Source: Escherichia coli (lineage in GTDB: Bacteria; Pseudomonadota; Gammaproteobacteria; Enterobacterales; Enterobacteriaceae). Taken from it: a stretch of DNA of 64,000 nt. Where the stretch lies: the NCBI RefSeq assembly GCF_044324875.1, contig NZ_CP172186.1. One strand, written 5' to 3'. The notes under the pieces are model-generated. The model was not told where the DNA came from. It did no database searches and worked only from the letters and a program-made list of their open reading frames with translations. Positions 1 through 64,000 of the stretch are shown piece after piece (positions within the stretch are counted from its first letter, which is position 1; the number at the start of each line of letters is the position of its first letter). The position numbers were made by a program, and so were the translations under genes.

Positions 1-855
1 ACGGTCATCACGGACGTAGACCCACAGCCGGGCTGTCCGGGTTTTACCGCTGCCCGGCTCCTGGACCGGGACGGGGATATCATCAGCATGGACTTTACCG
101 GGCATCAGCACATACTGGCGCAGGACGTCATACAGCGGCTCCAGCAGTTCAGCAACAGCACCTGTCCAGCGCCCCAGTGTGGCACGGCTCAGCTCCACTC
201 CCTGACGACGGTATATTTCTGACTGGCGGTATAACGGCAGATGGTCTGCATATTTCCCGGTGACAACATGGGCCAGAAGCCCCGCTCCGGCATAACTGCG
301 TGCAATGGGTTTTGAAGGTACTGGTGCCTGCACGATATGGTCGCACCGGCAACAGGCCTGTTTCGGACGTTGTGTTTCGATAACCTTAAAGGCGCTGCTG
401 ATAAGCTCCAGTTGCTCTGACACATCACATCCCAGAGAACTGAGTTCACCACCACAGGCAGGACAGCATTCCTCTTCCGGCCGGATAACCCGGGTTTCAC
501 GGGGAAGTGAGGCCGGTAACGGTTTACGGGCTGAAGACTGGCGCAGGGCGGATGGCAGTACCGGGTCATATTGCTCACCCAGCGTTTCCGCCATTTCTTC
601 CTGAAGTGCGCTGATTCGCTCCTGTGCTTCCTGTATCTGCCGTTCGGTTTTTGCACGAAGTTTTTCTGAGCTTTTACCGAACTGCATACGTTGCAGTTTC
701 GCAACCAGCGCCTTCAGCCGGTTGATTTCGGAAGCATAAGCCGCCACCCGCTGTGAGAGCAGGCGGTTGTATTCAGCCATCTGGCGGATGGTGTCCTGTT
801 GCGTCTGCAACAGTGCCCGCAGGCGGGCGTTCTCATGAGCAAGTGAGGTGTCCAT
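1..855 (-). CDS. tnpC: IS66-family transposase TnpC, N-terminal 285 codons (3' end outside window)
   Basis: Manual translation of minus strand from ATG at 855 is open to position 1: MDTSLAHENARLRALLQ...CCPACGG...[20 protein letters not shown]...LWVYVRDDR; colinear with the 512-aa TnpC at 8504-10042. Not in ORF track because it runs off the edge. Confidence 0.9.
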   Translation of the reverse strand, partial: MDTSLAHENARLRALLQTQQDTIRQMAEYNRLLSQRVAAYASEINRLKALVAKLQRMQFGKSSEKLRAKTERQIQEAQERISALQEEMAETLGEQYDPVLPSALRQSSARKPLPASLPRETRVIRPEEECCPACGGELSSLGCDVSEQLELISSAFKVIETQRPKQACCRCDHIVQAPVPSKPIARSYAGAGLLAHVVTGKYADHLPLYRQSEIYRRQGVELSRATLGRWTGAVAELLEPLYDVLRQYVLMPGKVHADDIPVPVQEPGSGKTRTARLWVYVRDDR

Positions 856-874
856 ATCCTCACTTTACAACGGG

Positions 875-1222
875 TTATATGCGGATTCCAGCGCGTTCCG
901 TTCGTTTCGGGTGCTTCCAGTTGATACCTTCAAGAAGCATGGATAACTGAGCCGGAGTAAGGTGCACCTTGCCGTCACGGGTGACTGGCCAGACGAAGCG
1001 GCCCCGCTCCAGGCGTTTGGTGAAGAGGCACAGTCCGTCACTGTCAGCCCACAACACTTTTATCTGGTCACCCCGGCGTCCGCGGAAGATGAACAGGTGT
1101 CCGGAGAACGGGTCATCCTTCAGGACGTTCTGAACTTTTGATGCCAGGCCGTTAAAGCCATTTCGCATATCGGTGATACCTGCAACCAGCCAGATACGCG
1201 AACCTGCAGGGAGAGATATCAT
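875..1222 (-). CDS. tnpB: IS66-family TnpB (orf2)
   Basis: 115 aa, about 75 percent identical to the TnpB at 8107-8454 ([17 protein letters not shown] motif). Confidence 0.9.
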   Translation of the reverse strand: MISLPAGSRIWLVAGITDMRNGFNGLASKVQNVLKDDPFSGHLFIFRGRRGDQIKVLWADSDGLCLFTKRLERGRFVWPVTRDGKVHLTPAQLSMLLEGINWKHPKRTERAGIRI

Positions 1223-1899
1223 CAGTGGCTGCTCCCTTTTATTTCGCGGATAAGTGTCTGTAATAACGCCGGCGTCAGTTTACCTTTAAGCCTGAGAGTT
1301 CCGGCCGGCAGAACCAGCTCACAACACAGACTGTCGGACGGTGTATTTATCTGCTCTGGTTCCTGTGCGGGGGCCGGGATTTTATTATCCGGCTCCGGCG
1401 TTAACGTCACGGGAAGCAGTGCCGGCATATTTTTTCCGGAAGGCAGCAGGCCACCTTTCCGGTATTGATGGCGCCAGTTGAAGAGCAGGTTATCGTTGAT
1501 TCCGTTTTCCCGGGCGATCTGCGCCACACAGGCTCCGGGCTGCAGTGACTGCTCCACTAAGGCGATTTTAAACTCATAAGGGAAGTTGGGCCGCCGGGGA
1601 CGTTTTTTTACCACGGGGGCTTCGGATATAACGGTGCTTTCAGGACGTACGACTGGTACCGTGGAAAATTGTCCGTAAAGGCAGGCATCAAGTTCCTGCT
1701 CCGACATGCCTGCGGGCAAAGGCCACGAAAGGCCAGCTCTCCGAAAGCGCACGAACATACTACAAACTGTTGATTTTGGTACACCCAGGCGACGCCCGGC
1801 CACAACCCGGGGTAAATGTTCTTCAAAGTGAAGACGTAAAGCTTCAGTGATCCAGGTCCGGTGTTTCATACGATAGTGTCCATTAAAAATGATGGACAT
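1222..1899 (-). CDS. tnpA: IS66-family TnpA (orf1); start codon uncertain
   Basis: C-terminal half matches IS66 orf1 of second copy (NDNLLFNWRHQYRKG...LRLKGKLTPALLQTLIREIK); upstream part of tracked ORF may be read-through. Confidence 0.75.
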   Translation of the reverse strand: MSIIFNGHYRMKHRTWITEALRLHFEEHLPRVVAGRRLGVPKSTVCSMFVRFRRAGLSWPLPAGMSEQELDACLYGQFSTVPVVRPESTVISEAPVVKKRPRRPNFPYEFKIALVEQSLQPGACVAQIARENGINDNLLFNWRHQYRKGGLLPSGKNMPALLPVTLTPEPDNKIPAPAQEPEQINTPSDSLCCELVLPAGTLRLKGKLTPALLQTLIREIKGSSH

Positions 1900-1952
1900 T
1901 ATTTTTGTAGAGCCGGAGGAAACAGACCAGACGGTTTAAATGAGCCGGTTAC

Positions 1953-2699
1953 GTTTTTCCAGCTCTTACGGTGTATTACCTCCGCTTTGTAAAGGCCATT
2001 GATGCTCTCCGCCATCGCGTTGTCATACGAGTCACCAGTACTTCCTGTTGATGCCAGTAATCCGGCTTCCTTAAGCCGCTGTGTGTAGGCCAGCGATACA
2101 TACTGAGAACCTTTATCACTGTGATGGACTGTGCCGGACGGTCGACGGGCCCATAACGCCTGCTCCAGAGCATCCAGCACGAATGTCGTTTCCATAGACG
2201 ATGAGACCCGCCACCCCACGATGTATCCGGCAAACACATCAATGATGAACGCCACATAGACGACCCCCTGCCATGTGCTGACGTAAGTAAAATCAGCCAC
2301 CCACAACTGGTCAGGACGTTCTGCCACAAACTGACGGTTTACGCGGTCGCCTGCGGCAACGGCTTTCCGGCTGACGGTAGTGCGGACCTTTTTACCCCGG
2401 AGAACACCGGCAAGTCCCATAACCGCCATGAGGCGCGCCACTGTACATCTGGCTACCCTGATTCCTTCCCGTAACAACTGACGCCAGACTTTACGCACAC
2501 CGTATACCTGATGATTCCCATCGTATACGCGCAGTATCTCTTTCTTCAGCCAGTCATCGCGCTGCGCACGGGCACTGCGTTTATAAGGATGATGTCGCTG
2601 TTGCTGACAGTGGTAATACGTTGACGGGGCAATATGTAGTTCACTGCATACCGGTCCGACCCCGTACAGCTTACGCAGCTTATCCAGCAGTGGCATCAC
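1953..2699 (-). pseudogene. IS3-family transposase OrfB, C-terminally truncated
   Basis: About 95 percent identical to orfB at 15556-16401 up to ...EVIHRKSWKN, then reads into IS66 sequence (tracked ORF 1899-2699). Confidence 0.8.
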
Positions 2700-3022
2700 T
2701 TTTTCCAGAGGCGGTCGAACTCCGCCTTCGCAAAATAAGCGGAAGCCTGGCGAAGGATATCGTTACTGCGGCGCAGTTCACGATTTTCACGTTCCAGCTC
2801 TTTCAGACGCTGACGTTCAGCGGTGGTGAGCCCGCCATCACCGCCTCCGGTATCCCGCTCATGCTGGCGTACCCAGACACGCAGAGTCTCCGGTGTACAG
2901 CCAATCTTTGGGGCAATGGAACAAATTGCCGCCCACTGTGAGTCATATTCGCCCTGACTTTCCAGAACCATACGAATCGCCCTCTGACGGACTTCGGGGG
3001 AAAAACGAGTATTTTTAGTCAT
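2696..3022 (-). CDS. IS3-family transposase OrfA (HTH)
   Basis: 108 aa [15 protein letters not shown]..., near-identical to 15208-15534 and 58909-59235. Confidence 0.9.
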
Positions 3023-3076
3023 TCTGTTTACCTCTTTCTCAGGGAGTTTAGTCTCCAGGATTCCCGGGGCGGTTCA

Positions 3077-3631
3077 GTTTATGAAAACATATCATCATTC
3101 ATTCGAGATGTTTTTATACACTCTGAAGAAAATGATCTCATTCCTGATTTTCTTAATTCGACATTCGTTGACTGGGATGATGCAAAGTACATGACAGAAA
3201 GTATGAGCTTCGTACTGGAAGAAGTATCAGTTATCCTGAACAAAGAGAATACCGAAACAACAGAAATTTCTTATGATCAAAACCTGTATTCACTTCTGGC
3301 TCATCATAATCATATTACCCCTTGCTGGAATAATGTTATTTCTCTACTGAGTGAAGATGCGTCACTTGCTGGTGATACTTTTTGTAAGTGGCTTAATATT
3401 AATTATTCTTTATTGCCAAATGACTCGTTGCCTTTGACTGATGTTCAGTTCTCGCAATTACTTATTAAGGCTGTTACATCACCTCATATCAGTAAAGAAG
3501 CGTTAATAGCGATAACCATGGCATTTAGGATAACTCTTATTAATGTACCAGAAAACTTACCACTGAATAATGCTGCGGTACTAATCAAGCAAAAATGGCT
3601 GGCACCAACCAGTACTGTGTTTGAACAACTT
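3077..3631 (+). pseudogene. Internal fragment of a low-GC gene of unknown function, truncated 5' by IS629-like and 3' by IS1
   Basis: Frame of tracked ORF 3191-3658 is open upstream to the IS boundary at 3076 and its stop codon lies inside the IS1 IR; AT-rich composition. Confidence 0.4.
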
Positions 3632-3686
3632 GGTGATGCTGCCAACTTACTGATTTAGTGTATGATGGTGTTTTTGAGGTGCTCCA

Positions 3687-3962
3687 GTGGCTTCTGTTTC
3701 TATCAGCTGTCCCTCCTGTTCAGCTACTGACGGGGTGGTGCGTAACGGCAAAAGCACCGCCGGACATCAGCGCTATCTCTGCTCTCACTGCCGTAAAACA
3801 TGGCAACTGCAGTTCACTTACACCGCTTCTCAACCCGGTACGCACCAGAAAATCATTGATATGGCCATGAATGGCGTTGGATGCCGGGCAACTGCCCGCA
3901 TTATGGGCGTTGGCCTCAACACGATTTTACGTCACTTAAAAAACTCAGGCCGCAGTCGGTAA
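3687..3962 (+). CDS. insA: IS1 InsA
   Basis: 91 aa [40 protein letters not shown]... Confidence 0.95.
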
Positions 3963-4384
3963 CCTCGCGCATACAGCCGGGCAGTGACGTCATCGTCTGC
4001 GCGGAAATGGACGAACAGTGGGGCTATGTCGGGGCTAAATCGCGCCAGCGCTGGCTGTTTTACGCGTATGACAGGCTCCGGAAGACGGTTGTTGCGCACG
4101 TATTCTGTGAACGCACGATGGCGACGCTGGGGCGTCTTATGAGCCTGCTGTCACCCTTTGACGTGGTGATATGGATGACGGATGGCTGGCCGCTGTATGA
4201 ATCCCGCCTGAAGGGAAAGCTGCACGTAATCAGCAAGCGATATACGCAGCGAATTGAGCGGCATAACCTGAATCTGAGGCAGCACCTGGCACGGCTGGGA
4301 CGGAAGTCGCTGTCGTTCTCAAAATCGGTGGAGCTGCATGACAAAGTCATCGGGCATTATCTGAACATAAAACACTATCAATAA
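3881..4384 (+). CDS. insB: IS1 InsB (expressed as InsAB' by frameshift)
   Basis: 167 aa, overlapping insA in -1 frame. Confidence 0.9.
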
Positions 4385-4399
4385 GTTGGAGTCATTACC

Positions 4400-4542
4400 T
4401 AACAAGAGATAAAATCCCCTTCTATATGCTTTCAAAAAATAGTATAAATCGTTATTCTGATATGAGTGATTTTATTCAATCCAATAATGAAACAACTCCA
4501 GAAAAGGCATTTATTAAAGAAGTTATGGGAACAGGGGACTGA
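4400..4542 (+). pseudogene. 3' remnant (about 46 codons) of the gene that preceded mcbG, truncated by IS1
   Basis: Frame is open from the IS1 junction to a TGA 4 nt before the mcbG-like start (...PEKAFIKEVMGTGD*). Confidence 0.35.
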
Positions 4543-4545
4543 CAC

Positions 4546-5109
4546 ATGGATATAATAGAAAAAAGAATCACAAAACGACACCTCAGTGAAAGTAAATTAT
4601 CAGGTGTAAATTATTACAATTGTATATTTGAACGAATACAGCTTGACAACTTTAACTTTCGCGATTGTGAGTTCGAAAAATGTCGCTTCGTAAACTGCTC
4701 AATAAAGAATTTAAAACTTAATTTTTTTAAACTTATTGACTGTGAATTCAAAGATTGTTTATTACAAGGAGTAAATGCAGCAGACATTATGTTTCCCTGT
4801 ACTTTTTCTCTTGTAAATTGTGATTTGAGATTTGTTGATTTTATTAGTTTACGGTTACAGAAATCTGTTTTTTTATCCAGTCGCTTCCGTGATTGTTTAT
4901 TTGAGGAAACAGACCTTCGTAAATCTGATTTTACTGGTTCGGAGTTTAATAATACAGAGTTCAGACATTCTGATTTGTCTCACTGTGATTTTTCAATGAC
5001 AGAAGGTCTCGATATAAATCCTGAGATAAACAGGATCTTATCTATAAAGATACCACAGGAAGCAGGTTTAAAAATACTTAAACGAATGGGAGTGGTTGTA
5101 GGGGGATGA
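4546..5109 (+). CDS. mcbG: Pentapeptide-repeat protein, McbG-like (microcin B17 immunity / gyrase protection; Qnr-like fold)
   Basis: 187 aa; MDIIEK... N-terminus and LGVVVGG C-terminus as in Qnr/McbG proteins; tandem pentapeptide repeats (CEFEKCRFVNCSIKNLKL...); AT-rich. Confidence 0.6.
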   Translation: MDIIEKRITKRHLSESKLSGVNYYNCIFERIQLDNFNFRDCEFEKCRFVNCSIKNLKLNFFKLIDCEFKDCLLQGVNAADIMFPCTFSLVNCDLRFVDFISLRLQKSVFLSSRFRDCLFEETDLRKSDFTGSEFNNTEFRHSDLSHCDFSMTEGLDINPEINRILSIKIPQEAGLKILKRMGVVVGG

Positions 5110-5511
5110 GGTGAGTAGACCCGCCGGTTGCCCGGACGGGCCCCTCCTCAGAACCGGACCTGCGGAACTACCGCATCCGGCTCCCGACAGATCAGTGTCC
5201 CCACACATATTTCAGAAAGAATGGAACATTGACTGAGTTCTCCATCTCGATGGGTATCCCAGCATTTTGAGAATCAGATCCAGCTTTTCTCATGTCATTG
5301 GGTGTGGGGTTTGAAGCCCAATGGAGCGGAAACGTACGCTAAGAAGCTAACTATATGATTTTAAGTCAATAAAGTCGTGGCGTTGTTAGGCAGGTTTACG
5401 TTGATTTGATTACCGAGTTTATTAACACTGAAAGTCCCTGAAACCGCATGGCTACTGGCATTGACGGGAAGAGTAAACAAAACCCTCGTTTTCTTTACTC
5501 ACCTCTTCTGC

Positions 5512-5814
5512 TCAAAAAATGAACTTAGCGTACGATCTCGTACGGTTGGGCCTCAAACCCCTTGTATCAATAGATTCAGTCAATGATCGGAAAGCAATGC
5601 CACGAATTTTCAGGTCTTCAATAATTCGGAGCAAATGTGAGAGTGAACGACCAAGTCGATCCAGTTTCCAGACTATCAGTACATCACCTTCGCGAAGTTC
5701 AGCGAGACAGGACTTAAGTCCCGGGCGATTATCACGAGCACCTGAAGCATGATCCTGATGTAAATGCCGGGGATCCACTCCGGCAGCAATCAACGCATCA
5801 CGCTGTAAAGCAAC
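5512..5814 (-). pseudogene. Serine recombinase (resolvase/invertase) fragment, N-terminus removed by IS66-family insertion
   Basis: ...YVALQRDAL..SGARDNRPGL...GDVLIVWKLDRLGRSL...SLTESIDT matches Hin/Gin/resolvase catalytic domain; catalytic Ser region absent; premature end. Confidence 0.7.
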
Positions 5815-6500
5815 GTAAGCGTCAACGGAGCACCGTATTGACGCTTATTTATTGGTGAGTACTACGTTCCATGGCAGGAGTTCGTCAACTCGGTTGGAAA
5901 GCCATTCCGGCAGTACGCTCAGAATATGGCGCAGATACGCTTCCGGATCGATACCGTTCAGACGGCAGGTGCCGATCAGCCCGTACAGCAGTGCACCACG
6001 CTCGCCGCCGTGATCGCTACCGAAGAACACGTAATTTTTCTTTCCGAGACAGACTGCACGAAGCGCTCTTTCCGCTGTGTTATTGTCCGCCTCCGCCAGA
6101 CCGTCATCACAGAAGTTGCACAACGCAACCCAGTGCTTCCTGATATACCGGAACGCATCTCTCAGACGGCATTTTTTCGATAACGTGTGTTCTTTCTCCT
6201 GCATCAGCTTATACAGGGAAGTCAGTAGCGGTTTACTCTGCATTTGCCTGACCGCCAGGCGTTCAGACACCGGCAACCCGCGTATTTCGTGCTCAATGGC
6301 GTACAGTTCGGGCATCAGGATTATGCCGCTTTCCTCACAGAGAGGAATTATCGTAGCATTCCCCGTAGTGATGCCATGTGGCAACTGGCTGTCCAGCTGG
6401 GAAATAGTGGATTTATCAGGCCGCCGAAACTTACTCACGCTGATACACGTATTCGTATAGAGCCCTTTTTTAACGCTGAAAATGAATACGACTGACATCG
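5815..6500 (-). mobile_element. IS66-family element, 3' fragment with terminal IR
   Basis: Terminal GTAAGCGTCAACGGAGCACCGTATTGACG at 5815 resembles the IS66 IR; contains tnpC C-terminal coding region. Confidence 0.7.
5845..6498 (-). pseudogene. IS66-family TnpC, C-terminal fragment
   Basis: ...[54 protein letters not shown]... aligns with C-terminus of TnpC at 8504-10042. Confidence 0.8.
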
Positions 6501-6510
6501 CAAAATAGTG

Positions 6511-6535
6511 GTAAGGCCGTCGGGGGCGGCCTTAC
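6511..6535 (-). terminator. Stem-loop downstream of vapC copy 1
   Basis: GTAAGGCCG-tcggggg-CGGCCTTAC, followed on the minus strand by a T-rich run. Confidence 0.45.
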
Positions 6536-6539
6536 TCCT

Positions 6540-6956
6540 TTATCCTGCCCAGTCTTCCAGTACCAGTCCAGGCACCCGCTCAAACTCTCTCACATTATTC
6601 GTCACCAGTATTGCCCCGGTGGCGATGGCGTGCCCGGCGATCGCCGTGTCGTTCGGACCGATCGGCGTGCCGGCGAGGCGCAGCGCCACCTTAACCTCCG
6701 TGGTTGCATCCACCGCAGCGCGATCCCAGGGCAGGATGGCATCGAGACGGGCGCAGAACGCGTCAACCAGCTGCACGTGGCGTGGCGATGCCTTTGGACC
6801 GGTGGCGCCGAAGCGCATCTCGGAGTAGGTGATGGCCGAGACCACTATACGGTGACCGCGCAGCACCGCCTGCTCCAGATTCTTAAGCACTGCTTCAGGC
6901 TGCTCGCGCATGATGAACGAGCAGATGTTCGTGTCGAGCATATAGATCTTGTTCAC
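6540..6956 (-). CDS. vapC: VapC toxin (PIN-domain RNase), copy 1
   Basis: 138 aa MNKIYMLDTNICSFIM...; overlaps vapB by 4 nt. Confidence 0.9.
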   Translation of the reverse strand: MNKIYMLDTNICSFIMREQPEAVLKNLEQAVLRGHRIVVSAITYSEMRFGATGPKASPRHVQLVDAFCARLDAILPWDRAAVDATTEVKVALRLAGTPIGPNDTAIAGHAIATGAILVTNNVREFERVPGLVLEDWAG

Positions 6957-7183
6957 AGGTTAAATCGTCCTTCGTCGCAGACAACGTCCTCGCGTTCCGT
7001 CATAAAGCCCGGATCGGCCTTTTCTAGCTCCAGGAATGAGCTCCAGCTCGGGCGGAGGGGACGCAGAATGATTCTGTCCCCTTCCCGTACAATCTCCAGC
7101 TCACTCACCCCCTCAAAATCCAGATCGCGGGGCAGACGGATCGCGCGGTTATTGCCATTTTTGAAAATAGATACGGTTCTCAT
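6953..7183 (-). CDS. vapB: VapB antitoxin (AbrB/SpoVT-type), copy 1
   Basis: 76 aa MRTVSIFKNGNNRAIRLPRDLDFEG... Confidence 0.9.
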   Translation of the reverse strand: MRTVSIFKNGNNRAIRLPRDLDFEGVSELEIVREGDRIILRPLRPSWSSFLELEKADPGFMTEREDVVCDEGRFNL

Positions 7184-7222
7184 GTCTTCCTCCTGGCAAG
7201 ATGGCTTTTATATATGTTTAGT

Positions 7223-7301
7223 ATATGCAGATGTGATACATATGTATATGTTATAGATATGCAGATGTGTGAGATATGCGTATGCCTGTCATATGCAGAT
7301 G
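7223..7301. promoter_or_regulatory. Three direct ATATGCAGATG repeats at exact 34-bp spacing upstream of vapB copy 1
   Basis: Repeats start at 7223, 7257, 7291; an inverted copy (TATCTGCATG) follows at about 7324. Confidence 0.4.
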
Positions 7302-7708
7302 CCAAACATATGGATATGCATGGTATCTGCATGTTTCTCTCTTTTTTCACCGGGATCCGAAAAATATCAGTCACGGATCTTCCTCTCCCCCACACAACAC
7401 CACCTCCTGTAAGTACAACATGTAGTACTTCCTTCGGCTGCTCATGACACTATATGTTGTGTTATTTCCCTGACTTGTGATGCGCCACGCAGGGGCGGAA
7501 AACAGCGATATGATGATTTCCTCATCGTGTAGACTGGCCCCCTGAATCTCCAGACAACCAGTATCACTTATTTAAGTGATAGTCTTAATACTAGTTTTTA
7601 GACTAGTCATTGGAGAGCAGATGATTGATGTCTTAGGGTAAGCGTACAGCCTGAACCGTCTGGTCAGAATCTGACGAATTAGACAAAGTGGTGTCCACCA
7701 AATAAGTA

Positions 7709-8110
7709 GTGGGAACCAAAGTGTCAGATATGCAGAAAAATGTGACTCCCGGCAGGCGAAAAGGCTGCCCTAATTATCCTCCCGAATTTAAACAGCAGCT
7801 CGTTGCTGCCTCCTGTGAACCCGGGATATCCATCTCAAAACTTGCTCTTGAAAATGGCATTAACGCCAATCTGTTGTTCAAATGGCGACAACAATGGCGC
7901 GAGGGAAAGCTGCTATTACCTTCTTCAGAGAGCCCCCAGCTACTTCCTGTGACTCTCGATGCAGCTGCCGAACAGCCAGAATCGCTCGCAGAGGACCCGG
8001 AAACCCTCAGTATCAGCTGTGAGGTAACGTTCCGGCACGGGACGCTCCGCTTCAATGGCAATGTCAGCGAAAAGCTCCTGACTCTGCTGATACAGGAACT
8101 GAAGCGATGA
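7709..8110 (+). CDS. tnpA: IS66-family TnpA (orf1)
   Basis: 133 aa, HTH-containing. Confidence 0.9.
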   Translation: MGTKVSDMQKNVTPGRRKGCPNYPPEFKQQLVAASCEPGISISKLALENGINANLLFKWRQQWREGKLLLPSSESPQLLPVTLDAAAEQPESLAEDPETLSISCEVTFRHGTLRFNGNVSEKLLTLLIQELKR

Positions 8111-8454
8111 TCCCTTTACCTTCCGGGACCAAAATTTGGCTGGTTGCCGGTATCACCGATATGAGAAATGGCTTCAACGGCCTGGCTGCGAAAGTACAGA
8201 CGGCGCTGAAAGACGATCCCATGTCCGGCCATGTTTTCATTTTCCGGGGCCGCAGCGGCAGTCAGGTTAAACTGCTGTGGTCCACCGGTGACGGACTGTG
8301 CCTCCTGACCAAACGGCTGGAGCGTGGGCGCTTCGCCTGGCCGTCAGCCCGTGATGGCAAAGTGTTCCTTACACAGGCGCAGCTGGCGATGCTGCTGGAA
8401 GGTATCGACTGGCGACAGCCTAAGCGGCTGCTGACCTCCCTGACCATGCTGTAA
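8107..8454 (+). CDS. tnpB: IS66-family TnpB (orf2)
   Basis: 115 aa; overlaps tnpA stop. Confidence 0.9.
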
Positions 8455-8503
8455 ATCTCTTTATCCTGGTTGTCACAGAATAAGCCCGGTAAAATACGGG
8501 CTT

Positions 8504-10042
8504 ATGAACGACATCTCTTCTGACGACATCTTCCTGCTGAAACAGCGCCTGGCCGAACAGGAAGCGCTGATCCACGCCCTGCAGGAAAAGCTGAGCAACC
8601 GGGAGCGCGAAATAGACCATCTGCAGGCGCAGCTGGATAAACTCCGCCGGATGAACTTCGGCAGTCGTTCCGAAAAAGTCTCCCGCCGTATCGCACAAAT
8701 GGAAGCCGATCTGAACCAGCTTCAGAAAGAGAGCGATACGCTGACTGGTAGGGTGTATGACCCGGCAGTACAGCGTCCGTTGCGTCAGACCCGCATCCGT
8801 AAGCCGTTCCCTGAATCACTACCCCGTGACGAAAAGCGACTGTTGCCTGCGGCGCCGTGCTGCCCGAACTGCGGCGGTTCACTGAGCTATCTGGGCGAGG
8901 ATACCGCCGAACAGCTGGAGTTGATGCGTAGCGCCTTCCGGGTTATCCGGACGGTACGGGAAAAACATGCCTGTACTCAGTGCGATGCCATCGTGCAGGC
9001 ACCTGCACCTTCGCGGCCCATCGAGCGGGGTATCGCCGGACCGGGGCTGCTGGCCCGCGTGCTGACCTCGAAGTATGCAGAGCACACCCCGCTGTATCGC
9101 CAGTCAGAAATATACGGCCGGCAAGGTGTGGAGCTGAGCCGTTCACTGCTGTCGGGCTGGGTGGATGCATGCTGCCGGCTGCTGTCTCCGCTGGAAGAGG
9201 CGCTTCATGGCTATGTCATGACTGACGGCAAACTCCATGCCGATGATACCCCGGTCCAGGTACTGATGCCGGGTAATAAGAAGACGAAGACCGGGCGGTT
9301 GTGGGCGTATGTTCGTGATGACCGCAATGCCGGGTCAGCGTTGGCACCTGCAGTGTGGTTCGCTTACAGCCCGGACAGAAAAGGCATCCATCCGCAGACT
9401 CATCTTGCTTGCTTCAGCGGTGTGCTGCAAGCGGATGCGTACGCCGGGTTCAACGAGCTGTATCGCAATGGTGGGATAACGGAAGCTGCCTGCTGGGCTC
9501 ATGCCCGCCGAAAGATCCACGATGTGCACGTCCGCATCCCGTCAGCACTGACGGAAGAAGCCCTGGAGCAGATCGGTCAGTTGTACGCCATAGAGGCGGA
9601 TATAAGGGGAATGCCGGCAGAGCAGCGGCTTGCTGAACGTCAGCGAAAAACGAAACCGCTGTTGAAATCCCTGGAAAGCTGGTTGCGTGAAAAGATGAAG
9701 ACCCTGTCGCGACACTCAGAGTTGGCGAAGGCGTTCGCGTACGCACTTAACCAGTGGCCGGCACTGACGTACTATGCGAACGATGGCTGGGTGGAAATCG
9801 ACAACAACATCGCTGAAAATGCCCTGCGGGCGGTAAGTCTGGGTCGTAAAAACTTCCTGTTCTTCGGCTCTGGCCATGGTGGTGAGCGGGGAGCGCTACT
9901 GTACAGCCTGATAGGGACGTGCAAACTGAATGACGTGGATCCAGAAAGCTACCTTCGCCATGTGCTTGGCGTCATAGCAGACTGGCCGGTCAACCGGGTC
10001 AGCGAACTGCTTCCGTGGCGCATAGCACTGCCAGCTGAATAA
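8504..10042 (+). CDS. tnpC: IS66-family transposase TnpC
   Basis: 512 aa; N-terminal leucine zipper, CxxC...C zinc motif, DDE core. Confidence 0.95.
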
Positions 10043-10087
10043 CACATCCCCGTCAATACGGCCCTCGCTGTACGCTTACGTCTTAGG

Positions 10088-10436
10088 ACCGGAGAAACGC
10101 AGACGGCGTACCACACAGGAAAAGATCGCAATTGTTCAGCAGAGCTTTGAACCGGGGATGACGGTCTCCCTCGTTGCCCGGCAACATGGTGTAGCAGCCA
10201 GCCAGTTATTTCTCTGGCGTAAGCAATACCAGGAAGGAAGTCTTACTGCTGTCGCCGCCGGAGAACAGGTTGTTCCTGCCTCTGAACTTGCTGCCGCCAT
10301 GAAGCAGATTAAAGAACTCCAGCGCCTGCTCGGCAAGAAAACGATGGAAAATGAACTCCTCAAAGAAGCCGTTGAATATGGACGGGCAAAAAAGTGGATA
10401 GCGCACGCGCCCTTATTGCCCGGGGATGGGGAGTAA
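10088..10436 (+). pseudogene. insC: IS2 insC (OrfA), split by the IS66 insertion after codon 6
   Basis: ATGATTGATGTCTTAGGG at 7621-7638 encodes MIDVLG; remainder [18 protein letters not shown]... resumes at 10088. Confidence 0.85.
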
Positions 10437-11299
10437 GCTTAGTCAGCCGTTGTCTCCGGGTGTCGCGTGCGCAGTTGCACGTCATTCTCAGACGAACCGA
10501 TGACTGGATGGATGGCCGCCGCAGTCGTCACACTGATGATACGGATGTGCTTCTCCGTATACACCATGTTATCGGAGAGCTGCCAACGTATGGTTATCGT
10601 CGGGTATGGGCGCTGCTTCGCAGACAGGCAGAACTTGATGGTATGCCTGCGATCAATGCCAAACGTGTTTACCGGATCATGCGCCAGAATGCGCTGTTGC
10701 TTGAGCGAAAACCTGCTGTACCGCCATCGAAACGGGCACATACAGGCAGAGTGGCTGTGAAAGAAAGTAATCAGCGATGGTGCTCTGACGGGTTCGAGTT
10801 CCGCTGTGATAACGGAGAAAAACTGCGAGTCACGTTCGCGCTGGACTGCTGTGACCGTGAGGCACTGCACTGGGCGGTCACTACGGGCGGCTTCAACAGT
10901 GAAACAGTACAGGACGTCATGCTGGGAGCGGTGGAACGCCGCTTCGGCAACGAGCTTCCGGCGTCTCCAGTAGAGTGGCTGACGGATAATGGTTCATGCT
11001 ACCGGGCTAATGAAACACGGCAGTTTGCCCGGATGTTGGGGCTTGAACCGAAGAGCACGGCGGTGCGGAGTCCGGAGAGTAACGGCATAGCAGAGAGCTT
11101 CGTGAAAACGATAAAGCGTGACTACATCAGTGTCATGCCCAAACCAGACGGGTTAACGGCAGCAAAGAACCTTGCAGAGGCGTTCGAGCATTATAACGAA
11201 TGGCATCCGCATAGTGCACTGGGTTATCGCTCGCCACGGGAATATCTACGGCAGCAAGCCAGTAATGGGTTAAGTGATAACAGGTGTCTGGAAATATAG
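10394..11299 (+). CDS. insD: IS2 InsD (OrfB, DDE transposase)
   Basis: 301 aa [21 protein letters not shown]... Confidence 0.9.
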
Positions 11300-11563
11300 G
11301 GGCAAATCCAAAAAATACTTAGGAATAATTTATGTAAAACAGGTTGTCGTCTTCATGATTTAAACGCAGTACATATATATACTCTATAATAAATACAGGG
11401 AGTATCACGAGACGTCTGGATAAGAGGAATAACCAGAATAAATTGGTAAGGAATAAAGACACTTATTTCTATTGAGAAAAAACATTTATCCTGATGTGAT
11501 TAGTATCAATGAAATAATGTGCTTGTATGGTTGATAAAAATGCATCACTAAAGAAAAAACAGT

Positions 11564-14500
11564 ATGAATAAGAATATACGAATTTTACAGTTTCTGGTCA
11601 GTATACTTTATTCTGTGCAGTCTCATTTTTCTGGTGCGCAAACAATACAACTGAATGGTAATGGTATACCTGAAAGTATAACCAGGAGTATTACAGGTGT
11701 TGATGGAAACGCGGCGCTTAATATCAGCGTGCCGTATAAAACAAGTTATACTCAAAATATACTATCTGTTGAAAGCAGTATTAACATCAAAGGAGGAACA
11801 AGCAATACATCAATCGGTGGTGCAGGTGTCTACGGTGAAAACTTTACGCTAAATAATAATGGTAGTGTTTGGGGAGGAGATGGATATAATGGTGGAGTTG
11901 CTGTTAGTGGCAACAAAATATCTATAAACAATTACAGAAATGTATATGGGGGTAATGGTCTTGGTGGCTCAGGAAGTAGCGGAGGTGCAGGGTTAAGCGG
12001 GGATGATATTATAGTTGATAATTACAGAAGTATATACGGAGGTGATGATCTAGGTGGGACAGGTGGTTCCGGTGTAACCGGGAGCAATATTACAGTGCAT
12101 AATTCCGGAGGAATATGGGGTGGTAATGGCGTAAACGGTGGTGATGGTATTAATGGTAGTAATCTTTTCATTACTAACGACAACATGATATCTGGAGGAT
12201 ATGGAATAAAACAAGGGGGAGATGCTATTTCTGGAAATCAAATCACTTTGAATAATAACGGTATTGTTCAGGGGGGATATGGCCCCGACGGTAGTTGCTC
12301 TGTTTATGGAGAAGATATCCATATTAATAATCATGGTAATATTTCAGGCTCATATAATAGCCAAAAAGATGCTTATAACACATCAATAATTTTTTCTGCT
12401 GGGTATAATTCATTAGATATTTATTCAGATTCTGTGATTAATGGTGATATTAAACTAGCTAGTATACCTGTTAATGGTACAAATGAATTAATTATTAAAA
12501 ACATCAATAACGCAACAGCAATTAATGGTGGGCTAATGATTGGGAATGGCTCGTCTGTTTATCTGTCAAGCAAGAACATCATTTTTAACGGAAATATAAG
12601 TATTGATGAAGACGCATCTATGAACCTGTCTGCAGGAAATGCTAATGTTCACGCAAATACTATTACATTAAAAAGTGATTCATGGCTTAATATAGACACA
12701 TCAATTAAGAACTGGACTCAGGACTATTACACATTATTGTCGTCAGACACAGGTATCTCGATCGCTGATAATAGTCACATTGTACAATACAATGTATTAC
12801 TGACAGAAGGTGCTGAAAGTTATGTTTATACGTCTTTAAATGACGACGATAACAAACTGATATCCATGCTGAGATGGAATAATACAAAAGGGATGGGATA
12901 TGGAACCTTTAATATAGAAAAAGATGCCACTCTGAACATAGGAGTTTCTCTTTCCGATAATCTTTCACCTTTATTATATGATGGCTGGGACGGCAAAAGT
13001 CTGACAAAATCAGGTAATGGTACTCTTATACTTTCTGCAACAAACAACTATACAGGAAATACAGAGGTTAAATCTGGCGTATTAATTCTTGCTGCACCTG
13101 ATGCTCTTGGTCGGACTGAGTATTTATATTTATCCCGTGGCGCAGAACTGGATATGAATGGGTATCCTCAGACAATAAGCAAACTACTGACGGCTGCAGG
13201 CTCTGTGCTGAACATTCATGGCGGAAGCCTGATACTGAATAATGGAGGAGAATCTGCAGGTACTATTGCAGGGGATGGTTCTCTGAACATAAATGGGGGA
13301 ATGCTTGATATAACGGGTAATAATCGTAATTTTTCCGGTGTTTTTACCGTGAATAAGGGGGCTCAGTTGGCTGTATCCACGGCTGATAATCTGGGGACAG
13401 CCTTTGTTGATAACTATGGCACATTAACTCTGAACAGTACATCAGCATGGCAGCTTACCAACAATATCAGTGGTTATGGTAATGTTCGCAAGACGGGAGC
13501 AGGTGCACTGAACATTAGCGATAACGCAAAATGGACCGGGATGACAGATATTATTCAGGGGACATTGATTCTGGGTAACGCAGATTCACCGGTGATGCTC
13601 GGCAGTAACCAGGTCATTGTTGAAGAGCAGGGCAAACTCTCCGGGTTTGGGGGCGTTGCAGGAAATCTGAGCAATAGTGGTATAGTCGATCTCACTACAT
13701 ATATGCCGGGTAATATACTGACTGTCGGAGGGAATTACACTGGCAGAAATGGACTTATTCTCCTCCAGACAGAAACAGGTGGTGACAATTCGAAAACAGA
13801 TCGTCTGGTGATTAAAGGTAATGCCAGTGGCCGTACCCGTGTCGCTGTTACTCAGGCCGGTGGTACTGGTGCAGAGACACTTAATGGGATTGAAGTGATT
13901 CACGTCAGTGGCAATGCTGATAATGCTGAATTCATTCAGACGGAACGTATTACAGCCGGAGCTTATGATTACATACTGAAACGTGGTCAGGGGATTAACA
14001 GCACTAACTGGTATCTGATTAGCAGAAAAGACATTCCTGTACCACAACCTGAAGCTGTACCGGAAAACCATGATAATAATTTGCGTCCTGAGGCAGGTAG
14101 CTATGTTGCCAGTATTGCTGCTGCAAATAATCTGTTTGTAACGAATCTGTATGAACGACAGGGACAGGAGTTGTATATCAGCCACATGACAGGAGAAGAA
14201 AATGAAGCAGGTATCTGGATGTATAATAAAGGAAAACATAATCGCTGGCGTGACAACAGTAGTCAGCTGAGAACCCGGGGGAATAGCTACGTTGTGTTAA
14301 TAGGGGGAGATATAGCTCAGTGGAGCCTGAATGGTACCGATCGCTGGCATACAGGTATGATGGCTGGCTATGGTCATAATCATAACAGTACGAATGCCCT
14401 GAGCACCGGATACCATTCGGAAGGAAGAATGAATGGATACACTGCGGGTCTTTATGCAACATGGTATGCCAATGATGAAACACACAATGGTTCTTATCTT

Positions 14501-15061
14501 GATAGCTGGCTGCAATACAGCTGGTTTGATAATCATATAAATGGAGAACGGCTGCCTGCTGAGTCATGGAAGTCAAAAGGGTTTACGGTATCTCTGGAAG
14601 CAGGATATTCATGGAAGGCTGGAGAGTTTACCGACAATTACAAGGGAAGTCATGAATGGTATGTTCAGCCGCAGCTTCAGGTTGTCCGGATGAATGTAAA
14701 ATCAGACAGACATCGTGAAAGTAACGGAACCAGTATTGAAAATACCGGTAACGGAAATATTCTCACTCGCCTGGGAGCGAGAACATGGTTTGTCAGTAAA
14801 AACGGTAAGAATTCACGGTATGCAGTTCCTCTCAGGCCATTTGTAGAAGTAAACTGGCTGCACAATAGTCGTGTTTTCGGCACCAGTATGAATGGTGTAA
14901 GTATTTACCAGGATGGGGCGCATAATATCGGAGAAATAAATGGTGGTGTTGTGGGAGTGATAACTCCAGAAGTGGTATTGCGGGCTGATGCAGGCATTCA
15001 ACTTGGAGAGCATGGATACCGCAATGCATCTGCTATGTTCGGCGTGGAATATCGTTTCTGA
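11564..15061 (+). CDS. Autotransporter (type Va) adhesin-like protein, AIDA-I/Ag43 type
   Basis: 1165 aa; N-terminal signal peptide; Gly-rich repetitive passenger (GGxGxxGG repeats); C-terminal beta-barrel ending ...FGVEYRF; AT-rich. Confidence 0.8.
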   Translation: MNKNIRILQFLVSILYSVQSHFSGAQTIQLNGNGIPESITRSITGVDGNAALNISVPYKTSYTQNILSVESSINIKGGTSNTSIGGAGVYGENFTLNNNGSVWGGDGYNGGVAVSGNKISINNYRNVYGGNGLGGSGSSGGAGLSGDDIIVDNYRSIYGGDDLGGTGGSGVTGSNITVHNSGGIWGGNGVNGGDGINGSNLFITNDNMISGGYGIKQGGDAISGNQITLNNNGIVQGGYGPDGSCSVYGEDIHINNHGNISGSYNSQKDAYNTSIIFSAGYNSLDIYSDSVINGDIKLASIPVNGTNELIIKNINNATAINGGLMIGNGSSVYLSSKNIIFNGNISIDEDASMNLSAGNANVHANTITLKSDSWLNIDTSIKNWTQDYYTLLSSDTGISIADNSHIVQYNVLLTEGAESYVYTSLNDDDNKLISMLRWNNTKGMGYGTFNIEKDATLNIGVSLSDNLSPLLYDGWDGKSLTKSGNGTLILSATNNYTGNTEVKSGVLILAAPDALGRTEYLYLSRGAELDMNGYPQTISKLLTAAGSVLNIHGGSLILNNGGESAGTIAGDGSLNINGGMLDITGNNRNFSGVFTVNKGAQLAVSTADNLGTAFVDNYGTLTLNSTSAWQLTNNISGYGNVRKTGAGALNISDNAKWTGMTDIIQGTLILGNADSPVMLGSNQVIVEEQGKLSGFGGVAGNLSNSGIVDLTTYMPGNILTVGGNYTGRNGLILLQTETGGDNSKTDRLVIKGNASGRTRVAVTQAGGTGAETLNGIEVIHVSGNADNAEFIQTERITAGAYDYILKRGQGINSTNWYLISRKDIPVPQPEAVPENHDNNLRPEAGSYVASIAAANNLFVTNLYERQGQELYISHMTGEENEAGIWMYNKGKHNRWRDNSSQLRTRGNSYVVLIGGDIAQWSLNGTDRWHTGMMAGYGHNHNSTNALSTGYHSEGRMNGYTAGLYATWYANDETHNGSYLDSWLQYSWFDNHINGERLPAESWKSKGFTVSLEAGYSWKAGEFTDNYKGSHEWYVQPQLQVVRMNVKSDRHRESNGTSIENTGNGNILTRLGARTWFVSKNGKNSRYAVPLRPFVEVNWLHNSRVFGTSMNGVSIYQDGAHNIGEINGGVVGVITPEVVLRADAGIQLGEHGYRNASAMFGVEYRF

Positions 15062-15207
15062 TGACTCTTTACATTATGAACATTCTTCGCAATATATTGT
15101 TTATAAGGCATGGTTAGCTGGGGGAAGCGGAAAATATGAAGACAGTAATGATTTGAACCGCCCCGGAAATCCTGGAGACTAAACTTCCTGAGAAAGATGT
15201 AAACAGG

Positions 15208-15534
15208 ATGACTAAAAATACTCGTTTTTCCCCCGAAGTCCGTCAACGGGCAGTTCGTATGGTTCTGGAAAGCCAGGGCGAATATGACTCACAATGGGCG
15301 GCAATTTGTTCCATTGCTCCAAAGATTGGCTGTACGCCAGAGACCCTGCGTGTCTGGGTTCGCCAGCATGAGCGGGATACCGGGGGCGGTGATGGTGGGC
15401 TCACCACCGCTGAACGTCAGCGTCTGAAAGAGCTGGAACGCGAAAATCGTGAACTGCGCCGCAGTAACGATATCCTTCGCCAGGCTTCCGCTTATTTTGC
15501 GAAGGCGGAGTTCGACCGCCTCTGGAAAAAATAA
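15208..15534 (+). CDS. IS3-family transposase OrfA
   Basis: 108 aa [26 protein letters not shown]... Confidence 0.9.
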
Positions 15535-15555
15535 TGCCACTGCTGGATAAGCTGC

Positions 15556-16401
15556 GTGAGCTGCAGTGAGCTGCATATTGCCCCGTCAACGTATTACCAC
15601 TGTCAGCAACAGCAGCATCATCCTGATAAACGCAGCGCCCGTGCGCAGCGTGATGACTGGCTGAAGAAAGAGATACAGCGCGTATACGATGAAAATCACC
15701 AGGTGTACGGTGTGCGTAAAGTCTGGCGTCAGTTGTTACGGGAAGGTATCAGAGTGGCCAGATGCACTGTGACACGTCTTATGGCGGTTATGGGTTTTGC
15801 CGATGTTCTCCGGGGTAAAAAGGTCCGCATTACCGTCAGCCGGAAAGCCGTTGCCGCAGGCGACCGCGTAAACCGTCATTTCGTGGCAGAACGTCCTGAC
15901 CAGCTGTGGGTGGCTGATTTTACTTACGTCAGCACATGGCAGGGCTTTGTTTATGTGGCGTTCATCATTGATGTGTTTGCCGGATACATCGTGGGATGGC
16001 GGGTCTCCTCGTCCATGGAAACGACATTCGTGCTGGATGCACTGGAGCAGGCGTTGTGGGCCCGTCGTCCATCTGGCACCATCCATCACAGCGATAAAGG
16101 CTCTCAGTATGTATCGCTGGCCTACACGCAGCGGCTTAAGGAAGTCGGATTACTGGCATCAACAGGGAGCACAGGCGACTCGTATGACAACGCGATGGCG
16201 GAGAGCATCAATGGTCTTTACAAGGCGGAGGTAATACACCGTAAGAGCTGGAAAAACCGGACAGAAGTGGAGCTGGCTACACTCACGTGGGTGGACTGGT
16301 ATAACAATCGACGATTGCTGGAAAGGCTGGGCCATACTCCCCCGGCAGAAGCAGAAAAAGCTTATTATGCTTCCATCGGAAACAATGATCTGGCAGCCTG
16401 A
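15556..16401 (+). CDS. IS3-family transposase OrfB (DDE; made as OrfAB fusion by -1 frameshift)
   Basis: 281 aa; tracked start is an alternative codon downstream of the frameshift window. Confidence 0.85.
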   Translation: MSCSELHIAPSTYYHCQQQQHHPDKRSARAQRDDWLKKEIQRVYDENHQVYGVRKVWRQLLREGIRVARCTVTRLMAVMGFADVLRGKKVRITVSRKAVAAGDRVNRHFVAERPDQLWVADFTYVSTWQGFVYVAFIIDVFAGYIVGWRVSSSMETTFVLDALEQALWARRPSGTIHHSDKGSQYVSLAYTQRLKEVGLLASTGSTGDSYDNAMAESINGLYKAEVIHRKSWKNRTEVELATLTWVDWYNNRRLLERLGHTPPAEAEKAYYASIGNNDLAA

Positions 16402-16493
16402 GTTCACAGACAAAACATTCTCCAGGAAACCCGGGGCGGTTCAATATGGATACCAGCTGTTCACTTCCAGAGCGGGCTGTTACCCGCTCTGCG

Positions 16494-17726
16494 TCATGTT
16501 GCCGCCAGCGGGCGACAGATCGCCCGCAGGGCGACGGCGCTGCACAGCGGAAACAGCGCCAGCAGAAGCCAGGGATAAACCGCCTGCGGCGACGGAATGA
16601 GCGCCTGGTCAAGTAAATGACCGAGCAGTAAATTCCCGGCTAACACCGCGCACCCTCCTGCGGTGGCGAGCGCTCCGTAGTGGGCGCCCAGCGTCGACTC
16701 CTCGGCGAACAGCGGGATCAGATCCTTGGCTGCGGGCACTAACAGCATCTGGCCGAGGGTGAGCAGCGTGACAAAACCAGCCGCCGGCATTAACCGCAGC
16801 CAACTTTCGGCGGGTGGGGCGGCGGCGAATAACGCCACGCTGGCAAAGGAAGCCGACAGCAGCAGAAAGCCCACCGGCAGGATGCGCACGGCGCCCATTC
16901 GCCGGGCGAAGCGGGCGAGAGGGAGCTGGAGGGTGATAATCAACAGCGAGGCCAGCATAAAGAGCGGCGCCAGATCCTGCTCGCGGCCGCCGGAACGTTG
17001 GATCTCCACCGGCAGAGCGAGGTAGAGTTGGTTGTAGCTCAACAGCCATGAGCTGTAGGCGAGAATAAACGCGACAAAGCGCGGCTGGCGCAAAGGCGTC
17101 CACCATGGGACTCGTCTGCGCGTTGTTGTCGTGTGCCCGTCGGCGGGCAGACCGAAAAAGAGCACCGCCAGCGCCAGAAGAAATATTCCCGCGCCGGCGA
17201 GGGCGATATGTCGAAAGCCGATCCCGCTCAGCACGCCTCCGGCCACCGGGCCGATCACCGCTCCCAGTTCACCGCATACCGCAAACAGCGCAAACCACTC
17301 GGCGCGGCTGCGTTTCCCGTTGGCCTGGCTGTGGGTACCGGCCCGCGCCAGCAGGGCCTCTATCGACGGGGAGAACAGGGCGCCGCCGACGCCGGTCAGG
17401 CAGGCGCCAAGGATAATGGCCCACAGCGACGCCCCGCACGCCAGCAGGAGAAAACCGGCGACGCGAACGACGCAGCCGGCGAGAATGATCGCCTTAGCGC
17501 CATAGCGGTCGGCCAGCGTCCCGCCGAGGATAAACATCCCCTGTTGGGAGAAGGTACGCAGCCCGAGGATCAGGCCGATAAGTCCGCCTGAGAGCAGCAT
17601 GTCGTCGCGCAGGAAGAGGGCGAGGAAAGGTACGACCGCGTAAAAGCCAATATTAAAAACGAACTGGCTTCCCAGTAACACCGGAGGCCAGAGGGTTGCC
17701 GCAGGGCGCAGGGAGAAAAGAGGCAT
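16494..17726 (-). CDS. MFS transporter
   Basis: 12-TM-like hydrophobic profile; ATG at 17726 chosen (tracked ORF extends to 17816 and overlaps the ATPase gene). Confidence 0.7.
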   Translation of the reverse strand: MPLFSLRPAATLWPPVLLGSQFVFNIGFYAVVPFLALFLRDDMLLSGGLIGLILGLRTFSQQGMFILGGTLADRYGAKAIILAGCVVRVAGFLLLACGASLWAIILGACLTGVGGALFSPSIEALLARAGTHSQANGKRSRAEWFALFAVCGELGAVIGPVAGGVLSGIGFRHIALAGAGIFLLALAVLFFGLPADGHTTTTRRRVPWWTPLRQPRFVAFILAYSSWLLSYNQLYLALPVEIQRSGGREQDLAPLFMLASLLIITLQLPLARFARRMGAVRILPVGFLLLSASFASVALFAAAPPAESWLRLMPAAGFVTLLTLGQMLLVPAAKDLIPLFAEESTLGAHYGALATAGGCAVLAGNLLLGHLLDQALIPSPQAVYPWLLLALFPLCSAVALRAICRPLAAT

Positions 17727-17737
17727 ATCCGCCCAAC

Positions 17738-18502
17738 CTAAACGATGAAATGAATGTGCTTTTTGCCGTGGTAAGGGGAGATCTCGATTTTGGTTTTCAC
17801 CCGGAAAACGTCCCACAGCAGCGCTTCGGACAAAATCTCCTCCGGCGTCCCGCTGGCGAGGATCTGCCCCTGCTGCATCACGATCAGCGAATCGCAGAAC
17901 ATCGCGGCATGGTTAAGATCGTGAATGGCCACAATGCTGGTTACCGGCAGCTCGCTGATCAACTGCATTAACTGCATCTGATGGTGTATATCCAGATGGT
18001 TGGTCGGCTCATCCAGCAGGATTTCGCTCGGGCTCTGCGCCAGCGCGCGGGCGATATGCACCCGCTGCCGCTCGCCGCCGGAGAGGCTTAACCATCCCTG
18101 TTCGCTTTTCTCCAGCATCGCTACCCGCTGCAGCGCGGCGGCAATCGCTTCGTCATCCTGAGCGCTCCAGTTTGAGAACGGAGAGTGGTGGGGAATGCGT
18201 CCCAGGCGCACGACGTCGCGCACCCGCATATTGGCCTCGGTCATGCCGTGTTGCTCGACGCAAGCCACGCGGCGGGCGAGCTGCTTTTTCGCCATCCGGG
18301 CGATATCCTGGCCGTCGAGGGTGACGCGACCTGCATCCGGGCGGCGCAGGCCCGCCAGAACGCGCAGCAGCGAGGATTTGCCGCAGCCGTTGGGCCCCAG
18401 CAGTCCGACCGTTTCTCCGCGCGGCACCCGCAGCGAGACATTATTGACGATGACCTTTTTGCCTGCCTTCCAGGTGATATTTTCAGCGCAAATACTCATC
18501 AC
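17738..18502 (-). CDS. ABC transporter ATP-binding protein (FecE/FepC-like, iron-chelate uptake)
   Basis: Walker A GPNGCGKSS, signature LSGGERQR, Walker B ILLDEPT. Confidence 0.9.
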   Translation of the reverse strand: MMSICAENITWKAGKKVIVNNVSLRVPRGETVGLLGPNGCGKSSLLRVLAGLRRPDAGRVTLDGQDIARMAKKQLARRVACVEQHGMTEANMRVRDVVRLGRIPHHSPFSNWSAQDDEAIAAALQRVAMLEKSEQGWLSLSGGERQRVHIARALAQSPSEILLDEPTNHLDIHHQMQLMQLISELPVTSIVAIHDLNHAAMFCDSLIVMQQGQILASGTPEEILSEALLWDVFRVKTKIEISPYHGKKHIHFIV

Positions 18503-19536
18503 TTATTCCTTGAGCGGTAGATAATCACGGCAAAGAAAGGCACCCCAACCAGGGCGGTTACTACCCCAACGGGCAGACTTTGCGGGGCAATCAGCAGGCG
18601 CGACGCAATGTCCGCCAGTACCATCAATATCGCCCCTGCCAGCGCGCTGGCGATCAGCAACGTTCGGTGCAGCGGGCCAAAGAAGAAACGCATCACGTGC
18701 GGCACCACCAGGCCAACAAAGCCGATTGAGCCGGCCATGCTGACGATGGTGGCGGTGATCAGCGCCGCAGTGGTGAAGAGGATCAGGCGCACGCGCGGCA
18801 CAGCAATCCCCAGCGAGGCGGCGGCATCGTCGCCGAAGGTGAACGCGTCCAGCGCCCGGGCATACCACAGGCAGACCGCCAGACCCGCGAGCACCACCAC
18901 GATGACCAACTGGAATTCGGGCCAGCGGACGCCGCTGAAGCTGCCCAGCAGCCAGAACATCACATCGCGCGCCTGCTGCGCGCTGGCGGTGGTGCTGATG
19001 GTATAGGCCGTGATGGCGTTAAATAACTGCGAGGCGGCGACGCCCGCAAGAATCGTACGCTCATTGCCGCCGCGCGCGCCGTTAGTCAGCAAGGCGACAA
19101 AGGCGAAGGCGGCGAAGGCCCCGGCAAAGGCGCCTGCCGAGAGGGAAATTGCGCCAGAGCCAAGGCCCAGCACCACGATCGACACCGCGCCGGTGGAGGC
19201 CCCGGCGGAGACGCCGAGGACGTAGGGTTCGGCGAGGGCATTCTTCAGCAAGCTTTGCAGCACGACACCGCAGATAGCGAGGCCGGCGCCGCAGCAGGCG
19301 GCGACCAGCGCGCGGCTGAGGCGGAAATCCCAGATAACGCTCTCATAGATACGGTTGAGCGGCTCAGCGGTTAAGCCGGTTCTGTTGCTGATAGCATAAA
19401 AGACATTCTGCAGCGGGATGGCCAGCTCGCCAACGCTGACGCCCACAGCGATCACCAGCGCCAGCACGATCGCTGCCAGTACACACCAGCCGGTGAGCAG
19501 TATGCTGCGGCACGTCTCAATCGCGCCGACGCTCAT
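18499..19536 (-). CDS. ABC transporter permease (FecCD family)
   Basis: 345 aa, multi-TM; overlaps the ATPase gene start by 4 nt. Confidence 0.85.
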   Translation of the reverse strand: MSVGAIETCRSILLTGWCVLAAIVLALVIAVGVSVGELAIPLQNVFYAISNRTGLTAEPLNRIYESVIWDFRLSRALVAACCGAGLAICGVVLQSLLKNALAEPYVLGVSAGASTGAVSIVVLGLGSGAISLSAGAFAGAFAAFAFVALLTNGARGGNERTILAGVAASQLFNAITAYTISTTASAQQARDVMFWLLGSFSGVRWPEFQLVIVVVLAGLAVCLWYARALDAFTFGDDAAASLGIAVPRVRLILFTTAALITATIVSMAGSIGFVGLVVPHVMRFFFGPLHRTLLIASALAGAILMVLADIASRLLIAPQSLPVGVVTALVGVPFFAVIIYRSRNK

Positions 19537-20534
19537 CAGTTCAGCCCCATTTTTCTCAGCTGCTCGCCCACCTGCTCCGCGCCGTAAAGCGTGCGAATGG
19601 TCGGATTCATCGCCTGACCGTCCATGACCACGATATGGCCTTTTTTCACCGCCTCCAGCTGGCTGACGGCGGGATCGCTTTTGAGGAATTTGATCTTCTC
19701 CTCGGCTTTATCCAGCGCCCAGCGGTTACGATCCAGGCTGGCGACCACGATCACATCCGGGTTGGCGGCAATAATGCTCTCCCAGCTCACCGTGGGCCAC
19801 TCGGTTTCGGAGGTAATCGCATTATGTCCGCCCAGCACGCTGGCGATAAATCCGGAGGCGCTGTTTTTGCCGCCGACATAGGCATCGGCCGAAGGTGAGG
19901 CGCTGGAGAACCAGAAGACGAAGGAGAGATCCTTTTTGCTTTTACCAAACTCCTGGCGCAGGTCGGCTTCACGTTTTTTGAAATCGGCAATCAGCGCCTG
20001 ACCACGATCTTCGACGTTGAAAATGCGGGAAAAATCGCTAATTTCCTGATACAGCCAGGTCATATCCCACAGCTTTTGCCGGCTGCCGTACATATCGCCG
20101 GTGGCCTTTTTGGTGGCGCACACCCCCGGTGAGACGTAGCTGTTCACGCCGACGGTGGCGAGATCTTCACGCCTGGCGACTTTGCTTTCCGGCCCCAGCA
20201 GCAGCGGCAACTGGGCGGGAACGAAATCAGGATTTTGCGCCAGCACCGATTCCAGGCTCGGAATTTCCACCGTCAAGGTTTTAATCTTCGCGTTTTGCTC
20301 AGCCAGCTGCGGTAAAACGCTGGTCGGCCAGAAGGCGCTGGCGACCACCTGCTTTTGCAGCCCGAGCAGCAGCAGAATTTCGACCGTATTTTGCCCCAGC
20401 GCGACCACGCGCTCCGGCGGCCGGGTGAAGGTCTCCTGATAGCCGCAGTTTTCAATCGTCAGGGGGTAGGTTGTTGCCAGCGCGGAACTGACGGCGGTGA
20501 ACATCAAGCCTAACGCGCAAAGGACCTTCTTCAT
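19536..20534 (-). CDS. Periplasmic substrate-binding protein (iron-siderophore/heme/B12 class)
   Basis: 332 aa with N-terminal signal peptide MKKVLCALGLMFTAVSSALA; first gene of a four-gene operon. Confidence 0.8.
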   Translation of the reverse strand: MKKVLCALGLMFTAVSSALATTYPLTIENCGYQETFTRPPERVVALGQNTVEILLLLGLQKQVVASAFWPTSVLPQLAEQNAKIKTLTVEIPSLESVLAQNPDFVPAQLPLLLGPESKVARREDLATVGVNSYVSPGVCATKKATGDMYGSRQKLWDMTWLYQEISDFSRIFNVEDRGQALIADFKKREADLRQEFGKSKKDLSFVFWFSSASPSADAYVGGKNSASGFIASVLGGHNAITSETEWPTVSWESIIAANPDVIVVASLDRNRWALDKAEEKIKFLKSDPAVSQLEAVKKGHIVVMDGQAMNPTIRTLYGAEQVGEQLRKMGLN

Positions 20535-20585
20535 TAAACGCTATCCTTGTAAACAGGCGAGTGGATGACCAGCAAATGGGAGTAA

Positions 20586-20607
20586 TGCAAATGAAACTCA
20601 TTATTAT
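20586..20607. promoter_or_regulatory. Fur-box-like site upstream of the ABC importer operon
   Basis: GCAAATGAAACTCATTATTATC; 14 of 19 matches to GATAATGATAATCATTATC, 50-70 bp upstream of the start codon. Confidence 0.45.
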
Positions 20608-20647
20608 CGCGGGGTTTTATACAATGCCATATTTACAGTGTCAATGT

Positions 20648-20850
20648 GTTCTTGCCCCCTTATTTCCAGACAGGGGTTGTATCTTAAGTTAATGTTACCC
20701 GCTGACGTCGATATTCTCGCGGAGAGCGATAACCCAACGCACTGTGCGGATGGTTTTCATTGTAATGTTCGATCGCCACTGCAAGATTATGCAATGCCGT
20801 TCTTACATTCGGTTTCGGCATGAACGCGATGTAGTCTTCCTTGGGGTCCG
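20648..20850 (-). mobile_element. Remnant of an IS2-related element (right end with IR)
   Basis: TTGCCCCCTTATTTCCAGACA ... GAGCGATAACCCAACGCACTGTGCGGATGG resembles the IS2 right end at 61063-61260 at roughly 75-80 percent identity. Confidence 0.5.
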
Positions 20851-20888
20851 CCTGGAAAACGGAAAATATCCCACGCTAAGACTATTTT

Positions 20889-21479
20889 CTATACAGTAAC
20901 AGTTTGCTGTTTCGCTCTAACTCTCAGAATTGTTTGCCGTGTGGTTCGGAATTCCCTGGCAATAGCACTTATACTTGCCCCAGACTTAATGTGTTCGAGT
21001 ACCTTCTGTTTTTGTTCTTCATTTAATACCGGTGGGCGACCAAAACGTTTTCCTGCATCCCGTGCTCTTGCTATCCCTGAATAAGTTCGTTCAAGTAAAA
21101 GATCTCGTTCAAATTCAGCGACCGCTGAAATCACTTGCATTGTCATTTTTCCTGCCGGACTGGTCAGATCAACACCACCTAATGCCAGGCAATGTACCCT
21201 GATGCCAGATTCGGTCAGTTGCTCCACTGTTTTCCTGATATCCATTGCATTACGACCGAGGCGATCCAGTTTTGTGACTATCAATACATCGCCACTTTCC
21301 AGACGATCAAGCAACCGGTTAAAACCTGGACGTTCACTGGCTGCTACTGATCCACTAATTTGTTCTTCGATTATTCGTTGGGGTCTGACGTTAAAACCCG
21401 CGCTTTCGATTTCCCGACGTTGATTTTCGGTCGTCTGTTCCAGAGTGGAAACCCGACAATAGGCAAAAATTCGAGACAT
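20889..21479 (-). CDS. Serine recombinase (resolvase) with C-terminal HTH
   Basis: 196 aa [15 protein letters not shown]... (catalytic Ser), ...[11 protein letters not shown]... Confidence 0.9.
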
Positions 21480-21521
21480 AGTGAGATCTTCTGTACGAAA
21501 TGGGTGTACATATTATAATGC

Positions 21522-21594
21522 ATGTCCGAAAGTAATTTCGCTGACTTTCGGATATATCTGTTTAACAATGTCCGAAACCGGTCGATTTCGGACA
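21522..21594. promoter_or_regulatory. res-like site: palindromic subsites upstream of the resolvase gene
   Basis: TGTCCGAAA-N8-TTTCGGACA perfect dyad at 21569-21594 plus TGTCCGAAAG...CTTTCGGATA at 21522-21555. Confidence 0.5.
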
Positions 21595-21979
21595 CCAAAA
21601 CCACTGTTGTCCCGCCATTCTGGCGATTCCTGAAAGCCCTTTGGCTAAAAAATAGTCTTAACATGGTTTATTTTCCGAATTCCAAACTGACCCCGCTAAC
21701 GCGGAGATACGTCCCGACTTCGGGTAAACCCTCGTCGGGACCACTCCGACCGCGCACAGAAGCTCTCTCATGGCTGAAAGCGGGTATGGCTTAGCAGGGC
21801 TGGGGATGGGTAAGGTGAAATCTATCAATCAGTACCGGCTTACGCCGGGCTTCGGCGGTTTTACTCCTGTGCCATATGCAACAACGGAGTGCCGCCTTAC
21901 ATGCGCTGACGCGCATTATTTGCCTTGTTCCGTCTGAAACTAATCACTATGATTAAATATGATTAACAACTAATCGGGT

Positions 21980-22264
21980 ATGCAAATGAAAAACAATACC
22001 GCACAGGCAACAAAAGTCATTACCGCGCATGTGCCATTACCAATGGCTGATAAAGTCGACCAGATGGCCGCCAGACTGGAACGCTCCCGGGGCTGGGTTA
22101 TCAAACAGGCGCTTTCTGCATGGCTTGCCCAGGAGGAGGAGCGTAATCGCCTGACGCTGGAAGCCCTGGACGATGTGAAATCCGGACAGGTTATCGACCA
22201 TCAGGCTGTACAGGCCTGGGCGGACAGCCTCAGTACTGACAATCCGTTACCGGTGCCACGCTGA
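21980..22264 (+). CDS. RHH (CopG/ParD-like) antitoxin
   Basis: 94 aa; precedes and abuts a RelE/ParE-like toxin gene. Confidence 0.75.
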   Translation: MQMKNNTAQATKVITAHVPLPMADKVDQMAARLERSRGWVIKQALSAWLAQEEERNRLTLEALDDVKSGQVIDHQAVQAWADSLSTDNPLPVPR

Positions 22265-22539
22265 TGGAACTGAAGTGGACCAGTAAGGCGCTTTCTGATT
22301 TGGCGCGGTTATATGATTTTCTGGTGCTGGCCAGTAAACCTGCGGCCACCAGAACGGTGCAGTCCCTGACACAGGCACCGGTCATTCTGTTAACTCATCC
22401 ACGTATGGGAGAACAGTTGTTTCAGTTTGAACCCAGGGAGGTCAGACGGATTTTTGCTGGCGAGTACGAAATCCGTTACGAACTTAATGGCCAGACTATT
22501 TATGTATTGCGCCTGTGGCACACACGAGAAAACAGGTAG
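22264..22539 (+). CDS. RelE/ParE-family toxin
   Basis: 91 aa MELKWTSKALSDLARLYDFL...IYVLRLWHTRENR. Confidence 0.8.
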   Translation: MELKWTSKALSDLARLYDFLVLASKPAATRTVQSLTQAPVILLTHPRMGEQLFQFEPREVRRIFAGEYEIRYELNGQTIYVLRLWHTRENR

Positions 22540-22644
22540 ATTGTGTGTGGGGACAACTTAACATAGCCTGCAGATATTAATTCTGGAACATTATTATCAG
22601 GCCAGATATTTTTCATTCCATTAAATAATCTTGTAGGAGATAAA

Positions 22645-22884
22645 ATGAATTACGATGAAATAACGAAAATTACCGCTGAACGTATTAGCGACTACATGAC
22701 CGAAGCAGTTAATACAGACTCTATAGCCGTTGCGGAAATGTTTCATAACGCTGCATGGGGAGTGCGAACATTGTGGTTTGAACTCGTCACAAAAATAGAT
22801 ATGGATATACATAAAAAGAACAGGTATGCGAGTTATGATCTTAGAAGGAAAATCGAAATACAGCATGAAGAGTTTCACGTATAG
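22645..22884 (+). CDS. Hypothetical small protein (low GC)
   Basis: 79 aa ORF with GGAG RBS (AGGAGATAAAATG); no recognisable motif. Confidence 0.3.
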
Positions 22885-23046
22885 GAAATTGAAAAACTAA
22901 GCGATACCACTGTCCGCGTCTTATGCCTCGTGCGGTAAGCTGTTTTTCACATCACGCCGGTGTTTTTTCTCTCTGCGTGGTCGGTTTTTATACTGCGGAT
23001 GGGGTTTTTTATCCTTTCCCCGGATTGCTGACACACTTACCCTGTA

Positions 23047-24339
23047 TCAGGCCGGCACATACCTCAGCAGACTGATATCCCGCGCGTTTTTCTTCAGCCC
23101 TGATACATTCAGCCCCGCAAGGGCCCGGCGGTATACCATCCGGCCGCCACACAGCACGCATTCGAACGGGTCACGACTCAGGAACTGTTTCACCATTTGT
23201 GCATAGCACACTTTCGCCACCGGTTCCGGTTTATCCATCCCCAGAGCTCGGTACACCTGCGGCAGCTTCTCTCCACACCCCCGGTTGGCAAGGAACCCGA
23301 AGTACCTCACCATCTTAAAAAACTTCTCCGGGATGTGCTGTTTCATCCTCGCGACCAGCTCACGCTGCGTCAGCGTTTCCGTCGCTGTCTCTCCCGTTTT
23401 GTGGTCCAGGTAACGGAAGCTCAGGCTCGCCCCTCCGTTGTAATGTGCCAGCCGGGAAGCCGCTATTGGTGGCTTCTTCAGATAACGACCCAGGTAGCGT
23501 GCCGTATTCCGCCCGCCGGCCGTCTTCTTCGACATGTACACATGCCAGTATTTTCCGCCGGCTTTCAGCACCAGGCTTCTCCACTGTGATTCCGTCGTGA
23601 TATGTGACAACGACTCCGGCATCGCCATCCCCTCTGACCACGCTTTCAGAAGCAACTGCCGTATATTCCACATCCACCGCGAACGCATTGCGTCTTTCAG
23701 GAAGCTCAGCTTTTTCCACTGACCGTGCTTATTCAGCCCCCCGCAGGTTACTGACACATGTACATGCGGATGCCAGTTGAGACGACGGCCATATGTGTGG
23801 ATGGCGCAGAAGATACCGGGTTCCAGCCCCCGTTTTCGGGCGGCATACAGCAGCCAACGGTTGCTTTCGAACACCGGCCACAGCGTGTCCGGCAGGGTGA
23901 AGACCAGGTGTACCCAGTCGCAGTCAGGAAGACGATTCAGCTGTGTCGCTGTCCACAGGTCTGTGGCCTTTTTTCCGCAGGACGGGCAGGCACGGCTGCC
24001 ACATGAGTTAGTGACGTATCTGACGTGGGGACAGTCAGGTTTATCGCAGTTGTATTCCTTCACGCCCAGTATCCGCGTGCCGCAGGCCAGCATTTTGGTG
24101 ACAGCCTCAACCTCGATATCGCGCAGACCGCCCGCATCCAGGAAGGACGTCCAGCACTGGTTGGCTGTGAACAGGCGTTTCAGCGGACGGGGCTGAAAAT
24201 CACCACCACTTCGGGTCATCCATCCTGCACGCTCCATCTGATAATGTTCTGACAGGTAAAAATAATATCCTGCATGATTTGTGTGCTCATGATTTCTGAT
24301 AATATCAGATATTGTTTTATCATCAATGATGAAAACCAT
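23047..24339 (-). CDS. IS91-family rolling-circle transposase (HUH, Y2)
   Basis: N-terminal Zn-finger CPHVRYVTNSCGSRACPSCG; HUH-like HTYGRRLNWHPHVHV; element ends not delimited. Confidence 0.85.
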   Translation of the reverse strand: MVFIIDDKTISDIIRNHEHTNHAGYYFYLSEHYQMERAGWMTRSGGDFQPRPLKRLFTANQCWTSFLDAGGLRDIEVEAVTKMLACGTRILGVKEYNCDKPDCPHVRYVTNSCGSRACPSCGKKATDLWTATQLNRLPDCDWVHLVFTLPDTLWPVFESNRWLLYAARKRGLEPGIFCAIHTYGRRLNWHPHVHVSVTCGGLNKHGQWKKLSFLKDAMRSRWMWNIRQLLLKAWSEGMAMPESLSHITTESQWRSLVLKAGGKYWHVYMSKKTAGGRNTARYLGRYLKKPPIAASRLAHYNGGASLSFRYLDHKTGETATETLTQRELVARMKQHIPEKFFKMVRYFGFLANRGCGEKLPQVYRALGMDKPEPVAKVCYAQMVKQFLSRDPFECVLCGGRMVYRRALAGLNVSGLKKNARDISLLRYVPA

Positions 24340-24576
24340 ATCTGATATGATTTTATATATATTTCTTAATTATCATATCATTTGCGTCTTTTCTGCCGCG
24401 CAGATCCGGTTTCCGGCTAAGTCGGATCGACCTAATCTTTGTTTCTGATATGAACACCTCGGAGAGGTGTAAGCAATGGTATAAACGAAATGTATTATGT
24501 ATCTGCATCACAGCATGCGGGCACATTTTGCGGAAGGATATGAATCCCCCCGGAATAACTGGCAAAGGACAGATAA

Positions 24577-26715
24577 ATGGACATTGAAATACGCCACTGC
24601 AATAACATCGTACGAGCACATATCACCCTCACTGCCGATAAACTGAACATTAAGTTTGCGCCAAATGGTACTGGAAAAAGTACGCTGTCACGGGCCATAA
24701 GCTGTGCGGCGCGGGACGACATTCAGGGACTACAGGCACTGATGCCCTTCCGGCTGCGCGGAGAAAACCCCGATAGCACCGGGCCCATTGTCATCGGTGC
24801 TGACGGGATTGGGGACGTGATGTGCTTCAACGAGGAGTACGTCAGTCAGTTTACGTTCCAACCGGACGAGCTCATCAGTGATAGCTTTAATATTCTTATC
24901 CGCAATCAAGCCCATGCGGAAAGAGAGCGTGAAATAGAAGAAATGACGCAAAAGATCCGGGCTGTTTTCACGGATCACACTGAGCTGAACTCTCTGATAG
25001 ACCATCTACAGGAACTCAGTAATGCTTTCAGATCAACCAGTTCCGGGATTTCACGTTCTTCAACCGGCATGAGAGGTCTGTCAGGCGGAAATAAAATACA
25101 CCACATTCCGGCTGGTCTTGAGAACTATCAACCCTACATCCGCAGTGAACGCCGCGTGGAATGGATTGACTGGCAGACAAAGGGACTCGAGTTTTCGCCC
25201 CTTTCGGATGGCTGCTGTCCGTTCTGTACCGGTGATATCACGGGAAAGGAAGCACAAATTCGCCAAGTCAGAGAGGAATACGATAAATCCACCATTAAAA
25301 ACCTGACCGCTATCATCAGACTGGTGGAAAACCTCGGTAATTACCTGACGGAGAGCGCCAGAGAACGCCTTCTGGCCATTACTATGCTTCAGAACGGTCC
25401 GGAAGCCGAACATATCGAGTACCTAGTGGCGTTGAAACGCCAGACCGATACGCTGACAGAGAAACTCACTGCGCTGAGAGGCCTGAATGTTTTCAGCCTG
25501 CAGGAACAGCAGAACGTTCGGGAGGTGCTCACTGCCAGGTTGATTGACCTGCAGTTCTTCCCTGATCTGCAATCCGAACTCATGCAGGGGATCACCGACA
25601 GACTGAACGCGGCCCTTATGGACCTGATAAACCTTGCCGGACCGCTGCAGGGAAAAATTAACCGGCACCGGGACAGCATGATCCGGCTGATCGCACAGCA
25701 CAAAACAAACATCAATAATTTCCTCACTTATGCAGGCTATAAATACAGGGTGGATATAGCCGGCGAGGGAGAGCAGAGAAAACTCAGGCTACGACACATA
25801 GATTTTGACGGGTACGTCAGCGGCGGTAGCCAGCATCTCAGCTATGGAGAACGGAACGCCTTTGCGATTGTGTTATTCATGTATGAATGCCTGTCAAAAA
25901 ACCCGGGACTGATTATCCTTGATGATCCCATATCTTCTTTTGATAAAAACAAGAAGTTTGCCATTCTTGAAATGCTGTTCAGACGTGCAAGTGGTGAATG
26001 CCTGAAGAACCGGACTGTACTTATGCTGACGCATGACGTGGAGCCTGTGATTGACACGCTGAAGTCAGTCAGAAGGTTGTTCAGTAATCAGGTGACCGCC
26101 TCCTGCCTGCGCCTGTCTGCTGGAGTCATAGAAGAATTACCTGTTAACGACGGCGATATCATGACATTCATGCAGATCTGCAAATCCATCACCGCGTCAG
26201 CAGACTGTGAGGAGATCATTAAGCTCATCTATCTTCGTCGCTACTTTGAAATCGTTGACGAACGTGGTGATGCTTATCAGCTTCTATCCAATCTATTCCA
26301 TCGACGCGTCGTCCCGCTGGATTATCGCGAGCCTGCCGCTGCGGGCTCGGGCTATCCCAAAATGGCTCCTGAGAAAATTCAGCAGGCCTTGCGGGATATC
26401 CGGGAGTATGTGGACAGTTTTGATTACCCGCGACTTCAGGCTCTCGTCAGCAGCCCAGATGAAATAAAAAACCTGTACCGTCGCTGTCGTAACGGCTATG
26501 AAAAACTGCAGGTATTCCGTTTACTGGAACTGGATCAGGACCATCCGGTAATACGAAAATTCGTTAACGAAACGTACCACATTGAAAATGAGTTCATCTG
26601 TCAACTAGATCCGTCCAGATTCGATCTCATCCCGGAGTACGTGATTATGGAATGTGACAAGCTCATCGCCCTGCCACCGGCAGCAAACCAGAGCTCGGTT
26701 GCCCGTATCGCTTGA
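24577..26715 (+). CDS. Solitary ABC-type ATPase with long coiled-coil insert containing a CxxC motif and an unassigned C-terminal domain (RloC/Rad50-like architecture); candidate defence protein
   Basis: 712 aa; Walker A FAPNGTGKST (aa 27-36); CPFC at about aa 209; signature-like LSYGER, Walker B LIILDDP, H-loop LMLTHD; last 220 aa without known motif. Confidence 0.6.
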   Translation: MDIEIRHCNNIVRAHITLTADKLNIKFAPNGTGKSTLSRAISCAARDDIQGLQALMPFRLRGENPDSTGPIVIGADGIGDVMCFNEEYVSQFTFQPDELISDSFNILIRNQAHAEREREIEEMTQKIRAVFTDHTELNSLIDHLQELSNAFRSTSSGISRSSTGMRGLSGGNKIHHIPAGLENYQPYIRSERRVEWIDWQTKGLEFSPLSDGCCPFCTGDITGKEAQIRQVREEYDKSTIKNLTAIIRLVENLGNYLTESARERLLAITMLQNGPEAEHIEYLVALKRQTDTLTEKLTALRGLNVFSLQEQQNVREVLTARLIDLQFFPDLQSELMQGITDRLNAALMDLINLAGPLQGKINRHRDSMIRLIAQHKTNINNFLTYAGYKYRVDIAGEGEQRKLRLRHIDFDGYVSGGSQHLSYGERNAFAIVLFMYECLSKNPGLIILDDPISSFDKNKKFAILEMLFRRASGECLKNRTVLMLTHDVEPVIDTLKSVRRLFSNQVTASCLRLSAGVIEELPVNDGDIMTFMQICKSITASADCEEIIKLIYLRRYFEIVDERGDAYQLLSNLFHRRVVPLDYREPAAAGSGYPKMAPEKIQQALRDIREYVDSFDYPRLQALVSSPDEIKNLYRRCRNGYEKLQVFRLLELDQDHPVIRKFVNETYHIENEFICQLDPSRFDLIPEYVIMECDKLIALPPAANQSSVARIA

Positions 26716-26816
26716 GCCACTGTTTTTGCCGCCGGAAGATAGGCTTTAGCTCCCTGATAGTCTGATCTTCGAAGATACCCTACAGTTTAGGACCGCTTAC
26801 TGTAGATATCTGTTAA

Positions 26817-26838
26817 AACAGCCCGTATACGGGCTGTT
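26817..26838. terminator. Hairpin between the ATPase gene and vapC copy 2
   Basis: ACAGCCCGTA/TACGGGCTGT perfect palindrome; T-run on the minus strand side. Confidence 0.5.
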
Positions 26839-26876
26839 TCTTGGTGCCCTTATCTCCTGACTTTGAAAAGAGTGTC

Positions 26877-27293
26877 TTACTTCACCCAGTCTTCCAGCAC
26901 CAGGTCAGGCACTCGCTCAAATTCTCTTGTATTATTCGTTACCAGTATCGCCCCGGCGGCGATGGCGTGCCCGGCAATCGCCGTGTCGTTCGGGCCGATC
27001 GGCGTCCCGGCCAGCCGCAGTGCCACTTTAATCTTCGTGGTGGCGTCTACTGCGGCGCGATCCCAGGGCAGGATGGCATCGAGGCGGGCGCAGAATTCAT
27101 CGACCAGTTGGACGTGACGTGGTGAGGCCTTTGGGCCGGTAGCCCCGAAGCGCATTTCAGAGTAGGTGATGGCCGAGACCACTATACGGTGGCCGCGTAG
27201 CACCGCCTGCTCCAGACGCTTCAGGACGGCTTCTGGCTGTTCACGCATGATGAACGAGCAGATACAGGTATCAAGCATATAAGTCTTGTTCAC
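26877..27293 (-). CDS. vapC: VapC toxin (PIN domain), copy 2 (divergent paralog)
   Basis: 138 aa; about 93 percent identical to copy 1. Confidence 0.9.
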   Translation of the reverse strand: MNKTYMLDTCICSFIMREQPEAVLKRLEQAVLRGHRIVVSAITYSEMRFGATGPKASPRHVQLVDEFCARLDAILPWDRAAVDATTKIKVALRLAGTPIGPNDTAIAGHAIAAGAILVTNNTREFERVPDLVLEDWVK

Positions 27294-27520
27294 AGGTTAA
27301 ATCGCCCTTCGTCGCTGACAACATCCTCGCGCTCCGCCATAAAATCTGGATCGGCTTTTTCGTACTCTAGGAATGATCCCCAGGTTGGCCGGACGGGGCG
27401 CAGGATGATGCTGTCCCCTTCCCGGACGATCTCGAGCTCGCTCACCCCCTCAAAATCCAGATCACGAGGCAGACGGATGGCGCGGTTGTTGCCATTTTTA
27501 AATATCGATACGGTTCTCAT
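27290..27520 (-). CDS. vapB: VapB antitoxin, copy 2
   Basis: 76 aa; paralog of 6953-7183. Confidence 0.9.
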   Translation of the reverse strand: MRTVSIFKNGNNRAIRLPRDLDFEGVSELEIVREGDSIILRPVRPTWGSFLEYEKADPDFMAEREDVVSDEGRFNL

Positions 27521-28079
27521 GTTCTTTCTCTCCCGAGCATATGGATATGTGAAACATATCCGGAATATTCAAAGCACCGGGTGTGTGCATATGTTTAGTA
27601 TAGGCAGATGTGTGGCATATGTATAGCGGTAGCATATGTAGATGCCAGGCATATGTTTAGCATATCCCTATTTCTTTCTTTTTTATCGGAGATCCGAAAA
27701 AAGGTTGTTCAGGATCTTCCTCTCCCCCCACACAACGCCACCTCCTGTAAGCACAACATGTGGTGCCGGATTCAGCTGCTGATGACACTATATGTTGTGT
27801 CATCTCCCTGACCTGTGATGCGTCGCGCAGGGGCGGAAAACAGCGATATGATGATTTCCTCAGCGTGGTACACTTCCGGAAAGTTGTGATATTCCGGAAA
27901 GTCGGATCTGACGGAAACGGCTCTCCGGTAATTTAACGGCGTGGTTATATGGATGCTTGTTATCATGGTGATGATGATAACGGCATGATGTTATCAGACG
28001 GCGTGACGGTAAGGGCAGTGATGATGGATGACGTTATCGCATGACCGTCCCTGCCCGGAAAAGAAAAAAGGAGTCACCC

Positions 28080-28493
28080 ATGTTTTTTATTAAGAATGAA
28101 GGTCAGGCTGTCGCCAGAACGGATTACTGGCAGTCTGTACAGGCGCAGGCCGGATATGTCTACCTCAGCTGGAATGCCGGCGCAGCCAGGCTGCTTGTCC
28201 CGGATGCGGCAAAACATTTACTCAGGGAGATGCGGGGGGCTGAGTACGTCATCATCAGTAAGGGAACGCTGCATGGCCGCGATGCGCTGGAACTGATATT
28301 TGAAGACGGCAGCGATGCGCCGTTCGTGATCCACATGCTGAGCGAGCAGTGCGATCGCCTGCTCCCCGAAAACAACCAGGGCGGGGGTTTTGTTGTCACC
28401 GTCTGGACGCGTGGCGGTAACCAGCTCCGTTATCCGGGAAAGTACCGTGTTGTGGAAAACCTGCCCGACGTTTCCCCGTGGAGTGAACACTGA
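28080..28493 (+). CDS. Hypothetical protein upstream of recombinase gene
   Basis: ATG at 28080 with AAAGGAG RBS; 137 aa. Confidence 0.6.
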   Translation: MFFIKNEGQAVARTDYWQSVQAQAGYVYLSWNAGAARLLVPDAAKHLLREMRGAEYVIISKGTLHGRDALELIFEDGSDAPFVIHMLSEQCDRLLPENNQGGGFVVTVWTRGGNQLRYPGKYRVVENLPDVSPWSEH

Positions 28494-28494
28494 T

Positions 28495-29280
28495 ATGCAG
28501 CACCTGCCGGCACCGATCCACCATGCCCGGGATGTCGCTCAGCTTCCTGTTGCCATCGATTATCCGGCAGCGCTGGCACTCCGCCAGATGTCGATGGTTC
28601 ATGATGAACTGCCAAAATACCTGCTGGCCCCTGAAGTGAGCGCCCTGCTCCATTACGTCCCGGATCTGCGCCGCAAGATGCTGCTGGCCACACTGTGGAA
28701 CACCGGTGCGCGCATTAATGAAGCACTGGCGCTGACGCGGGGGGATTTTTCGCTTGCGCCCCCGTATCCGTTTGTGCAGCTGGCCACTCTGAAGCAGCGG
28801 ACAGAAAAAGCCGCCAGGACGGCAGGAAGAATGCCCGCCGGTCAGCAGACTCACCGGCTGGTTCCGCTTTCCGACACCTGGTACCTCAGCCAGCTGCAGA
28901 CGATGGTGGCCACACTGAAAATCCCCATGGAACGGCGTAATAAACGAACAGGCAGGACAGAGAAAGCGCGGATCTGGGAAGTGACGGACAGAACGGTCAG
29001 GACCTGGATTGGGGAGGCGGTTGCCGCCGCTGCCGCTGATGGTGTGACGTTCTCTGTCCCGGTCACGCCACATACGTTCCGCCATTCCTATGCGATGCAC
29101 ATGCTGTATGCCGGTATACCGCTGAAGGTCCTGCAGAGCCTGATGGGGCATAAGTCCATCAGCTCAACGGAGGTCTACACGAAGGTGTTTGCACTGGATG
29201 TCGCGGCGCGCCATCGTGTGCAGTTCGCTATGCCGGAAGCCGATGCGGTAGCGCTGATAAAACAACTTGAGAGGCGTTAA
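28495..29280 (+). CDS. Tyrosine site-specific recombinase (phage-integrase family)
   Basis: 261 aa; C-terminal HTFRHSYAMHML...LMGHKSISSTEVYTKV (H-x-x-R, H and Y catalytic residues). Confidence 0.8.
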   Translation: MQHLPAPIHHARDVAQLPVAIDYPAALALRQMSMVHDELPKYLLAPEVSALLHYVPDLRRKMLLATLWNTGARINEALALTRGDFSLAPPYPFVQLATLKQRTEKAARTAGRMPAGQQTHRLVPLSDTWYLSQLQTMVATLKIPMERRNKRTGRTEKARIWEVTDRTVRTWIGEAVAAAAADGVTFSVPVTPHTFRHSYAMHMLYAGIPLKVLQSLMGHKSISSTEVYTKVFALDVAARHRVQFAMPEADAVALIKQLERR

Positions 29281-29519
29281 AAAGCCGTATTCGCGGTTCA
29301 GTCAAGGGGGAGCTGGTGCATCCATCTGTGGAAGATAGAGCACCAAACTCATAGAGGCCACGTTCTCAGGCCAGAACAGTCTTATATCTCTGGCGCTGAC
29401 AACCCATAGTACTTGCCTGGATGGGAAACTCTTCTTGTGCTGAGCGTAAGAGCCATCTGCCGGAACGCTTCCTCGCCAGTTCGCTCGCTACGCACAGTTA
29501 CATGGCTGCGGCGAGGGCT

Positions 29520-29880
29520 GCCTGATTCTAATAATGATATTTCAGCATGATAGCAGCAATAAAATAGATTGCAGCTATCATGCTGTACACATACGGCCTA
29601 GCGCTCTGCTTATGTTATGCTATCTGCAATCTTGCGGCAATCTTGCTTCATCTGTCGATGCGATTCTGAATGAGGTTTCTTTTATTGTTAACGTGACACA
29701 AGTATTCGGCTGTCAATTCCAGCACTCTGCTAAGTAGCAAGATTTAATCTTGCTACTAGATTTTTTATTGTTGCAATCTTGCTGCAAGCTGTTATCTTGT
29801 TCTGGAAGAGTTACTCTACCTAACCTCAATCTGGTTTATATTGATGTTTGCTGCAAGATAGCAGCAAGTAAAGGGGGCTA
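29520..29880. promoter_or_regulatory. Array of TTGCTGCAAGAT-like repeats upstream of parA (centromere/operator-like)
   Basis: At least 8 direct and inverted copies of GCAATCTTGC / TTGCTGCAAGAT in 360 bp. Confidence 0.55.
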
Positions 29881-29881
29881 A

Positions 29882-30514
29882 ATGGCCTGGATAGTTGGTT
29901 TTATTTCTCAGAAAGGTGGTGTGGGCAAAAGCACTAAAGCGAGAGCGTTAGCGCGTGAAGCATCCGCCTGTGGTATCAAAACAAAATTAGCTGATCTCGA
30001 CTTGGAACAGGCAACGAGTGCTGAGTGGCATCGTAGACGTCTGTCAGCTGGTTTGTCACCGGTTGCTTCAGTTGAAGTGTTTTCAACAGCAAAGCAGGCG
30101 ATAGAATCTGCCGGCGATTTTGACCTTCTGATTCTTGATGGCCCTGCTCGTGCAAGTAAAGGTACTTCAGAAATTGCTAAGGTCGCCGACCTTATCGTCC
30201 AGCCAACGGGGGCCTCCCTTGACGATCTTGTCCCGGCAATTAAAGTTTTCAACGCGTTGGTAAAAGAAGGTATACCACGTTCAAAACTGGTCTTCGCTTT
30301 AAGCCGGGTAGGTACCGAAGCGGAAGAGCTGGATGCTCGTGCATATATCAGTGAAGCAGGTTATGAAACTTTATCTGGATGCCTTTTTGAGAAGCCAGCA
30401 TACAGAAAAGCGATGAATTCAGGACTCGCTGTGACAGAAACACGTTATAAAGGTTTAAACGAGAGAGCTGATGAACTTATCCAGGCACTCATCGATAAGA
30501 TTGGAGAAGAGTAA
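29882..30514 (+). CDS. parA: ParA-family partition ATPase (small, type Ib)
   Basis: 210 aa; deviant Walker A KGGVGKST. Confidence 0.85.
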   Translation: MAWIVGFISQKGGVGKSTKARALAREASACGIKTKLADLDLEQATSAEWHRRRLSAGLSPVASVEVFSTAKQAIESAGDFDLLILDGPARASKGTSEIAKVADLIVQPTGASLDDLVPAIKVFNALVKEGIPRSKLVFALSRVGTEAEELDARAYISEAGYETLSGCLFEKPAYRKAMNSGLAVTETRYKGLNERADELIQALIDKIGEE

Positions 30515-30888
30515 TGGCTGATGCGTCAAAACTTAGAACTAAAAGAACCCGTAGTGGGTTGGGGGTACCCCCGGGCCCCGACGAAGTGGCTACCAGCTTG
30601 AATGCGCCTGAGATAGCTCCGGCTGTCGCTGCCACTGATGTTCAGAGACAACAGGCAGACTCATCGCCAGTGCACCATGAGCCTGTGGTTACGCAAACTG
30701 TGACCGAGGTATATACCCGCCGCGATGGCCGTTCTGCCAGAAAAACAAACAGGACGCTGGCATTTGCAACACGTGTCACACCTGCTTTCGACCAAGAGAT
30801 CCGGGATATCGCAGAGCGTGAGGGGTTGAAACTGGTGGAAGTTCTGGAAAAAGCAGTTGAGGCATATAAGGAAAAACAGGGCTATTAA
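30514..30888 (+). CDS. Small centromere-binding protein, ParG/ParB-like (C-terminal RHH-like)
   Basis: 124 aa; translationally coupled to parA; basic N-terminus. Confidence 0.6.
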   Translation: MADASKLRTKRTRSGLGVPPGPDEVATSLNAPEIAPAVAATDVQRQQADSSPVHHEPVVTQTVTEVYTRRDGRSARKTNRTLAFATRVTPAFDQEIRDIAEREGLKLVEVLEKAVEAYKEKQGY

Positions 30889-30894
30889 TCCGGG

Positions 30895-31000
30895 ATGCAG
30901 CAATCTTGCTGCATTCTTTTTTTGTGTGCAATCTTGCAGCAAGATTTATGCTAGATAAATGCTAGATTGCTGCAAGATAAATGATATAATGCTCAAATTG
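30895..31000. repeat. Second cluster of the GCAATCTTGC-type repeats downstream of the ParA operon
   Basis: GCAGCAATCTTGCTGCA, GCAATCTTGCAGCAAGAT, GATTGCTGCAAGATAA. Confidence 0.55.
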
Positions 31001-31110
31001 AGTAGTTAACTGCCCCAGGTAAGTACGCAGCTTGAGTACTTACCTGTGGTTTATGAACGTATTTACTTAATGTGAGTAGTTATTGGGTGAAGATTAATAC
31101 TCAAATTGAG
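31000..31110. promoter_or_regulatory. parC-like repeats upstream of parM (ParR binding site / promoter)
   Basis: Repeated CTCAAATTGAGTA / GAGTAGTTA motifs in the 110 bp before parM. Confidence 0.5.
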
Positions 31111-31126
31111 TATAAATGGAGATGGT

Positions 31127-32101
31127 ATGAGAATTTTTTGCGATGATGGTTCTACAAATGTGAAACTTGCCTGGTTTGAAGGCAAGACGCTGAAAAGTGC
31201 GGTATCAGTGAACTCTTTTCGCCATAACTGGAAAGTCGAGGGCTTAGGCAGCAGTCGTACCTATAACTATTTGCTTGATGGCCGTAAATATACCTACGAC
31301 CCGGTCAGCGAAGATGCGATCAGCACGACTCATATTGAGTATCAGTACTCTGATACAAATGTGTTGGCAGTTCACCACGCATTACTGAACAGTGGAATTG
31401 AACCCCAGGAGATCGATCTCACCGTTACGTTACCTATCAGCGAGTTTTACACGGCCGACTGCCAGAAAAATACGCTTAACATTGAGAGAAAAATTCGCAA
31501 CCTGATGCGGGAAGTCACCCTGAACAAAGGGGGAACTTTTACCATTAAAAGCGTTGAAGTGATGCCTGAATCACTCCCGGCTGTATTTACTCGCCTAGTT
31601 GCTGACAATGTTGGTCAGTACGAAAAATCATTGGTTATCGATCTCGGTGGTACAACTCTGGATGTCGGGGTTATTGTTGGCCAGTTTGAGGATGTTTCGG
31701 CTGTACATGGTAATCCTGATATTGGTGTATCAATGGTCACGAAAGCCACGCTCACTGCACTGAAAATGGCCAGCAGTGATACCAGTCCAATGATTGCTGA
31801 CGAGTTGATCAAAAACAGGAAGAACCTGGATTTTGTGGGGCAGGTTGTAAATGAGGTTTCTAAACTAAATCTGGTGCTGGATACCATTGATACAGCGATA
31901 AATAAACTGGGCGAGCTAGTTGTTGATGATTTGCTGCAGTATCGAAACGTAAACCGCGTATATATTGTCGGAGGCGGGGCTGCACTCATTGCTGATGCTG
32001 TTCGTAAGGCATGGAACCACCTTGGCGAAAAGGTGGTTCTTATGGATGAACCTCAGACAGCGCTGGTCCAGGCTATTGCACGCTTCAAAGCGGAGGAGTA
32101 A
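31127..32101 (+). CDS. parM: ParM/StbA actin-like partition ATPase
   Basis: MRIFCDDGSTNVKLAWF... resembles R1 ParM MLVFIDDGSTNIKLQW...; 324 aa from ATG 31127. Confidence 0.85.
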   Translation: MRIFCDDGSTNVKLAWFEGKTLKSAVSVNSFRHNWKVEGLGSSRTYNYLLDGRKYTYDPVSEDAISTTHIEYQYSDTNVLAVHHALLNSGIEPQEIDLTVTLPISEFYTADCQKNTLNIERKIRNLMREVTLNKGGTFTIKSVEVMPESLPAVFTRLVADNVGQYEKSLVIDLGGTTLDVGVIVGQFEDVSAVHGNPDIGVSMVTKATLTALKMASSDTSPMIADELIKNRKNLDFVGQVVNEVSKLNLVLDTIDTAINKLGELVVDDLLQYRNVNRVYIVGGGAALIADAVRKAWNHLGEKVVLMDEPQTALVQAIARFKAEE

Positions 32102-32104
32102 TCG

Positions 32105-32497
32105 ATGTACGACGGCGAAGAAAGGAAAAAACTTTCACTCTACCTTCACCCGGAGGACTCTGCCGATTGTCTTGCACTGGCTGAAATCGAAACTGTTCCC
32201 CGGAAAAAACGGGGGGAGTTATATCGGCAGGCTTTGATAACCGGCCTGATAATGCATCAGCTTGATGAGAGAATTCCCGCCGTGTTAACCGCGCTATTCA
32301 CCAGAGAACTGAATGCGGATGAGGTCATTAGTCAGATTGCCAGGATAACAGGCTGGAAACCCTCCTCCGGTGATTTAAAAGAGGTACTGAAGGCGTTGGG
32401 AGGGCTTCAGAGTACAGTTTCACCAGAACTCTCTCAGGATGACGGTGAACAGGCCCGTCTGAAAGCGGCTAGGGTGAAGATGCAAAACCTAATCTAA
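32105..32497 (+). CDS. parR: ParR/StbB partition adaptor
   Basis: 130 aa immediately downstream of parM; N-terminal RHH-like region. Confidence 0.7.
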   Translation: MYDGEERKKLSLYLHPEDSADCLALAEIETVPRKKRGELYRQALITGLIMHQLDERIPAVLTALFTRELNADEVISQIARITGWKPSSGDLKEVLKALGGLQSTVSPELSQDDGEQARLKAARVKMQNLI

Positions 32498-32652
32498 AAA
32501 AGTCTCGCTCCGTGAAACCTGCAAAATTTCTCGGGGTGTGCGGCTTAATTTTTAGATTTCCGCGTTTCCCGTCATTTGAGTCAATGGAGTGCTGGTTGAC
32601 AGCTCCCTGCTCTGAAGGACGGGGATTCCCACATATGCAGCCAGATTTCCGG

Positions 32653-32760
32653 CTAGTGTGGTTTCAGACGTTGTTCGATTTCATTCTGTAGCGCCTGAAG
32701 TGTGCCTGATTTGAGGTTTTTTGTGCTCTGGCGGTCGAAAAGAATTTCAATGCGGATCAT
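32653..32760 (-). CDS. DinI-like small ORF (35 codons before an in-frame TAG)
   Basis: MIRIEILFDRQSTKNLKSGTLQALQNEIEQRLKPH*; SD AGGGAG 9 nt upstream; read-through would give ...MWESPS...; LexA box in promoter. Confidence 0.4.
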   Translation of the reverse strand: MIRIEILFDRQSTKNLKSGTLQALQNEIEQRLKPH

Positions 32761-32781
32761 GTTCTCATCTCCCTTTTATTT

Positions 32782-32801
32782 TACTGTGTATATATACAGT
32801 A
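32782..32801. promoter_or_regulatory. LexA (SOS) box overlapping a sigma70 promoter on the minus strand
   Basis: TACTGTGTATATATACAGTA (CTGT-N8-ACAG); -35 TTGACT (revcomp of 32825-32830) and -10 TAGAAT (32801-32806) with 18-bp spacer. Confidence 0.75.
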
Positions 32802-33153
32802 TTCTAATAACTGAATCCACACACAGTCAAATGTCATTGTTGTGACTAAAAAACGCTCAATTCTCTGAGAGTGTGGCTGTATGCCTGCTGTGGACTGCTG
32901 TGTCCAGCTTATCCACAGCATTTTGTGCACGGTTCTGTGGACAAAATACCTGGTTACCCAGGCCGTGCCGGCACGTTAACCGGGCTGCATCCGATGCAAG
33001 TGTGTCGCTGTCGCCGGCCTTCTCACCCGGTCACGTTTCGTCGTTCCTCCTCCACGAGCTGCGGCTTCGGGGCCGCACCTGCATTCGTATGCGGTCGCCC
33101 GGTTACAGGTGCGGCACGGCCTGATGGAGGCCGCATGTGAGAGGAGAATTCCC

Positions 33154-34080
33154 ATGCCAAACTGGTGCTCAAATCGTATGTATTTTTCTGGTGAACCGGC
33201 ACAGATTGCTGAGATTAAACGACTGGCCAGCGGTGCAGTCACACCGTTTTATCGCCGCGCCACAAATGAAGGTATTCAGCTGTTTCTGGCCGGAAGTGCC
33301 GGACTTCTGCAGACCACTGAAGATGTGCGGTTTGAACCATGTCCCGGACTGACGGCTGCCGGACGTGGCGTTGTATCGCCGGAGAATATCGCGTTCACCC
33401 GCTGGCTGACATACCTGCAGGACGGTGTACTGCTGGATGAGCAAAACTGCCTGATGCTGCATGAACTCTGGCTGCAGAGCGGTACTGGACAGCGTCGCTG
33501 GGAAGGATTACCGGACGATGTCAGGGATACCATCACCGCACTTTTCACCGCAAAAAGAGGTGACTGGTGTGGCTTCTGGAGTAACGAAGATGTATCGGTG
33601 TGGTGGAACCGTCTGTGTGACAACGTACTGCCGGAAAAAACCATGCCGTTTGACCTGCTGACGGTTCTGCCCACCCGCCTGGATGTTGAAGTGAATGGCT
33701 TTAACGGTGGTGTTCTGAACGGTGTTCCTTCTGCATATCACTGGTATACGGAACGGTATGGCGTGAAGTGGCCTGTGGGGTATGAGGTGAATATCAGTAA
33801 TCAGGGAGACAACTTCATTAAGGTGGATTTCGACACGCCGTGGTGTCAGCCGGAAAGCGACGTTATTGCAGAATTAAGCCGCCGTTTCAGCTGCACGCTG
33901 GAGCACTGGTATGCCGAACAGGGCTGTGATTTCTGTGGCTGGCAGTTGTATGAGCGCGGAGAGCTCGTTGATGTGCTGTGGGGGGAACTGGAATGGTCTT
34001 CCCCGACAGATGACGATGAGCTGCCGGAAGTCACCGGACCTGCGTGGATAGTCGACAATGTGGCGCATTATGGCGGATGA
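33154..34080 (+). CDS. Conserved leading-region protein of unknown function
   Basis: ATG 33154 with GAGGAG RBS; 308 aa; Cys/Trp-rich. Confidence 0.6.
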   Translation: MPNWCSNRMYFSGEPAQIAEIKRLASGAVTPFYRRATNEGIQLFLAGSAGLLQTTEDVRFEPCPGLTAAGRGVVSPENIAFTRWLTYLQDGVLLDEQNCLMLHELWLQSGTGQRRWEGLPDDVRDTITALFTAKRGDWCGFWSNEDVSVWWNRLCDNVLPEKTMPFDLLTVLPTRLDVEVNGFNGGVLNGVPSAYHWYTERYGVKWPVGYEVNISNQGDNFIKVDFDTPWCQPESDVIAELSRRFSCTLEHWYAEQGCDFCGWQLYERGELVDVLWGELEWSSPTDDDELPEVTGPAWIVDNVAHYGG

Positions 34081-34462
34081 AGTATGACGGAGACGGGCGG
34101 GCAACTGCCCGTTTCTTTTCCGGTAAAGGATGTCGCCATGCTCCTCTTTTTACTGCGCCGGCTGACGCGGCGCGGCATAAACGCTGCCTGTGGTCAGTGT
34201 CCCGCGTCCGGTGGGCACGGGACGGGCGCTTTTACCGCTCCCGGCTGGCGTCGGTGACAGTGTACGCCAGCCTGTCGCCCTTTTCTGATGAACGCCCTTC
34301 AAGCCGCTTTCGCGGCATAACCTTGCCGTCAAACAGACGACGGCTGCGGTATTCCACGGTCGGCCTGACCCGTTACCGGACGCGGTGAACAGCCCACAGG
34401 CAGCGGGGAACGGGCACCACAGGGGTGCCCTCCCGGTGCCCCCTGTAAGAGAAGGAGCTGTT

Positions 34463-35146
34463 ATGTCCCGTTTTATCCTGGGTGACTGCGTGCGTGTTAT
34501 GGCCACGATTCCTGATAACGCCATTGATTTCATATTAACCGATCCGCCATATCTCGTCGGTTTCCGTGACCGTTCCGGGCGCACCATTGCCGGTGACGTT
34601 AATGATGACTGGCTGCAACCGGCCTGTAATGAGATGTACCGCGTACTCAAAAAAGACGCGCTGATGGTCAGCTTCTACGGCTGGCACCGTATTGACCGCT
34701 TTATGGCGGCCTGGAAACGCGCCGGATTCAGCGTGGTTGGCCACCTGGTCTTCACCAAAAACTACACATCCAAATCTGCGTATGTCGCGTACCGCCACGA
34801 ATGCGCTTACATCCTGGCAAAGGGCAGTCCGGCCCGGCCCCGTAACCCGCTGCCGGATGTGCTGGGCTGGAAATATTCGGGCAACCGCCATCACCCGACG
34901 GAAAAGCCCGTTACCAGCCTGCAACCGCTGATTGAGAGCTTCACACATCCGAACGCGATTGTGCTGGATCCGTTTGCAGGCAGCGGTTCAACCTGCGTGG
35001 CCGCCCTTCAGTCCGGACGCCGGTATATCGGTATCGAGCTGCTTGAACAGTATCACCGTGCCGGACAGCAACGACTGGCCGCCGTGCAACGGGCCATGCA
35101 GCAGGGGGCCGCGAATGATAACTGGTTTATGCCGGAGGCTGCGTAA
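34463..35146 (+). CDS. Orphan DNA N6-adenine/N4-cytosine methyltransferase (beta class)
   Basis: DPPY motif (ILTDPPYL) preceding FAGSGS AdoMet motif; no adjacent restriction gene. Confidence 0.8.
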   Translation: MSRFILGDCVRVMATIPDNAIDFILTDPPYLVGFRDRSGRTIAGDVNDDWLQPACNEMYRVLKKDALMVSFYGWHRIDRFMAAWKRAGFSVVGHLVFTKNYTSKSAYVAYRHECAYILAKGSPARPRNPLPDVLGWKYSGNRHHPTEKPVTSLQPLIESFTHPNAIVLDPFAGSGSTCVAALQSGRRYIGIELLEQYHRAGQQRLAAVQRAMQQGAANDNWFMPEAA

Positions 35147-35368
35147 ATGAACTATGCCGGACACGAAAAACTTCGCGCCGACGTGGCGGAGGTGGCCAAT
35201 GCCATGTGCGACCTGCGTACAACCATGAATGAGATGGAGCGGCGGTACAGCTTTAATGCTGACACCCTGCCGGAACGTCTGGTGCGTCAGACGTTGTTTC
35301 GCGCAAACCGCCTCCTGATGGAGGCATATACCGAAATTCTGGAACTGGATTCCTGCTTCAAAGATTGA
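35147..35368 (+). CDS. Hypothetical protein
   Basis: 73 aa, translationally coupled to the methyltransferase gene. Confidence 0.5.
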   Translation: MNYAGHEKLRADVAEVANAMCDLRTTMNEMERRYSFNADTLPERLVRQTLFRANRLLMEAYTEILELDSCFKD

Positions 35369-35381
35369 GAAGGAGACGAGA

Positions 35382-35816
35382 ATGTACGGAACATGCGAAA
35401 CGCTATGCCGGGCGCTGGCAGCAAAGTATCCGGGAGATACGCCGCTGATGCTGGTTATCTGGTCCCCGGAAGAAATTCAGGCCCTCGCTGACGGAATGGA
35501 TATTTCCCTGTCCGATCATGAAATCAGGACTGTCCTGGCGCGGCTGGCGGACATCCCGGAAGACCAGCGGACTGAGTCCGGTATTTCTTCCGGCGTGGCG
35601 ATGGAGATTATCAGCAACGTGAGCGAAAACCGCCAGGTGACCGTCCCGGCTGAACTGCTGGCGTCCCTGATTCAGACCGCCGAACAGGCACTGTGGAAAC
35701 GTGAATGGGCCGCCCGTGATTACGGCCTCGCCGTCCCGGAATGCGTCACCCGCCGTCAGGCGGTGGTTAATCAGGCCCGCATCCTGCTGAAAAACAACCC
35801 ACACGAAAACGACTGA
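35382..35816 (+). CDS. Hypothetical leading-region protein (paralog of 37518-37937)
   Basis: 144 aa; shares MY.T....I..VL......P......V......D...A.D.......E....RL pattern with the ORF at 37518. Confidence 0.6.
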   Translation: MYGTCETLCRALAAKYPGDTPLMLVIWSPEEIQALADGMDISLSDHEIRTVLARLADIPEDQRTESGISSGVAMEIISNVSENRQVTVPAELLASLIQTAEQALWKREWAARDYGLAVPECVTRRQAVVNQARILLKNNPHEND

Positions 35817-35860
35817 TGTTATCGCCGCCTTCGGGCGGCGATTCAGGGAGACCATGAATC

Positions 35861-36631
35861 ATGAACAAAACGCTGAATGCACTGGTTTGTCACCACGCCC
35901 GTAACCTGCTGCTGGCGCAGGGCTGGCCGGAAGAGACGGATGTTGACCAGCGTAACCCGAAGTATCCGGGCTGGATCAGCATTTATGTTCTGCTGGATGC
36001 GCCCCGGCTGGCGACGTTACTTATCAACCGTCACGGCGGCGTACTGCCGCCGCTCCTGGCCTCCGCCATTCACAAACTGACCGGAACCGGGGCGGAAGTT
36101 GTACTGTCCGGCAGTCAGTGGCAGTCGCTGCCGGTACTTCCGGCAGACGGAACGCAGGTGTCTTTCCCGTATGCCGGAGAATGGCTGACCGAAGACGAAA
36201 TCAGGGCAGTTCTTGATGCAGTGCGCGATGCGGTACGCAGTGTCAGTTGCCGGGTGACAGAAGATGCGCGGCGTATCAGGGCGGCGCTGACCACAACCGG
36301 TCAGACGTTGCTGACCCGCCAGACGCGGCGCTTTCGCCTGGTTGTGAAGGAAAGCGATCACCCCTGCTGGCTCGATGAAGACGACGAAAACCTGCCCGTG
36401 GTGCTCGATGCCATCCTGAACCGGGGCGCTCGTTTTTCTTCGGTGGAAATGTATCTGGTCAGTGAGTGTGTGGAGCATATCCTGTCCAGTGGGCTGGCCT
36501 GCGATGTGCTGCGTATACCGGATGAACCGCCCCGCCGGTGGTTTGACCGTGGTGTTCTGCGGGAGGTGGTCCGGGAAGCCCGGGCCGAAATCCGCAGCAT
36601 GGCGGATGCCCTGGCAAAAATCCGGAAATGA
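35861..36631 (+). CDS. Hypothetical leading-region protein
   Basis: 256 aa ORF with coding-like composition. Confidence 0.55.
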
Positions 36632-36690
36632 TGACGCTGGCGGGGAAAAATCTCCGCCTTTTCCAGCCGGTCCCCGGAAAGAGCAAAAGG

Positions 36691-37030
36691 ATGTCGCCGC
36701 AGGCTCCGCTTTACTCGGCCATGCGGGGCATGGCCTTGTGGGTTTTCAGTTATGTGGCCTCAGCGTCGTGTGCGGGCTGTGCCGTGCCTCCATCGTAGCC
36801 GGGCTTCTGCGGGCGGGTTGCAAGGTAAGGTGAACCGCTGCGGTCACCCGGTCCCTCCTTCCCGTCTGCCGTGATTTTCCGGTCGTTCACCCGCTCAGAT
36901 TTCGCGGTCTCACCCTCCAACTCCCGCCAGCCGTGTGCGTCAGGCTGCGGCTTCCCTTGCGCCCTTGCAACCCTGCAGGCCCGGCAAAGATGGAGGCACG
37001 GCACCGCCCGGTGTCGCGGAATATGTGAAC
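36691..37030 (+). repeat. GC-rich direct repeat family A, copy 1 (candidate single-strand promoter/ssi element upstream of klcA)
   Basis: About 340 bp, roughly 95 percent identical to 48927-49265; dense inverted repeats. Confidence 0.6.
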
Positions 37031-37045
37031 AACGGAGGAAATCCC

Positions 37046-37471
37046 ATGCAGTATGCGAAACCTGTCACCCTGAACGTTGAAGAGTGCGACCGCCTTTCTT
37101 TTCTGCCTTACCTGTTTGGCAACGATTTTCTGTATGCCGAGGCGTATGTGTACGCGCTGGCGCAAAAAATGATGCCGGAATATCAGGGAGGCTTCTGGCA
37201 TTTCATCCGCCTGCCGGACGGTGGCGGTTACATGATGCCGGATGGCGACCGTTTTCATCTGGTCAACGGTGAAAACTGGTTTGACCGCACTGTGAGTGCT
37301 GATGCCGCAGGCATCATTGTTACGTCTCTTGTGATTAACCGCCAGTTGTGGCTGTACCACGACAGCGGGGATGCGGGACTGACACACCTGTACCGGATGC
37401 GTGATGCGCAGTTGTGGCGTCACATCGAATTTCACCCCGAATGCAACGCGATTTACGCGGCACTGGACTGA
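37046..37471 (+). CDS. klcA: KlcA/ArdB-family antirestriction protein
   Basis: MQYAKPVTLNVEECDRLSFLPYLFGNDFLYAEAYVY...; ATG 37046 with GGAGGA RBS. Confidence 0.8.
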   Translation: MQYAKPVTLNVEECDRLSFLPYLFGNDFLYAEAYVYALAQKMMPEYQGGFWHFIRLPDGGGYMMPDGDRFHLVNGENWFDRTVSADAAGIIVTSLVINRQLWLYHDSGDAGLTHLYRMRDAQLWRHIEFHPECNAIYAALD

Positions 37472-37517
37472 TTAACGGACGGGGCGGCAATGCCGCCCCT
37501 GTAAAGGAGACGAGAAC

Positions 37518-37937
37518 ATGTACTGTACTGTTAAAGAAATTATCCGCGAAGTGCTGAATACAGACGTGCCGGACAGTGAATGTGTTTTTGCCGTGGTGCT
37601 GACCCGCGGGGATGTGCGCCACATAGCCCGGGACTGGAACCTGTCAGACGATGAGCTGGAAACCGTCATGCAGCGGCTGGACGATGCTTTTGTATATGGC
37701 GCATGTGACAGAGTTGTTTCCGATATTGTCAATGAACTGATGGAGGAAAAGCGCGTAAACCGTCTTGTAACAGTTCCTGCGGTGCTGCTGGAAAAAGTGA
37801 TGGTGATGGCTGGTAGTGAAATTTATCGCCTCCATGCTGTAGGGAGCGAGAACGGGGGCGACGGTGACGCATTTGTCAGGGAAGAACGTGAGATTATGCG
37901 GGTAATGCGTCAGGCGCTGGACGGGGAGAACGGGTAA
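37518..37937 (+). CDS. Hypothetical leading-region protein (paralog of 35382-35816)
   Basis: 139 aa. Confidence 0.6.
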   Translation: MYCTVKEIIREVLNTDVPDSECVFAVVLTRGDVRHIARDWNLSDDELETVMQRLDDAFVYGACDRVVSDIVNELMEEKRVNRLVTVPAVLLEKVMVMAGSEIYRLHAVGSENGGDGDAFVREEREIMRVMRQALDGENG

Positions 37938-38128
37938 TGAATATCAGCACGGAAACCCGCGAAATTCTGCGTAATTACAGGGCCGTGATTAATGCGCGGC
38001 GTCGTGAAATGGGGCAGAAACCGCTCACCACCGCGCAGATTGTTGATGAAATCTGTGATTTTGTGGCGAATCAGCAGGCGGTTTTCCTCGGTGGTCACTA
38101 TATCCTTCAGGGCAGCAGGCACAGGTGA
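37937..38128 (+). CDS. Hypothetical small protein
   Basis: 63 aa; start overlaps the previous stop (ATGA). Confidence 0.45.
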   Translation: MNISTETREILRNYRAVINARRREMGQKPLTTAQIVDEICDFVANQQAVFLGGHYILQGSRHR

Positions 38129-38299
38129 TACAGGGGCAGGCGGTGGAGGCCGCCTGTCAGCCCGCGCGAAAACCCCTGGCAGGCTGGCGCCTGCCGGAAG
38201 GGATGCGGGCCACGCTGGCGCGTCGCCCGTTACCCTTCCTGTTGGTGACAGGCGTTGTTTCAGGAAGTACCTGTTACAGACCTGTCGTTAAAGAACCTT

Positions 38300-38870
38300 C
38301 TTACACATGCGCCCCTTCGGCTCCCGGCTGCCTGGCGGCATCCGGTCGTCAGGCCCGACTCCGACAGGCAGCTGCTGGCGCACCCGCCAGTCTCCGCCGA
38401 ACCCGCTGGCGCGGTTTCGGGCTGTCGCTACGGTCCGATGCGTGAAAACCCGGGCTTGCAGCGACCGTTCCGGTCGCGCCGCCTCTGTCGCGCCGTGACC
38501 TGCGCTCCCTGCACACCTGACGGTGTGTGAGGAAACTGCGCCTGATGGCGCAGCAGTCCTCCCTCCTGCCGCCACCTCTGCGGCCTGTTTCCCGCTGTGG
38601 ACTTTCCGGGGGGCAGACGTAACCCCCTCCCGTTCCATCTGTCCAGGGTGAGATGCACCGGCCACAAAATTTTTAGCCATGAACCCGGCAAAAAATTTTG
38701 CGTCCGCCCCCGGACAGCTGCCCCGTGAGGCGGTAAACGGGCCCCCATCGGAAAGGTCCACTGCGGGGAGAAACCCCTGTGAAGTGGACGGCAGGAGGAG
38801 CTTTCGCTCCTCTGAAGGGGCACATGAACGTCCCGTCGCCGGTATCCGGTTTATCTCACATCTTTCAGTC
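38300..38870 (+). repeat. GC-rich direct repeat family B, copy 1 (upstream of ssb)
   Basis: Shares long near-identical blocks with 49960-50500 and 53020-53370 (e.g. CTTCGGCTCCCGGCTGCCTGGCGGCATCCGGTCGTC, GGAAAGGTCCACTGCGGGGAGAAACCCC). Confidence 0.6.
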
Positions 38871-38881
38871 AGGAGGTTCTT

Positions 38882-38920
38882 ATGAGTGCACGTGGTATCA
38901 ACAAGGTCATCCTCGTCGGG
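38882..38920 (+). CDS. ssb: ssb exon 1 (codons 1-13: MSARGINKVILVG)
   Basis: ATG 38882 preceded by AGGAGG; coding sequence interrupted by intron beginning GTGCG at 38921. Confidence 0.75.
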
Positions 38921-41581
38921 GTGCGCCGTTGAAGCGCGGTGTTTTATGGAGTGTTGCCTGAAAAGCAACATGGCTTAGTGGTATAGCCATTGCATACTGT
39001 GGTTAGCCTTGCTTGGTAACAGGCTCGGAGATCCTGAAAAGGAGAGGTGAACATAGCATCCACAGAAAAGGGTGGTGAATATGGAAATCGTTATAAGTAT
39101 CACCATTCAATGCAAGATGTATATGGATAAACTGGGTTTGTTGAAGTCGAGATCTATGTGGGAAACAGGAAACCAATAACGCAGAACGATTGAAGCGTTA
39201 TTCCCGTACTAGCACAAGAAATCCGTCCGACGTTGATTGTGACCACTCTAACGGGCCAGCTATTGATGAAATAGTTAAACGATCGAAAGACATCCTAAGT
39301 ACATCGCATCTCCACACCGTGAAACTACGGGACTACCTAAACTGGATTTATACCCAGCATGGTAGCGGAGTCTCCATAGTACTCAAGGTCGGCCTGTAAT
39401 GGGTTCCGGCAGTCCGCATTATACGGAAGCAGCAAAGGTATAAATCAACCGGAAGGAAGATGAAAGCCTCACAGTGCTGCGGGGAAGGGAGACAGTTGTT
39501 AGATACATCAATCTCTAAGAGGAGGGTTAGCCAATGCTGCCTGATGAACTTGAGAAAAGATTAGATGGAATTGAGGATGCTTCAAAAAAAGGGTATCCAG
39601 TACGTAATCTATACAAAATTGCGTGTGAGCCCGGACTGTGGCTGCAAGCCTACGTGAATATACGGGCCAATGCAGGTGCACTGACTCAAGGTGTATCAAC
39701 AGATACCATTGATGGCTTTTCTATCGAAAGAGCAGAGAAGCTGGCAAAAACATTGCGGAGTAGAGAATACGTAGCGAAACCTGTACGCAGAGTTCAGATC
39801 CCAAAAAAGGACGGAAAAACCAGACCGCTGGGGATTCCAGGTGGAGACGATAAACTGGCGCAAGAAGTAGCAAGAATTATTCTGGAAAGGGTTTATGAAC
39901 CAGTATTCTCTGAACACTCTCATGGATTCAGACCAAAACGTTCGTGTGAAACTGCGCTCAGATCTATTCGTCCAGTCTGGAACGGAGTTAAATGGATCGT
40001 GGATGTTGATATCAAAGGTTTCTTTGACAATATCCCCCACAAACTATTGCTGAATACACTGGCAGAGAAAATTAAGGATAAGAATTTCCTGAAATTAATC
40101 GAACAGTGGCTGAAGGCAGGATATGTGGACAATTGGAAATACCATCGCTCATATTCTGGCACGCCACAAGGTGGGATAATTTCTCCCTTACTGGCAAATA
40201 TATACCTCGACAAACTGGACCGTTTTGTAGAACAGAATTTAATTCCTGCATATACAAGCGGTACAAAACGAAGAGCGAATCCAGATATGAACAGGCTGGC
40301 CCATAAGATTCATAAACTACGAAAGAAAGTAGACGGTATGGCAACTGATTCTGAATCAGAAAAAGAAGCCATAAAGAAAGAAATTGAACGACTGCTTGAA
40401 GAAAAACGTTCTATACCATCTCAGGTCATGAACGATCCAAACTTCAGGCGTATGTACTATGTTCGATATGCTGATGACTTCGTAATCGGTGTCATCGGCT
40501 CGAAGAAAGATGCTGAACATATATCAAGACAGGTCAGAAACTTTATTACTACTTCACTGGGATTGGAAGTTAATGAAGCAAAGACCAGGATCCGCCATAT
40601 CTCAGAAGGAGTTAATTTTTTAGGCTATGAAATCAGACAGGCAGATGCAAAGAAATTGCTGAAGCAGAAAATGCAAGGGCGGCACGCTCTCCGGAGATCC
40701 ACCACAGGAATTGTGCAGCTCTTCGTTCCTGACAATATAGCCGCTAAATTTTGTCACCAAAAGAAATATGGCTGTTATGAGAATGTGAAGGCTGTACATC
40801 GTTCAAGTCTACAAAATCTCAGTGAAGCTGAAATTGTTCTGACTTTCAACGCGGAAATGCGCGGATTGGCGAACTACTACAGTCTGGCGCTGGACATGAA
40901 ATATAAATTATCAAAATTATATTTCATATGGCAAATAAGCCTTTTTAAGACCCTGGCGAATAAACGACGTAGTTCAGTGAATAAAGTCGCCAAATCGCTA
41001 CGGCAAAATAATGGAGATCTGGCTATTACCGTTCAGGCCAAAAATGGATCCCGAAAGATTGAGGTTTTCAAACTCAAACATGTCAATCGCAACCGAACAA
41101 CGATTGTCGATACGGAACCGAGAACCGCACATATCACAACCCGCACAACAGAGATCATGCGTCGATTAGGGGCAAGGATCTGCGAGTATTGTGCGAAGAC
41201 TGGGCGCTGCGAAGTACATCATGTCAGAAAGCTAAAAGACCTGAAGAAAGGTCGTAAGGCCGGATATAAACCCAGCTTGTGGCAACTAATGATGATCGCA
41301 CGCCGCCGGAAAACGATGATTTTGTGCGCAAGTTGCCACGACAAGTTACATAGCGGAAAACTACCCGATTTGAGACAGGAAAAGGGAAGAATACTCCTGC
41401 AACCACCTGTCTCAAGCGGGGATTCTGCTAAATGAGTTTATCCCCAATAAGCTAGCAATGGAGAGCCGTATGCACTGAAAGGTGCACGTACGGTTCGGAG
41501 GGGGGGTAACGGTGATCTAACTCAAGATAAGCAGGACATATTCGCCATTTATCTTGAAAGACCACACGTACCCTACCCTAC
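38921..41581 (+). mobile_element. Group II intron (2661 bp) inserted in ssb
   Basis: 5' GTGCG, 3' ...AC; domain V-like hairpin GAGCCGTATGCACTGAAAGGTGCACGTACGGTTC at about 41462; encodes RT/maturase/HNH protein; flanking exons splice in frame. Confidence 0.85.
39534..41435 (+). CDS. Group II intron-encoded protein (reverse transcriptase - maturase - HNH endonuclease)
   Basis: 633 aa; RT motifs incl. YADDFVIGV; C-terminal HNH CEYC...HHV...CASCHDKLH. Confidence 0.9.
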   Translation: MLPDELEKRLDGIEDASKKGYPVRNLYKIACEPGLWLQAYVNIRANAGALTQGVSTDTIDGFSIERAEKLAKTLRSREYVAKPVRRVQIPKKDGKTRPLGIPGGDDKLAQEVARIILERVYEPVFSEHSHGFRPKRSCETALRSIRPVWNGVKWIVDVDIKGFFDNIPHKLLLNTLAEKIKDKNFLKLIEQWLKAGYVDNWKYHRSYSGTPQGGIISPLLANIYLDKLDRFVEQNLIPAYTSGTKRRANPDMNRLAHKIHKLRKKVDGMATDSESEKEAIKKEIERLLEEKRSIPSQVMNDPNFRRMYYVRYADDFVIGVIGSKKDAEHISRQVRNFITTSLGLEVNEAKTRIRHISEGVNFLGYEIRQADAKKLLKQKMQGRHALRRSTTGIVQLFVPDNIAAKFCHQKKYGCYENVKAVHRSSLQNLSEAEIVLTFNAEMRGLANYYSLALDMKYKLSKLYFIWQISLFKTLANKRRSSVNKVAKSLRQNNGDLAITVQAKNGSRKIEVFKLKHVNRNRTTIVDTEPRTAHITTRTTEIMRRLGARICEYCAKTGRCEVHHVRKLKDLKKGRKAGYKPSLWQLMMIARRRKTMILCASCHDKLHSGKLPDLRQEKGRILLQPPVSSGDSAK

Positions 41582-42064
41582 CGTCTGGGCAATGATCCGG
41601 AAGTCTGTTACATCCCCAACGGGGGCGCAGTGGCAAACCTGCAGGTCGCCACGTCAGAAAGCTGGCGCGACAAACAGACGGGGGAGATGCGGGAGCAGAC
41701 GGAATGGCACCGCGTGGTGCTGTTCGGCAAGCTCGCGGAAGTGGCTGGTGAATATCTGCGCAAGGGCGCGCAGGTCTACATCGAGGGGCAACTCCGTACC
41801 CGTAGCTGGGAGGATAACGGTATCACCCGTTACGTCACTGAAATTCTTGTTAAGACCACGGGCACCATGCAGATGCTGGGGAGTGCACCACAGCAGAACG
41901 CTCAGGCGCAACCGAAGCCTCAGCAGAATGGGCAGCCACAGAGTGCTGACGCGACGAAAAAAGGTGGCGCGAAAACGAAAGGCCGTGGACGTAAGGCCGC
42001 GCAGCCGGAGCCTCAGCAGCCGTCTGAACCCGCGTATGACTTCGATGACGACATTCCGTTCTAA
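41582..42064 (+). CDS. ssb: ssb exon 2 (plasmid single-stranded DNA-binding protein, codons 14-173)
   Basis: [35 protein letters not shown]...DDDIPF (acidic C-terminal tail). Confidence 0.85.
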
Positions 42065-42119
42065 CGAAAGACAGTGACAACCGCCCCGTCCAGTGCGGGG
42101 CATCACCGGAGAGATGAGG

Positions 42120-42353
42120 ATGAGCGAATATTTCAGAATACTTCAGGGACTGCCTGACGGTCCTTTTACCCGCAAACATGCCGAAGCCGTTGCCGCACAG
42201 TACCGGAATGTCTTTATCGAGGATGATCAGGGAACGCATTTTCGCCTGGTTGTCCGCAATAACAGTGGCCTGGTCTGGCGTACCTGGAATTTTGAGGACG
42301 GTGCCGGGTACTGGATGAACCATGCCATCCGTGATTTCGGCATTCTTAAGTAA
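42120..42353 (+). CDS. Hypothetical small leading-region protein
   Basis: 77 aa from ATG 42120 ([10 protein letters not shown]...). Confidence 0.55.
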
Positions 42354-42416
42354 GAGAGGTGCCGGACGGGAACGCGTCCGGCAGACATACAACCATCCCG
42401 GTCAAAGGAGAAATAT

Positions 42417-44375
42417 ATGTCAGTTACAGAGTCTAAGACAAAAACGGAGCGTAAATCCAGCCGTAAACCTGCAAAAACGCAGGAAACCGTCCTGTCAGCC
42501 CTGCTGGCGCAGACGGAGGAAGTGAGCGTGCCGCTGGCCTCGCTGATTAAATCACCGCTGAATGTGCGCACGGTGCCGTATTCTGCGGAGTCTGTCAGCG
42601 AACTGGCGGACTCCATTAAAGGTGTCGGCCTGTTACAGAATCTGGTTGTTCATGCCCTGCCAGGTGACCGTTACGGTGTCGCCGCAGGCGGTCGCCGACT
42701 GGCTGCACTCAACATGCTGGCAGAGCGTGGCATCCTTACGGCTGACTGGCCTGTACGCGTGAAGGTTATTCCGCAGGAGCTGGCGACTGCCGCATCAATG
42801 ACTGAAAACGGTCATCGTCGGGATATGCACCCTGCTGAACAGATCGCCGGATTCCGCGCAATGGCGCAGGAAGGCAAAACACCTGAGCAGACTGGCGACC
42901 TGCTGGGCTATTCACCCCGCCACGTCCAGCGAATGCTGAAACTGGCAGACCTTGCACCCGTCATCCTTGATGCGCTGGCAGAAGACCGCATCACCACCGA
43001 ACACTGTCAGGCGCTGGCGCTGGAGAACGACACCGCGCGTCAGGTGCAGGTGTTTGAAGCCGCCTGCCAGTCAGGATGGGGCGGTAAACCGGATGTGCGG
43101 GTTATCCGCAACCTGATTACCGAAAGTGAAGTGGCGGTGGCGGGGAACAGTAAATTCCGCTTCGTGGGGGCTGATGCCTTCTCGCCAGACGAACTGCGCA
43201 CCGATTTGTTCAGCGATGACGGGGACGGTTATGTCGACCGCGTGGCGCTCGATGCCGCCCTGCTGGAAAAACTCCAGGCTGTCGCTGAACACCTTCGGGA
43301 AGCCGAAGGCTGGGAATGGTGCGCCGGGCGCATGGAGCCTGTCGGTGAGTGCCGTGAGGATGCCGGAACATACCGCTGTCTGCCGGAGCCGGAAGCGGTG
43401 CTGACGGAGGCGGAATACGAACGCCTGAACGAACTGATGACGCGTTACGACGCGCTGGAAAACCAGTGTGAGGAATCCGACCTGCTGGAAGCAGAAATGA
43501 AGCTGATGCGCTGCATGGCGAAGGTCAGAGCGTGGACGCCGGAGATACGTGCCGGAAGCGGTGTGGTGGTGTCCTGGCGTTATGGCAACGTATGTGTCCA
43601 GCGTGGTGTGCAGTTGCGCAGTGAAGATGACGCGACTGACGACGCTGACCGCACGGAACAGGTGCAGGAGAAAGCGTCAGTGGAGGAAATCAGCCTGCCG
43701 TTGCTGACGAAAATGTCCTCAGAGCGCACGCTGGCAGTCCAGGCGGCACTCATGCAGCAGCCGGACAAATCCCTGACACTGCTGGCATGGACGCTCTGCC
43801 TGAATGTGTTTGGCAGCGGGGCGTACAGTAAACCAGCACAAATCAGCCTGGAATGTGAACATTATTCGCTGACCAGCGATGCGCCATCGGGGAAGGAAGG
43901 TGCCGCATTCATGGCGCTGATGGCAGAAAAATCCCGTCTTGCAGCCCTGCTGCCGGAGGGATGGTCACGGGACATGACGACATTCCTGTCCCTCAGTCAG
44001 GAGGTGCTGTTATCCCTGCTCAGTTTCTGCACCGCATGCAGCCTTAACGGTGTCCAGACCCGTGAGTGTGGTCACACGTCACGCAGTCCGCTTGACTCGC
44101 TGGAAATCGCTATCGGATTCCACATGCGCGACTGGTGGCAGCCGACAAAAGCAAACTTCTTCGGACACCTGAAAAAGCCACAAATTATCGCAGCCCTGAA
44201 TGAGGCCGGACTGTCCGGTGCCGCACGGGACGCGGAGAAGATGAAGAAAGGTGATGCGGCTGAACATGCAGAGCACCATATGAAAGACAACCGCTGGGTT
44301 CCAGGCTGGATGTGTGCACCACATCCACAGACAGATGCCACTGAACGCACCGATAACCTGACTGATGCCGCCTGA
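42417..44375 (+). CDS. ParB-like nuclease-domain protein of plasmid leading regions
   Basis: 652 aa; N-terminal ParB/Srx-like region (..GLLQNLVVHALPGDRYGVAAGGRRLAAL..). Confidence 0.7.
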   Translation: MSVTESKTKTERKSSRKPAKTQETVLSALLAQTEEVSVPLASLIKSPLNVRTVPYSAESVSELADSIKGVGLLQNLVVHALPGDRYGVAAGGRRLAALNMLAERGILTADWPVRVKVIPQELATAASMTENGHRRDMHPAEQIAGFRAMAQEGKTPEQTGDLLGYSPRHVQRMLKLADLAPVILDALAEDRITTEHCQALALENDTARQVQVFEAACQSGWGGKPDVRVIRNLITESEVAVAGNSKFRFVGADAFSPDELRTDLFSDDGDGYVDRVALDAALLEKLQAVAEHLREAEGWEWCAGRMEPVGECREDAGTYRCLPEPEAVLTEAEYERLNELMTRYDALENQCEESDLLEAEMKLMRCMAKVRAWTPEIRAGSGVVVSWRYGNVCVQRGVQLRSEDDATDDADRTEQVQEKASVEEISLPLLTKMSSERTLAVQAALMQQPDKSLTLLAWTLCLNVFGSGAYSKPAQISLECEHYSLTSDAPSGKEGAAFMALMAEKSRLAALLPEGWSRDMTTFLSLSQEVLLSLLSFCTACSLNGVQTRECGHTSRSPLDSLEIAIGFHMRDWWQPTKANFFGHLKKPQIIAALNEAGLSGAARDAEKMKKGDAAEHAEHHMKDNRWVPGWMCAPHPQTDATERTDNLTDAA

Positions 44376-44426
44376 TGAACAACCACACCGCCCCGCCGGA
44401 GACGGGGCGGCAGCAAGGGAGATACC

Positions 44427-44864
44427 GTGATGAAAACTGAACTGACCCTGAATGCCCTGCAGTCCATGAACGCACAGGAATATGAAGATATCCGTGCTGC
44501 GGGAAGCGATATGCGCCGTAATCTCACTCACGAGGTGATGCGTGAAGTGGACGCACCGGCTAACTGGATGATGAATGGCGAGTATGGCAGTGAGTTCGGG
44601 GGCTTTTTCCCCGTCCAGGTTCGTTTCACGCCAGCCCACGAACGTTTCCACCTGGCATTATGTTCGCCGGGAGACGTCTCTCAGCTCTGGATGCTGGTTC
44701 TGGTGAGTGGTGGTGGACAGCCTTTCGCCGTCGTTCAGGTGCAACATATCTTCACGCCTGTCGCGATCAGTCACACGCTGGCGCTCGCCGCGACACTTGA
44801 TGCGCAGGGATACAGTGTTAACGACATCATTCATATTTTGATGGCAGAAGGAGGTCAGGCATGA
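44427..44864 (+). CDS. psiB: PsiB (plasmid SOS inhibition protein B)
   Basis: About 145 aa; stop TGA overlaps the psiA ATG (ATGA at 44861-44864). Confidence 0.8.
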
Positions 44865-44990
44865 GCGCATGCAAAATGGCATCTGAATCGATCGCAGTTT
44901 GGCATTCGAATCGATCATGATTTGGCATCCATCTCCGATCACAGTTTGGCATCACAATCGATCACGATTTGGCATGCTTCCGATCATTGA

Positions 44991-46637
44991 TTGGCATCCT
45001 GCCAGTCACTCCGGGAATTAACTCTTTTCACCACAGTCTCCATTGCCGTGTTTAAACCAGTGGAGACGTCAATGTCCAGAAAGAGAAAATCCAGGAGCAC
45101 TATGGAAACCTGTTTTAAGATCCTTCAGCTCAAGTTCGACAAGAAGCTGACTAACCGTTGTATCGGACTGACGTTACACATCAGCGCCTCAACCGTTTTT
45201 GAGGTTCTTGCCCGCTTCAAAGCCTCTTCTCTGTCATGGCCATTACCTGCTGATATATCCCATGACACGCTGGAGAAACTCATTTTTCCGCCCAAAGACA
45301 CCTTTGCATCAGAGCTTGTAATGCCTGACATGTTGTACTTCGATACGGAAATGAGAAAACCAGGTGTGACGCGGCAACTGTTGTGGATGGAATACAAGGC
45401 ACAGGCGGGTAACAAAGCGATGGGATACTCGCACTTCTGCCGTTGCTACCGGGAGTGGAAAAAAACGCGACGTCTCTCCATGCGCCAGGAGCATCGTGCC
45501 GGCGAAAAGCTTTTTATCGACTTCTGTGGTCCTACGGTTCCTGTTATTAATCCGGACACCGGTGAGATACGCCGCGTGGCAATCTTCGTGGCCGTAATGG
45601 GGGCGTCCAACTATACCTACGTTGAAGCGTGCGAAGGTCAGGACATGATGTCATGGTTAAATGCCCACAGCCGTTGCCTGACCTTCCTGGGCGGCGTACC
45701 GAAGCTGCTCATCCCCGATAACCTCAGAAGCGCAGTGAAAAAGGCCGATCGATATGAGCCTGTCATCAACGACAGTTATCAGGCACTGGCTGAGCACTAT
45801 GGCACGGTTATCATCCCGGCCCGACCACGCAAACCTAAAGATAAACCAAAAGCAGAAAACGGCGTCCTCATCGTTGAACGATGGCTTCTTGCCCGCATCC
45901 GTAATGAAACCTTCCACACGCTCAGGGCGCTGAATGCGCGCCTTAGGGAGTTACTGACAGACATGAATAACCGGCCAATGAAGGGGTACGGCAATCAAAC
46001 CCGTGCAGAACGCTTCCGCATACTGGATGCGCCAGCACTCTCTCCGCTGCCTCTGGCACCTTATGAATACACGGAATACAAAGCTGTGAAGGTTGGCCCT
46101 GACTACCACGTTGAATATGCCCGTCACTGGTACTCCGTTCCACACGAACTGGTCGGTCAGCGTCTGTCACTGAAGGCGGGGCAGTCGGTGGTACAGCTCT
46201 GGCACAAGGGGCAGTGTGTGGCGCAACATCCGCGCAGCACACATGAATATAAACACACAACCAATCCGCTTCACATGCCAGAGCGCCACCGGCAGCACGG
46301 GACATGGACACCGGAACGCCTGATCGAGCAGGGAAAACGTACGGGCCCGTCCACAGGCCGGGTGGTTGAATCCATGCTGAAGGCAAAACCCCATCCGGAA
46401 CTGGCTTATCGTGCAGTTCTGGGGCTGCTGGCACTTCAGAAAAAATACGGCCCGGAACGGCTGGAAAAGGCCTGTTACGTTGCCCTGCACTATAACGCCC
46501 CTGACAGACGCTTTATCGACAATCTGCTGCGTCACCATCGGGAGAACCTGGAGCTTCCATTATCCCGCCAGGGCGAACAACATCCGGCATATGCTTCAGA
46601 GCATGAAAACCTGCGTGGTCCGGGCTACTACCACTGA
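44991..46637 (+). CDS. istA: IS21-family transposase IstA (start codon uncertain)
   Basis: N-terminal HTH, DDE core (tracked ORF 548 aa). Confidence 0.85.
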   Translation: MASCQSLRELTLFTTVSIAVFKPVETSMSRKRKSRSTMETCFKILQLKFDKKLTNRCIGLTLHISASTVFEVLARFKASSLSWPLPADISHDTLEKLIFPPKDTFASELVMPDMLYFDTEMRKPGVTRQLLWMEYKAQAGNKAMGYSHFCRCYREWKKTRRLSMRQEHRAGEKLFIDFCGPTVPVINPDTGEIRRVAIFVAVMGASNYTYVEACEGQDMMSWLNAHSRCLTFLGGVPKLLIPDNLRSAVKKADRYEPVINDSYQALAEHYGTVIIPARPRKPKDKPKAENGVLIVERWLLARIRNETFHTLRALNARLRELLTDMNNRPMKGYGNQTRAERFRILDAPALSPLPLAPYEYTEYKAVKVGPDYHVEYARHWYSVPHELVGQRLSLKAGQSVVQLWHKGQCVAQHPRSTHEYKHTTNPLHMPERHRQHGTWTPERLIEQGKRTGPSTGRVVESMLKAKPHPELAYRAVLGLLALQKKYGPERLEKACYVALHYNAPDRRFIDNLLRHHRENLELPLSRQGEQHPAYASEHENLRGPGYYH

Positions 46638-46653
46638 CAGAAGGAACAACAGT

Positions 46654-47409
46654 ATGAGTGATAACCTGTTAAACAAACTGACCCAACTGAAACTCCCGGC
46701 GATGGCCGGGAGCCTGATACGGCAGCGGGAAACGCCTCAGACCTACGACGAACTGTCGTTCGAGGAAAGGCTGACGCTGCTGGTTGATGACGAGCTTCTG
46801 AGCAGGGAAAACAGCCGTGTGGCACGGTTGAGAAAAAATGCCGGCCTGAAATACCAGGCAACACCGGAAGGGCTGCGCTATCCGGCCTCAAGAGGTCTGC
46901 GGGCTGAACAGATGAGAGAACTGCTGAACGGCCACTACATAACCCACAGGAAAAACCTGCTGATAACCGGTCCGACAGGATGTGGCAAGAGCTGGATAGC
47001 CAATGCGCTGGGCGAACAGGCATGTCGACAGAAACACAGCGTCCGGTACTGTAGAACCGGGCGATTACTGGAACAACTGGCTCAGGGACGTGTTGATGGC
47101 AGCTGGCTGAAATATCTGAAACAGTTGCAAAAAATACAGGTTCTAATCCTGGACGATCTGGGGCTGGAACAGTTAAGTAACGCCCAGTGTAATGACCTTC
47201 TGGAGCTCATAGAGGATCGTTACGGACAAAGCAGCACGATAGTGGTAAGCCAGTTCCCGGTAGATAAATGGCATGGTCTGATGGAGAACCCAACAACAGC
47301 AGATGCCATCCTGGACAGACTGGTACATAACTCACACCGAGTGGTCCTTCAGGGAGAGTCACTGAGGAAAAATCCCCCGGTAGTGGAAAGCAGCGAAAAA
47401 ACGCGTTAA
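46654..47409 (+). CDS. istB: IS21-family helper ATPase IstB
   Basis: 251 aa; Walker A GPTGCGKS, Walker B VLILDDLG. Confidence 0.9.
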   Translation: MSDNLLNKLTQLKLPAMAGSLIRQRETPQTYDELSFEERLTLLVDDELLSRENSRVARLRKNAGLKYQATPEGLRYPASRGLRAEQMRELLNGHYITHRKNLLITGPTGCGKSWIANALGEQACRQKHSVRYCRTGRLLEQLAQGRVDGSWLKYLKQLQKIQVLILDDLGLEQLSNAQCNDLLELIEDRYGQSSTIVVSQFPVDKWHGLMENPTTADAILDRLVHNSHRVVLQGESLRKNPPVVESSEKTR

Positions 47410-47508
47410 AAAGCGGTAGAAAAAGTTAAGTTCCCGGTTGATCGAATGGATGCGAATCGCTGATCGGACTTCGATGCCAATCCGTGATCGAATAGAGCGG
47501 AATACGCA

Positions 47509-48225
47509 AGCGCACGTTCACGGGCACTGATCCCCCTCAGCGCAGAACAACAGGCCGCTATGCAGGCTGTGGCTGTCACCGAACAACGTCGTCGTCAGGG
47601 ACGCACACTTTCAGCATGGCCTTATGCCACCGCTTTCTTTCGCTGCCTGAATGGCAGTCGCCGGATTTCGCTGACCGATCTCCGCTTTTTTGCCCCTGCG
47701 CTGACGAAGGAGGAATTTCATGGCAACCGTCTCCTGTGGCTGGCTGCAGTGGACAAACTGATTGAAAGTTTTGGTGAAGTCTGTGTTCTTCCCCTGCCAT
47801 CCGATGCGGGGCATCGTTTGTTCCCGTCCGTTCCTTTTCGTGAAGGTGAGCGGCGTCGTCAGAAAACCACGCTGACAGAGCAGAAATACAGCCGCCAGCG
47901 GGAACGTGAGGCAGAACGACGGGAACGGGAATACCAGACATGTTTTGCTCAGGCGCAGATTGACCTTGCGTTTCATACTCCCGCCACGGTCGGAAGCTGG
48001 TTGTCCCGCTGGTCTGGTGTTGTTGAGGAGCATGATCTGGAAACGATTTTCTGGGGGTGGTGCGGGCGTTTTCCATCACTGTCATCATTTGACCGGTTTT
48101 TCTGGCAGGAGGAACCACTCTGGCGGTTGATTTTTGAAGCCGGTGAGGCCGGTCGTGGTGCACCGGTACAGGTACGTGCACTTGAGCAGTGGATGATCCC
48201 GAACAAGCTGGAGAACGTAATATGA
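47509..48225 (+). pseudogene. psiA: psiA, disrupted after codon 3 by the IS21-family element (an N-truncated product from ATG 47560 remains possible)
   Basis: ATG AGC GCA at 44861-44869 then IS; frame resumes SARSLAIPLSAEQQAAMQAV... Confidence 0.75.
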
Positions 48226-48818
48226 TGAAATCAGACGAAAAATACCAGGTTCCCGCGTGGATGCGACCTCTGTTGCCGTTGCTCTGCAACACCGGGGAGA
48301 ACGATCCGGAAGAACTGCTGAATGATACAGAAACCACTGCCAGTGCGAATGTTGTCCGTTATGTGCTGATAGTTGCTGTGCGGTCGCAGGTTGATCTGCT
48401 GCAGCTTCTGTACAGGAAAGGGCTGTTGCGCACAGAGATACCAGGTGGCTTTTCACCGGAAGAAGCGCAGGAACTCCTGGATAATCTGGTGCGCAGCCAT
48501 ATCAGCAGGGCGCTGTCGGGTGAGCGAATGGCAGCCCGTGACAGGAATGCCGATCTGGCCTGGATTCGACAGCAACTGGTCGATGCCGCCTGGTTTGTCC
48601 GTGCCACACTGGAAGCGCATGGGATGAGCGTCGGAAATGAGAGTCCCCCTGCTCAGCCGGAGACAATGCCGGACATACAGACACGGGAACTGGTGATGTT
48701 GATCAAGCGACTGGCATCATCGCTGAAAGCGGTGAAACCGGACAGTTGTGTGGTGCGTGAAGCGCAGGACTGGCTGCGCGACAGAAAACTTGTGAGCATC
48801 ACGGATGTTCTTCGGTGA
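48222..48818 (+). CDS. Hypothetical leading-region protein
   Basis: 198 aa from ATG 48222. Confidence 0.55.
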   Translation: MMKSDEKYQVPAWMRPLLPLLCNTGENDPEELLNDTETTASANVVRYVLIVAVRSQVDLLQLLYRKGLLRTEIPGGFSPEEAQELLDNLVRSHISRALSGERMAARDRNADLAWIRQQLVDAAWFVRATLEAHGMSVGNESPPAQPETMPDIQTRELVMLIKRLASSLKAVKPDSCVVREAQDWLRDRKLVSITDVLR

Positions 48819-48926
48819 ACCAGTGGAGGTATGCTTGAGGAGCAGGGACATGCCGGCCATGATCGTTTCGTTCCAGGGGTGGTCTGGAGATCATGCGGCG
48901 TGTCCTCTGCACTCGCCGGAATAAGG

Positions 48927-49265
48927 ACGTCGCCGCCGGCTCCGCTTTTACCCGGCCATGCGGGGCATGGCCTTGTGGGTTTTCAGCTCTGTGGCCTCAG
49001 CGTCGTGTGCGGGCTGTGCCGTGCCTCCATCGTAGCCGGGCTTCTGCGGGCGGGATGCAAGGTAAGATGAACCGCTGCGGTCACCCGGTCCCTCCTTCCC
49101 GTCTGCCGTGATTTTCCGGTCGTTCACCCGCTCAGATTTCGCGGTCTCACCCTCCAACTCCCGTCAGCCGTGCGCGTCGGGCTGCGGCTTTCCTTGCGCC
49201 CTTGCATCCCTGCAGGCCCGGCAAAGATGGAGGCACGGCACCGCCCGGTGTCGCAGAACATGTGA
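48927..49265 (+). repeat. GC-rich direct repeat family A, copy 2 (upstream of ardA)
   Basis: Near-identical to 36691-37030. Confidence 0.6.
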
Positions 49266-49282
49266 CTATGGAGGATTCGGGA

Positions 49283-49783
49283 ATGTCTGTTGTTGCACCT
49301 GCTGTATACGTTGGAACCTGGCACAAATATAACTGCGGAAGCATCGCCGGCCGCTGGTTTGACCTGACCACGTTTGATGATGAACGCGATTTTTTCGCCG
49401 CCTGCCGTGCCCTTCACCAGGATGAAACCGATCCGGAACTGATGTTTCAGGATTATGAGGGTTTCCCGGGGAATATGGCCTCTGAATGTCATATCAACTG
49501 GGCCTGGGTTGAAGGCTTCCGCCGGGCACGGGATGAAGGCTGCGAAGAGGCTTATCGTCTCTGGGTGGATGATACCGGTGAGACGGATTTTGACAGCTTC
49601 CGCGATGCCTGGTGGGGCGAGGCTGACAGTGAGGAGGCTTTTGCGGTTGAGTTCGTCAGTGATACCGGCCTGCTGGCTGACGTGCCGGAGACGGTGGCGC
49701 TCTATTTTGACTATGAGGCGTATGCGCGGGATTTATTCCTGGACTCCTTCACCTTTATTGACGGTCATGTGTTCCGTCGGTGA
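49283..49783 (+). CDS. ardA: ArdA antirestriction protein (DNA mimic)
   Basis: MSVVAPAVYVGTWHKYNCGSIAGRWFDL...; 166 aa, very acidic; GGAGGA RBS. Confidence 0.85.
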   Translation: MSVVAPAVYVGTWHKYNCGSIAGRWFDLTTFDDERDFFAACRALHQDETDPELMFQDYEGFPGNMASECHINWAWVEGFRRARDEGCEEAYRLWVDDTGETDFDSFRDAWWGEADSEEAFAVEFVSDTGLLADVPETVALYFDYEAYARDLFLDSFTFIDGHVFRR

Positions 49784-49959
49784 TTTACTCCCCCGCTCCG
49801 GCGGGGGTATGGCCTGCCGGGCCGCCGGAAAACCCTGGCAGGCTTACGCCTGCCTGAAATACAGGAGGGCCGCGCCTGCGGCGCTGCCCTTCCTGCCCGT
49901 CATGGTGTGAGGCATTTTTCTGTTTTGTCGTTTCTGTTGTTCTGATGCCCGGAGGCGGG

Positions 49960-50500
49960 GACACCCTTCGGCTCCCGGCTGCCTGGCGGCATCCGGTCGT
50001 CGGCCCGACTCCGACAGGCAGCTGCTGGCGCACCCGCCAGTCTCCGCCGAACCCGCTGGCGCGGTTTCGGGCTGCCGCTACGGTCCGATGTCTGAAAAAC
50101 CAGGCCTGCAGCGACCGTTCCGGTCGCGCCGCCCCTGTCGCGCCGGAAACGGCGCTCCCTGCACACCTGACGGTGTGTAAGGCCACTGCGCCTGATGGCG
50201 CAGTCAACCCTTCCGCCGCCACCCCTGCGGCCTGTTTCCCGCTGTGGACTTTCCGGGGGCTGAAGCGGCCACAACACGGGGCAGCCGTCCAGGGGAGAGA
50301 TGTACCAGCCACAAAACTTTTTGCCGCAGGCGTCAAAAACTTTTGCGTCTGCCCCCGGACAACTGCCCCGTGCCGTGGCAGTCGCTGCCCCATCGGAAAG
50401 GTCCACTGCGGGGAGAAACCCCGAAGAAGTGGACGGCAGAAGGGGCTTTCGCCCCTCCGGGGGAGCAACCGGTCGGCCCGGCGACCTGATTCAGCAGAAG
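49960..50500 (+). repeat. GC-rich direct repeat family B, copy 2
   Basis: See 38300-38870. Confidence 0.6.
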
Positions 50501-50511
50501 GAGACGTTTTC

Positions 50512-50946
50512 ATGACAGTCAGCAGCACGATTTCCGTTTTTTGCCGAGACGGGGTGTTCCGTACCGTTTACTGCCACCTGCACGGTGAGCCGACCTGGAA
50601 CGGTCGCATCCTGCATACCCACTATGCCACCGGTCAGCTGGCCGAAGCCCTGGTTGAACACGGAGATATCCGTTGCCTCGGTCCCCGTTGCGACAAACCC
50701 GCCGGGCATACGCTTCAGAACCCGGTGGACGGTGTGACGGCTTATTACGGACGTGACAGTGGTTTCCGGATGGACAGTGAGGCGCGTGAGTACCGTTCTT
50801 TCAGGGAGGCTATTGCCACTGAAAGCACTGAAGAGGTGCGCTTCCATTATGTGTTCATCGACGGCTACTGGAAGGTGATGTACCGCACGCCGGAAGGCTG
50901 GAAGATGAAAGCGCTCGCGCTGGCACTGCGTCGCTGTCCGGAATGA
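50512..50946 (+). CDS. Hypothetical leading-region protein
   Basis: 144 aa from ATG 50512 (MTVSSTISVF...), AGGAGA RBS; the tracked 333-aa ORF upstream part lies in repeat B. Confidence 0.6.
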   Translation: MTVSSTISVFCRDGVFRTVYCHLHGEPTWNGRILHTHYATGQLAEALVEHGDIRCLGPRCDKPAGHTLQNPVDGVTAYYGRDSGFRMDSEAREYRSFREAIATESTEEVRFHYVFIDGYWKVMYRTPEGWKMKALALALRRCPE

Positions 50947-51037
50947 AAAAAAGCAGGGCGATAAACCCTGCCTCTCTCCGCCGCTGCTTCCCGGCCAGGA
51001 AGAGCGGCAGTCATCAACAACATAAGGAGAAATATTT

Positions 51038-51304
51038 GTGAGACCATCAATTATCTTCGCAACCGCCGAGTATGTAAAGCGTCTGCGTGAAGAGTGCCTG
51101 CGGGAGAATAAACCCCTGCACCGCCATACCCGCTTCAGACGTCAGGAGCTGGCACAGGATGAGATTAACCCGGACGTCCTGGCGATGAGCGGTCATATCG
51201 CCAGACGCTGCAGTGAGCAGAAGCGGGTGCGTATCCCCGCCATGAAAGTCAGCGAATGGGGCCACCTGCTCCGCGCGCTTGAAATTGAACGGGTCTGTCA
51301 CTGA
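51038..51304 (+). CDS. Hypothetical protein
   Basis: 88 aa; GGAG RBS. Confidence 0.5.
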   Translation: MRPSIIFATAEYVKRLREECLRENKPLHRHTRFRRQELAQDEINPDVLAMSGHIARRCSEQKRVRIPAMKVSEWGHLLRALEIERVCH

Positions 51305-51368
51305 TTAACCCTTGCCGTCTGCCTGTGCAGGCGGCAGGATACGTTCAGACATCTCACCAGGAGGAACC

Positions 51369-52247
51369 GTGAGTAAGAAGAAAAACACCACAACGCCCAC
51401 GCCGCATGATGCCGCGTTCCGGTCGTTCCTGGCGAATCCCGACGTTGCCAGGGATTTTCTGGAGTTGCATCTTCCTGCGGAGTACCGGCAGTTGTGCGAC
51501 CTGTCCACCCTGAAGCTGGAACCCGCCACCTTTGTTGAGCCGGACCTGCATCAGTACGCCAGCGATATCCTCTGGAGTGTGAAAACCACCGGGGGTGAAG
51601 ACGGCTATGTTTATACGCTCATCGAGCACCAGAGCACCGAAAATCTGTACATGCCTTTTCGCATGTTACGTTACAGTGTGGCGGCGATGCAGAGACATCT
51701 GGAGCAGCACAAAACGTTGCCACTGGTCATTCCGGTGCTGTTCTATCACGGTGAGCGCAGCCCGTACCCGTACAGCATGAACTGGCTGGACTGTTTTGAG
51801 AATCCGGCACTTGCGGCTAAAATATACACAAAGCCGTTTCCGCTGGTTGATATCACTGTCGTTGATGACAATGAAATCATGAACCATCGCCGGATGGCCG
51901 CACTGACGCTGCTGATGAAGCATATCCGCCATCGTGACATGATGGAGCTGCTGGACAAACTCCCGCAGGTCATGGTGGAAATTTCAGACGAGCAGGTGCG
52001 TGTTCTGATTCATTACATCGTTAACGCAGGGGACACTGTATCACCGGAATTTATGCGGGCGCTGGCCGAGCGCCTGCCGCAGCATGAGGATAAACTGATG
52101 ACAATCGCAGAACGTCTTGAGCAGAAAGGTGCGCTTGAAAAAGCCCTGGCCATTGCGCGTCAGCTTCAGAAAATGGGGATGACACCTGAGCAGATTAAGC
52201 AGGCCACCGGACTTTCCGAAGCTGAACTGAAAAAAGTCATTCACTGA
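51369..52247 (+). CDS. Rpn/YhgA-like recombination-promoting nuclease family protein
   Basis: GTG 51369 after AGGAGG; N-terminal HDAAFRSFLANPDVARDFL...; about 292 aa. Confidence 0.65.
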   Translation: MSKKKNTTTPTPHDAAFRSFLANPDVARDFLELHLPAEYRQLCDLSTLKLEPATFVEPDLHQYASDILWSVKTTGGEDGYVYTLIEHQSTENLYMPFRMLRYSVAAMQRHLEQHKTLPLVIPVLFYHGERSPYPYSMNWLDCFENPALAAKIYTKPFPLVDITVVDDNEIMNHRRMAALTLLMKHIRHRDMMELLDKLPQVMVEISDEQVRVLIHYIVNAGDTVSPEFMRALAERLPQHEDKLMTIAERLEQKGALEKALAIARQLQKMGMTPEQIKQATGLSEAELKKVIH

Positions 52248-52308
52248 TGAGAGCATCACAGCCCGGCAAAATGCCGGGCTTTTTGCCAGCAGGAGCAGAG
52301 CAAACAGC

Positions 52309-52527
52309 ATGACGATTGCAGAACGTCTTATACAGAAAGGTTTCGACGAGGGTTTTAAAGAAGGTTTTAAACAAGGTTTTAAACAAGGTTTTAAACAAGG
52401 AGCTCTTGAAGTGGCGCGGGAAATAGCCTGCCGGCTTCGGGATATAGGCTGGTCGCCGGAACGGATTCAGGAGGTCACGGGACTTTCCGGTGAAGAACTG
52501 AAAAAGCTGTTTCCTGATGAGCAGTAG
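52309..52527 (+). CDS. Small ORF resembling the C-terminal tail of the Rpn-like protein, with GFK(E/Q)GFKQ tandem repeats
   Basis: MTIAERLIQKG...GLSGEELKK parallels ...MTIAERLEQKG...GLSEAELKK of the upstream gene. Confidence 0.4.
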   Translation: MTIAERLIQKGFDEGFKEGFKQGFKQGFKQGALEVAREIACRLRDIGWSPERIQEVTGLSGEELKKLFPDEQ

Positions 52528-52557
52528 CCTGGCATTCAGCCAGGCTGTGAATCACGC

Positions 52558-52809
52558 TCACACATCCTCTGCCGTTTCCCCCAGTTCATTTTCCAGTCGC
52601 CTGATGATATCTGCCTTACGCATCCCCTGCATGTGAGGCAGCAGGTCACGGACTGAAAGTGCCTGGGTGGTCCTCCAGACGGTGACGTCCACCTGTTCCG
52701 CATTTTCCCAGGCGTGCCATGTTCTCTGCGTCACGCCAAATTCTCTGGCCGCTTTTTCGCGTGACCAGAGCATGCTTTTTCGCCAGATTCGCAGTTCCCA
52801 TCCGGTCAT
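52558..52809 (-). CDS. HTH (XRE-like) DNA-binding protein
   Basis: 83 aa; AAREFGVTQRTWHAWE HTH-like segment; twin palindromes upstream. Confidence 0.5.
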   Translation of the reverse strand: MTGWELRIWRKSMLWSREKAAREFGVTQRTWHAWENAEQVDVTVWRTTQALSVRDLLPHMQGMRKADIIRRLENELGETAEDV

Positions 52810-52823
52810 AAAACACCTTTGAA

Positions 52824-52909
52824 AAAGTGAAAAAACTTCACTTTATTTTATCATCACAATTGCCAAATCAGCGCGATAAATAAGTGTAAAAAAGTGAAGA
52901 AATTTCACT
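52824..52909. promoter_or_regulatory. Two palindromic operator-like sites AAGTGAA-N5-TTCACTT upstream of the HTH gene
   Basis: 52824-52842 AAGTGAAAAAACTTCACTT and 52891-52909 AAGTGAAGAAATTTCACTT. Confidence 0.5.
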
Positions 52910-53019
52910 TTTTTTGGTTGTAAATGTCGTGCGGTTTTCTCTGTTTTCACCTGTGCGGGAGTGGTGTGCCAGTGACCACCACATGCCATTGTTGTGCCGT
53001 CGTTTTTCTTCAGTCGCGC

Positions 53020-53370
53020 CGGATGCGGCGCTCCCTGCACACCTTACGGTGTGTAAGGCCACTGCGCCTGATGGCGCAGCTGCCTCTGCCTGTCTGCCGC
53101 CGCACTGCGGCCTGTTCTCCGCAGACGGACTTTCCGGGGGTACATACACGACCACATCCCGTTTCAGTCGTCCAGGGGAGAGATGTACCAGCCACAAAAC
53201 TTTTTGCCGCAGGCGTCAAAAACTTTTGCGTCTGCCCCCGGACAACTGCCCCGTGACGTGGTGAGCGTCCCCCGTCGGAAAGGTCCACTGCGGGGAAATC
53301 CCCGAAGACCCGGACGGCAGAAGGAGCTTCGCTCCTCCGGGAAATGACCTGGCTGACCCGGCAGTCGTGA
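53020..53370 (+). repeat. GC-rich direct repeat family B, copy 3 (partial)
   Basis: See 38300-38870. Confidence 0.55.
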
Positions 53371-53388
53371 CGATGAGGAGACAATGTG

Positions 53389-54237
53389 ATGAATCAGACT
53401 TTACCCACTGCTGACCTGAATACTGCCGGCACGACAGATGTTATTCCGTCTGTGGCTATCGACCGCATCATCGCGCAGCGTAACGAAGGTATTGCACTGT
53501 TCATGCAGGCGATGGAATGCCTGGCGACAGCGCGCAGGATTCTGCTCGATGCTTCCGGTGACATTTTTCTCTACGGGTTTGAAGACTGCGTGACTGACTC
53601 CGTTCGATGCATGGATAAACCGGAAGAAGCGAAAAGGAATATCACCCGTCTTGCCGACCGGAAAATCTGGGACCGCCTGATGACAGATACGGGCATGTAC
53701 ACCTTCATGAGTTCATGCCAGCGTGATGAGTGGAACAGCCAGCTGATGAGCGACACCTGTCCTGAAATCACCCTGGACAATGTACTGGCAACATTCCGCC
53801 ATCTTAATGCCAGCAAGATGCAGACATTTGAACAGGGACTGATTGATGTCTACCGGAAATTGTCATGGGATTACAGAACCAATAATCCCTGCCGTCTGGG
53901 CAAGAAAATCATTATTGAAAACCTGCTGTACCGCTGGAGTAACGGGCGTGTGACGCTGGACTGCAGCAGACGGGAGGCACTGGATGACCTGGTACGTCCG
54001 TTTTATCTGCTGGAGGGGCGCAACGTTCCTGACTTCAGGAACAGCATCGGGGCGCAGTATGGTGAATTTCTCAGGAACGGCGACAATGTCGGTAAGTTGT
54101 TAGAAGGGGAATATTTTACGGTGCGTGGCTACCAGAAAGGGACCGTACACATTGTCTTTAAGCGTTCTGACCTTGTTGAAAAACTGAATGATATTATTGC
54201 ACGGCATTATCCTGGTGCATTGCCGCCACGAGTCTGA
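53389..54237 (+). CDS. Hypothetical leading-region protein
   Basis: 282 aa from ATG 53389, GAGGAG RBS. Confidence 0.6.
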   Translation: MNQTLPTADLNTAGTTDVIPSVAIDRIIAQRNEGIALFMQAMECLATARRILLDASGDIFLYGFEDCVTDSVRCMDKPEEAKRNITRLADRKIWDRLMTDTGMYTFMSSCQRDEWNSQLMSDTCPEITLDNVLATFRHLNASKMQTFEQGLIDVYRKLSWDYRTNNPCRLGKKIIIENLLYRWSNGRVTLDCSRREALDDLVRPFYLLEGRNVPDFRNSIGAQYGEFLRNGDNVGKLLEGEYFTVRGYQKGTVHIVFKRSDLVEKLNDIIARHYPGALPPRV

Positions 54238-54322
54238 TTAAACAGAAAAGCCCTGGTATTTATGCCGGGGCTTTTTTTTCTGTAATCATCATAATCTCAG
54301 AACACGATGTGACATTGTCACA

Positions 54323-54664
54323 TCAATTGTTGTTCATATCGATGCCATCTTTCCTGCCTGAATCTGTCTTTTTAGGTGCTGTTTTAGAGGAAGAACGGCG
54401 GGATGTTTTTTTCGATTCTGCTTCCCGAATAATGTCACGAAGTGCCTTCTCTCCTACTTCATACCCTGCATTTTTGAGCGTGTCACGAATATCTGCCAGT
54501 GTATAACCCTTTGTCCTTACCAGGACAATAATGTCATCACGAATGGCATCAAGAAAATCACGCAATGTTTTCCGTTGAGCGGTGAGATCTGGCAATTCCG
54601 ATAAAGCAGCTTTTGCCAGCTGGATGTCATCATCTGAGTAAAATTTTTTAGAAGCCATTGGCAC
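54323..54664 (-). CDS. Hypothetical protein (basic C-terminus)
   Basis: 113 aa ORF. Confidence 0.5.
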   Translation of the reverse strand: MPMASKKFYSDDDIQLAKAALSELPDLTAQRKTLRDFLDAIRDDIIVLVRTKGYTLADIRDTLKNAGYEVGEKALRDIIREAESKKTSRRSSSKTAPKKTDSGRKDGIDMNNN

Positions 54665-54699
54665 TTTCTCTCCGTTTAATCTTGAAGCCTGATTTTATC

Positions 54700-54890
54700 A
54701 TCAAAAACTGACTCCTGGCAGGGCTGCGCCCTGCCTCTGCCGTCTGCATAAGACTATGATGCACAAAAATAACAGGCTATAATGGCATGAAAAACGGGAC
54801 AGGATGTGTAATCGTATAACCGCGCACGCACGGCTATACGATTACCACCTGGTCAGGGCTTAGCCCCGACACCCCGGTAAGGAGCAGACC
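54700..54890. other. oriT-like region upstream of nikA
   Basis: 11-bp inverted repeat GTAATCGTATA / TATACGATTAC (54808-54845) immediately upstream of nikA-nikB. Confidence 0.5.
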
Positions 54891-55223
54891 ATGAGTGAGA
54901 AGAAAACCCGAAGTGGCAGTGAGAAACGGCAAAAGAATGTCCTCATTGCTGTTCGTTTTTCACCAGAAGAGGCTGAGATTGTTAAAGAAAAGGCAGAAAA
55001 AAACGGACTGACAGTTTCAACTCTGATAAGAAAAACTGTGCTGGGAAAACAGATAAATGCCCGCATTGATGAAGATTTTTTGAAAGAGCTGATGCGTCTT
55101 GGTCGCCTGCAGAAGCATCTGTTTGTGGAAGGAAAACGCACGGGAGATAAAGAGTATGCAGAGGTTCTCGTTGCTATTACAGAACTTGCTAATACTCTGC
55201 GAAGAGATTTAATGGGACGCTGA
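54891..55223 (+). CDS. nikA: NikA relaxosome accessory protein (RHH)
   Basis: 110 aa directly upstream of the relaxase gene. Confidence 0.8.
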   Translation: MSEKKTRSGSEKRQKNVLIAVRFSPEEAEIVKEKAEKNGLTVSTLIRKTVLGKQINARIDEDFLKELMRLGRLQKHLFVEGKRTGDKEYAEVLVAITELANTLRRDLMGR

Positions 55224-55234
55224 GATAATCGCTG

Positions 55235-57937
55235 ATGAATGCCATCATTCCGAAAAAAAGACGCGACGGAAAGTCTTCTTTTGAAGACCTGATTGCGTAC
55301 ACCTCAGTGCGGGATGATGTGCCGGAAGATGAACTCAGACCAGACACGGAAGTGAAAGGTGAGGTTCCGCACCGGAATCGCTTCAGACGTCTTGTTGATT
55401 ATGCAACACGTCTGCGTAATGAAAAATTTGTTTCCCTGATTGATGTGATGAAAGACGGCAGTCAGTGGGTGAATTTCTATGGTGTGACCTGCTTTCATAA
55501 CTGTTTGTCTCTTGAATCTGCGGCTGAAGAAATGCAGAAAGCAGCAGACCTTGCTTATTTTTCCAAAGATGATACAGATCCTGTTTTTCACTATATTCTC
55601 TCCTGGCCTGCGCACGAAAGTCCGCGTTCTGAGCAGCTTTTTGACTGTGTGCGTCACACCCTGAAATCCCTTGAGCTGTCAAAACATCAGTATGTGGCAG
55701 CCGTTCATACAGACACGGATAACCTGCATGTACATGTTGCAGTGAATCGTGTCCACCCTGAAACCGGCTATATCAATTGCCTTCCGTGGAGCCAGGAAAA
55801 ACTCAGCCGTGCATGTCGTGAACTTGAACTTAAGCACGGATTCGCGCCGGATAATGGCTGCTTTGTGCATGCACCCGGCAACCGTATTGTGCGCAAAACA
55901 GCGCTGGTACGTGAGCGCCGTAATGCCTGGCGACGCGGGAAAAAGCAGACGTTCAGGGAATATATTGCTCAGATGTCGATTGCCGGGCTGCGTGAAGAGC
56001 CTGCACAGGACTGGTTATCTTTGCATAAACGGCTGGCCAGCGATGGTCTGTATATCACGATGCAGGAAGGGGAACTGGTGGTGAAGGATGGCTGGGACAG
56101 AGCGCGGGAAGGTGTTGCACTCAGTTCGTTCGGACCGTCATGGACAGCTGAAAAACTGGGGCGGAAACTGGGGGAATATCAGCCTGTACCGACAGATATT
56201 TTCAGTCAGGTGGGGACACCCGGTCGTTATGATCCGGAAGCCATAAACGTTGATATCCGGCCGGAAAAAGTGGCAGAAACGGAGAGTCTGAAACAGTACG
56301 CCTGCCGTCACTTTGCTGAACGCTTACCGGCAATGGCGCGCAATGGTGAACTGAAAAGCTGCCTGGCTGTACACCGTACTCTGGCAGAGGCGGGATTATG
56401 GATGGGGATCCAGCACGGGCATCTGGTACTGCATGATGGATTTGATAAACAACAGACACCAGTACGTGCAGACAGTGTGTGGCCGTTGTTAACGCTGGAA
56501 AATATCAGAAAACTGAATGGCGGCTGGCAGTCTGTACCGAAGGATATTTTTACTCAGGTTGTACCACAAAGTCGCTTTAGTGGGCATCGAATGGATATGC
56601 ATCCGGTCAGTGATCATGAATGGCACAGAATGAGAACAGGGGCTGGCCCACAGGGGGCAATTAAGCGGGAGATTTTCTCTGACAAAGAGAGTCTGTGGGG
56701 ATATGCAGTCAGCCATTGTGCCCGTGATATTCAGTACATGATCTCTGAAGGGCGCTTTAGCTGGCAGAACTGCCATGAACTGTTTGCCCGCAGTGGACTG
56801 ATGTTACAGAAACTGCATCATGGTCTTGTGATTGTGGATGCGTTTAATCATGACCAGACACCGGTTAAAGCCAGCAGCATTCATCCGGATTTGACTTTGT
56901 CCAGAGCAGAGCCGCAGGCCGGGCCATTTGAAATTGCAGCGGCGGATATTTTCGATCGGGTGAAGCCTGAAAGCCGTTATAACCCTGATATGGCTGTCAG
57001 TGACAGTAAGGAACCCGGGTTTAAACGGGATCCTGAATTGCGCCGCCGTCGTCGTGAAACCCGTGCAGCTGCGCGGGAAGATTTGCGTGCGCGTTACCTT
57101 GCATGGAAGGAGCACTGGCGTAAACCCGATTTACGTTACGGCGAACGGTTACGGGAAGTTCATGCTGCCTGCCGCCGGCGCAAGGCGCATATCCGCGTAC
57201 AGTTCAGGGATCCGCAAGTGCGTAAGCTGCATTACCATATTGCGGAAGTGCAGCGAATGCAGGCGCTGATCAGGCTGAAGGAAAGCGTCAGGGAAGAGCG
57301 ACTGTCGCTGATGGCGGAAGGTAAGTGGTACCCGCTGTCTTACAGGCAGTGGGTGGAGCAGATGGCGGTTCAGGGGGATTCTGCTGCTGTATCTCAGTTA
57401 CGTGGATGGAATTATCGCGACAGAAGGAATGATGAGGTGCTTTTAACCACGCCTCAACGCTGTGTGGTTCTTTGTGAACCAGGCTCCACCCCGATTCACA
57501 GGGATATCGGTGGCATGGTGGCGACTTTGCAGCGTAATGGCAGTGTGCGTTTCCGTGATGCGACAACAGGAGAGTACGTCTGTACAGATTATGGTGATCG
57601 CGTTGTTTTCAGCAACAGTGCCGATAACAAAACACTGAAGAAAAGGATGGTCAGGGTGTCCAGTGTGCTTTTTGCAAGGGATCCCCGAATGGGGTTTGAG
57701 CCGGAAGGTCAGGATGCACAATTTAACCGTATGTTTGCTGATATGGTTGCGTGGAAAAACGTGCAGCGGGATGAGCGTAAGGGGCACTACAGGATAAGTC
57801 GTTCTGATGTTGATCAACTGAGGGTCAGTAGTGAAAAACGTTTTCGTGATTATCTTAAAGGGCGTGATACTGAATCACACACTTACCATCATGCAACGGA
57901 TGAAAATAAGTGGGAGCCGCCATCACCGGGGATGTAA
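55235..57937 (+). CDS. nikB: NikB-type relaxase (MOBP family)
   Basis: 900 aa; His-triad motif HTDTDNLHVHVAVNRV. Confidence 0.85.
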   Translation: MNAIIPKKRRDGKSSFEDLIAYTSVRDDVPEDELRPDTEVKGEVPHRNRFRRLVDYATRLRNEKFVSLIDVMKDGSQWVNFYGVTCFHNCLSLESAAEEMQKAADLAYFSKDDTDPVFHYILSWPAHESPRSEQLFDCVRHTLKSLELSKHQYVAAVHTDTDNLHVHVAVNRVHPETGYINCLPWSQEKLSRACRELELKHGFAPDNGCFVHAPGNRIVRKTALVRERRNAWRRGKKQTFREYIAQMSIAGLREEPAQDWLSLHKRLASDGLYITMQEGELVVKDGWDRAREGVALSSFGPSWTAEKLGRKLGEYQPVPTDIFSQVGTPGRYDPEAINVDIRPEKVAETESLKQYACRHFAERLPAMARNGELKSCLAVHRTLAEAGLWMGIQHGHLVLHDGFDKQQTPVRADSVWPLLTLENIRKLNGGWQSVPKDIFTQVVPQSRFSGHRMDMHPVSDHEWHRMRTGAGPQGAIKREIFSDKESLWGYAVSHCARDIQYMISEGRFSWQNCHELFARSGLMLQKLHHGLVIVDAFNHDQTPVKASSIHPDLTLSRAEPQAGPFEIAAADIFDRVKPESRYNPDMAVSDSKEPGFKRDPELRRRRRETRAAAREDLRARYLAWKEHWRKPDLRYGERLREVHAACRRRKAHIRVQFRDPQVRKLHYHIAEVQRMQALIRLKESVREERLSLMAEGKWYPLSYRQWVEQMAVQGDSAAVSQLRGWNYRDRRNDEVLLTTPQRCVVLCEPGSTPIHRDIGGMVATLQRNGSVRFRDATTGEYVCTDYGDRVVFSNSADNKTLKKRMVRVSSVLFARDPRMGFEPEGQDAQFNRMFADMVAWKNVQRDERKGHYRISRSDVDQLRVSSEKRFRDYLKGRDTESHTYHHATDENKWEPPSPGM

Positions 57938-58005
57938 AAATCATGTAGACAGGGTGATTAAATCACCGTAATGTGTCCTCGTTGTGTATACATTATGGGG
58001 GAGAT

Positions 58006-58254
58006 ATGCGAACACAGGTGACACTGCAAAAATGGGGCAACAGTATTGCTCTCCGGTTAACCGGAAATCTGAAAACCGTGCCGGGTTTTTCGGCAGGAGA
58101 TGTGGTTGATGTGGAAATCAGTGAGAAAGGATTGATCGTGGAAAAACCGGTGAGACCTCGTCTTACAGAGGCTGTATTGCTTGCGGGGCTGACGCCATTT
58201 TCCGCGCATGCAGATGAAGCTGCCACTCTTCTTGATAAGGAGAGTGAGTTCTGA
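58006..58254 (+). CDS. pemI: PemI/MazE-type antitoxin
   Basis: MRTQVTLQKWGNSIALRL (AbrB/SpoVT fold); 82 aa. Confidence 0.8.
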   Translation: MRTQVTLQKWGNSIALRLTGNLKTVPGFSAGDVVDVEISEKGLIVEKPVRPRLTEAVLLAGLTPFSAHADEAATLLDKESEF

Positions 58255-58598
58255 TGTTTGTTCCAAAGCGTGGTGATATTTGCTGGCTTGATTTTGAACC
58301 CCAAAAAGGAAAAGAAATTGGCAAATATCGTCCGGCATTAATCCTGTCCCATGAGCAATATAATCGTTTAACAGGGCTTGTCATATGCTGCCCTGTCAGT
58401 ACGAGTATCCGGGGCGCTCCAACAGAGGTTCCTGTTACTAATCTCGATGCACCAAGTGTGGTGGCCACAACGCTCATACAGACACTTGACTGGCGGCAAA
58501 GGCAAGTGCGTTTAATTACGGAAGCAGAAGAGGGCGTATTTGATGAGGTGCTTGAGAGAGTGATCACTCTGATTGGTGGTGAACATTTACTGAAGTGA
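58254..58598 (+). CDS. pemK: PemK/MazF-type toxin
   Basis: 114 aa MFVPKRGDICWLDFEPQKGKEIGKYRPALILS... Confidence 0.85.
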   Translation: MFVPKRGDICWLDFEPQKGKEIGKYRPALILSHEQYNRLTGLVICCPVSTSIRGAPTEVPVTNLDAPSVVATTLIQTLDWRQRQVRLITEAEEGVFDEVLERVITLIGGEHLLK

Positions 58599-58633
58599 AG
58601 GAGCCTGTTTAAGATTCTGTGTAAATGCCTTTC

Positions 58634-58852
58634 TCAGAAGTGACCGTCCAGGCGGTCACCGAACTCGATAATAAAGCGGCTCATTGCCATTCGCCAGTCC
58701 TTCAACGGCATCGTCCATTTCCGGGACGCAGACTGGATTGCCAGCCACACCACTTTTTTCACCGAGTCGTCTGTCGGGAACACTTTACGCTTTTTGATCG
58801 CATGGCGGATCACGCTGTTTAGCGACTCGATGGCATTCGTCGTATAGATCAC
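58634..58852 (-). pseudogene. IS256-family transposase, C-terminal fragment
   Basis: ...NAIESLNSVIRHAIKKRKVFPTDDSVKKVVWLAI... typical mutator-family C-terminus; abuts IS629-like copy C. Confidence 0.6.
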
Positions 58853-58908
58853 TTTGAACCGCCCCGGAAATCCTGGAGACTAAACTTCCTGAGAAAGATG
58901 TAAACAGG

Positions 58909-59235
58909 ATGACTAAAAATACTCGTTTTTCCCCCGAAGTCCGTCAACGGGCAGTTCGTATGGTTCTGGAAAGCCAGGGCGAATATGACTCACAATGGGC
59001 GGCAATTTGTTCCATTGCTCCAAAGATTGGCTGTACGCCAGAGACCCTGCGTGTCTGGGTTCGCCAGCATGAGCGGGATACCGGGGGCGGTGATGGTGGG
59101 CTCACCACCGCTGAACGTCAGCGTCTGAAAGAGCTGGAACGCGAAAATCGTGAACTGCGCCGCAGTAACGATATCCTTCGCCAGGCTTCCGCTTATTTTG
59201 CGAAGGCGGAGTTCGACCGCCTCTGGAAAAAATAA
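58909..59235 (+). CDS. IS3-family transposase OrfA
   Basis: Identical to 15208-15534 product. Confidence 0.9.
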
Positions 59236-59256
59236 TGCCACTGCTGGATAAGCTGC

Positions 59257-60102
59257 GTGAGCTGCAGTGAGCTGCATATTGCCCCGTCAACGTATTACCA
59301 CTGTCAGCAACAGCAGCATCATCCTGATAAACGCAGCGCCCGTGCGCAGCGTGATGACTGGCTGAAGAAAGAGATACAGCGCGTATACGATGAAAATCAC
59401 CAGGTGTACGGTGTGCGTAAAGTCTGGCGTCAGTTGTTACGGGAAGGTATCAGAGTGGCCAGATGCACTGTGACACGTCTTATGGCGGTTATGGGTTTTG
59501 CCGGTGTTCTCCGGGGTAAAAAGGTCCGCATTACCGTCAGCCGGAAAGCCGTTGCCGCAGGCGACCGCGTAAACCGTCATTTCGTGGCAGAACGTCCTGA
59601 CCAGCTGTGGGTGGCTGATTTTACTTACGTCAGCACATGGCAGGGCTTTGTTTATGTGGCGTTCATCATTGATGTGTTTGCCGGATACATCGTGGGATGG
59701 CGGGTCTCCTCGTCCATGGAAACGACATTCGTGCTGGATGCACTGGAGCAGGCGTTGTGGGCCCGTCGTCCGTCTGGCACCATCCATCACAGCGATAAAG
59801 GCTCTCAGTATGTATCGCTGGCCTACACGCAGCGGCTTAAGGAAGTCGGATTACTGGCATCAACAGGGAGCACAGGCGACTCGTATGACAACGCGATGGC
59901 GGAGAGCATCAATGGTCTTTACAAGGCGGAGGTAATACACCGTAAGAGCTGGAAAAACCGGACAGAAGTGGAGCTGGCTACACTCACGTGGGTGGACTGG
60001 TATAACAATCGACGATTGCTGGAAAGGCTGGGCCATACTCCCCCGGCAGAAGCAGAAAAAGCTTATTATGCTTCCATCGGAAACAATGATCTGGCAGCCT
60101 GA
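59257..60102 (+). CDS. IS3-family transposase OrfB
   Basis: 281 aa. Confidence 0.85.
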   Translation: MSCSELHIAPSTYYHCQQQQHHPDKRSARAQRDDWLKKEIQRVYDENHQVYGVRKVWRQLLREGIRVARCTVTRLMAVMGFAGVLRGKKVRITVSRKAVAAGDRVNRHFVAERPDQLWVADFTYVSTWQGFVYVAFIIDVFAGYIVGWRVSSSMETTFVLDALEQALWARRPSGTIHHSDKGSQYVSLAYTQRLKEVGLLASTGSTGDSYDNAMAESINGLYKAEVIHRKSWKNRTEVELATLTWVDWYNNRRLLERLGHTPPAEAEKAYYASIGNNDLAA

Positions 60103-60141
60103 GTTCACAGACAAAACATTCTCCAGGAAACCCGGGGCGGT

Positions 60142-60603
60142 TCAGTTTTGCCATTCTACAACCTGCTCCATCACGGCATCGGTAACCTTTGATATCAGTG
60201 CCGGTGAAACATCTGCGTCATACAGTTCTTTGAACGCAGCGGCTATCTCACGGGTGGTCATCCCTTTGGCATACAACGAGAGGATCTGGTTATCCATCCC
60301 GGTAATACGGGTCTGATTTTTCTTTACCAGTTGTGGTTCGAAGGTACCGTCACGATCGCGCGGAGTACGCAGTTCCAGTGGACCGTCGCCTGTGATAACG
60401 GTCTTTGTGGAATAACCGTTGCGGGAGTTAGCTCCTGGTCTGGACTGATTTTTCTCATACCCAAGATGGTGTGTCATCTCTGCATTGAGAGCGGCTTCAA
60501 CGCTGAGCTTTTTCAGCAGCCGATCAAACTGACTGAGGTCTTCAGGGGTTTTGAGGTTTTTGGCCAGTTCGTTAGCCAGAGCCTGTAACTGTTTTTCGTC
60601 CAT
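60142..60603 (-). pseudogene. IS256-family transposase, N-terminal fragment
   Basis: MDEKQLQALANELAKNLKTPEDL...RNGYSTKTV...PRDRDGTFEPQLV...SLYAKGMTTREI mutator-family N-terminus; ends at the IS629-like boundary. Confidence 0.7.
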
Positions 60604-60689
60604 AAATTAACCTTCATTTGATGCTGGATTGAACATATCAAAATCAGGCAATTACACAAATCTATGTACAGGCTCTTCCGCTGGCTGGC

Positions 60690-60935
60690 TCACCTGCGTC
60701 GCGCCGGCTGCCAGGTAAACGTGTTCTCTGCGGCACGATACGCTTTTGTTCGTTGAGCCTTTGCGGTTCTCGCTTTGCGCTCTGCCCGAATCATTCTCAA
60801 AACTTTTACACGCACTTTTCTCTTAACTTCCCGTGGCAGTTCATCCCTGCCGGACAACTTTAACTGTGCAGCCTGTGCGGCATAAGCATCGTTGATACGC
60901 TTACGTTCTGCTTCCGTCAGTTTCATCCAAGACAT
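60690..60935 (-). CDS. Hypothetical basic protein
   Basis: 81 aa ORF; Lys/Arg-rich. Confidence 0.3.
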   Translation of the reverse strand: MSWMKLTEAERKRINDAYAAQAAQLKLSGRDELPREVKRKVRVKVLRMIRAERKARTAKAQRTKAYRAAENTFTWQPARRR

Positions 60936-61073
60936 AATTCCTCCTGGTGACTTATCCGTGTTATGTCTTTAATCTGTATCCCCTTCGTTGCTATGCCTCC
61001 GGGATATCAGGTATTACCTTTCGAAGAATTTTATAAAAAACCACCTGTGCAGAGGGAAAGAGTGGATTTGCCC

Positions 61074-61979
61074 CTATATTTCCAGACATCTGTTATCACT
61101 TAACCCATTACAGGCCCGCTGCCGCAGATATTCCCGTGGCGAGCGATAACCCAACGCACTATGCGGATGCCATTCGTTATAATGCTCGAACGCCTCTGCA
61201 AGGTTCTTTGCTGCCGTTAACCCGTCTGGTTTGGGCATGACACTGATGTAGTCACGCTTTATCGTTTTCACGAAGCTCTCTGCTATGCCGTTACTCTCCG
61301 GACTCCGCACCGCCGTGTTCTTCGGTTCAAGCCCCAACATCCGGGCAAACTGCCGTGTTTCATTAGCCCGGTAGCATGAACCATTATCCGTCAGCCACTC
61401 TACTGGAGACGCCGGAAGCTCGTTGCCGAAGCGGCGTTCCACCGCTCCCAGCATGACGTCCTGTACTGTTTCACTGTTGAAGCCGCCCGTAGTGACCGCC
61501 CAGTGCAGTGCCTCACGGTCACAGCAGTCCAGCGCGAACGTGACTCGCAGTTTTTCTCCGTTATCACAGCGGAACTCGAACCCGTCAGAGCACCATCGCT
61601 GATTACTTTCTTTCACAGCCACTCTGCCGGTATGTGCCCGTTTCGATGGCGGTACAGCGGTTTTTCGCTCAAGCAACAGCGCATTCTGGCGCATGATCCG
61701 GTAAATACGTTTGGCATTGATCGCAGGCATACCATCAAGTTCTGTTTGTCTGCGAAGCAGCGCCCATACCCGACGATAACCATATGTGGGTAGCTCTCCG
61801 ATAACATGGTGTATACGGCGAAGCACATCCGTATCATCCGTGTGACGGCTGCGGCGGCCGTCCTTCCAGTCATCGGCTCGTCTGAGAATGACGTGCAACT
61901 GCGCACGCGACACCCGGAGACAACGGCTGACGAAGCTTACTCCCCATCCCCGGGCAATAAGGGCGCGTGCGCTATCCAC
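61074..61979 (-). CDS. insD: IS2 InsD
   Basis: 301 aa. Confidence 0.9.
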
Positions 61980-62302
61980 TTTTTTGCTCGCCCATATTCA
62001 ACGGCTTCTTTAAGGAGTTCATTTTCCATCGTTTTTTTGCCGAGCAGACGCTGGAGTTCTTTAATCTGCTTCATGGCGGCAGCAAGTTCAGAGGCAGGAA
62101 CGATCTGTTCTCCGGCAGCCACAGCAGTAAGACTTCCCTCCTGGTATTGCTTACGCCAGAGAAATAGCTGGCTGGCTGCCACACCATGTTGCCGGGCAAC
62201 AAGGGAGACCGTCATTCCCGGTTCAAAGCTCTGCTGAACGATAGCGATCTTTTCCTGTGTAGTACGCCGTCTGCGTTTCTCCGGCCCTAAGACATCAATC
62301 AT
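61937..62302 (-). CDS. insC: IS2 InsC
   Basis: [24 protein letters not shown]...; ATG at 62302. Confidence 0.9.
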
Positions 62303-63528
62303 CTGTTCTCCAATGACTAGTCTAAAAACTAGTATTAAGACTATCACTTATTTAAGTGATATTGGTTGTCTGGAGATTCAGGGGGCCAGTCTAAAGAGTA
62401 AGGAACTTACTGATTCATTTAATATTATTATCCATCAATAACTGAGCATACAAAAAAATAACAAAACTCTGACACAGATACAACCAGCTCTCTCTATATC
62501 AGACTGACATTCTTCTCAAAAAGAGGCGTGTTCTGGAACACGGAACAGAAGCAATGAACATTGTAGACAGAAACACACTCTGTTTTTTACACGAGGATAT
62601 ATGTCGGGAAAATCAGGCAGAAGAAATTAAAGGACTTTGTGCATACAAAGGGAAAGCGCGTTTCCGGTGCACCATATTAGATATTATCCCTGCTACAAAC
62701 ACCAGAGACGCGCTCATAACTCTTCTAGCGTAAAATATCCTTTCAGGCAAGGAAAAGGTCGTGATACAGAATCACGACCTTAATTTTATCGAAAACACGG
62801 ATTTTAGTATGCACATGACTGTACTCCTCAGGAGTACAGGGAAATCATAATCAGTAACAAAAACACCCGGCAACAAAAATTTAACGCGTTTACGCTATTT
62901 TTGTGACAAATATTGCAAATATGGAATCACTGTATTTTTACTGCAACAAAATCTGGTTGATCCACAGGCGGATCCGGGGTAAAAAATTATCCGGAATGTT
63001 TCTGCGTGGTGTGGTAAAACCTCTAGCCGGATTGCCTTTGCAGCAACGCAGGAACATTCCATCCTTTATCAGTACTCCTGACGCTGTAAAGACCTGGCTG
63101 ATGCAGACAGGACTGCTGATATCGAATCAAAGCTTTCTCATTTTTTCGCGTACACAAAATAAAACAAATCAGGCAATTCCTTACACTCCCCCTCTAAAAT
63201 TGAGGGTTTTTTTTTACCATATAAATTACTTGCACAGCTTTTAAAAAAATTGCAAATCTTTACTGTAGTGTCGGGCTTCATGTAGCTCAACAGGGCATGG
63301 ACTAAAAAGAAGTAAACCCATCTTTTATCTCCCTGATATGGGGGTCTTTGTGGCATAAAGAATTCCTTGAATTATTATTTTGATCATATCAACATGAAAA
63401 GAATAATACTCTGACTTTTGATTTCCAGTGCCAGATATAAAATCAAATTCACTGTAAATATCACATAATGATATCTGGCTGCCCCCAGTCACTTCCTGTA
63501 TTCAGCCACACATATAAGCCCCCTGAAT

Positions 63529-63565
63529 TTCCTTGTGGTTTTTATGTGATAAAAACCACAAGGAA
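63529..63565. repeat. Perfect 16-bp inverted repeat with 5-bp spacer in an AT-rich non-coding region
   Basis: TTCCTTGTGGTTTTTA-tgtga-TAAAAACCACAAGGAA. Confidence 0.7.
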
Positions 63566-63656
63566 ACGATGGTTGAAATAATATTTAAAATGTGAAAGAT
63601 ATCACCCGTAGAATTTTTCAATCCGACACTCCATAGAATGGACCTTTAAGATTTAA

Positions 63657-63683
63657 TCCTCATCATGTATGAGGATTTTTTTT
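63657..63683 (+). terminator. Possible rho-independent terminator
   Basis: TCCTCAT-catgt-ATGAGGA followed by T8. Confidence 0.35.
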
Positions 63684-63981
63684 CTGGCAGACAAAAATAT
63701 CTTTTCAGCAATCCCTGTTCAGTTCCGGTTCTGGTGACTCTGGAAGAGGTATTGTTACACGCTATAACCTGCCGGAATGACTCAGGTCCGTTCATCTCTG
63801 ATACCATTAAAAGAAGCATTAAGCACATTCTGAGCGCCTCTTACAGAAGAAGCGGAACGCGTTCCTGGCTCCTGTTGCATAATCTTACTAACCCCATGGT
63901 TTTCTTGACTGCCAGAAACGCGCCCACAGTTTTTTTAGCCTGTCTCCGGTTCCTTGTCTAGAATACTGTTGATTTTTTGTT

Positions 63982-64000
63982 TGAACCGCCCCGGGTTTCC
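63982..64000 (-). mobile_element. Terminal IR of a further IS3-family (IS629-like) copy, cut by the window end
   Basis: TGAACCGCCCCGGGTTTCC equals the reverse complement of the right ends of copies B and C. Confidence 0.55.

Follow-up and report, generated by a model that had tools for sequence, protein, structure and literature searches.

A gene for an Rpn nuclease and, immediately downstream of it, a small gene related to its C-terminal tail were identified in a 64,000-nucleotide stretch of Escherichia coli DNA (contig NZ_CP172186.1, hereafter the window). Taken as a whole, the locus is probably an RpnLS toxin-antitoxin or defence gene accompanied by a free-standing paralog of its antitoxin (RpnSs), with the small protein failing to neutralise its neighbour and its gene serving as an alternative tail cassette. 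The assignment of the small ORF to the RpnSs type is very probable; the functional part of this interpretation, considered alone, is slightly favoured. The combination of rpn, an intragenic antitoxin and a free-standing, repeat-bearing copy was published in 2023 and is already known.

The rpn gene and its intragenic antitoxin

The rpn gene occupies positions 51369-52247 on the + strand, begins with GTG at 51369, and encodes a protein of 292 amino acids (RpnL) with an N-terminal YhgA-like PD-(D/E)XK nuclease domain followed by a C-terminal tail. Based on profile matches it is a predicted nuclease of the Rpn family: residues 11-207 matched PF04754 (E=1.1e-78) and TIGR01784 scored 168.7 bits, the cut-off being 52.1. 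The original prediction of an Rpn-like nuclease gene was thus borne out for a full-length Rpn/YhgA-like protein, and the coordinates given with it for rpn and for the small ORF were correct. A homologue carries the RefSeq label "Rpn family recombination-promoting nuclease". The RpnA equivalog model NF007361 scored 331 bits, under its cut-off of 583 for RpnA orthologs, which indicates that the window protein is a family member of another subfamily than RpnA.

Genes of this family give rise to two products, the toxic nuclease RpnL and the antitoxin RpnS, the latter translated from an internal start (Zhong et al. 2023, PNAS, PMC10400941); an internal promoter is drawn in Fig. 1A of the same paper. 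In the window an ORF of 49 amino acids (MTIAERLEQKG...KKVIH) lies in frame within rpn at 52098-52247 (+ strand). A Shine-Dalgarno sequence, GAGGA (52086-52090, + strand), was read from the sequence 7 nt 5' of the internal start codon (iTIS), and it is kept in 16/16 loci, the divergent GIQQ allele included. Residues 244-288 of Rpn aligned with residues 1-45 of RpnA-S (PDB 7th0, chain A; E=1.5e-4), so that M244 is the counterpart of the first residue of the crystal chain. From these features, internal initiation at M244 can yield a 49-residue RpnS belonging to the window plasmid itself. Its tail carries no four-residue repeat, while the tails at this position in 16 loci fall into two allele types, with 0-6 GRQE/GRME units or 3-5 units of the GIQQ type. 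A consensus scan detected a promoter-like site inside rpn (TTGAGA-16 nt-TAAAAT, 51796-51823, + strand, 10/12 matches), which is kept in 14 of the 16 loci and is a candidate internal promoter for an RpnS transcript.

The small downstream ORF

The small ORF (52309-52527, + strand, ATG start at 52309) follows rpn after a gap of 61 nt on the same strand and would encode a free-standing RpnS paralog (RpnSs-type) of 72 amino acids. Alignment of the two proteins, as had been proposed with the original prediction, was carried out by BLASTP and revealed homology between Rpn 244-290 and residues 1-67 of the small protein (29/67 identities, 43%; one 20-residue gap; E=6e-12). The small protein was also matched to tail positions 223-273 of TIGR01784 (E=2.3e-5). 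Both this similarity and the match of Rpn to its family are far above chance. Mirroring of the Rpn tail, which had been claimed for the last 45 residues, therefore stands with its extent corrected to the last 49 (M244-H292). The small ORF opens with MTIAERL, as does Rpn from M244, and the two tails agree at 10 of their first 11 residues. At the DNA level the tails agree at 107/149 positions (72%) outside a single 60-nt insertion, and both open with a 33-nt direct repeat (52098-52130 and 52309-52341, + strand) that is 85% identical between the copies.

The predicted insertion of a tetrapeptide repeat was likewise confirmed. The 20-residue insert (residues 11-30; 52339-52398, + strand) consists of five G-F-x-x units, GFDE-GFKE-GFKQ-GFKQ-GFKQ, each encoded by 12 nt and forming a variable repeat in the predicted helix 1. 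Tandem Repeats Finder reported a period of 12 nt, 4.2 copies, 97% matches and the consensus GGTTTTAAACAA. An ORF on the opposite strand (52237-52398, 53 amino acids, with FKTL repeats) was rejected as the mirror image of this repeat. Longer annotated forms of the small protein (85/89 amino acids, starting MRTTKPGKMPGFF...) were also rejected; the extension overlaps the terminator described below and is out of frame in the window because the T-run there differs by 1 nt.

The small ORF was 52-59% identical to three tail alleles found at the same locus (alignment A1, percentages alone) and 35-49% identical to other RpnS-like proteins, apart from a hybrid-tail protein (P0132) at 58%. Since the closest relatives are the tails of the same locus, local duplication or replacement of a tail is indicated, and the interpretation of the small ORF as a diverged duplicate of its own upstream gene's tail is directly supported by the sequence comparison. 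It agrees with the published view that small genes of this kind originate from the very rpn gene they follow (PMC10400941). The proposal that the small ORF might be a "modular regulatory tail" was about right: the Rpn tail is a separately translated antitoxin domain of which free-standing copies are documented (PMC10400941).

Close homologues of the small protein numbered 335, and among the 120 matches listed their lengths ranged from 50 to 111 amino acids. It bears the name "RpnC/YadD family protein" in more recent RefSeq records. Neither the small ORF nor two homologues matched DUF4351 (PF14261), under which Pfam places some free-standing RpnS genes, at E values up to 1 and 10. A precomputed PF27070.1 tag is attached to many homologues; it was not returned by the Pfam scan. 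The AF2 model of the small protein (mean pLDDT 69.7) is all-helical, with helices at residues 3-27, 32-45, 50-57 and 61-67. The top PDB match of this model in Foldseek was RpnA-S (7th0), at a non-significant E of 1.2 and TM values of 0.45/0.69, and the BLASTP alignment with RpnA-S was limited to the first 11 residues. Searching PDB sequences with the small ORF retrieved only proteins resembling repeats or HTH motifs (IcmE/DotG and designed repeat proteins), none with a single stretch of significant similarity, and they were set aside as evidence.

Transcription, translation and genomic context

A hairpin resembling an intrinsic terminator, with a 9-bp GC-rich stem, a 3-nt loop and a following U-run, was found between the two genes (52260-52284, + strand). 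Folding of the RNA from 52240 to 52320 gave -28.7 kcal/mol (z=-3.4). The hairpin is kept in 15 loci, four of which show a compensatory change from A-U to G-C, and the T-run after it varies from 4 to 7 nt. It was missed by the consensus scan because of the scan's rule for T-runs and was recovered by folding and by comparison of the 15 loci. The sequence AGGAG (52291-52295, + strand), kept in all loci with a separate small ORF, lies 13 nt 5' of the ATG, a long spacing for a Shine-Dalgarno sequence. Beyond the internal site in rpn, the consensus scan detected no promoter-like sequence ahead of the small ORF. Judged from these signals, the putative terminator, the spacing of AGGAG and the negative promoter scan count against expression of the small ORF.

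Within the plasmid the module belongs to the leading region and faces oriT/nikAB; the small ORF is 2-3.5 kb from oriT and has the orientation of early genes. Three copies of an element similar to Frpo/ssi single-stranded DNA promoters are present in the window (38450-38812, 50100-50461 and 53013-53341). Frpo of F and ssi1-3 of ColIb-P9 are class 1 ssDNA promoters (PMC12672017). Identity to two leading-region sites of the F plasmid, one of them just upstream of ssb, is 70-86%, and the ssDNA fold of the element gave z-scores of -8.0 and -10.4. Based upon this similarity, the copy at 50100-50461 (+ strand), which forms a long imperfect hairpin, is the probable early promoter of an operon orf-orf-rpn. 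A scan of 48000-56000 against Rfam gave no match.

Distribution, repeat variation and selection

The locus was found in 2,037 matching plasmids of the IncI/K/B/O type, in 1,980 of which 80% or more of the 1.3-kb query was covered. It occurred in 1,340 of 5,426 complete E. coli genomes (about a quarter), almost always on plasmids; 15 of the 1,554 DNA matches in E. coli genomes were chromosomal. Absence of the small ORF from all related plasmids, named at the outset as one part of a refuting outcome, was not seen: all 15 sampled relatives have the small ORF or its tail type.

Repeat number varies between plasmids in both tails, and does so independently, as the counts directly support. The small ORF carries 0-6 copies in relatives, and in 15/15 loci with both tails its number is unequal to that of the upstream tail, by up to 6 units. 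The core of the small protein measured 60, 64, 68, 72 or 76 amino acids among the database homologues listed, and 52 and 56 in two plasmid loci. Natural fusions of the nuclease domain to the downstream tail have arisen by recombination at the shared 33-nt 5' segment, again with direct support. In one such locus (L014) the nuclease domain is joined to the tail type of the small ORF, here with 3 repeats, the crossover lying inside a shared 12-nt block, GCAGAACGTCTT; fused variants made up 1 of 60 evenly spaced records. In another locus (L015) the small ORF is interrupted by IS21.

In 15 sampled copies of the small ORF neither frameshifts nor stops were found, and the frame is intact across about 10-18% DNA divergence, while the spacer between rpn and the small ORF has gained indels of 1 nt. 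Among the 120 homologues listed only a few have frameshifted ends. The pN/pS of the small ORF is about 0.4-0.6; pooled over its C-terminal 37 codons it was 0.45, against 0.43 for the nuclease domain. Changes in the first 10 codons were 4 synonymous and 1 nonsynonymous (p=0.008). The C-terminal 37 codons showed 7 synonymous and 12 nonsynonymous changes, which on their own are not significantly below neutrality (p=0.21).

Function of the small protein

The four-residue repeats determine the binding partner of the antitoxin (Zhong et al., PMC10400941). As published for RpnA, RpnB and RpnC, pairing of RpnS with RpnL requires that the tails match in sequence and in number of repeats; RpnL is blocked only when the numbers are equal, one additional four-residue repeat abolishes neutralisation, and RpnA-S and RpnB-S give no cross-protection (PMC10400941). 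Because the small protein differs from the adjacent tail both in sequence (43% identity) and in repeats (five against none), it most probably fails to neutralise its RpnL neighbour, a conclusion extrapolated from the experiments on those three systems. Some cross-binding may nevertheless occur, given the near-identity of the first 11 residues. The small protein would pair with itself or with an RpnL bearing the same tail, and the five G-F-x-x units would lengthen its first helix. Low-level expression by read-through of the terminator is probable, as part of a leading-region operon served by the Frpo/ssi-type promoter. The main evolutionary role of the small ORF may be that of an alternative tail cassette: one deletion between the 33-nt repeats would switch the tail of the toxin and its intragenic antitoxin together.

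Four other interpretations were considered. The small protein might act in trans on the adjacent RpnL, as a second antitoxin or a modulator that provides extra buffering of the nuclease, for example when a new host is entered and the ssDNA promoter drives the operon strongly. The two tails share, besides 10 of their first 11 residues, 54-59% of the residues after the repeats, the small ORF is kept in more than 95% of the plasmids with the locus, it sits in a leading-region operon behind the Frpo-like element, and its chromosomal counterpart, YpaA/RpnESs, is synthesised (PMC10400941). We nevertheless consider this unlikely in view of the published loss of neutralisation upon addition of one repeat and lack of cross-protection between RpnA-S and RpnB-S, the unequal repeat numbers in every one of the 15 sampled loci, and the terminator separating the genes. 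That same terminator, conserved upstream of the small ORF, together with the poorly spaced Shine-Dalgarno sequence and the want of a recognisable promoter, would suit a non-functional leftover of tail replacement, passively carried and without meaningful translation, as would the statistically weak selection on its C-terminal part and its loss by fusion (L014) or IS21 interruption (L015) without obvious consequence. Such a leftover is rather less likely still: its frame would not be expected to stay intact in all sampled copies beside a spacer that gains indels, its pN/pS would not resemble that of the nuclease domain, and its N-terminal codons would not change almost only synonymously. The few frameshifted ends among the 120 homologues listed and the precedent of an expressed RpnESs also speak against it.

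An anti-defence role appears improbable. Here the small protein would be an orphan antitoxin, expressed early and directed against Rpn nucleases that match it in tail type and repeat number and are encoded by the recipient or by resident rival plasmids. Its distance from oriT, its early-gene orientation and its place behind the Frpo/ssi-like element would be fitting, as would the independent variation of its repeat number relative to the RpnL encoded beside it. Leading regions are enriched in orphan antitoxins, for which a role against toxin-antitoxin systems of hosts or competitors has been suggested (PMC11541004). However, no plausible target was found, chromosomal copies being restricted to the 15 matches given above. 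The nearest full-length Rpn proteins in a representative search were about 36-44% identical in the tail, RpnL with a matching tail type was seen only as rare fusions in the same plasmid family, and the upstream terminator argues against strong early expression. The original prediction had also offered the small ORF as a remnant of a second rpn paralog. Duplication of rpn genes in tandem is known, and the fusion in L014 does place the tail type of the small ORF on a nuclease domain, but a 3' remnant of a tandem gene whose nuclease domain was deleted is very improbable and finds no support at this locus. The gap, about 61 nt in all loci, contains the terminator hairpin and nothing left of a nuclease domain; at the DNA level the two copies resemble each other from the internal start codon onward, the junction in L014 is explained by recombination between the 33-nt repeats, and the published derivation of downstream small genes from their own upstream gene points the same way (PMC10400941). 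A non-neutralising small protein whose gene would act as an alternative tail cassette remains the slightly favoured reading.

Comparison with known systems

Downstream RpnSs genes have been described on chromosomes and plasmids, among them YpaA (RpnESs) after rpnE and RpnCSs after rpnC (PMC10400941). Like the chromosomal examples, the window gene is a separate small ORF directly after rpn on the same strand, is homologous to RpnS, and has as its first residue the counterpart of the internal start. As in RpnSs proteins, a four-residue repeat containing one hydrophobic residue together with charged residues or Gly begins about 10 residues past the Met (here at residue 11, inside the span of 8-20 residues taken for RpnSs), and its copy number varies between strains. 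The gene can be lost when the N-terminal domain becomes fused to the downstream tail, as published for rpnSs (PMC10400941). Unlike the chromosomal genes, the window small ORF sits on a plasmid, within the leading region for conjugative transfer; its divergence from the upstream tail is greater (43% identity in the BLAST alignment), and its repeat unit is GF[DK][EQK] rather than the GR[QM]E or GIQQ of upstream tails in related loci. A conserved terminator separates it from rpn, and its protein is predicted from sequence.

The intragenic antitoxin, with a conserved Shine-Dalgarno sequence before the internal start, has the architecture of RpnA-S (7th0) and of the phage-defence pair RpnP2 L/S. 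The window rpn is plasmid-encoded, as is that of RpnP2, and differs from RpnA in falling below the equivalog cut-off (331 against 583 bits). With the orphan antitoxins of leading regions (Samuel et al. 2024, PMC11541004) the small ORF shares its antitoxin-type character, its proximity to oriT and its setting in an island of early genes with Frpo-type promoters; unlike them, it has a related toxin gene directly upstream. Zhong et al. (PMC10400941) drew an analogy to the TAEL repeat in the specificity subunit of EcoR124I/II, where the number of a four-residue (12-nt) helical repeat also alters partner or target specificity. The protein families are unrelated, and the TAEL repeat spaces the DNA recognition sequence whereas the Rpn repeat sets the length of the dimerisation helix.

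The locus mainly confirms that this arrangement can be spotted from sequence alone. What is added here is its presence in a plasmid backbone that is among the commonest in E. coli and Salmonella, its leading-region position downstream of an Frpo/ssi-type promoter, the independent and never-matching repeat numbers of the two tails, and the natural tail-swap fusions. If the anti-defence role were true, the independent expansion and contraction of the repeat would record an arms race of plasmid against plasmid or plasmid against host. The locus is a convenient natural system for studying the role of downstream RpnS copies and the expansion of the 12-nt repeat.

The rpn gene and its duplicated tail

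The gene rpn (51369-52247, plus strand, GTG start) encodes a 292-aa protein which was identified as a full-length Rpn/YhgA-like family member by comparison to PF04754 (E=1.1e-78) and TIGR01784 (169 bits, cut-off 52). Since it scored only 331 bits against the RpnA equivalog model (cut-off 583), the profile comparisons assign it to the family, not to RpnA itself. The small ORF (52309-52527, plus strand, ATG start, 72 aa) begins 61 nt 3' of rpn. The original prediction, that it mirrors the Rpn tail with a tetrapeptide insert, was borne out when the two proteins were aligned. BLASTP paired residues 1-67 of the small ORF with Rpn residues 244-290 (29/67 identical, E=6e-12), leaving a single 20-residue gap which corresponds to GFDE-GFKE-GFKQ-GFKQ-GFKQ in the small ORF; the mirrored part is 49 residues long, not 45 as claimed. 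The coding sequence of the insert is a tandem array with a 12-nt period (4.2 copies, 97% matches). The DNA of the two tails is 72% identical outside one 60-nt insertion, and a 33-nt direct repeat lies at the 5' ends of both (52098-52130 and 52309-52341).

In the genes-within-genes arrangement of rpn the full-length product, RpnL, is a toxic DNA endonuclease, and its cognate antitoxin, RpnS, is the C-terminal tail made separately via an internal start site (Zhong et al. 2023, PNAS, PMC10400941). RpnS is a three-helix bundle which dimerises via its long first helix; tail sequence and repeat number set the specificity, RpnL being neutralised only by RpnS of equal repeat number. Free-standing downstream copies (RpnSs) are known as ypaA (RpnESs) after rpnE and RpnCSs after rpnC, and originate from their own upstream gene (Zhong et al. 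2023, PMC10400941).

At the level of sequence, the window locus fits this scheme point by point. The window Rpn aligns at M244 with the first residue of the RpnA-S crystal chain (PDB 7th0; E=1.5e-4), and the internal start ATG has GAGGA 7 nt upstream, kept in all 16 loci compared (the window and 15 related plasmid loci, L001-L015). Like an RpnSs, the small ORF opens with the same MTIAERL as the internal tail, its repeat starts at residue 11, inside the published range of 8-20 (PMC10400941), and its repeat unit combines a single hydrophobic residue with Gly or charged residues. It is very probably an RpnSs-type gene.

Coding capacity and expression signals

Three observations favour a real gene. 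The small-ORF frame was unbroken in 15/15 sampled copies, including L015, where only the extreme 3' end is changed, being broken beside an IS21; the 61-nt spacer directly upstream carries 1-nt indels in a T-run among the same loci. Pooled pN/pS was 0.45 for the 37 post-repeat codons versus 0.43 for the nuclease domain. Of the 5 changes in the first 10 codons, 4 were synonymous and 1 was nonsynonymous (p=0.008). Weaker evidence came from the post-repeat part alone, with 7 and 12, respectively, for which constraint was not significant (p=0.21).

The expression signals likewise speak against a real gene, or weakly for it. An AGGAG is conserved 13 nt from the ATG. A GC-rich hairpin followed by a U-run (52260-52284) is conserved between rpn and the small ORF, and in four loci an A-U pair in it has become G-C by compensatory change; the surrounding 81-nt segment folds at -28.7 kcal/mol (z=-3.4). 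From the internal rpn site (51796-51823) to the small ORF a promoter scan found no promoter-like site, and expression of this ORF, if any, is probably via terminator read-through. The 85/89-aa forms of the protein in databases were rejected as annotation artefacts, the extension crossing the terminator and being out of frame in the window.

An AlphaFold2 model (30-sequence alignment; moderate confidence, pLDDT 69.7) was all-helical, with helices at 3-27, 32-45, 50-57 and 61-67. Its best PDB match was RpnA-S, which was not significant (E=1.2).

Distribution and repeat variation

The 1.3-kb rpn/small-ORF region had matches in 2,037 plasmid records (1,980 with at least 80% coverage), mostly conjugative plasmids from Escherichia, Salmonella, Shigella and Klebsiella. 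The sampled loci were mainly of IncI1/I-gamma/K/B/O/Z types with a MOBP relaxase. The small ORF alone matched 1,340 of 5,426 complete E. coli genomes, at 1,539 plasmid and 15 chromosomal places.

Both tails were read in each of the 15 relatives retrieved. The own tail of rpn is of two allele types, A (...EQKG[GRQE/GRME]n ALEKALAIA..., n = 0-6) and B (...KQE[GIQQ/GVQQ]n ALQKAREIA..., n = 3-5), and the downstream ORF is always of a third, C (...IQK[GF(D/K)(E/Q/K)]n ALEVAREIA..., n = 0-6). Own tail and downstream ORF, in that order, were A0/C5 in the window and L001, A0/C4 in L002, A0/C6 in L003, A6/C2 in L004, A1/C2 in L005 and L008, A3/C4 in L006, A2/C3 in L007, A2/C4 in L009, A1/C0 in L010, B3/C4 in L011, B5/C4 in L012, B5/C1 in L013 and A3/C2 in L015. 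The two numbers vary independently of each other, and were equal in 0/15 loci with both. Core lengths of 60, 64, 68, 72 and 76 aa occurred among the 120 protein homologues listed.

The leading region

The rpn locus is in the conjugative leading region. Based on the MobC-like (54323-54664, minus strand), NikA-like ribbon-helix-helix (54891-55223) and 900-aa NikB-type relaxase (55235-57937) genes, oriT is probably at about 54665-54890 (54.7-54.9 kb). Both rpn and the small ORF are oriented toward this site; by this placement of oriT the locus is 2-3.5 kb into the leading region.

A ~330-nt element is present in three direct copies (38450-38812, 50100-50461 and 53013-53341), with 80-85% identity among themselves. 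They share 70-86% identity with two leading-region sites of the F plasmid, of which one immediately precedes ssb, and fold as long ssDNA hairpins (z-scores -8 to -10). These copies are likely to be Frpo/ssi class 1 single-strand promoters, the type that drives leading-region operons of IncI1 and F plasmids in zygotic induction (PMC12672017; PMC11541004). Copies 2 and 3 flank the rpn/small ORF/HTH module. Since copy 2 lies upstream of a plus-strand run of 50515-50946, 51038-51304 and rpn, the module would be expressed early after transfer. The 143-aa and 88-aa ORFs of this run, between the element and rpn, gave no Pfam match and are probably co-transcribed with rpn.

Several other features were observed. 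A 633-aa ORF (39534-41435, plus strand), whose translation resembles a group II intron reverse transcriptase/maturase, has the first Frpo-like element on one side and ssb (41630-42064) on the other, and may part the early promoter from the gene that usually comes first; a ParB-like gene is at 42417-44375. An HTH_31/XRE-type regulator gene (83 aa, 52558-52809, minus strand) is convergent with the small ORF, their stop codons 30 nt apart, and upstream of it (52811-52915) a pair of AT-rich palindromic repeats (AAAAAGTGAA..TTCACTTT) is operator-like in appearance. The closest plasmids (e.g. L001, NZ_CP025872.1; 99.8% identity over rpn) are ETEC plasmids with the heat-stable enterotoxin gene sta2, and are without ~655 bp of the window (52733-53387, compared with L001), a stretch that takes in the third Frpo-like element as well as the 5' part of the HTH gene. 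Just after the relaxase gene an overlapping plus-strand pair (57973-58254 and 58254-58598) resembles, in translation, a MazE/PemI-type antitoxin and MazF/PemK-type toxin. A ~1.1-1.3-kb sequence is present in three copies of mixed orientation (1953-3078, 15154-16443 and 58847-60145), 91-94% identical to one L001 stretch; since an IS3-like orfA begins at 58909, it is probably an insertion sequence.

Origin and possible role of the small ORF

What the comparisons establish is how the locus is built, which sequences are homologous, that the repeat numbers vary independently, that the locus lies in the leading region and that a fusion occurs naturally. The fusion is L014 (plasmid pN583), in which the small ORF is missing as a separate gene and a type C tail follows the nuclease domain directly, with the crossover within a 12-nt block (GCAGAACGTCTT) common to both 33-nt repeats. 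This is the fusion route mentioned by Zhong et al. 2023 (PMC10400941), and the L014 sequence shows that a downstream copy can take the place of the resident tail in a single step. In the homologue P0076 the upstream RpnS tail reads through into the small ORF, the stop codon being lost, and P0132 is a free-standing tail in which type A-like repeats are mixed with a type C C-terminus (…GLSGAELKKLFAD); the two suggest recombination among tail types.

The original prediction also allowed for a remnant of a second rpn paralog. The small ORF is 52-59% identical (aligned columns) to own-locus tail alleles and 35-49% to other RpnS-like proteins, except the hybrid-tail P0132 (58%), which argues that a tail was duplicated or replaced locally, and against an origin from a second rpn gene. 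The 61-nt spacer has no trace of, nor room for, a second nuclease domain, and the paralog explanation was not upheld. An inert remnant is less likely; it would agree with the post-repeat codons taken alone, and has to be set against the intact frame and the constraint on the first 10 codons. Also less likely, the small protein may serve the adjacent RpnL as a second antitoxin, or be an anti-defence orphan antitoxin, for which a position in the leading region would be suitable. Because its sequence and helix length are not those of the co-resident tail (5 repeats versus 0 in the window), it would not be expected to neutralise the adjacent RpnL; pairing would be expected with itself or with an RpnL carrying the same tail. 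This functional reading, with the small ORF as an alternative tail cassette, is considered to lie just on the probable side.

The kind of system, including free-standing downstream copies, its plasmid occurrence, repeat variation and fusion/loss, is already published, and the small ORF already has a RefSeq name ("RpnC/YadD family protein" in newer records). The details added are incremental: three tail types within one locus, repeat numbers never matching in 15 loci, the located crossover of a natural fusion, and a locus behind an Frpo-like element and beside oriT. The clearest consequence of the small ORF would be as a tail cassette. A single deletion between the 33-nt repeats would exchange the tail of the toxin and, with it, the intragenic antitoxin, so that the two would stay matched while their specificity changed.

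Follow-up and report, generated by a model that had tools for sequence, protein, structure and literature searches.

Restriction-modification C proteins are XRE-type helix-turn-helix (HTH) proteins of ~80 amino acids that have two dyads upstream of their own gene and show delayed, self-limiting expression after entry. Plasmid-encoded repressors of the ArdK/KorA type (IncN pKM101, IncW R388), which lie in or act on the leading region, bring about zygotic induction and then shut-off. For IncW, leading-region regulators have been mentioned previously (PMC10104558). Aca2 of Pectobacterium phage ZF40 (PDB 7b5j, 7vjo, 7vjq, 7ezy) is an autorepressor whose promoter contains the two inverted repeats through which it acts (PMC6765145), and its structural homologue YdiL (Salmonella STM1362) has been proposed to be an autorepressor as well (PMC8434428). 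Here we compare with these systems the ygeA gene of an IncI plasmid. We think it likely from the sequence of the locus and its relatives that ygeA is a self-contained autoregulatory module composed of the YgeA protein and two operators.

The window, by which we mean the entire 64-kb stretch of Escherichia coli DNA that was analysed, is by its sequence the conjugative leading region of a plasmid of the IncI1/Igamma type (IncI-gamma/K1). The region matches ~2000 IncI1/Igamma/K-type plasmids at 95-99% identity, pRM002_1 being the best match. The plus-strand order in pRM002_1 is ssb, a parB-like gene, psiB, psiA, ardA, two hypothetical genes, Rpn and a 72-aa ORF, past which come the HTH gene (minus strand), DUF4942 (plus), a MobC-like gene (minus), nikA and nikB. 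Copies of the HTH gene, ygeA, at no less than 80% identity are found in ~2020 PLSDB records. Counted from oriT, the gene comes third, behind the MobC-like and DUF4942 genes, and runs antiparallel to ssb, psiB, psiA and ardA. This placement, near oriT and on the strand opposite the T-strand, fits that of family 22 of Samuel et al. (2024), an HTH regulator family of 2333 members with a median position of 2 from oriT and strand -1 (Supplementary Table 1 of that work); Rpn families occupy positions 3 and 4 in the same survey, the main text of which does not address the function of family 22. The other early genes of the leading region are templated by the transferred (minus) strand. For ygeA the template is the complement, and the gene is therefore expected to be expressible only after second-strand synthesis. 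The other gene here that is opposed to the transferred strand encodes the MobC-like protein of 113 aa (54323-54664, minus strand), which corresponds to R64 YggA, the first gene beside oriT, and is a homologue of pCTX-M3 Orf35; deletion of orf35 in pCTX-M3 raised nikA, nikB and traH transcripts 23-80-fold (PMC6112013). To the right of the dyads discussed below, GC-rich DNA at 53013-53261 is homologous to a second copy at 50137-50378, and this repeat (ssi1), which folds strongly as single-stranded DNA, fits the ssi/Frpo class-1 single-stranded DNA (ssDNA) promoters reported for ColIb-P9 and pESBL (PMC12672017).

The 83-aa ORF at 52558-52809 (minus strand) is YgeA of the R64 type. Its product (WP_000148285-type) is named YgeA or XRE regulator in the source annotation and is annotated as an HTH regulator in ~2000 plasmids. 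The gene starts with ATG, and the Shine-Dalgarno sequence AAGGTG read from the sequence at 52814-52819 (minus strand) lies 4 nt from it. The transcription unit is monocistronic, convergent with the 72-aa ORF and Rpn and divergent from DUF4942. Among IncI-type copies dN/dS is only 0.05-0.14, and dS between the ygeA copies of the window and CP150497 is 1.27; these values speak for strong purifying selection and hence for a real, constrained gene. That the ORF encodes an HTH regulator, as originally predicted, is supported by its Pfam matches and by its modelled fold. The HTH_31 match is significant yet below threshold (E 7e-5; 23.5 bits against a gathering cut-off of 27), as is the HTH_3 match in bit score (16.8 bits against 23). 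The AF2 model (pLDDT 89.5) is all-helical with no beta strands; its predicted helices, at residues 3-12, 17-24, 28-35 (recognition), 42-60 and 65-77, form a helical bundle in which helices 2 and 3 make up the helix-turn-helix. The family is narrow, with 79 representatives at E <=1e-3 among 1.8 billion proteins, and its N-terminal signature is MTGxELRxWRKxxxWSxxxAAxELGVSLRTxxxYE (alignment A1).

According to the profile searches and the model, the nearest solved relative of YgeA is Aca2, both by sequence and by fold. The family profile (A1) searched against the PDB gave Aca2 as the best match (7ezy, E 2e-6 over residues 1-52), with 8w35 and 7vjo at E 0.0025, and Aca2 outranked HipB and MqsA-type antitoxins. 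In a Foldseek search with the YgeA model, Aca2 occupied ranks 1, 2, 5-7 and 9, with 30-33% identity over ~70 columns and TM-scores of 0.41-0.45 when normalised to the target; the top matches were all of the XRE type (Aca2, HipB, CapH and SinR; probability 0.95-1.0). The two proteins have in common the N-terminus MTxxEL..RK.L....EAA...GVS.R.W..WE, and upstream of ygeA lie two dyads that may serve in a similar way. They also differ in several respects. Aca2 is 115-125 aa long with a distinct C-terminal dimerisation domain (PMC8434428), a domain that YgeA, at 83 aa, does not have. The repeats of Aca2 have the form TTCG-N6/N8-CGAA and are closely spaced, whereas the YgeA dyads are of different sequence and 67 bp apart. 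The aca2 gene shares an operon with an acr gene, which precedes it; ygeA is transcribed alone, with no acr gene. Like ygeA, the YdiL gene stands alone, and an inverted repeat covers its -10, but it is chromosomal, has the two-domain Aca2 architecture that YgeA lacks, and is absent among the matches listed for YgeA. The locus also demonstrates that the leading regions of plasmids can harbour Aca2-like repressors as modules on their own.

The remaining systems are more distant. The C protein C.Esp1396I appears at Foldseek rank 48 with the YgeA model. In a C-box the operators adjoin each other within ~35 bp, and one transcript carries both the C gene and an endonuclease gene, in contrast to the 67-bp arrangement of ygeA with no endonuclease downstream. 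Compared by description, the ArdK/KorA-type repressors have many operator copies before several leading operons, whereas YgeA has only its own two sites in the whole of pRM002_1. Two further candidates were set aside. AcrIE9/10a is HTH-like with a beta-hairpin (PMC12248084) and has a different architecture. An F-plasmid protein that is likewise called YgeA lies downstream of Frpo1 in leading orientation (PMC9849209); its orientation is opposite to that of ygeA here, and the two were kept apart by description, the F data not being transferred.

Since its closest relatives are Aca2 and HipB/MqsA-type antitoxins, YgeA might be the regulatory partner of a neighbour, be it as an antitoxin, an Aca-type anti-defence repressor or a restriction-modification controller. 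Three of the 2333 family members were indeed tagged aca6 by Samuel et al., and a homologue with 30-36% identity overlaps or precedes Mrr_cat or 'restriction endonuclease' genes in pCTX-M3 and in plasmid L008. In the window, however, ygeA is convergent with its downstream neighbour, and its transcription unit includes no gene for a toxin, an endonuclease or an Acr protein. A dedicated antitoxin test returned no partner ORF in the transcription unit and NCBIfam antitoxin models at E 0.04 or worse, and Rpn has its own C-terminal small-protein copy. We therefore regard a partner role for YgeA as very unlikely.

The case for an autoregulatory module begins with the dyads themselves. A pattern search of the 64-kb window found exact AAGTGAA-N5-TTCACTT twice, at 52825-52843 and 52892-52910. 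The original prediction of two copies was thus correct apart from its coordinates (52824-52842 and 52891-52909), which were 1 base too low; so was the 67-bp separation it gave, which is the distance between the dyad centres, and its placement of the pair directly upstream of the minus-strand HTH ORF. The dyads lie between that gene and the ssi1/Frpo-like repeat. The palindromes extend beyond the core, the proximal arms reaching 8 bp (52824-52844) and the distal arms 11 bp (52888-52914). With up to two mismatches allowed, the window holds three matches against 0.23 expected, and none of 100 shuffles gave three. Likewise, a same-arm pair of perfect 7-N5-7 inverted repeats within 200 bp arose in none of 60 first-order Markov simulations. 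With up to three mismatches there are six matches against 2.5 expected, a number attained by 3 of the 100 shuffles, and the extra matches at two to three mismatches are close to chance expectation. Inverted repeats are plentiful in this DNA: the window contains 21 perfect 7-N5-7 repeats against 4.4 +/- 2.0 in Markov simulations, among them two further perfect 11-N5-11 palindromes, which start at 62755 (AAGGTCGTGAT) and 63534 (TGTGGTTTTTA), and repeats with GGCCATG arms, found twice.

Just 5' of ygeA, the two exact dyads bracket an extended -10 element, TGaTAAAAT (52845-52853, minus strand; hexamer TAAAAT from 52850 to 52845), which we assign to the ygeA promoter from its sequence and conservation; the promoter has no recognisable -35. 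The predicted proximal operator O1 (52824-52844; AAAGTGAA-N5-TTCACTTT, core 52825-52843) would overlie the predicted transcription start (~52838) and the early 5' UTR. The predicted distal operator O2 (52888-52914; AAAAAAGTGAA-N5-TTCACTTTTTT, core 52892-52910) would be centred at about -63 from that start. Both are identified by pattern and conservation. Adjoining O2 is an extra half-site, AAGTGTA (52882-52888), which lies 10 bp, or one helical turn, from the left arm and is included in a 10-bp tandem of TAAAAAAGTG (two copies, 52877-52896). A 65-aa ORF (52843-53040, minus strand) spans the distal dyad and part of ssi1. RefSeq lists it as a 'hypothetical protein' in a number of plasmids, L013 and L014 (894-1091) among them. 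It shares its DNA with regulatory and hairpin sequence and is unlikely to be a true gene.

Given this layout, we propose that a YgeA dimer sits on each dyad and contacts it via the helix at residues 28-35. On the proximal dyad, over the predicted start, YgeA would block RNA polymerase and so repress ygeA. The distal dyad may be a cooperative aid to repression, or may boost the -35-less promoter when the protein is scarce. According to this scheme, YgeA would be made only after the incoming plasmid has become double-stranded, firing unrepressed in the new host and then shutting itself off. Two additions to the scheme were considered and rejected. An RNA hairpin at the ribosome-binding site, as with the second repeat of Aca2, could not be transcribed whole, since the predicted start lies inside the left arm. 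An argument from helical phase for the distal site also fails, because 56/57 and 67 bp share a phase but the 43 bp of phage relatives does not; inter-operator spacings in the family are 43, 55-57 and 67 bp and are not all in helical phase.

In an alignment of six IncI-type promoters the AAAGG of the ribosome-binding site and the block TGATAAAATAAAGTG are invariant, the latter despite the dS of 1.27 that separates the window from CP150497. The O1 arms are the same in five IncI-type copies and show a single change (GTGTA) in CP150497; the O2 arms are invariant in the five, one of which has an altered spacer, and carry one arm change (TACAC) in CP150497. The 67-bp spacing of the dyads is identical in all six aligned promoters, CP150497 included. 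Variation across the six is found instead in the 5-bp spacer and in the stretch that separates the two dyads. In CP150497 most of that stretch cannot be aligned, and past the distal dyad other sequence, unrelated to the window, has taken over, yet the module keeps its exact spacing. Thus the coding sequence, -10, ribosome-binding site, spacing and, nearly, the dyad arms have been kept, whereas the inter-dyad DNA has diverged. The same plan extends to more distant relatives: a dyad equivalent to O1 is found at the matching position in L003-L006 and L015, and the TAAAAT hexamer adjoins the proximal dyad in L004, L005 and L015 as well.

The strongest evidence on the identity of the dyads comes from the homologues, which range from 86% to ~32% identity to YgeA in plasmids and phage contigs and have 7-N5-7 dyads just upstream, with half-sites that vary among GTGAA, GTGCA, GTGTC, GCGCA and GGGTA. 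IncI plasmids have AAGTGAA/TTCACTT twice at 67 bp, and CP150497 (86% identity) has mixed GTGAA/GTGTA dyads, also at 67 bp. Enterobacter plasmid L004 (48%) and Salmonella plasmid L005 (47%) each have AAGTGCA-N5-TGCACTT twice, spaced by 57 and 56 bp, respectively, and GTGCA dyads recur as one perfect and one degenerate copy in L006 (53%) and as one near-perfect (1 mismatch) and one degenerate copy in Serratia plasmid L015. Single dyads are found in L007 (37%; ATGTGAC-N5-GTCACTT), in L009 (34%; ATGGGTA-N5-TACCCAT) and in phage contigs at ~32-35% identity (AAGTGTC-N5-GACACTT). Other phage contigs have pairs at 43 bp, consisting of AAGCGCA and AGGCGCA dyads at ~39-46% identity and of GTGAA/GTGCA hybrids flanking TATAAT at 44%. 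The half-sites thus vary with the protein while the architecture is fixed, which is the signature expected of a cognate repressor-operator pair. This co-variation supports the proposal that the dyads are operators of the HTH protein, and we infer that the two dyads are very probably YgeA's own.

It also bears on two other explanations. In CRP sites the spacer is N6, and the symmetry of LacI/Cra-type sites is even. A site for a host factor was rejected, as the odd N5 spacer does not suit such proteins and the arms co-vary with the adjacent protein. Alternatively, the dyads could serve as hairpins in the transferred single strand, either as part of the ssi1 ssDNA promoter or as a priming signal, independently of the HTH protein. 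Both dyads can fold small hairpins on the T-strand near the large ssi1 hairpin, and the dyad/ssi1 region folds strongly as single-stranded DNA (z = -7.85). Nevertheless, what is conserved in the arms is their sequence, which varies in step with the adjacent protein, and the dyads are also found in phage contigs and beside unrelated DNA; their stems, moreover, are short and rich in A+T. A purely structural role strikes us as extremely improbable.

The suggestion of a 'dedicated repressor switch' in the leading region fares less well. No other site with up to one mismatch was found in the complete 87.7-kb pRM002_1, a search that also covered spacers of 4-6 and a 5+5 core, and the 64-kb window contains no further convincing operator at up to three mismatches; the two-mismatch site at 3349-3367 looks like chance. 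In the absence of further operators, with the module persisting beside unrelated DNA, and with ygeA expressible only after second-strand synthesis, the suggestion is unsupported; the evidence points to autoregulation alone. A concrete form of the suggestion is that the dyads control a rightward double-stranded DNA promoter reading through ssi1 into the DUF4942 operon, such that YgeA, on a plasmid that has become double-stranded, would silence this first leading operon or roadblock read-through toward oriT and nikAB. There is a plus-strand candidate, GTGAAA-16-TATCAT (52827-52854), the -35 of which falls within the proximal dyad, the distal dyad being downstream of it, and in four lineages the operators adjoin the ssDNA-promoter-like hairpin of a divergent operon. 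We give this adjacency little weight because it follows from ygeA being divergent from the next early operon. The candidate promoter, the sole rightward promoter-like site that overlaps a dyad, is largely a mirror image of the ygeA -10; its own -10 reads TATCAC in the sister IncI plasmids L013 and L014, losing the invariant T, and it has no counterpart in L004 or L005. Moreover, the dyads and their spacing are kept in CP150497 with unrelated DNA beyond the distal dyad, and the module occurs in phage contigs without an ssDNA-promoter neighbour. Rightward control is, in our judgement, unlikely.

Transcription in the other direction deserves similar consideration, as no intrinsic terminator was found 3' of ygeA on the minus strand, where an 8-bp-stem G+C hairpin without a U tract (52526-52546) lies behind the gene. 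In a new host, an unrepressed ygeA promoter could therefore fire leftward into the convergent 72-aa ORF/Rpn operon as an antisense pulse that aids early-gene shut-off, until YgeA silences this promoter. The homologues in L003, L004, L005 and L015 are also convergent with leading genes. The idea is purely inferential, though, and the convergent partner differs in each lineage (Rpn, a methylase, hok or a hypothetical gene), so no specific antisense target is conserved. In addition, ssDNA promoters are reported to silence themselves once the DNA is double-stranded (PMC12672017). We consider an antisense function to be quite unlikely.

The convergent ORF has features of its own. At 52309-52527 (plus strand), it is a free-standing copy of the Rpn C-terminus, matching residues 263-309 of Rpn (311 aa) at 43% identity, and is interrupted by a 12-bp tandem repeat (4.2 copies, 52351-52400) that encodes (GFKQ)n; its annotated length varies among plasmids from 56 to 81 aa. 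It resembles the small C-terminal Rpn proteins that are reported to be intragenic antitoxins of Rpn nucleases. G+C-rich hairpins with 8-bp stems and no T tracts follow both Rpn (52260-52280) and the 72-aa ORF (52526-52546). The second of these lies in the 30-bp gap between the 72-aa ORF and ygeA and could be a bidirectional transcript end or a stabiliser.

Several relatives of ygeA are found in settings worth recording. In phage contigs of ~62 kb (L035, 2968-3219), a homologue stands alone between ORFs of 552 and 260 aa, which by sequence look like the large and small terminase subunits, and a consensus TATAAT lies between its two dyads, which are GTGAA/GTGCA hybrids. The homologues at L005 3001-3272 (plus strand) and at L015 from ~4045 to 3806 (minus strand), which have perfect and near-perfect operators, respectively, are unannotated in CP076094 and in Serratia plasmid pJSRIV002_2. 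A GC-rich, hairpin-rich element lies upstream of the HTH operators at L005 2491-2910, and elements of this type precede leading operons of L015 three times (2179-2515, 4298-4642 and 6355-6489). BLAST found no similarity between the L005/L015 element and the IncI ssi repeats, and we think it probably constitutes a further sequence family of ssDNA promoters. In the IncL/M-type plasmids pCTX-M3 (L002, 6001-6249) and L008 (4001-4258), the homologue with 30-36% identity lies inside an operon and precedes a 'restriction endonuclease' or Mrr_cat gene, the two genes overlapping in pCTX-M3. No dyad is present directly upstream of these two homologues, the arrangement of which resembles the layout of restriction-modification controller proteins. 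The 37% homologue of L007 heads an operon with a PLD-type nuclease.

The literature we searched contains no description of YgeA operators or function. Papers reporting TraDIS or Tn-seq analyses of I-complex plasmids do not mention ygeA, and the article text of the RNA-seq study of early pESBL conjugation (PMC12672017) does not discuss it. Aside from its own promoter, no target of YgeA is evident from the sequence, and the autoregulatory module by itself thereby leaves the benefit to the plasmid unexplained. One further idea, though an unlikely one, is that ygeA acts as a 'second-strand clock' of plasmid establishment. The ygeA family is the largest leading-region gene family opposed to the transferred strand, at no more than three genes from oriT, which places it among the first genes expressible only after strand copying. 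In such a scheme, each transfer would set off a single burst from the extended -10 promoter while it is free of repressor, after which YgeA would silence that promoter, and the burst would mark the switch from the ssDNA programme to the double-stranded one, for example through antisense transcription into the early operon or a block to read-through toward oriT.

Taking the evidence together, ygeA is most likely an Aca2-like XRE-type autorepressor with paired operators, of a kind that is already known, and the significance of the finding is accordingly modest. An autorepressed HTH gene with paired dyads is a textbook mechanism; this is an ordinary circuit in a little-studied gene. Nevertheless, ygeA is present in ~2000 sequenced IncI-type resistance plasmids and belongs to one of the most abundant leading-region families. 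The predicted operator, two copies of AAGTGAA-N5-TTCACTT, offers a direct experimental handle on it, and the relatives provide a natural specificity series (GTGAA, GTGCA, GTGTC and GCGCA). The locus supplies one small, concrete piece for understanding how expression is ordered after conjugative entry.

Follow-up and report, generated by a model that had tools for sequence, protein, structure and literature searches.

An IS629/IS1203-type element occupying the gap in an IS1414 copy of an Escherichia coli plasmid

The window analyzed here, a 64,000-nucleotide stretch of an Escherichia coli plasmid, carries near its right-hand end two fragments of the IS256-family insertion sequence IS1414, separated by an IS3-family element of the IS629/IS1203 type. 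Four IS629-type copies lie in the window: A, B, C, and the start of D. Copy C is the one set between the IS1414 fragments, and the features around it are as follows.

58593-58600, no strand: AAGTGAAG, the left copy of the 8-bp target duplication bounding an IS1414-ended block; the right copy lies outside the window, beside trbC in related plasmids.
58601-58854, minus strand: IS1414 end fragment with the terminal inverted repeat (GAGCCTGT...) and the last 73 transposase codons; open reading frame (ORF) remnant 58634-58852.
58855-60144, plus strand: copy C, IS629/IS1203-type IS3-family element of 1,290 bp, with inverted repeats intact and transposase broken.
58909-59235, plus strand: orfA of copy C, 108 aa, intact, Pfam HTH_Tnp_1.
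59190-59276, plus strand: remnant of the ALIL frameshift pseudoknot of copy C, with a 20-bp deletion between 59263 and 59264.
59257-60102, plus strand: orfB remnant of copy C with the rve/DDE domain, in the same frame as orfA and behind the TAA stop of orfA.
60145-60675, minus strand: IS1414 fragment comprising the opposite terminal repeat and transposase codons 1-153 (60145-60603); ORF 60142-60603.

The flanking element was named IS1414, of the IS256 family, by BLAST against public plasmids. The transposase gene of IS1414 harbors astA, the gene for the EAST1 toxin (McVeigh et al. 2000, as cited in PMC12585946), and a survey of astA in E. coli describes most IS1414 copies as inactivated through deletions or mutations (PMC12585946). 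As reference we used the intact 1,314-bp copy on plasmid p948 of ETEC H10407 (locus L009, 3001-4314), which has a 402-codon transposase gene, astA at 3414-3527 of that locus, and an 8-bp target site duplication (TSD), AACCCAAC. The left fragment corresponds to IS1414 positions 1 to 254 (98.8% identity) and the right one to positions 784 to 1314 (99.6% identity), both on the minus strand, and the gap between them is exactly 529 bp, or 176.3 of the 402 codons. The gap includes all of astA, normally encoded in the -1 frame of the transposase gene and absent here. The Mutator-type transposase, ~400 aa in the IS256 family, is present as two fragments only: the N-terminal ORF 60142-60603 (153 aa) matches Pfam Transposase_mut (PF00872) with an E value of 9e-36 over profile positions 16 to 153, and the C-terminal ORF 58634-58852 matches it with an E value of 3e-8 over positions 332 to 377. 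The former ORF takes its stop codon from the final three bases of copy C. On the related plasmid pLH50-c-A, RefSeq annotates the equivalents as a "transposase, incomplete, missing N-terminus" (58601-58854) and an "IS256 family transposase, incomplete, missing C-terminus" (60145-60675). The 8-mers adjoining the outer ends at 58601 and 60675 differ (aagtgaag and ttccgctg), and no further IS1414 DNA that could be the missing middle, left by an inversion or translocation, was found elsewhere in the 64-kb window. The initial annotation had read this locus as an IS629-like copy standing in place of the middle of an IS256-family transposase gene, its two fragments in the right order and orientation and about 175 codons missing. 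That description holds at every point, the deficit against p948 being 176 codons, and both fragments belong to IS1414, not to unrelated genes.

Copy C begins with TGAACCGCCCCGG and ends with CCGGGGCGGTTCA. Its terminal repeats, IRL TGAACCGCCCCGGAAATCCTGGAGA and IRR, in reverse complement TGAACCGCCCCGGGTTTCCTGGAGA, match at 22 of 25 bases, and these imperfect TG...CA inverted repeats and the length of ~1.3 kb are as expected of the IS629/IS1203 type within the IS3 family. The 281-aa ORF contains the HTH_21, rve, and rve_3 domains of IS3-family transposases (Pfam), and copy C is 92 to 95% identical in DNA to thousands of public plasmid copies annotated as IS3 or as "IS3-like element IS1203 family" (BLAST). 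It is flanked by ctt on the left and gtt on the right, and copy B by att and ata, with neither a 3-bp nor a 4-bp duplication at either. Reciprocal pairings of these flanks, B-left with C-right and C-left with B-right, do not match either. Related simple insertions do carry 3-bp TSDs, CGT in pEF5-18-41_2 (in the same IS1414 copy, 242 bp further along) and GAC in pRHB38-C10_2, indicating that the absence of TSDs at B and C is real and not an alignment artifact.

The transposase of copy C is broken at the point where its two reading frames should be joined. The intact 1,310-bp type has an orfB that overlaps orfA in the -1 frame. When 17 copies were aligned, 20 bp present in every 1,310-bp relative proved to be missing from B, from C, and from the equivalent copies of sister plasmids, so that the -1 frame is shut after 11 codons and the DDE part falls into the orfA frame past its TAA stop. 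The deletion lies in the frameshift pseudoknot: Rfam ALIL (RF01497) scores 63.8 bits in copy C versus 116.2 bits in the intact 1,310-bp copy D of pLH50-c-A, and the match in copy C, which is still above the gathering score of 50, has its 3' stem-loop cut from 29 model positions to 3. RefSeq/PGAP likewise annotates both 1,290-bp copies of pLH50-c-A as "IS3 family transposase, frameshifted" pseudogenes and the intact copy D with a "programmed frameshift." The full-length 1,290-bp variant was listed for only ~18 of the 3,367 plasmid records matching the element; in 33 records the best match reaches at least 99% identity. Since the shared deletion breaks OrfAB, B and C are probably nonautonomous. 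With the programmed -1 orfA-orfB fusion no longer possible, the element appears to be a degenerate IS3-family member by descent and not a functional one. Today only two roles would be left to B and C: offering 1.29 kb of homology to RecA-type recombination, or moving in trans with the help of intact relatives such as A or D.

The three other IS629-type copies of the window are the following.

1953-3076, minus strand: copy A, the first 1,124 bp of a 1,310-bp-type IS629-type element, cut at 1953 by the IS66-family element ISCro1.
15154-16443, plus strand: copy B, the same defective 1,290-bp element as C, between an autotransporter gene and the eit iron-transport operon.
63982-64000, minus strand: copy D, the first 19 bp (IRR end) of a fourth IS629-type copy, inverted relative to C and running off the window.

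Copy A is 92% identical to C and keeps the 20 bp missing from it; it is 99.5 to 99.8% identical to copy D and to the copy in the scr region of pLH50-c-A. At copy D the window ends in ...GATTTTTTGTT/TGAACCGCCCCGGGTTTCC, and a full copy D stands at the same ...GATTTTTTGTT junction in the plasmids pLH50-c-A, pCh101, and pEGY2. Copies B and C align without gaps and are identical at 1,288 of 1,290 positions, the mismatches falling at window positions 15803 and 16071 (IS positions 650 and 918). They lie in direct orientation with their starts 43,701 bp apart, leaving an interval of 42,411 bp, in agreement with the earlier description of near-identical direct repeats 43.7 kb apart that lack TSDs; realignment yielded no 3- to 4-bp match at either copy.

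The missing TSD of copy B has an explanation of its own. The left flank of B runs on into unrelated DNA in an IncHI1B plasmid, the breakpoint lying exactly at the IS end, and its right flank begins at exactly the same base in an Escherichia albertii plasmid. Because each flank occurs apart elsewhere and ends exactly at the IS, B joins two modules that were formerly not contiguous, which accounts for the lack of a duplication. B with the same 20-bp deletion stands at the same site in the IncF plasmid pAPEC-O1-ColBM, which is collinear with window positions 7368-25001 at 99.85%. From these comparisons of sequence, B thus appears to be an old junction element, conserved within the ColV/ColBM virulence module, rather than one recently copied from C. 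Two near-identical direct copies that bracket a large segment could also mark the two ends of one mobile 45-kb segment, transferred whole as a composite transposon or translocatable unit. This is very improbable: the outer flanks show no duplication (att/gatt left of B versus gtt/gttt right of C), B occupies its site in IncF ColBM plasmids that have no C, the segment between the copies is mostly IncK2/Z backbone (nikAB, leading region, and partition genes), and the transposase is defective.

What happened at copy C is best read from related plasmids. The best plasmid matches are pLH50-c-A, 99.9% identical to the window over 47509-64000, and pCh101, neither of which is collinear with the whole window; the 3.2-kb stretch around C is 100% identical to a RefSeq plasmid, in which all four pieces are annotated as pseudogene or partial transposase. 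The IRR junction of C (...GGTTCA/gttttgcc, 60144/60145) is constant in the window, pLH50-c-A, pCh101, and pEGY2. The exception is pLH10-b-1-A, which does not have this sequence on the other side of C and in which the segment 60145-63568 is inverted. The IRL junction varies: the window, pLH50-c-A, and pLH10-b-1-A have it at 58854, pEGY2 has it at 58845, and pCh101 at 58820. A second IS1414 fragment, found in two of these plasmids, stops at 58816-8 (pLH50-c-A) or 58820 (pCh101). The C-left junction is joined to other right-hand sequences in ~10 further plasmids. Two candidates initially taken to share the junctions of C, pCFSAN004179G and pRHB38-C10_2, were dropped when inspection at base level revealed different junctions. 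In pCh101 the C copy has matching flanks (GTT-IS-GTT) despite a 563-bp gap in IS1414.

Misassembly is a well-known hazard with 1.3-kb repeats, and collapsed or misjoined IS repeats would offer a trivial account of the arrangement. Such an artifact is hardly credible, as both junctions of C recur base for base in complete plasmids sequenced independently from Switzerland, Russia, and Egypt, and the C-left junction in about ten more records.

The IS copies themselves are mosaic. At IS positions 650 and 918, B-site copies always carry A/A, and C-site copies carry G/G, G/A, or A/G. Copy D of pCh101 is of B type up to about position 1060 and of D type from 1062 to 1265, and a 1,290-bp copy in pHB42-5 contains a tract of 1,310-type alleles at positions 524 to 677. 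These chimeric copies are direct signs of homologous recombination and gene conversion among IS copies. In pEGY2 the C site is taken by a copy of the intact 1,310-bp type, which is 99.6% identical to D and has another IS inserted in it. We rejected the two differences between C and B as proof of conversion from a 1,310-type copy, since they could equally be ancestral alleles. Moreover, B need not be the donor of the sequence of C, because 1,290-bp copies also occur in IncK2/Z plasmids that apparently lack the ColV module. As a separate observation, the four different IRL junctions are tightly clustered within ~40 bp of IS1414.

The IS1414 fragments belong to a larger insertion. In pLH50-c-A and pCh101, a second IS1414 end fragment, in inverted orientation, comes after copy D, with trbC next; the pEGY2 sequence examined stops inside D. 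In the relatives AAGTGAAG recurs directly past this second inverted end, so that AAGTGAAG brackets the filled site of pLH50-c-A. The site is empty in two plasmids, pRM10042-1 and pA16EC0070-1, with pemK adjoining trbC and the sequence reading ...ttactgAAGTGAAG/CTAAGCACAC..., that is, ...AAGTGAAG/CTAAGCAC.... The duplication of AAGTGAAG, together with these two empty sites, indicates that the whole block was inserted into the backbone as a unit. The simplest reading is that the block would be a composite of two inverted IS1414 copies, since decayed. Among its composite-transposon features, the right border is seen only in pLH50-c-A and pCh101, and both bordering IS1414 copies are now fragments; no second insertion site of the block was found. 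For its right-hand half, which falls beyond the end of the window, the relatives are the only source. Between IS1414 and copy D the block contains IS2 and a gene for an 81-aa hypothetical protein, with no other substantial ORF in that interval. A more ambitious proposal, which we regard as speculative and on balance unlikely, would take the ~6.9-kb pemK-trbC block as an IS1414 composite transposon, mobilized by IS1414 transposase working on two identical outer ends, and, in addition, the IRL clustering as the product of recurrent one-ended processing or excision at IS629-type ends, for example of an IS-excision-enhancer-like kind, and not of chance deletions.

A second IS1414 end fragment beyond D in relatives means that the fragments flanking C need not share one IS1414 copy. 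They might come from different copies, one on the pemK side and one on the trbC side, paired by inversion between C and D, in which case the replaced middle would be partly an illusion. The relatives have two inverted fragments of the IS1414 "L-end" and only one of the "R-end," pEF5-18-41_2 has a full-length IS1414 extending from the trbC side into the 81-aa ORF, as in a flipped arrangement, and C and D are inverted repeats of each other, with pLH10-b-1-A inverted over 60145-63568. Still, any pairing of an L-end with an R-end leaves at least 529 bp of IS1414 missing, with more than 1 kb lost from the other copy, so that a deletion is needed under this reading too; and the two L-end fragments have no discriminating SNPs. 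We consider an origin from different copies possible but rather improbable.

How, then, did copy C come to stand in a gap without a target duplication? Our preferred explanation, which we hold to be likely, is that C is a nonautonomous IS629/IS1203-type relic in a decayed IS1414, brought to its present state via secondary rearrangements and not by a single clean insertion. An IS-associated deletion with later recombination between IS copies accounts best for the missing TSDs, given the fixed right junction, variable left junction, and chimeric IS copies of the IncK2/Z relatives. The history may have run in four steps. A block with the same IS1414 end at both outer edges would first have entered the IncK2/Z pemK-trbC spacer and duplicated AAGTGAAG, a step documented in the relatives. 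An intact 1,310-bp IS629-type element would then have inserted into IS1414, its IRR junction at 60144/60145 remaining fixed ever since. Next, the IS1414 DNA on the IRL side, 529 bp with astA, would have been lost by an IS-associated deletion, either through a second nearby copy and recombination or through a transposase-mediated adjacent deletion. Finally, recombination or gene conversion among IS629-type copies, visible in part in the mosaics, would have swapped flanks and overwritten interiors, giving C the 1,290-bp type that B also has.

The junctions expected of a clean insertion (the IS end followed by CTT and the continuing IS1414, and IS1414 ending in ...GTT followed by the IS start) had no full-length single-piece match in PLSDB; the matches to these queries with 100% coverage belong to different insertions, which lie 40 bp or 239 bp off and in other IS1414 copies. 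As no plasmid was found with a clean IS1414 insertion and a 3-bp TSD, we infer the order of these events and have not observed it. Against this best explanation stand the IRL junctions lying within ~40 bp of one another, unlike random adjacent deletions, and the GTT flanks of pCh101, which could mean insertion into an already deleted IS1414.

A shorter history would have C insert into IS1414 and its own machinery delete the adjacent 529 bp, with no role here for recombination between IS copies. IS-associated deletions are known for the IS629 group, as with IS629 and the IS-excision enhancer in E. coli O157, and one junction fixed with the other variable among relatives is the pattern of deletions growing from one IS end. 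However, the element now at the C site cannot make OrfAB, pEGY2 holds a different IS type at this site, and C-site copies are allelic mosaics; recombination therefore acted at the C site whatever made the deletion, and we judge the single event unlikely.

The direct repeats B and C (1.29 kb, 99.85% identical) are a good recombination substrate. The 42.4-kb interval between them contains the eit iron-transport operon, three toxin-antitoxin pairs (relE/parE-type, vapBC, and pemIK), the parA/parM partition genes, the ssb-psiAB-ardA leading region, nikA/relaxase genes, and oriT. Its length varies among relatives: a group II intron (38921-41581) and an IS21-family element (44870-47508) present in the window are both absent from pLH50-c-A. 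Recombination between B and C would release these 42.4 kb as a circle, which would be expected to be lost; the corresponding part of pLH50-c-A has no annotated replication initiator. The deletion product itself should be counterselected, as the remaining plasmid would be nontransferable and would have shed its addiction modules. A search of the 72,556 plasmid records of PLSDB for the predicted junction of B-left, IS, and C-right returned no record at 80% coverage, which is consistent with such counterselection. The earlier suggestion that the segment could be excised or rearranged by homologous recombination has indirect support as regards rearrangement, from chimeric sister IS copies and from junctions with varied partners; the deletion product is absent from the 72,556 records. 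Points that go beyond the initial annotation are the defective transposase of B and C, the inverted fourth copy D, the second IS1414 end past D, and the age of B.

Overall, the feature is ordinary, the wear left by recombination between repeated IS copies in a poultry-type E. coli plasmid, and the arrangement is already known, near-identical public plasmids carrying it with its parts annotated as pseudogenes. What is mildly novel is limited to the IRL clustering, the GTT flanks of pCh101, and the apparent IS1414 composite. For this plasmid it means that the IS1414 copy is without the EAST1 toxin gene and that two of its IS629-type copies, B and C, are dead elements, useful solely as homology for recombination. 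The relaxase/pemIK-trbC accessory region of poultry IncK2/Z-ColV hybrid plasmids is continually reshuffled. The observations are of use for comparing and typing such plasmids and for reading short-read assemblies broken at these repeats; otherwise they are mere bookkeeping.

Invertible or deletable segments flanked by IS copies are general in large virulence and resistance plasmids, and the present case has the same traits, with portable homology, missing TSDs, and mosaic copies, and nothing specific that differs. Like the IS1414 of p948, the window copy keeps both terminal repeats and both ends of the transposase gene, but it lacks the central 529 bp with astA and has no matching 8-bp flanks. 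It is one more example of the decayed IS1414 copies of the astA survey (PMC12585946), differing from those in that astA itself is deleted here and the gap is filled by another IS; that survey makes no mention of IS629. Compared with the IS629/IS1203/IS3411 group of the IS3 family, found in E. coli and Shigella, copies B and C are 1,290 bp long instead of 1,310 bp, have a broken -1 fusion, have lost half of the ALIL pseudoknot at the orfA/orfB overlap, and lack the 3-bp TSD, but they share with that group the TG...CA ends, an orfA with HTH_Tnp_1, and an orfB with the rve/DDE domain.

IS629-type elements have inserted recurrently into IS1414, the IS256-family element whose two fragments flank copy C (58855 to 60144, plus strand). 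In relatives (loci L002, L004, L005 and L013), four different junctions between the left inverted-repeat end (IRL) of the IS629-type element and IS1414 fall inside ~40 bp, equivalent to window positions 58816 to 58854, whereas the junction at the right end (IRR) is constant. In the related plasmid pCh101, the IS is flanked by GTT on both sides (GTT-IS-GTT), and the gap in IS1414 there is 563 bp.

Relatives also carry a further IS1414 copy that has kept astA (locus L011, pLH50-c-A positions 17981 to 20116). A 1,310-bp IS629-type element, nearly identical to copy A of the window, truncates this copy at IS1414 position 827. On an IncHI1B plasmid (locus L020, 2605 to 2680), an IS1414-like terminal repeat, GAGTCTGTTTAGGATTGTGTGTAAATGCC, lies within ~60 bp past the equivalent of the left breakpoint of copy B, the IS629-type copy at 15154 to 16443.

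The following repeats have at least one member near copy C.

58593-58600 in the window and 1709-1716 in locus L013: 8-bp direct repeat AAGTGAAG, at the edges of a ~6.9-kb block
63982-64000, inverted: start of copy D, a fourth IS629-type copy, which continues past the window end
10080-11310 and 61063-62393, mutually inverted: two IS2 copies, 97% identical and ~50 kb apart

Both outer borders of the ~6.9-kb block are the same IS1414 end, and the empty site of this AAGTGAAG-bounded block is present in plasmids pRM10042-1 and pA16EC0070-1. Its appearance suggests an IS1414 composite transposon that has decayed. Copies C and D form inverted repeats bracketing a 3.8-kb segment (60145 to 63981), which has the opposite orientation in some relatives. 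The inverted IS2 pair is possibly another substrate for inversion. At the second IS2 site (61063 to 62393), plasmid pEF5-18-41_2 is empty, and pEGY2 has an IS2 nearby in the opposite orientation.

Other mobile elements and duplicated segments are distributed along the window.

1-1952: IS66-family element, ISCro1-like, named by comparison with plasmid pLH10-b-1-A
38921-41581: group II intron, with a 633-aa ORF containing RVT_1, maturase and HNH domains; not in pLH50-c-A
44870-47508: IS21-family element with istA/istB-like ORFs; not in pLH50-c-A
36710-37009 and 48947-49246: leading-region direct repeat pair
38352-38838 and 50002-50483: leading-region direct repeat pair
50266-50378 and 53149-53261: leading-region direct repeat pair
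6548-7529 and 26885-27867: two diverged copies of a ~1-kb segment, 87-89% identical

The adjoining IS66-family element truncates copy A at 1953. Direct repeats of the plasmid leading region are 110 to 300 bp long and 80 to 97% identical. Each ~1-kb copy encodes a vapBC toxin-antitoxin pair, judging by comparison with the annotation of pLH50-c-A and the IncF plasmid pAPEC-O1.

Follow-up and report, generated by a model that had tools for sequence, protein, structure and literature searches.

On the evidence of sequence comparison, the AT-rich, IS-flanked stretch at the right-hand end of the window (the whole 64,000-nucleotide stretch of Escherichia coli DNA that was analysed) is a piece of a conserved non-coding module, carried as cargo by small colicin-type plasmids, and no random spacer; the region in the window is an IS-trapped, partly disrupted passenger. 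Homology, modular conservation, covariation and terminator-like architecture are observed, and coding, ori, oriT and cer signals are absent. We propose, with moderate confidence, that the module is a cluster of small non-coding RNA genes located on both strands, whose window copy is bracketed by IS elements and partly disrupted. The initial annotation had left the choice between a regulatory region, a replication-associated locus and a small RNA gene; the small RNA gene fits best, given the conserved hairpin/U-tract units and the covarying core, and the replication-associated locus has to be given up.

Extent and distribution of the module

The stretch has a GC content of 38.9 %, compared with 52 % for the window and 53 % for IS2, and it lies between IS2, which ends at 62393, and the end of an IS3-family element at ~63982, i.e. 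between two IS copies, as had been described from the sequence. IS2 is flanked by a 5-bp target duplication, AAGAG, read from the sequence at 61058-61062 and 62394-62398; since homology with the related plasmids L004, L005 and L007 runs across the IS2 site, IS2 has divided a formerly continuous sequence. The homopolymeric A/T tracts noted earlier are located as A7 runs at 62452 and 63243, a T9 run at 63207, a T8 run at 63676 and a T7 run at 63930, and the intrinsic-terminator-like sites of the stretch number 6, against 1.2 expected.

The description of the stretch as AT-rich and free of a convincing ORF also stands, with neither a conserved ORF nor a protein-family signal: its longest ORF (113 aa, 62903-63244) is frameshifted in the related lineage, comparison with that lineage has revealed no conserved ORF longer than 48 aa, and scans of the six-frame translations against Pfam and NCBIfam have returned zero matches. 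A decayed coding sequence is ruled out by these empty scans and by the absence of conserved ORFs, and the hypothetical-protein CDS that some records annotate at 62903-63289 is probably spurious.

Counterparts of the module occur, unannotated and ~79 % identical, in ColE1-like colicin plasmids of 5.7-8.9 kb, at ~54 % identity in pIGWZ12-like MOBQ41 plasmids, and as near-identical copies in IncK2/Z-type plasmids; the identity is patchy, ranging from 48 to 98 % per 40-nt bin. As these counterparts exist in related plasmids, the view that the region is simply an intergenic spacer with no conserved counterpart, which the initial annotation had named as its own refutation, does not hold. Two of its further suggestions are likewise contradicted: the stretch has an IS element at either end and is related to small ColE1-like and MOBQ41 plasmids, at odds with membership in an adjacent module beyond the window and with kinship to IncI/B/O/K/Z/F control regions.

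The module is present in 36 of the 5426 complete E. coli genomes, every copy being plasmid-borne; there are no real matches among the GTDB species genomes and none in IMG/VR, the JGI metagenomes hold the same three lineages with no added diversity, and literature searches have found no description of the module. It adds 1.5-1.7 kb to very small, high-copy backbones, some of which are nearly gene-free (e.g. 4.4 kb, with rep alone annotated), and its parts are ordered differently on different backbones (A-B-C-D or B-D-A-C). In the pIGWZ12-like plasmids it is extra cargo that takes the place of ~200 bp of the 4.07-kb “empty” backbone (PMC6856555). The small plasmids that bear the module are typed as mobilizable and the IncK2/Z plasmids as conjugative; the module would be a protein-free accessory element living on mobilizable Col-type plasmids, both ColE1-like MOBP5 colicin plasmids and pIGWZ12-like MOBQ41 plasmids, from which the IncK2/Z plasmids may have captured it. 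The homology with the small plasmids stops at 63926, at the end of module D; because module D is truncated and IS2 interrupts the left arm, the window copy may be partly or wholly inactive.

Table 1. Features of the module and its surroundings, in coordinates of the window.
Feature	Coordinates	Strand	Description
ORF81	60690..60935	-	Small basic protein gene with strong SD (AGGAGGAATTATG); neighbour of the module in the ancestral arrangement
Left arm, left part	61000..61062	-	Degenerate terminator hairpin and T-run; severed from the remaining arm by IS2
IS2	61063..62393	-	Sits in the left arm, between conserved 20-mer and terminator; from sequence, ORFs and annotation
Left arm, remainder	62394..62485	-	Promoter-like site, then conserved 20-mer; conservation in L5 and MOBQ41
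Candidate small-RNA unit “S1”	62745..62873	-	Promoter, H0, most conserved block, T1 and U-tail
TGTGA-N6-TT(G/A)CA motif	62902..62917		Conserved in all three lineages (alignment)
Hairpin H1	62993..63060	+	15-bp stem; loop with invariant GUAAA..CUCUAGCCGGAU.GC.UUU
Hairpin H2	63066..63120	+	Closed by AUCAG/CUGAU; 100 % paired
Right arm	63137..63223	+	Inverted paralogue of left arm; 20-mer 63163-63186, T2 63190-63206, T9 63207-63215
Highly conserved block	63245..63344		98 % conserved; minus-strand promoter-like site, 26-aa ORF, hairpin T3 63330-63344
Least conserved segment	63355..63566		48-75 % identity; holds perfect inverted repeat
T4 unit	63568..63683	+	~115-nt block, 92-95 % conserved; ends in hairpin 63655-63677 and T8 63676-63683
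Module D	63842..63926		Inverted repeat CGCGTTCCTGGC 63858-63869 / GCCAGAAACGCG 63911-63922
Flanking IS3-family element, end	63982..64000	-	Starts TGAACCGCCCCGGG... at ~63982; IS3 family transposase annotated in L002

Candidate RNA units

We infer from the sequence features described below that the units of the module are transcribed and act as RNAs. Two kinds of signal point this way: base pairs are maintained through compensatory substitutions across three lineages, and conserved intrinsic terminators are found at T1, T2, the arm terminators and T4.

One unit would be a structured plus-strand core, in which two covarying hairpins, H1 and H2 (62993-63120), would lead into the terminator of the right arm. 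H1 is paired at 100 % across the lineages, with 3 doubly compensated pairs and zero broken ones, and some of its pairs turn into C.A mismatches when it is read on the minus strand. A covariance model of H1 and H2 has exactly one match per module-bearing plasmid, and no further copies are found on the IncK backbone. Over 49 pairs, 91.4 % of the cells are paired and 10 pairs are doubly changed, whereas slid controls reach 39-51 % and 0-3, respectively; as only three independent lineages enter these counts, the covariation statistics are thin. The segment 62740-63216 folds on the plus strand with a z-score of -5.2 relative to shuffled controls, with a centroid near the MFE structure, and the consensus fold is better on the plus than on the minus strand. 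Outside the adjacent hairpins H1 and H2, structural conservation extends to a series of local stems only; T1, T2 and the arms show compensatory changes, and no long-range architecture is supported. The promoter scan has returned no convincing plus-strand promoter for the H1-H2 core or for the T4 unit.

The minus-strand unit S1 would yield an RNA of ~90 nt, consisting of a 5' hairpin (H0, 62819-62839), the most conserved block of the module (62778-62805) and a terminator (hairpin T1, 62755-62781), downstream of a predicted promoter with a -35 box TTGCCG (62873-62868), an 18-nt spacer and a -10 box TATGAT (62849-62844). This promoter scores 10.0 in the window and 10.1 at the equal position in lineage L5, and is not seen in the third lineage; promoter-like sites that score at least 10 number 2, against 0.37 expected per strand. 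The minus-strand tail of T1 is U4CCUU in the window, U6 in L5 and U6 in L7, the fold z-score of S1 is -3.46, and both T1 and H0 are retained with compensatory changes. The TGTGA motif at 62902..62917 may resemble a CRP half-site, and we treat it as a lead only.

The two arms are candidate units in inverted orientation, of ~80-120 nt each, in which an unstructured 20-mer would be followed by a Rho-independent terminator and a U-tail, as in trans-acting Hfq-type sRNAs; the left one is split here by IS2. The conserved 20-mer (AAAUCAGG.A.UUCCUUACAC) is single-stranded in the left arm (AAUCAG.AAGUUCCUUAC), and a search for its targets has found none besides the other arm. The left-arm fold consists of the terminator and the unstructured conserved stretch, and nothing more. 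The remainder of the left arm is 98 % conserved relative to L5 and is also found in MOBQ41 plasmids; its minus-strand promoter-like site (-35 TTGTAT, 62483-62478; 17-nt spacer; -10 TATTTT, 62460-62455) scores 6.7, which is at chance level, yet it is identical in 3 lineages. In L006, an ISEc12 copy sits in the right arm, with an overlap at 63197-63204. In total, the unit of terminator plus conserved single-stranded 20-mer occurs in five paralogous or orthologous copies, and at both arms the terminators face outward. We have also considered the arms as a long-range processing stalk and have rejected this arrangement: they are ~75 % complementary, and by inspection their differences are uncompensated between lineages.

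A plus-strand hairpin and T8, the T4 unit, would form the fourth piece of the cluster; the short hairpin with its T8, already pointed out in the initial annotation, is present and scores as intrinsic-terminator-like, and a weak promoter-like site (TTAAAA, 18-nt spacer, TAGAAT; 63585-63614) lies inside the unit. The highly conserved block to its left carries a minus-strand promoter-like site (-35 TTGAGC, 63290-63285; 17-nt spacer; -10 TACAGT, 63267-63262) and a 26-aa minus-strand ORF (63241-63321) that is partly hydrophobic only.

A bolder reading, which we regard as speculative and rather improbable, is that the module is an RNA-only cargo, long maintained on three unrelated backbones that are often co-resident in poultry-associated E. 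coli, and that its products target, in trans, the host or helper (IncI/K-type) plasmids. If so, the carriage or mobilization of the small plasmids, for example, might be favoured, and an accessory trait would consist purely of non-coding RNAs, with an undescribed motif, H1-H2, and its CUCUAGCCGGAU loop.

Alternative readings and known systems

One interpretation, which we consider unlikely, is that we are dealing with decaying, functionless hitch-hiker DNA, in the window and perhaps in the module as a whole, whose similarity among plasmids reflects common descent only. It would agree with the IS elements that flank and invade the module (IS2 in the left arm, IS1 in the palindrome, ISEc12 at T2, IS3-family ends), with the rarity of the module, with its shuffled order among backbones and with promoters that are not securely identified; it is opposed by H1, H2, T1, H0 and T2, which are kept by compensatory changes at 54 % identity, by short blocks that are invariant, and by the retention of the extra DNA on such tiny backbones.

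That the module works as double-stranded plasmid DNA, through protein-binding sites and/or an insulating terminator array, with no RNA products, appears quite unlikely to us. The invariant blocks TTATCGAAAACACG, TGTGA-N6-TTGCA, CTCTAGCCGGAT and TTTCTGGCAG could be such sites, and the outward-facing terminators such an array; the compensatory changes and the G.T-only mismatches of H1, however, indicate a single-stranded, strand-specific structure, operators or iterons in repeated arrays are absent, and the module travels without a cognate protein gene.

We give little credence to a signal in single-stranded DNA, i.e. an ssi priming site or an ssDNA promoter that serves the transferred strand after mobilization, even though all three module-bearing backbones are transmissible and the best helpers of MOBQ4 plasmids are MPF_I (IncI-type) plasmids (PMC6856555). 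DNA hairpins tolerate G.T pairs, and in ColE1-like plasmids it is the strand with the hairpins that is transferred (nic of L005, 7713-7730, minus strand); but the T-runs conserved 3' of the hairpins are unneeded by a DNA priming site, the IncK2/Z region lies at the trailing end, beside nikB, and not in the leading region, and no stem holds -35/-10 boxes. In the MOBQ41 plasmids, where the oriT core is palindromic, the transferred strand is probably the opposite one, as we assume by analogy with RSF1010.

It is highly improbable that the ~830-bp segment between the inverted arms is a MITE-like, non-autonomous element that transposes among plasmids: arms of ~55-100 bp do bracket 61000..63223 and the module does occur on three unrelated backbones, but no target-site duplication lies beside the arms, which diverge independently and match no known IS ends, and the MOBQ41 plasmids have one arm only, with a segment that replaces backbone DNA and is no clean insertion.

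That the stretch serves replication or maintenance, whether as an origin, through antisense copy control as in IncI/B/O/K/Z/F or ColE1 plasmids, or as a cer-like multimer-resolution site, is barely credible and already largely refuted, since non-coding AT-rich plasmid DNA with antisense-like arms, the left of which has a terminator (...GGTGGTTTTTT) that faintly resembles the 3' end of RNAI, is set against RNAI, iterons, MOBQ4 oriT and cer that all lie outside the module, and against the lack of direct-repeat arrays.

The individual searches against known elements are as follows. Rfam returns no match in 60000-64000 of the window at E <= 1, RNAI and CopA-like families included, and no RNAI match in the whole window at the gathering score; its RNAI model (RF00106, 87 bits) finds the genuine ColE1 RNAI in L004 and L005, outside the module. 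A second ColE1-type replicon (RNAI/RNAII) is thus rejected, there being no Rfam match and the module order being incompatible; an IncI/B/O/K/Z or IncF control region is rejected as well, with no match to an Rfam family, no adjacent rep gene and IS elements on both sides. An iteron-type oriV is excluded, as there is no direct-repeat family beyond 3 weak copies; L007 has its iterons (4 x CCTTAAATCATATTGCCTTTAC) upstream of rep and not in the module. With no iterons, no Rfam match, and the oriV and oriT of the small plasmids located elsewhere, the replication-associated locus of the initial annotation finds no place in the stretch.

With up to 3 mismatches allowed, neither the window nor L004 contains the cer core GGTGCGTACAA-N8-TTATGGTAAAT, which occurs exactly in L005 at 3527-3556, outside the module; as the XerC/XerD core is absent from the module, a cer-type multimer-resolution site is ruled out. 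So is an oriT mimic of the ColE1 bom, MOBQ4 or IncI/K nikAB type, because the nick motifs are absent or elsewhere: the ColE1 nic motif is missing from the window and exact in L005 away from the module, the MOBQ4 oriT of L007 lies in the mobC-mobA spacer, away from the module, and the oriT region of the window itself does not resemble the module. A type I toxin-antitoxin system is dismissed, given that the conserved ORFs, of 23-48 aa, are not of the hydrophobic kind. Neither a shufflon sfx site for Rci (at most 3 mismatches) nor a phage origin is matched, and no tRNA or tmRNA is detected. By eye, LexA, sigma-54, Tus-Ter, IHF, DnaA and ArgR boxes and leader peptides are neither conserved nor convincing, and GGA counts are close to expectation, speaking against a CsrA sponge.

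The preferred reading, a cluster of small RNA genes, has a close parallel in the trans-acting Hfq-type sRNAs with Rho-independent terminators, plasmid-borne ones included: the candidate arm, S1 and T4 units measure 65-120 nt, with an unstructured conserved stretch that immediately precedes a GC-rich hairpin and U-tract, and S1 has a predicted, positionally conserved sigma-70-like promoter. Unlike those sRNAs, the module has no Rfam family, and the promoters predicted for its arm and T4 units score weakly or no better than chance. With ColE1 RNAI/RNAII and Rcd (cer), it shares host plasmids, short, terminator-ended, non-coding units and an antisense-like inverted arrangement, whereas the true RNAI and cer core lie elsewhere on the module-bearing small plasmids, and the module is also found on Rep_3/iteron plasmids, which lack RNA-primed replication. 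Like ssi sites and the ssDNA promoter Frpo, it is a strand-specific, multi-hairpin, non-coding element of transmissible plasmids; it differs from them in its inconsistent orientation relative to the transferred strand, its conserved T-runs and the absence of stem-borne -35/-10 boxes, a comparison made with no ssi reference sequences. ROOL, GOLLD and similar RNAs are also protein-free, structured (as is 62740-63216, by its z-score) and located on mobile elements; in contrast to them, the module has no Rfam match at E <= 1, no supported long-range architecture and a very narrow taxonomic spread.

Enterobacteria abound in small “cryptic” Col plasmids; if the 1.5-kb module, which such plasmids share here with an IncK2/Z resistance-type plasmid, encodes functional RNAs, these would help to explain the persistence of such plasmids and would add a plasmid-borne RNA family that no current annotation pipeline reports.

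ORF81 and the perfect palindrome

Intact homologues of ORF81, 69-84 % identical, adjoin rop in module-free ColE1-like plasmids of 3.9 kb, and in the small-plasmid lineages the gene is frameshifted or split by IS elements. Since it occurs without the module, we have dropped it as a fixed partner and treat it as an independent gene.

The perfect inverted repeat, which had been put forward as the headline feature with 16-bp arms, is real, but its arms measure 18 nt (63528-63545 / 63549-63566, 3-nt loop, 100 % complementary). The longest perfect stem in 300 composition-matched simulations is 11, so the 18-bp palindrome is no chance feature. It is nonetheless confined to the window lineage, in a neighbourhood (63417-63550) with weak similarity to MOBQ41 plasmids, and in several sister plasmids its right arm is interrupted by IS1 with the duplication AAAACCACA (63552-63560); not being conserved, it loses its prominence. 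From these comparisons, the palindrome is a lineage-specific, dispensable feature that lies outside the conserved machinery and the functional core, and it has most likely arisen by templated (quasi-palindrome) mutation in the window lineage.

A non-coding stretch and its relatives on small plasmids

The stretch that is located between IS2 and the end of an IS3-family element has a GC content of 38.9 % (52 % for the window) and holds no credible gene, in agreement with the initial annotation, which had described it as AT-rich and non-coding: no conserved ORF above 48 aa is found in the region 62394-63981, its six-frame translations gave 0 matches with Pfam and NCBIfam, and its longest ORF (113 aa, 62903-63244) is frameshifted in a related lineage. 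The hypothetical protein that some public records (CP070395, AR_0085) annotate at 62903-63244/63289 (+), over the structured core, is probably a spurious call, because of this frameshift and because it has no family match. For a 26-aa ORF with an SD-like GGGAG (MGLLLFSPCPVELHEARHYSKDLQFF), located in a 98 %-conserved block and overlapping hairpin T3, the DNA-level conservation is too high to tell coding from non-coding.

IS2 is flanked by the 5-bp duplication AAGAG (61058-61062, 62394-62398) and has therefore inserted into a once-continuous sequence; left of IS2, the homology with other plasmids continues. The window matches IncK2/Z-type conjugative plasmids of poultry-associated E. coli at 99-99.9 %, where the stretch is located between nikA-nikB-mazEF and trbC/B/A, always with IS elements around it; in the matching record, the mazEF pair follows nikB.

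Small ColE1-family plasmids (5.7-8.9 kb) with rop, mbeA-D, exc1/2 and a colicin operon contain this module too, in an unannotated stretch between the mob genes and cer; its identity with the window is ~79 % over about 1.5 kb (62395-63926), and the homology ends at 63926. A profile search has revealed a far more distant relative in Col8282-type plasmids, with ~54 % identity over ~500 nt, the segment that aligns best. These are MOBQ41, pIGWZ12-like cryptic plasmids, in which rep, mobA, mobC and a single hypothetical gene make up a backbone of 4.07 kb (PMC6856555); relative to the "empty" plasmid pSE11-6, ~200 bp between mobA and rep have been exchanged for 1,672 bp of non-coding DNA. With homologues in IncK2/Z, ColE1-family and MOBQ41 plasmids, the module is thus a protein-free cargo on three unrelated backbones. 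Its blocks run A-B-C-D in the window and B-D-A-C in the MOBQ41 plasmids, and conservation between the window and the ColE1-like lineage is patchy (48-98 % per 40-nt bin).

The module is rare and restricted to plasmids (36 of 5426 complete E. coli genomes), usually residing on several plasmids of the same cell (median 2 places, maximum 7-8), and scans of the GTDB species genomes, IMG/VR and JGI metagenomes yielded no lineage beyond the same three. With a covariance model built on the structured core, 1 copy is found per module-bearing plasmid, and no further copies in the 64-kb window. The module-bearing genomes are mostly of poultry origin, and co-resident carriers combine IncK2/Z, 8.9-kb ColE1-like and MOBQ41-type plasmids (e.g. 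strains LH50-c, LH10-b-1, TUM1886, GF43 and 135). Three pIGWZ12-derived plasmids, L011 (pGF43-E, 4394 bp) and L009/L010 (5.3 kb), are nearly gene-free: they are annotated with rep alone or with rep and a LysE-family gene, and retain the non-coding module and, of mobA, the last ~60 nt, most of their DNA being unexplained.

Hairpins, terminators and the inverted repeat

Features of the non-coding stretch and its surroundings
Feature	Position	Description
Non-coding stretch	62394-63981	between IS2 and IS3-family end
IS2	61063-62393	left border
IS3-family element end	starts ~63982	right border
Arm unit, left (~120 nt)	61000-61062 + 62399-62485	minus orientation
Arm, inverted paralogue	63137-63223	
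T1	62755-81	hairpin
Most conserved block	62778-62805	CCTTAAwwTTATCGAAAACACGrATTT; between H0 and T1
H0	62819-62839	hairpin
H1	62993-63060	15-bp stem; invariant loop GUAAA..CUCUAGCCGGAU.GC.UUU
H2	63066-63120	adjacent to H1
T4 unit	63568-63683	92-95 % conserved; ends in perfectly conserved hairpin + T8
Module D	63842-63926	conserved 12-bp inverted repeat
Palindrome	63528-63545 / 63549-63566	perfect 18-nt arms, 3-nt loop
26-aa ORF	63241-63321 (-)	
ORF81	60690-60935 (-)	81-aa basic protein; strong SD

The best-supported structure of the module, as judged from the alignments, is the predicted hairpin pair H1-H2: 100 % of its base pairs are intact in each of the three lineages, some being doubly compensated and none broken. 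When five hairpins are taken jointly (49 pairs), 91 % of the cells are paired (39-51 % with the partners slid) and 10 pairs are changed on both sides (0-3 with the partners slid). The plus strand fits the core better than the minus strand: the consensus energies are -28.1 and -25.4 kcal/mol, respectively, and the covariation terms -3.1 and -0.2; only on the plus strand are the mismatches of H1 of the G.T type, and the plus-strand fold of 62740-63216 has z = -5.2 with a centroid near the MFE, versus z = -3.9 and a poorly defined centroid for the minus strand. The core continues into T2 (63190-63215), the terminator of the right arm; the search for a plus-strand promoter gave no good candidate, and we regard a conserved TGTGA-N6-TTGCA motif (62902-62917) as a lead only. 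A reading of the H1 loop as sfx-like failed when tested.

In the candidate minus-strand unit S1, a promoter-like site (TTGCCG, 18-nt spacer, TATGAT; score 10.0) is followed by a 5' hairpin, then by the conserved block and finally by T1; the fold z-score of the unit is -3.5. The ColE1-like lineage has TTGATA, an 18-nt spacer and TATGAT at the same position (score 10.1), the S1 -35 lying in poorly conserved sequence; H0 and T1 are kept in all lineages with differing sequences, and the T1 tail is U-rich in all three.

In terminator orientation, the sole conserved structure of the arm, present as one copy in MOBQ41 plasmids, is a GC-rich hairpin followed by U7-U9. Ahead of it lies a 20-mer, AAAUCAGG.A.UUCCUUACAC, which is unstructured and strongly conserved and whose sole complementary partner within the window is the other arm. 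In all three lineages the 5' end of the arm is TTGTAT, a 17-nt spacer and TATTTT (promoter score at chance level only), and the homology stops exactly there; in the left arm of the window, IS2 has cut the 20-mer off from its terminator. The region holds 6 intrinsic-terminator-like sites (1.2 expected), among them the hairpin and T8 (63655-63683) that had already been recognized from the sequence; the T4 unit, to which it belongs, has a weak promoter and a fold that is not unusual by itself.

The perfect inverted repeat of the initial annotation is present, with arms of 18 nt and not of 16 bp, and chance does not account for it: 300 simulations of matched composition gave no stem longer than 11. 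It is real and non-random, yet recent and dispensable, because it is limited to plasmids of the window lineage among all fetched loci, lies in the least conserved segment (48-55 % identity) and is split in sister plasmids: a subset of otherwise near-identical plasmids has IS1 inside the right arm, with the 9-bp duplication AAAACCACA (63552-63560). In the ColE1-like lineage, the left arm lacks 7 nt and the right arm is different; the simplest origin would be a templated (quasi-palindrome) mutation copying the right arm onto the left. The palindrome is a side issue for the nature of the region.

Possible nature of the module

The module has homologues, is modular in build, covaries in its hairpins and has a terminator architecture, and coding function, ori, oriT, cer and known RNA families are excluded. 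The best-supported reading, to which we give about an even chance, is that the module is a cluster of small-RNA-like genes with a structured RNA core, which small mobilizable plasmids would carry as non-coding cargo and of which this IncK2/Z plasmid would have captured a partly broken copy between IS elements; the transcription, the strands and the RNA function of its units are what we infer from sequence. Among the natures initially proposed, a small RNA gene is the only one left standing, as a prediction from terminator architecture and covariation, while the option of an adjacent, out-of-window module does not survive.

Inert, decaying DNA is an unlikely alternative to the small-RNA-like cluster; a DNA-level binding or insulator function appears distinctly improbable. 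Slightly below it we place a single-stranded-DNA priming signal: in ColE1-like plasmids the strand that bears the hairpins is also the one transferred, which is probably not the case in MOBQ41 plasmids. A MITE-like element is very improbable.

A replication or maintenance locus, also proposed initially, is hardly credible: Rfam finds a genuine RNAI in ColE1-like plasmids outside the module and no family within it, and the iterons (upstream of rep) and oriT (178-bp mobC-mobA spacer) of the MOBQ41 plasmid L007 both lie outside the module. In the ColE1-like plasmid L005, an exact cer core is located immediately beside the module; neither the window nor the 5.7-kb plasmid has this core. L005 also has an exact ColE1 nick motif where it would be expected, and the window has none; the module shows no similarity to the window's own, presumed IncK oriT. 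No phage relative and no tRNA or tmRNA has been found. Since it has no Rfam family and no description in the literature searched, the module appears to be undescribed so far; it is of a familiar kind and narrow distribution, and its support comes from sequence analysis of three lineages.

IS landings and neighbouring elements

IS landings recur in hairpin and terminator elements of the module (61058-61062, 62394, 63197-63204, 63552-63560): IS2 lies within the left arm here, the very boundary at 62394 also adjoins an IS3-family element in metagenome contig L038, ISEc12 lies within T2 (63197-63204) in plasmid L006, and IS1 lies within the palindrome in several plasmids, which may reflect target preference or tolerated insertion. 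The window is very IS-rich, with IS2, the right-hand IS and three IS3-family copies marked by ALIL frameshift pseudoknots at 2625-2741 (-), 15489-15575 (+) and 59190-59276 (+). Apart from these pseudoknots, Rfam reports in the whole window only a group II intron, whose catalytic domain (41461-41581) is located directly 3' of a 633-aa ORF (39534-41435; entry 39534-41581, +). The IncI-type nick-region core CACATCCTGTCCC at ~54796-54808 (-), upstream of nikA (~54892) and beside the inverted repeat ATCGTATAACCGCGCACGCACGGCTATACGAT, is presumably the plasmid's own oriT.

The family of ORF81 is tiny, with 9 database clusters that are all hypothetical; intact homologues adjoin rop on 3.9-kb ColE1-like plasmids and also occur in Salmonella, and on 8.9-kb plasmids it is frameshifted or IS-split. 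We have rejected it as a fixed partner, because those 3.9-kb plasmids are without the module.

Lastly, a ~45-nt element, GTTGACATCCTCCATGCCCTGAAGGACGGGGTTTTACGGCG, is located at 4251-4293 of the MOBQ41 plasmid L007, with an inverted copy at 4520-4563, and directly left of the left arm in the ColE1-like plasmids L004 and L005, and is absent from the window. Most of the >1000 PLSDB plasmids that the L007 query retrieves, some of them ~60 kb in size, are matched through this element; extended by its flanking sequence, it also matches Stx-converting phages, each record at 2-4 places. It appears to be a short repeat of wide distribution.
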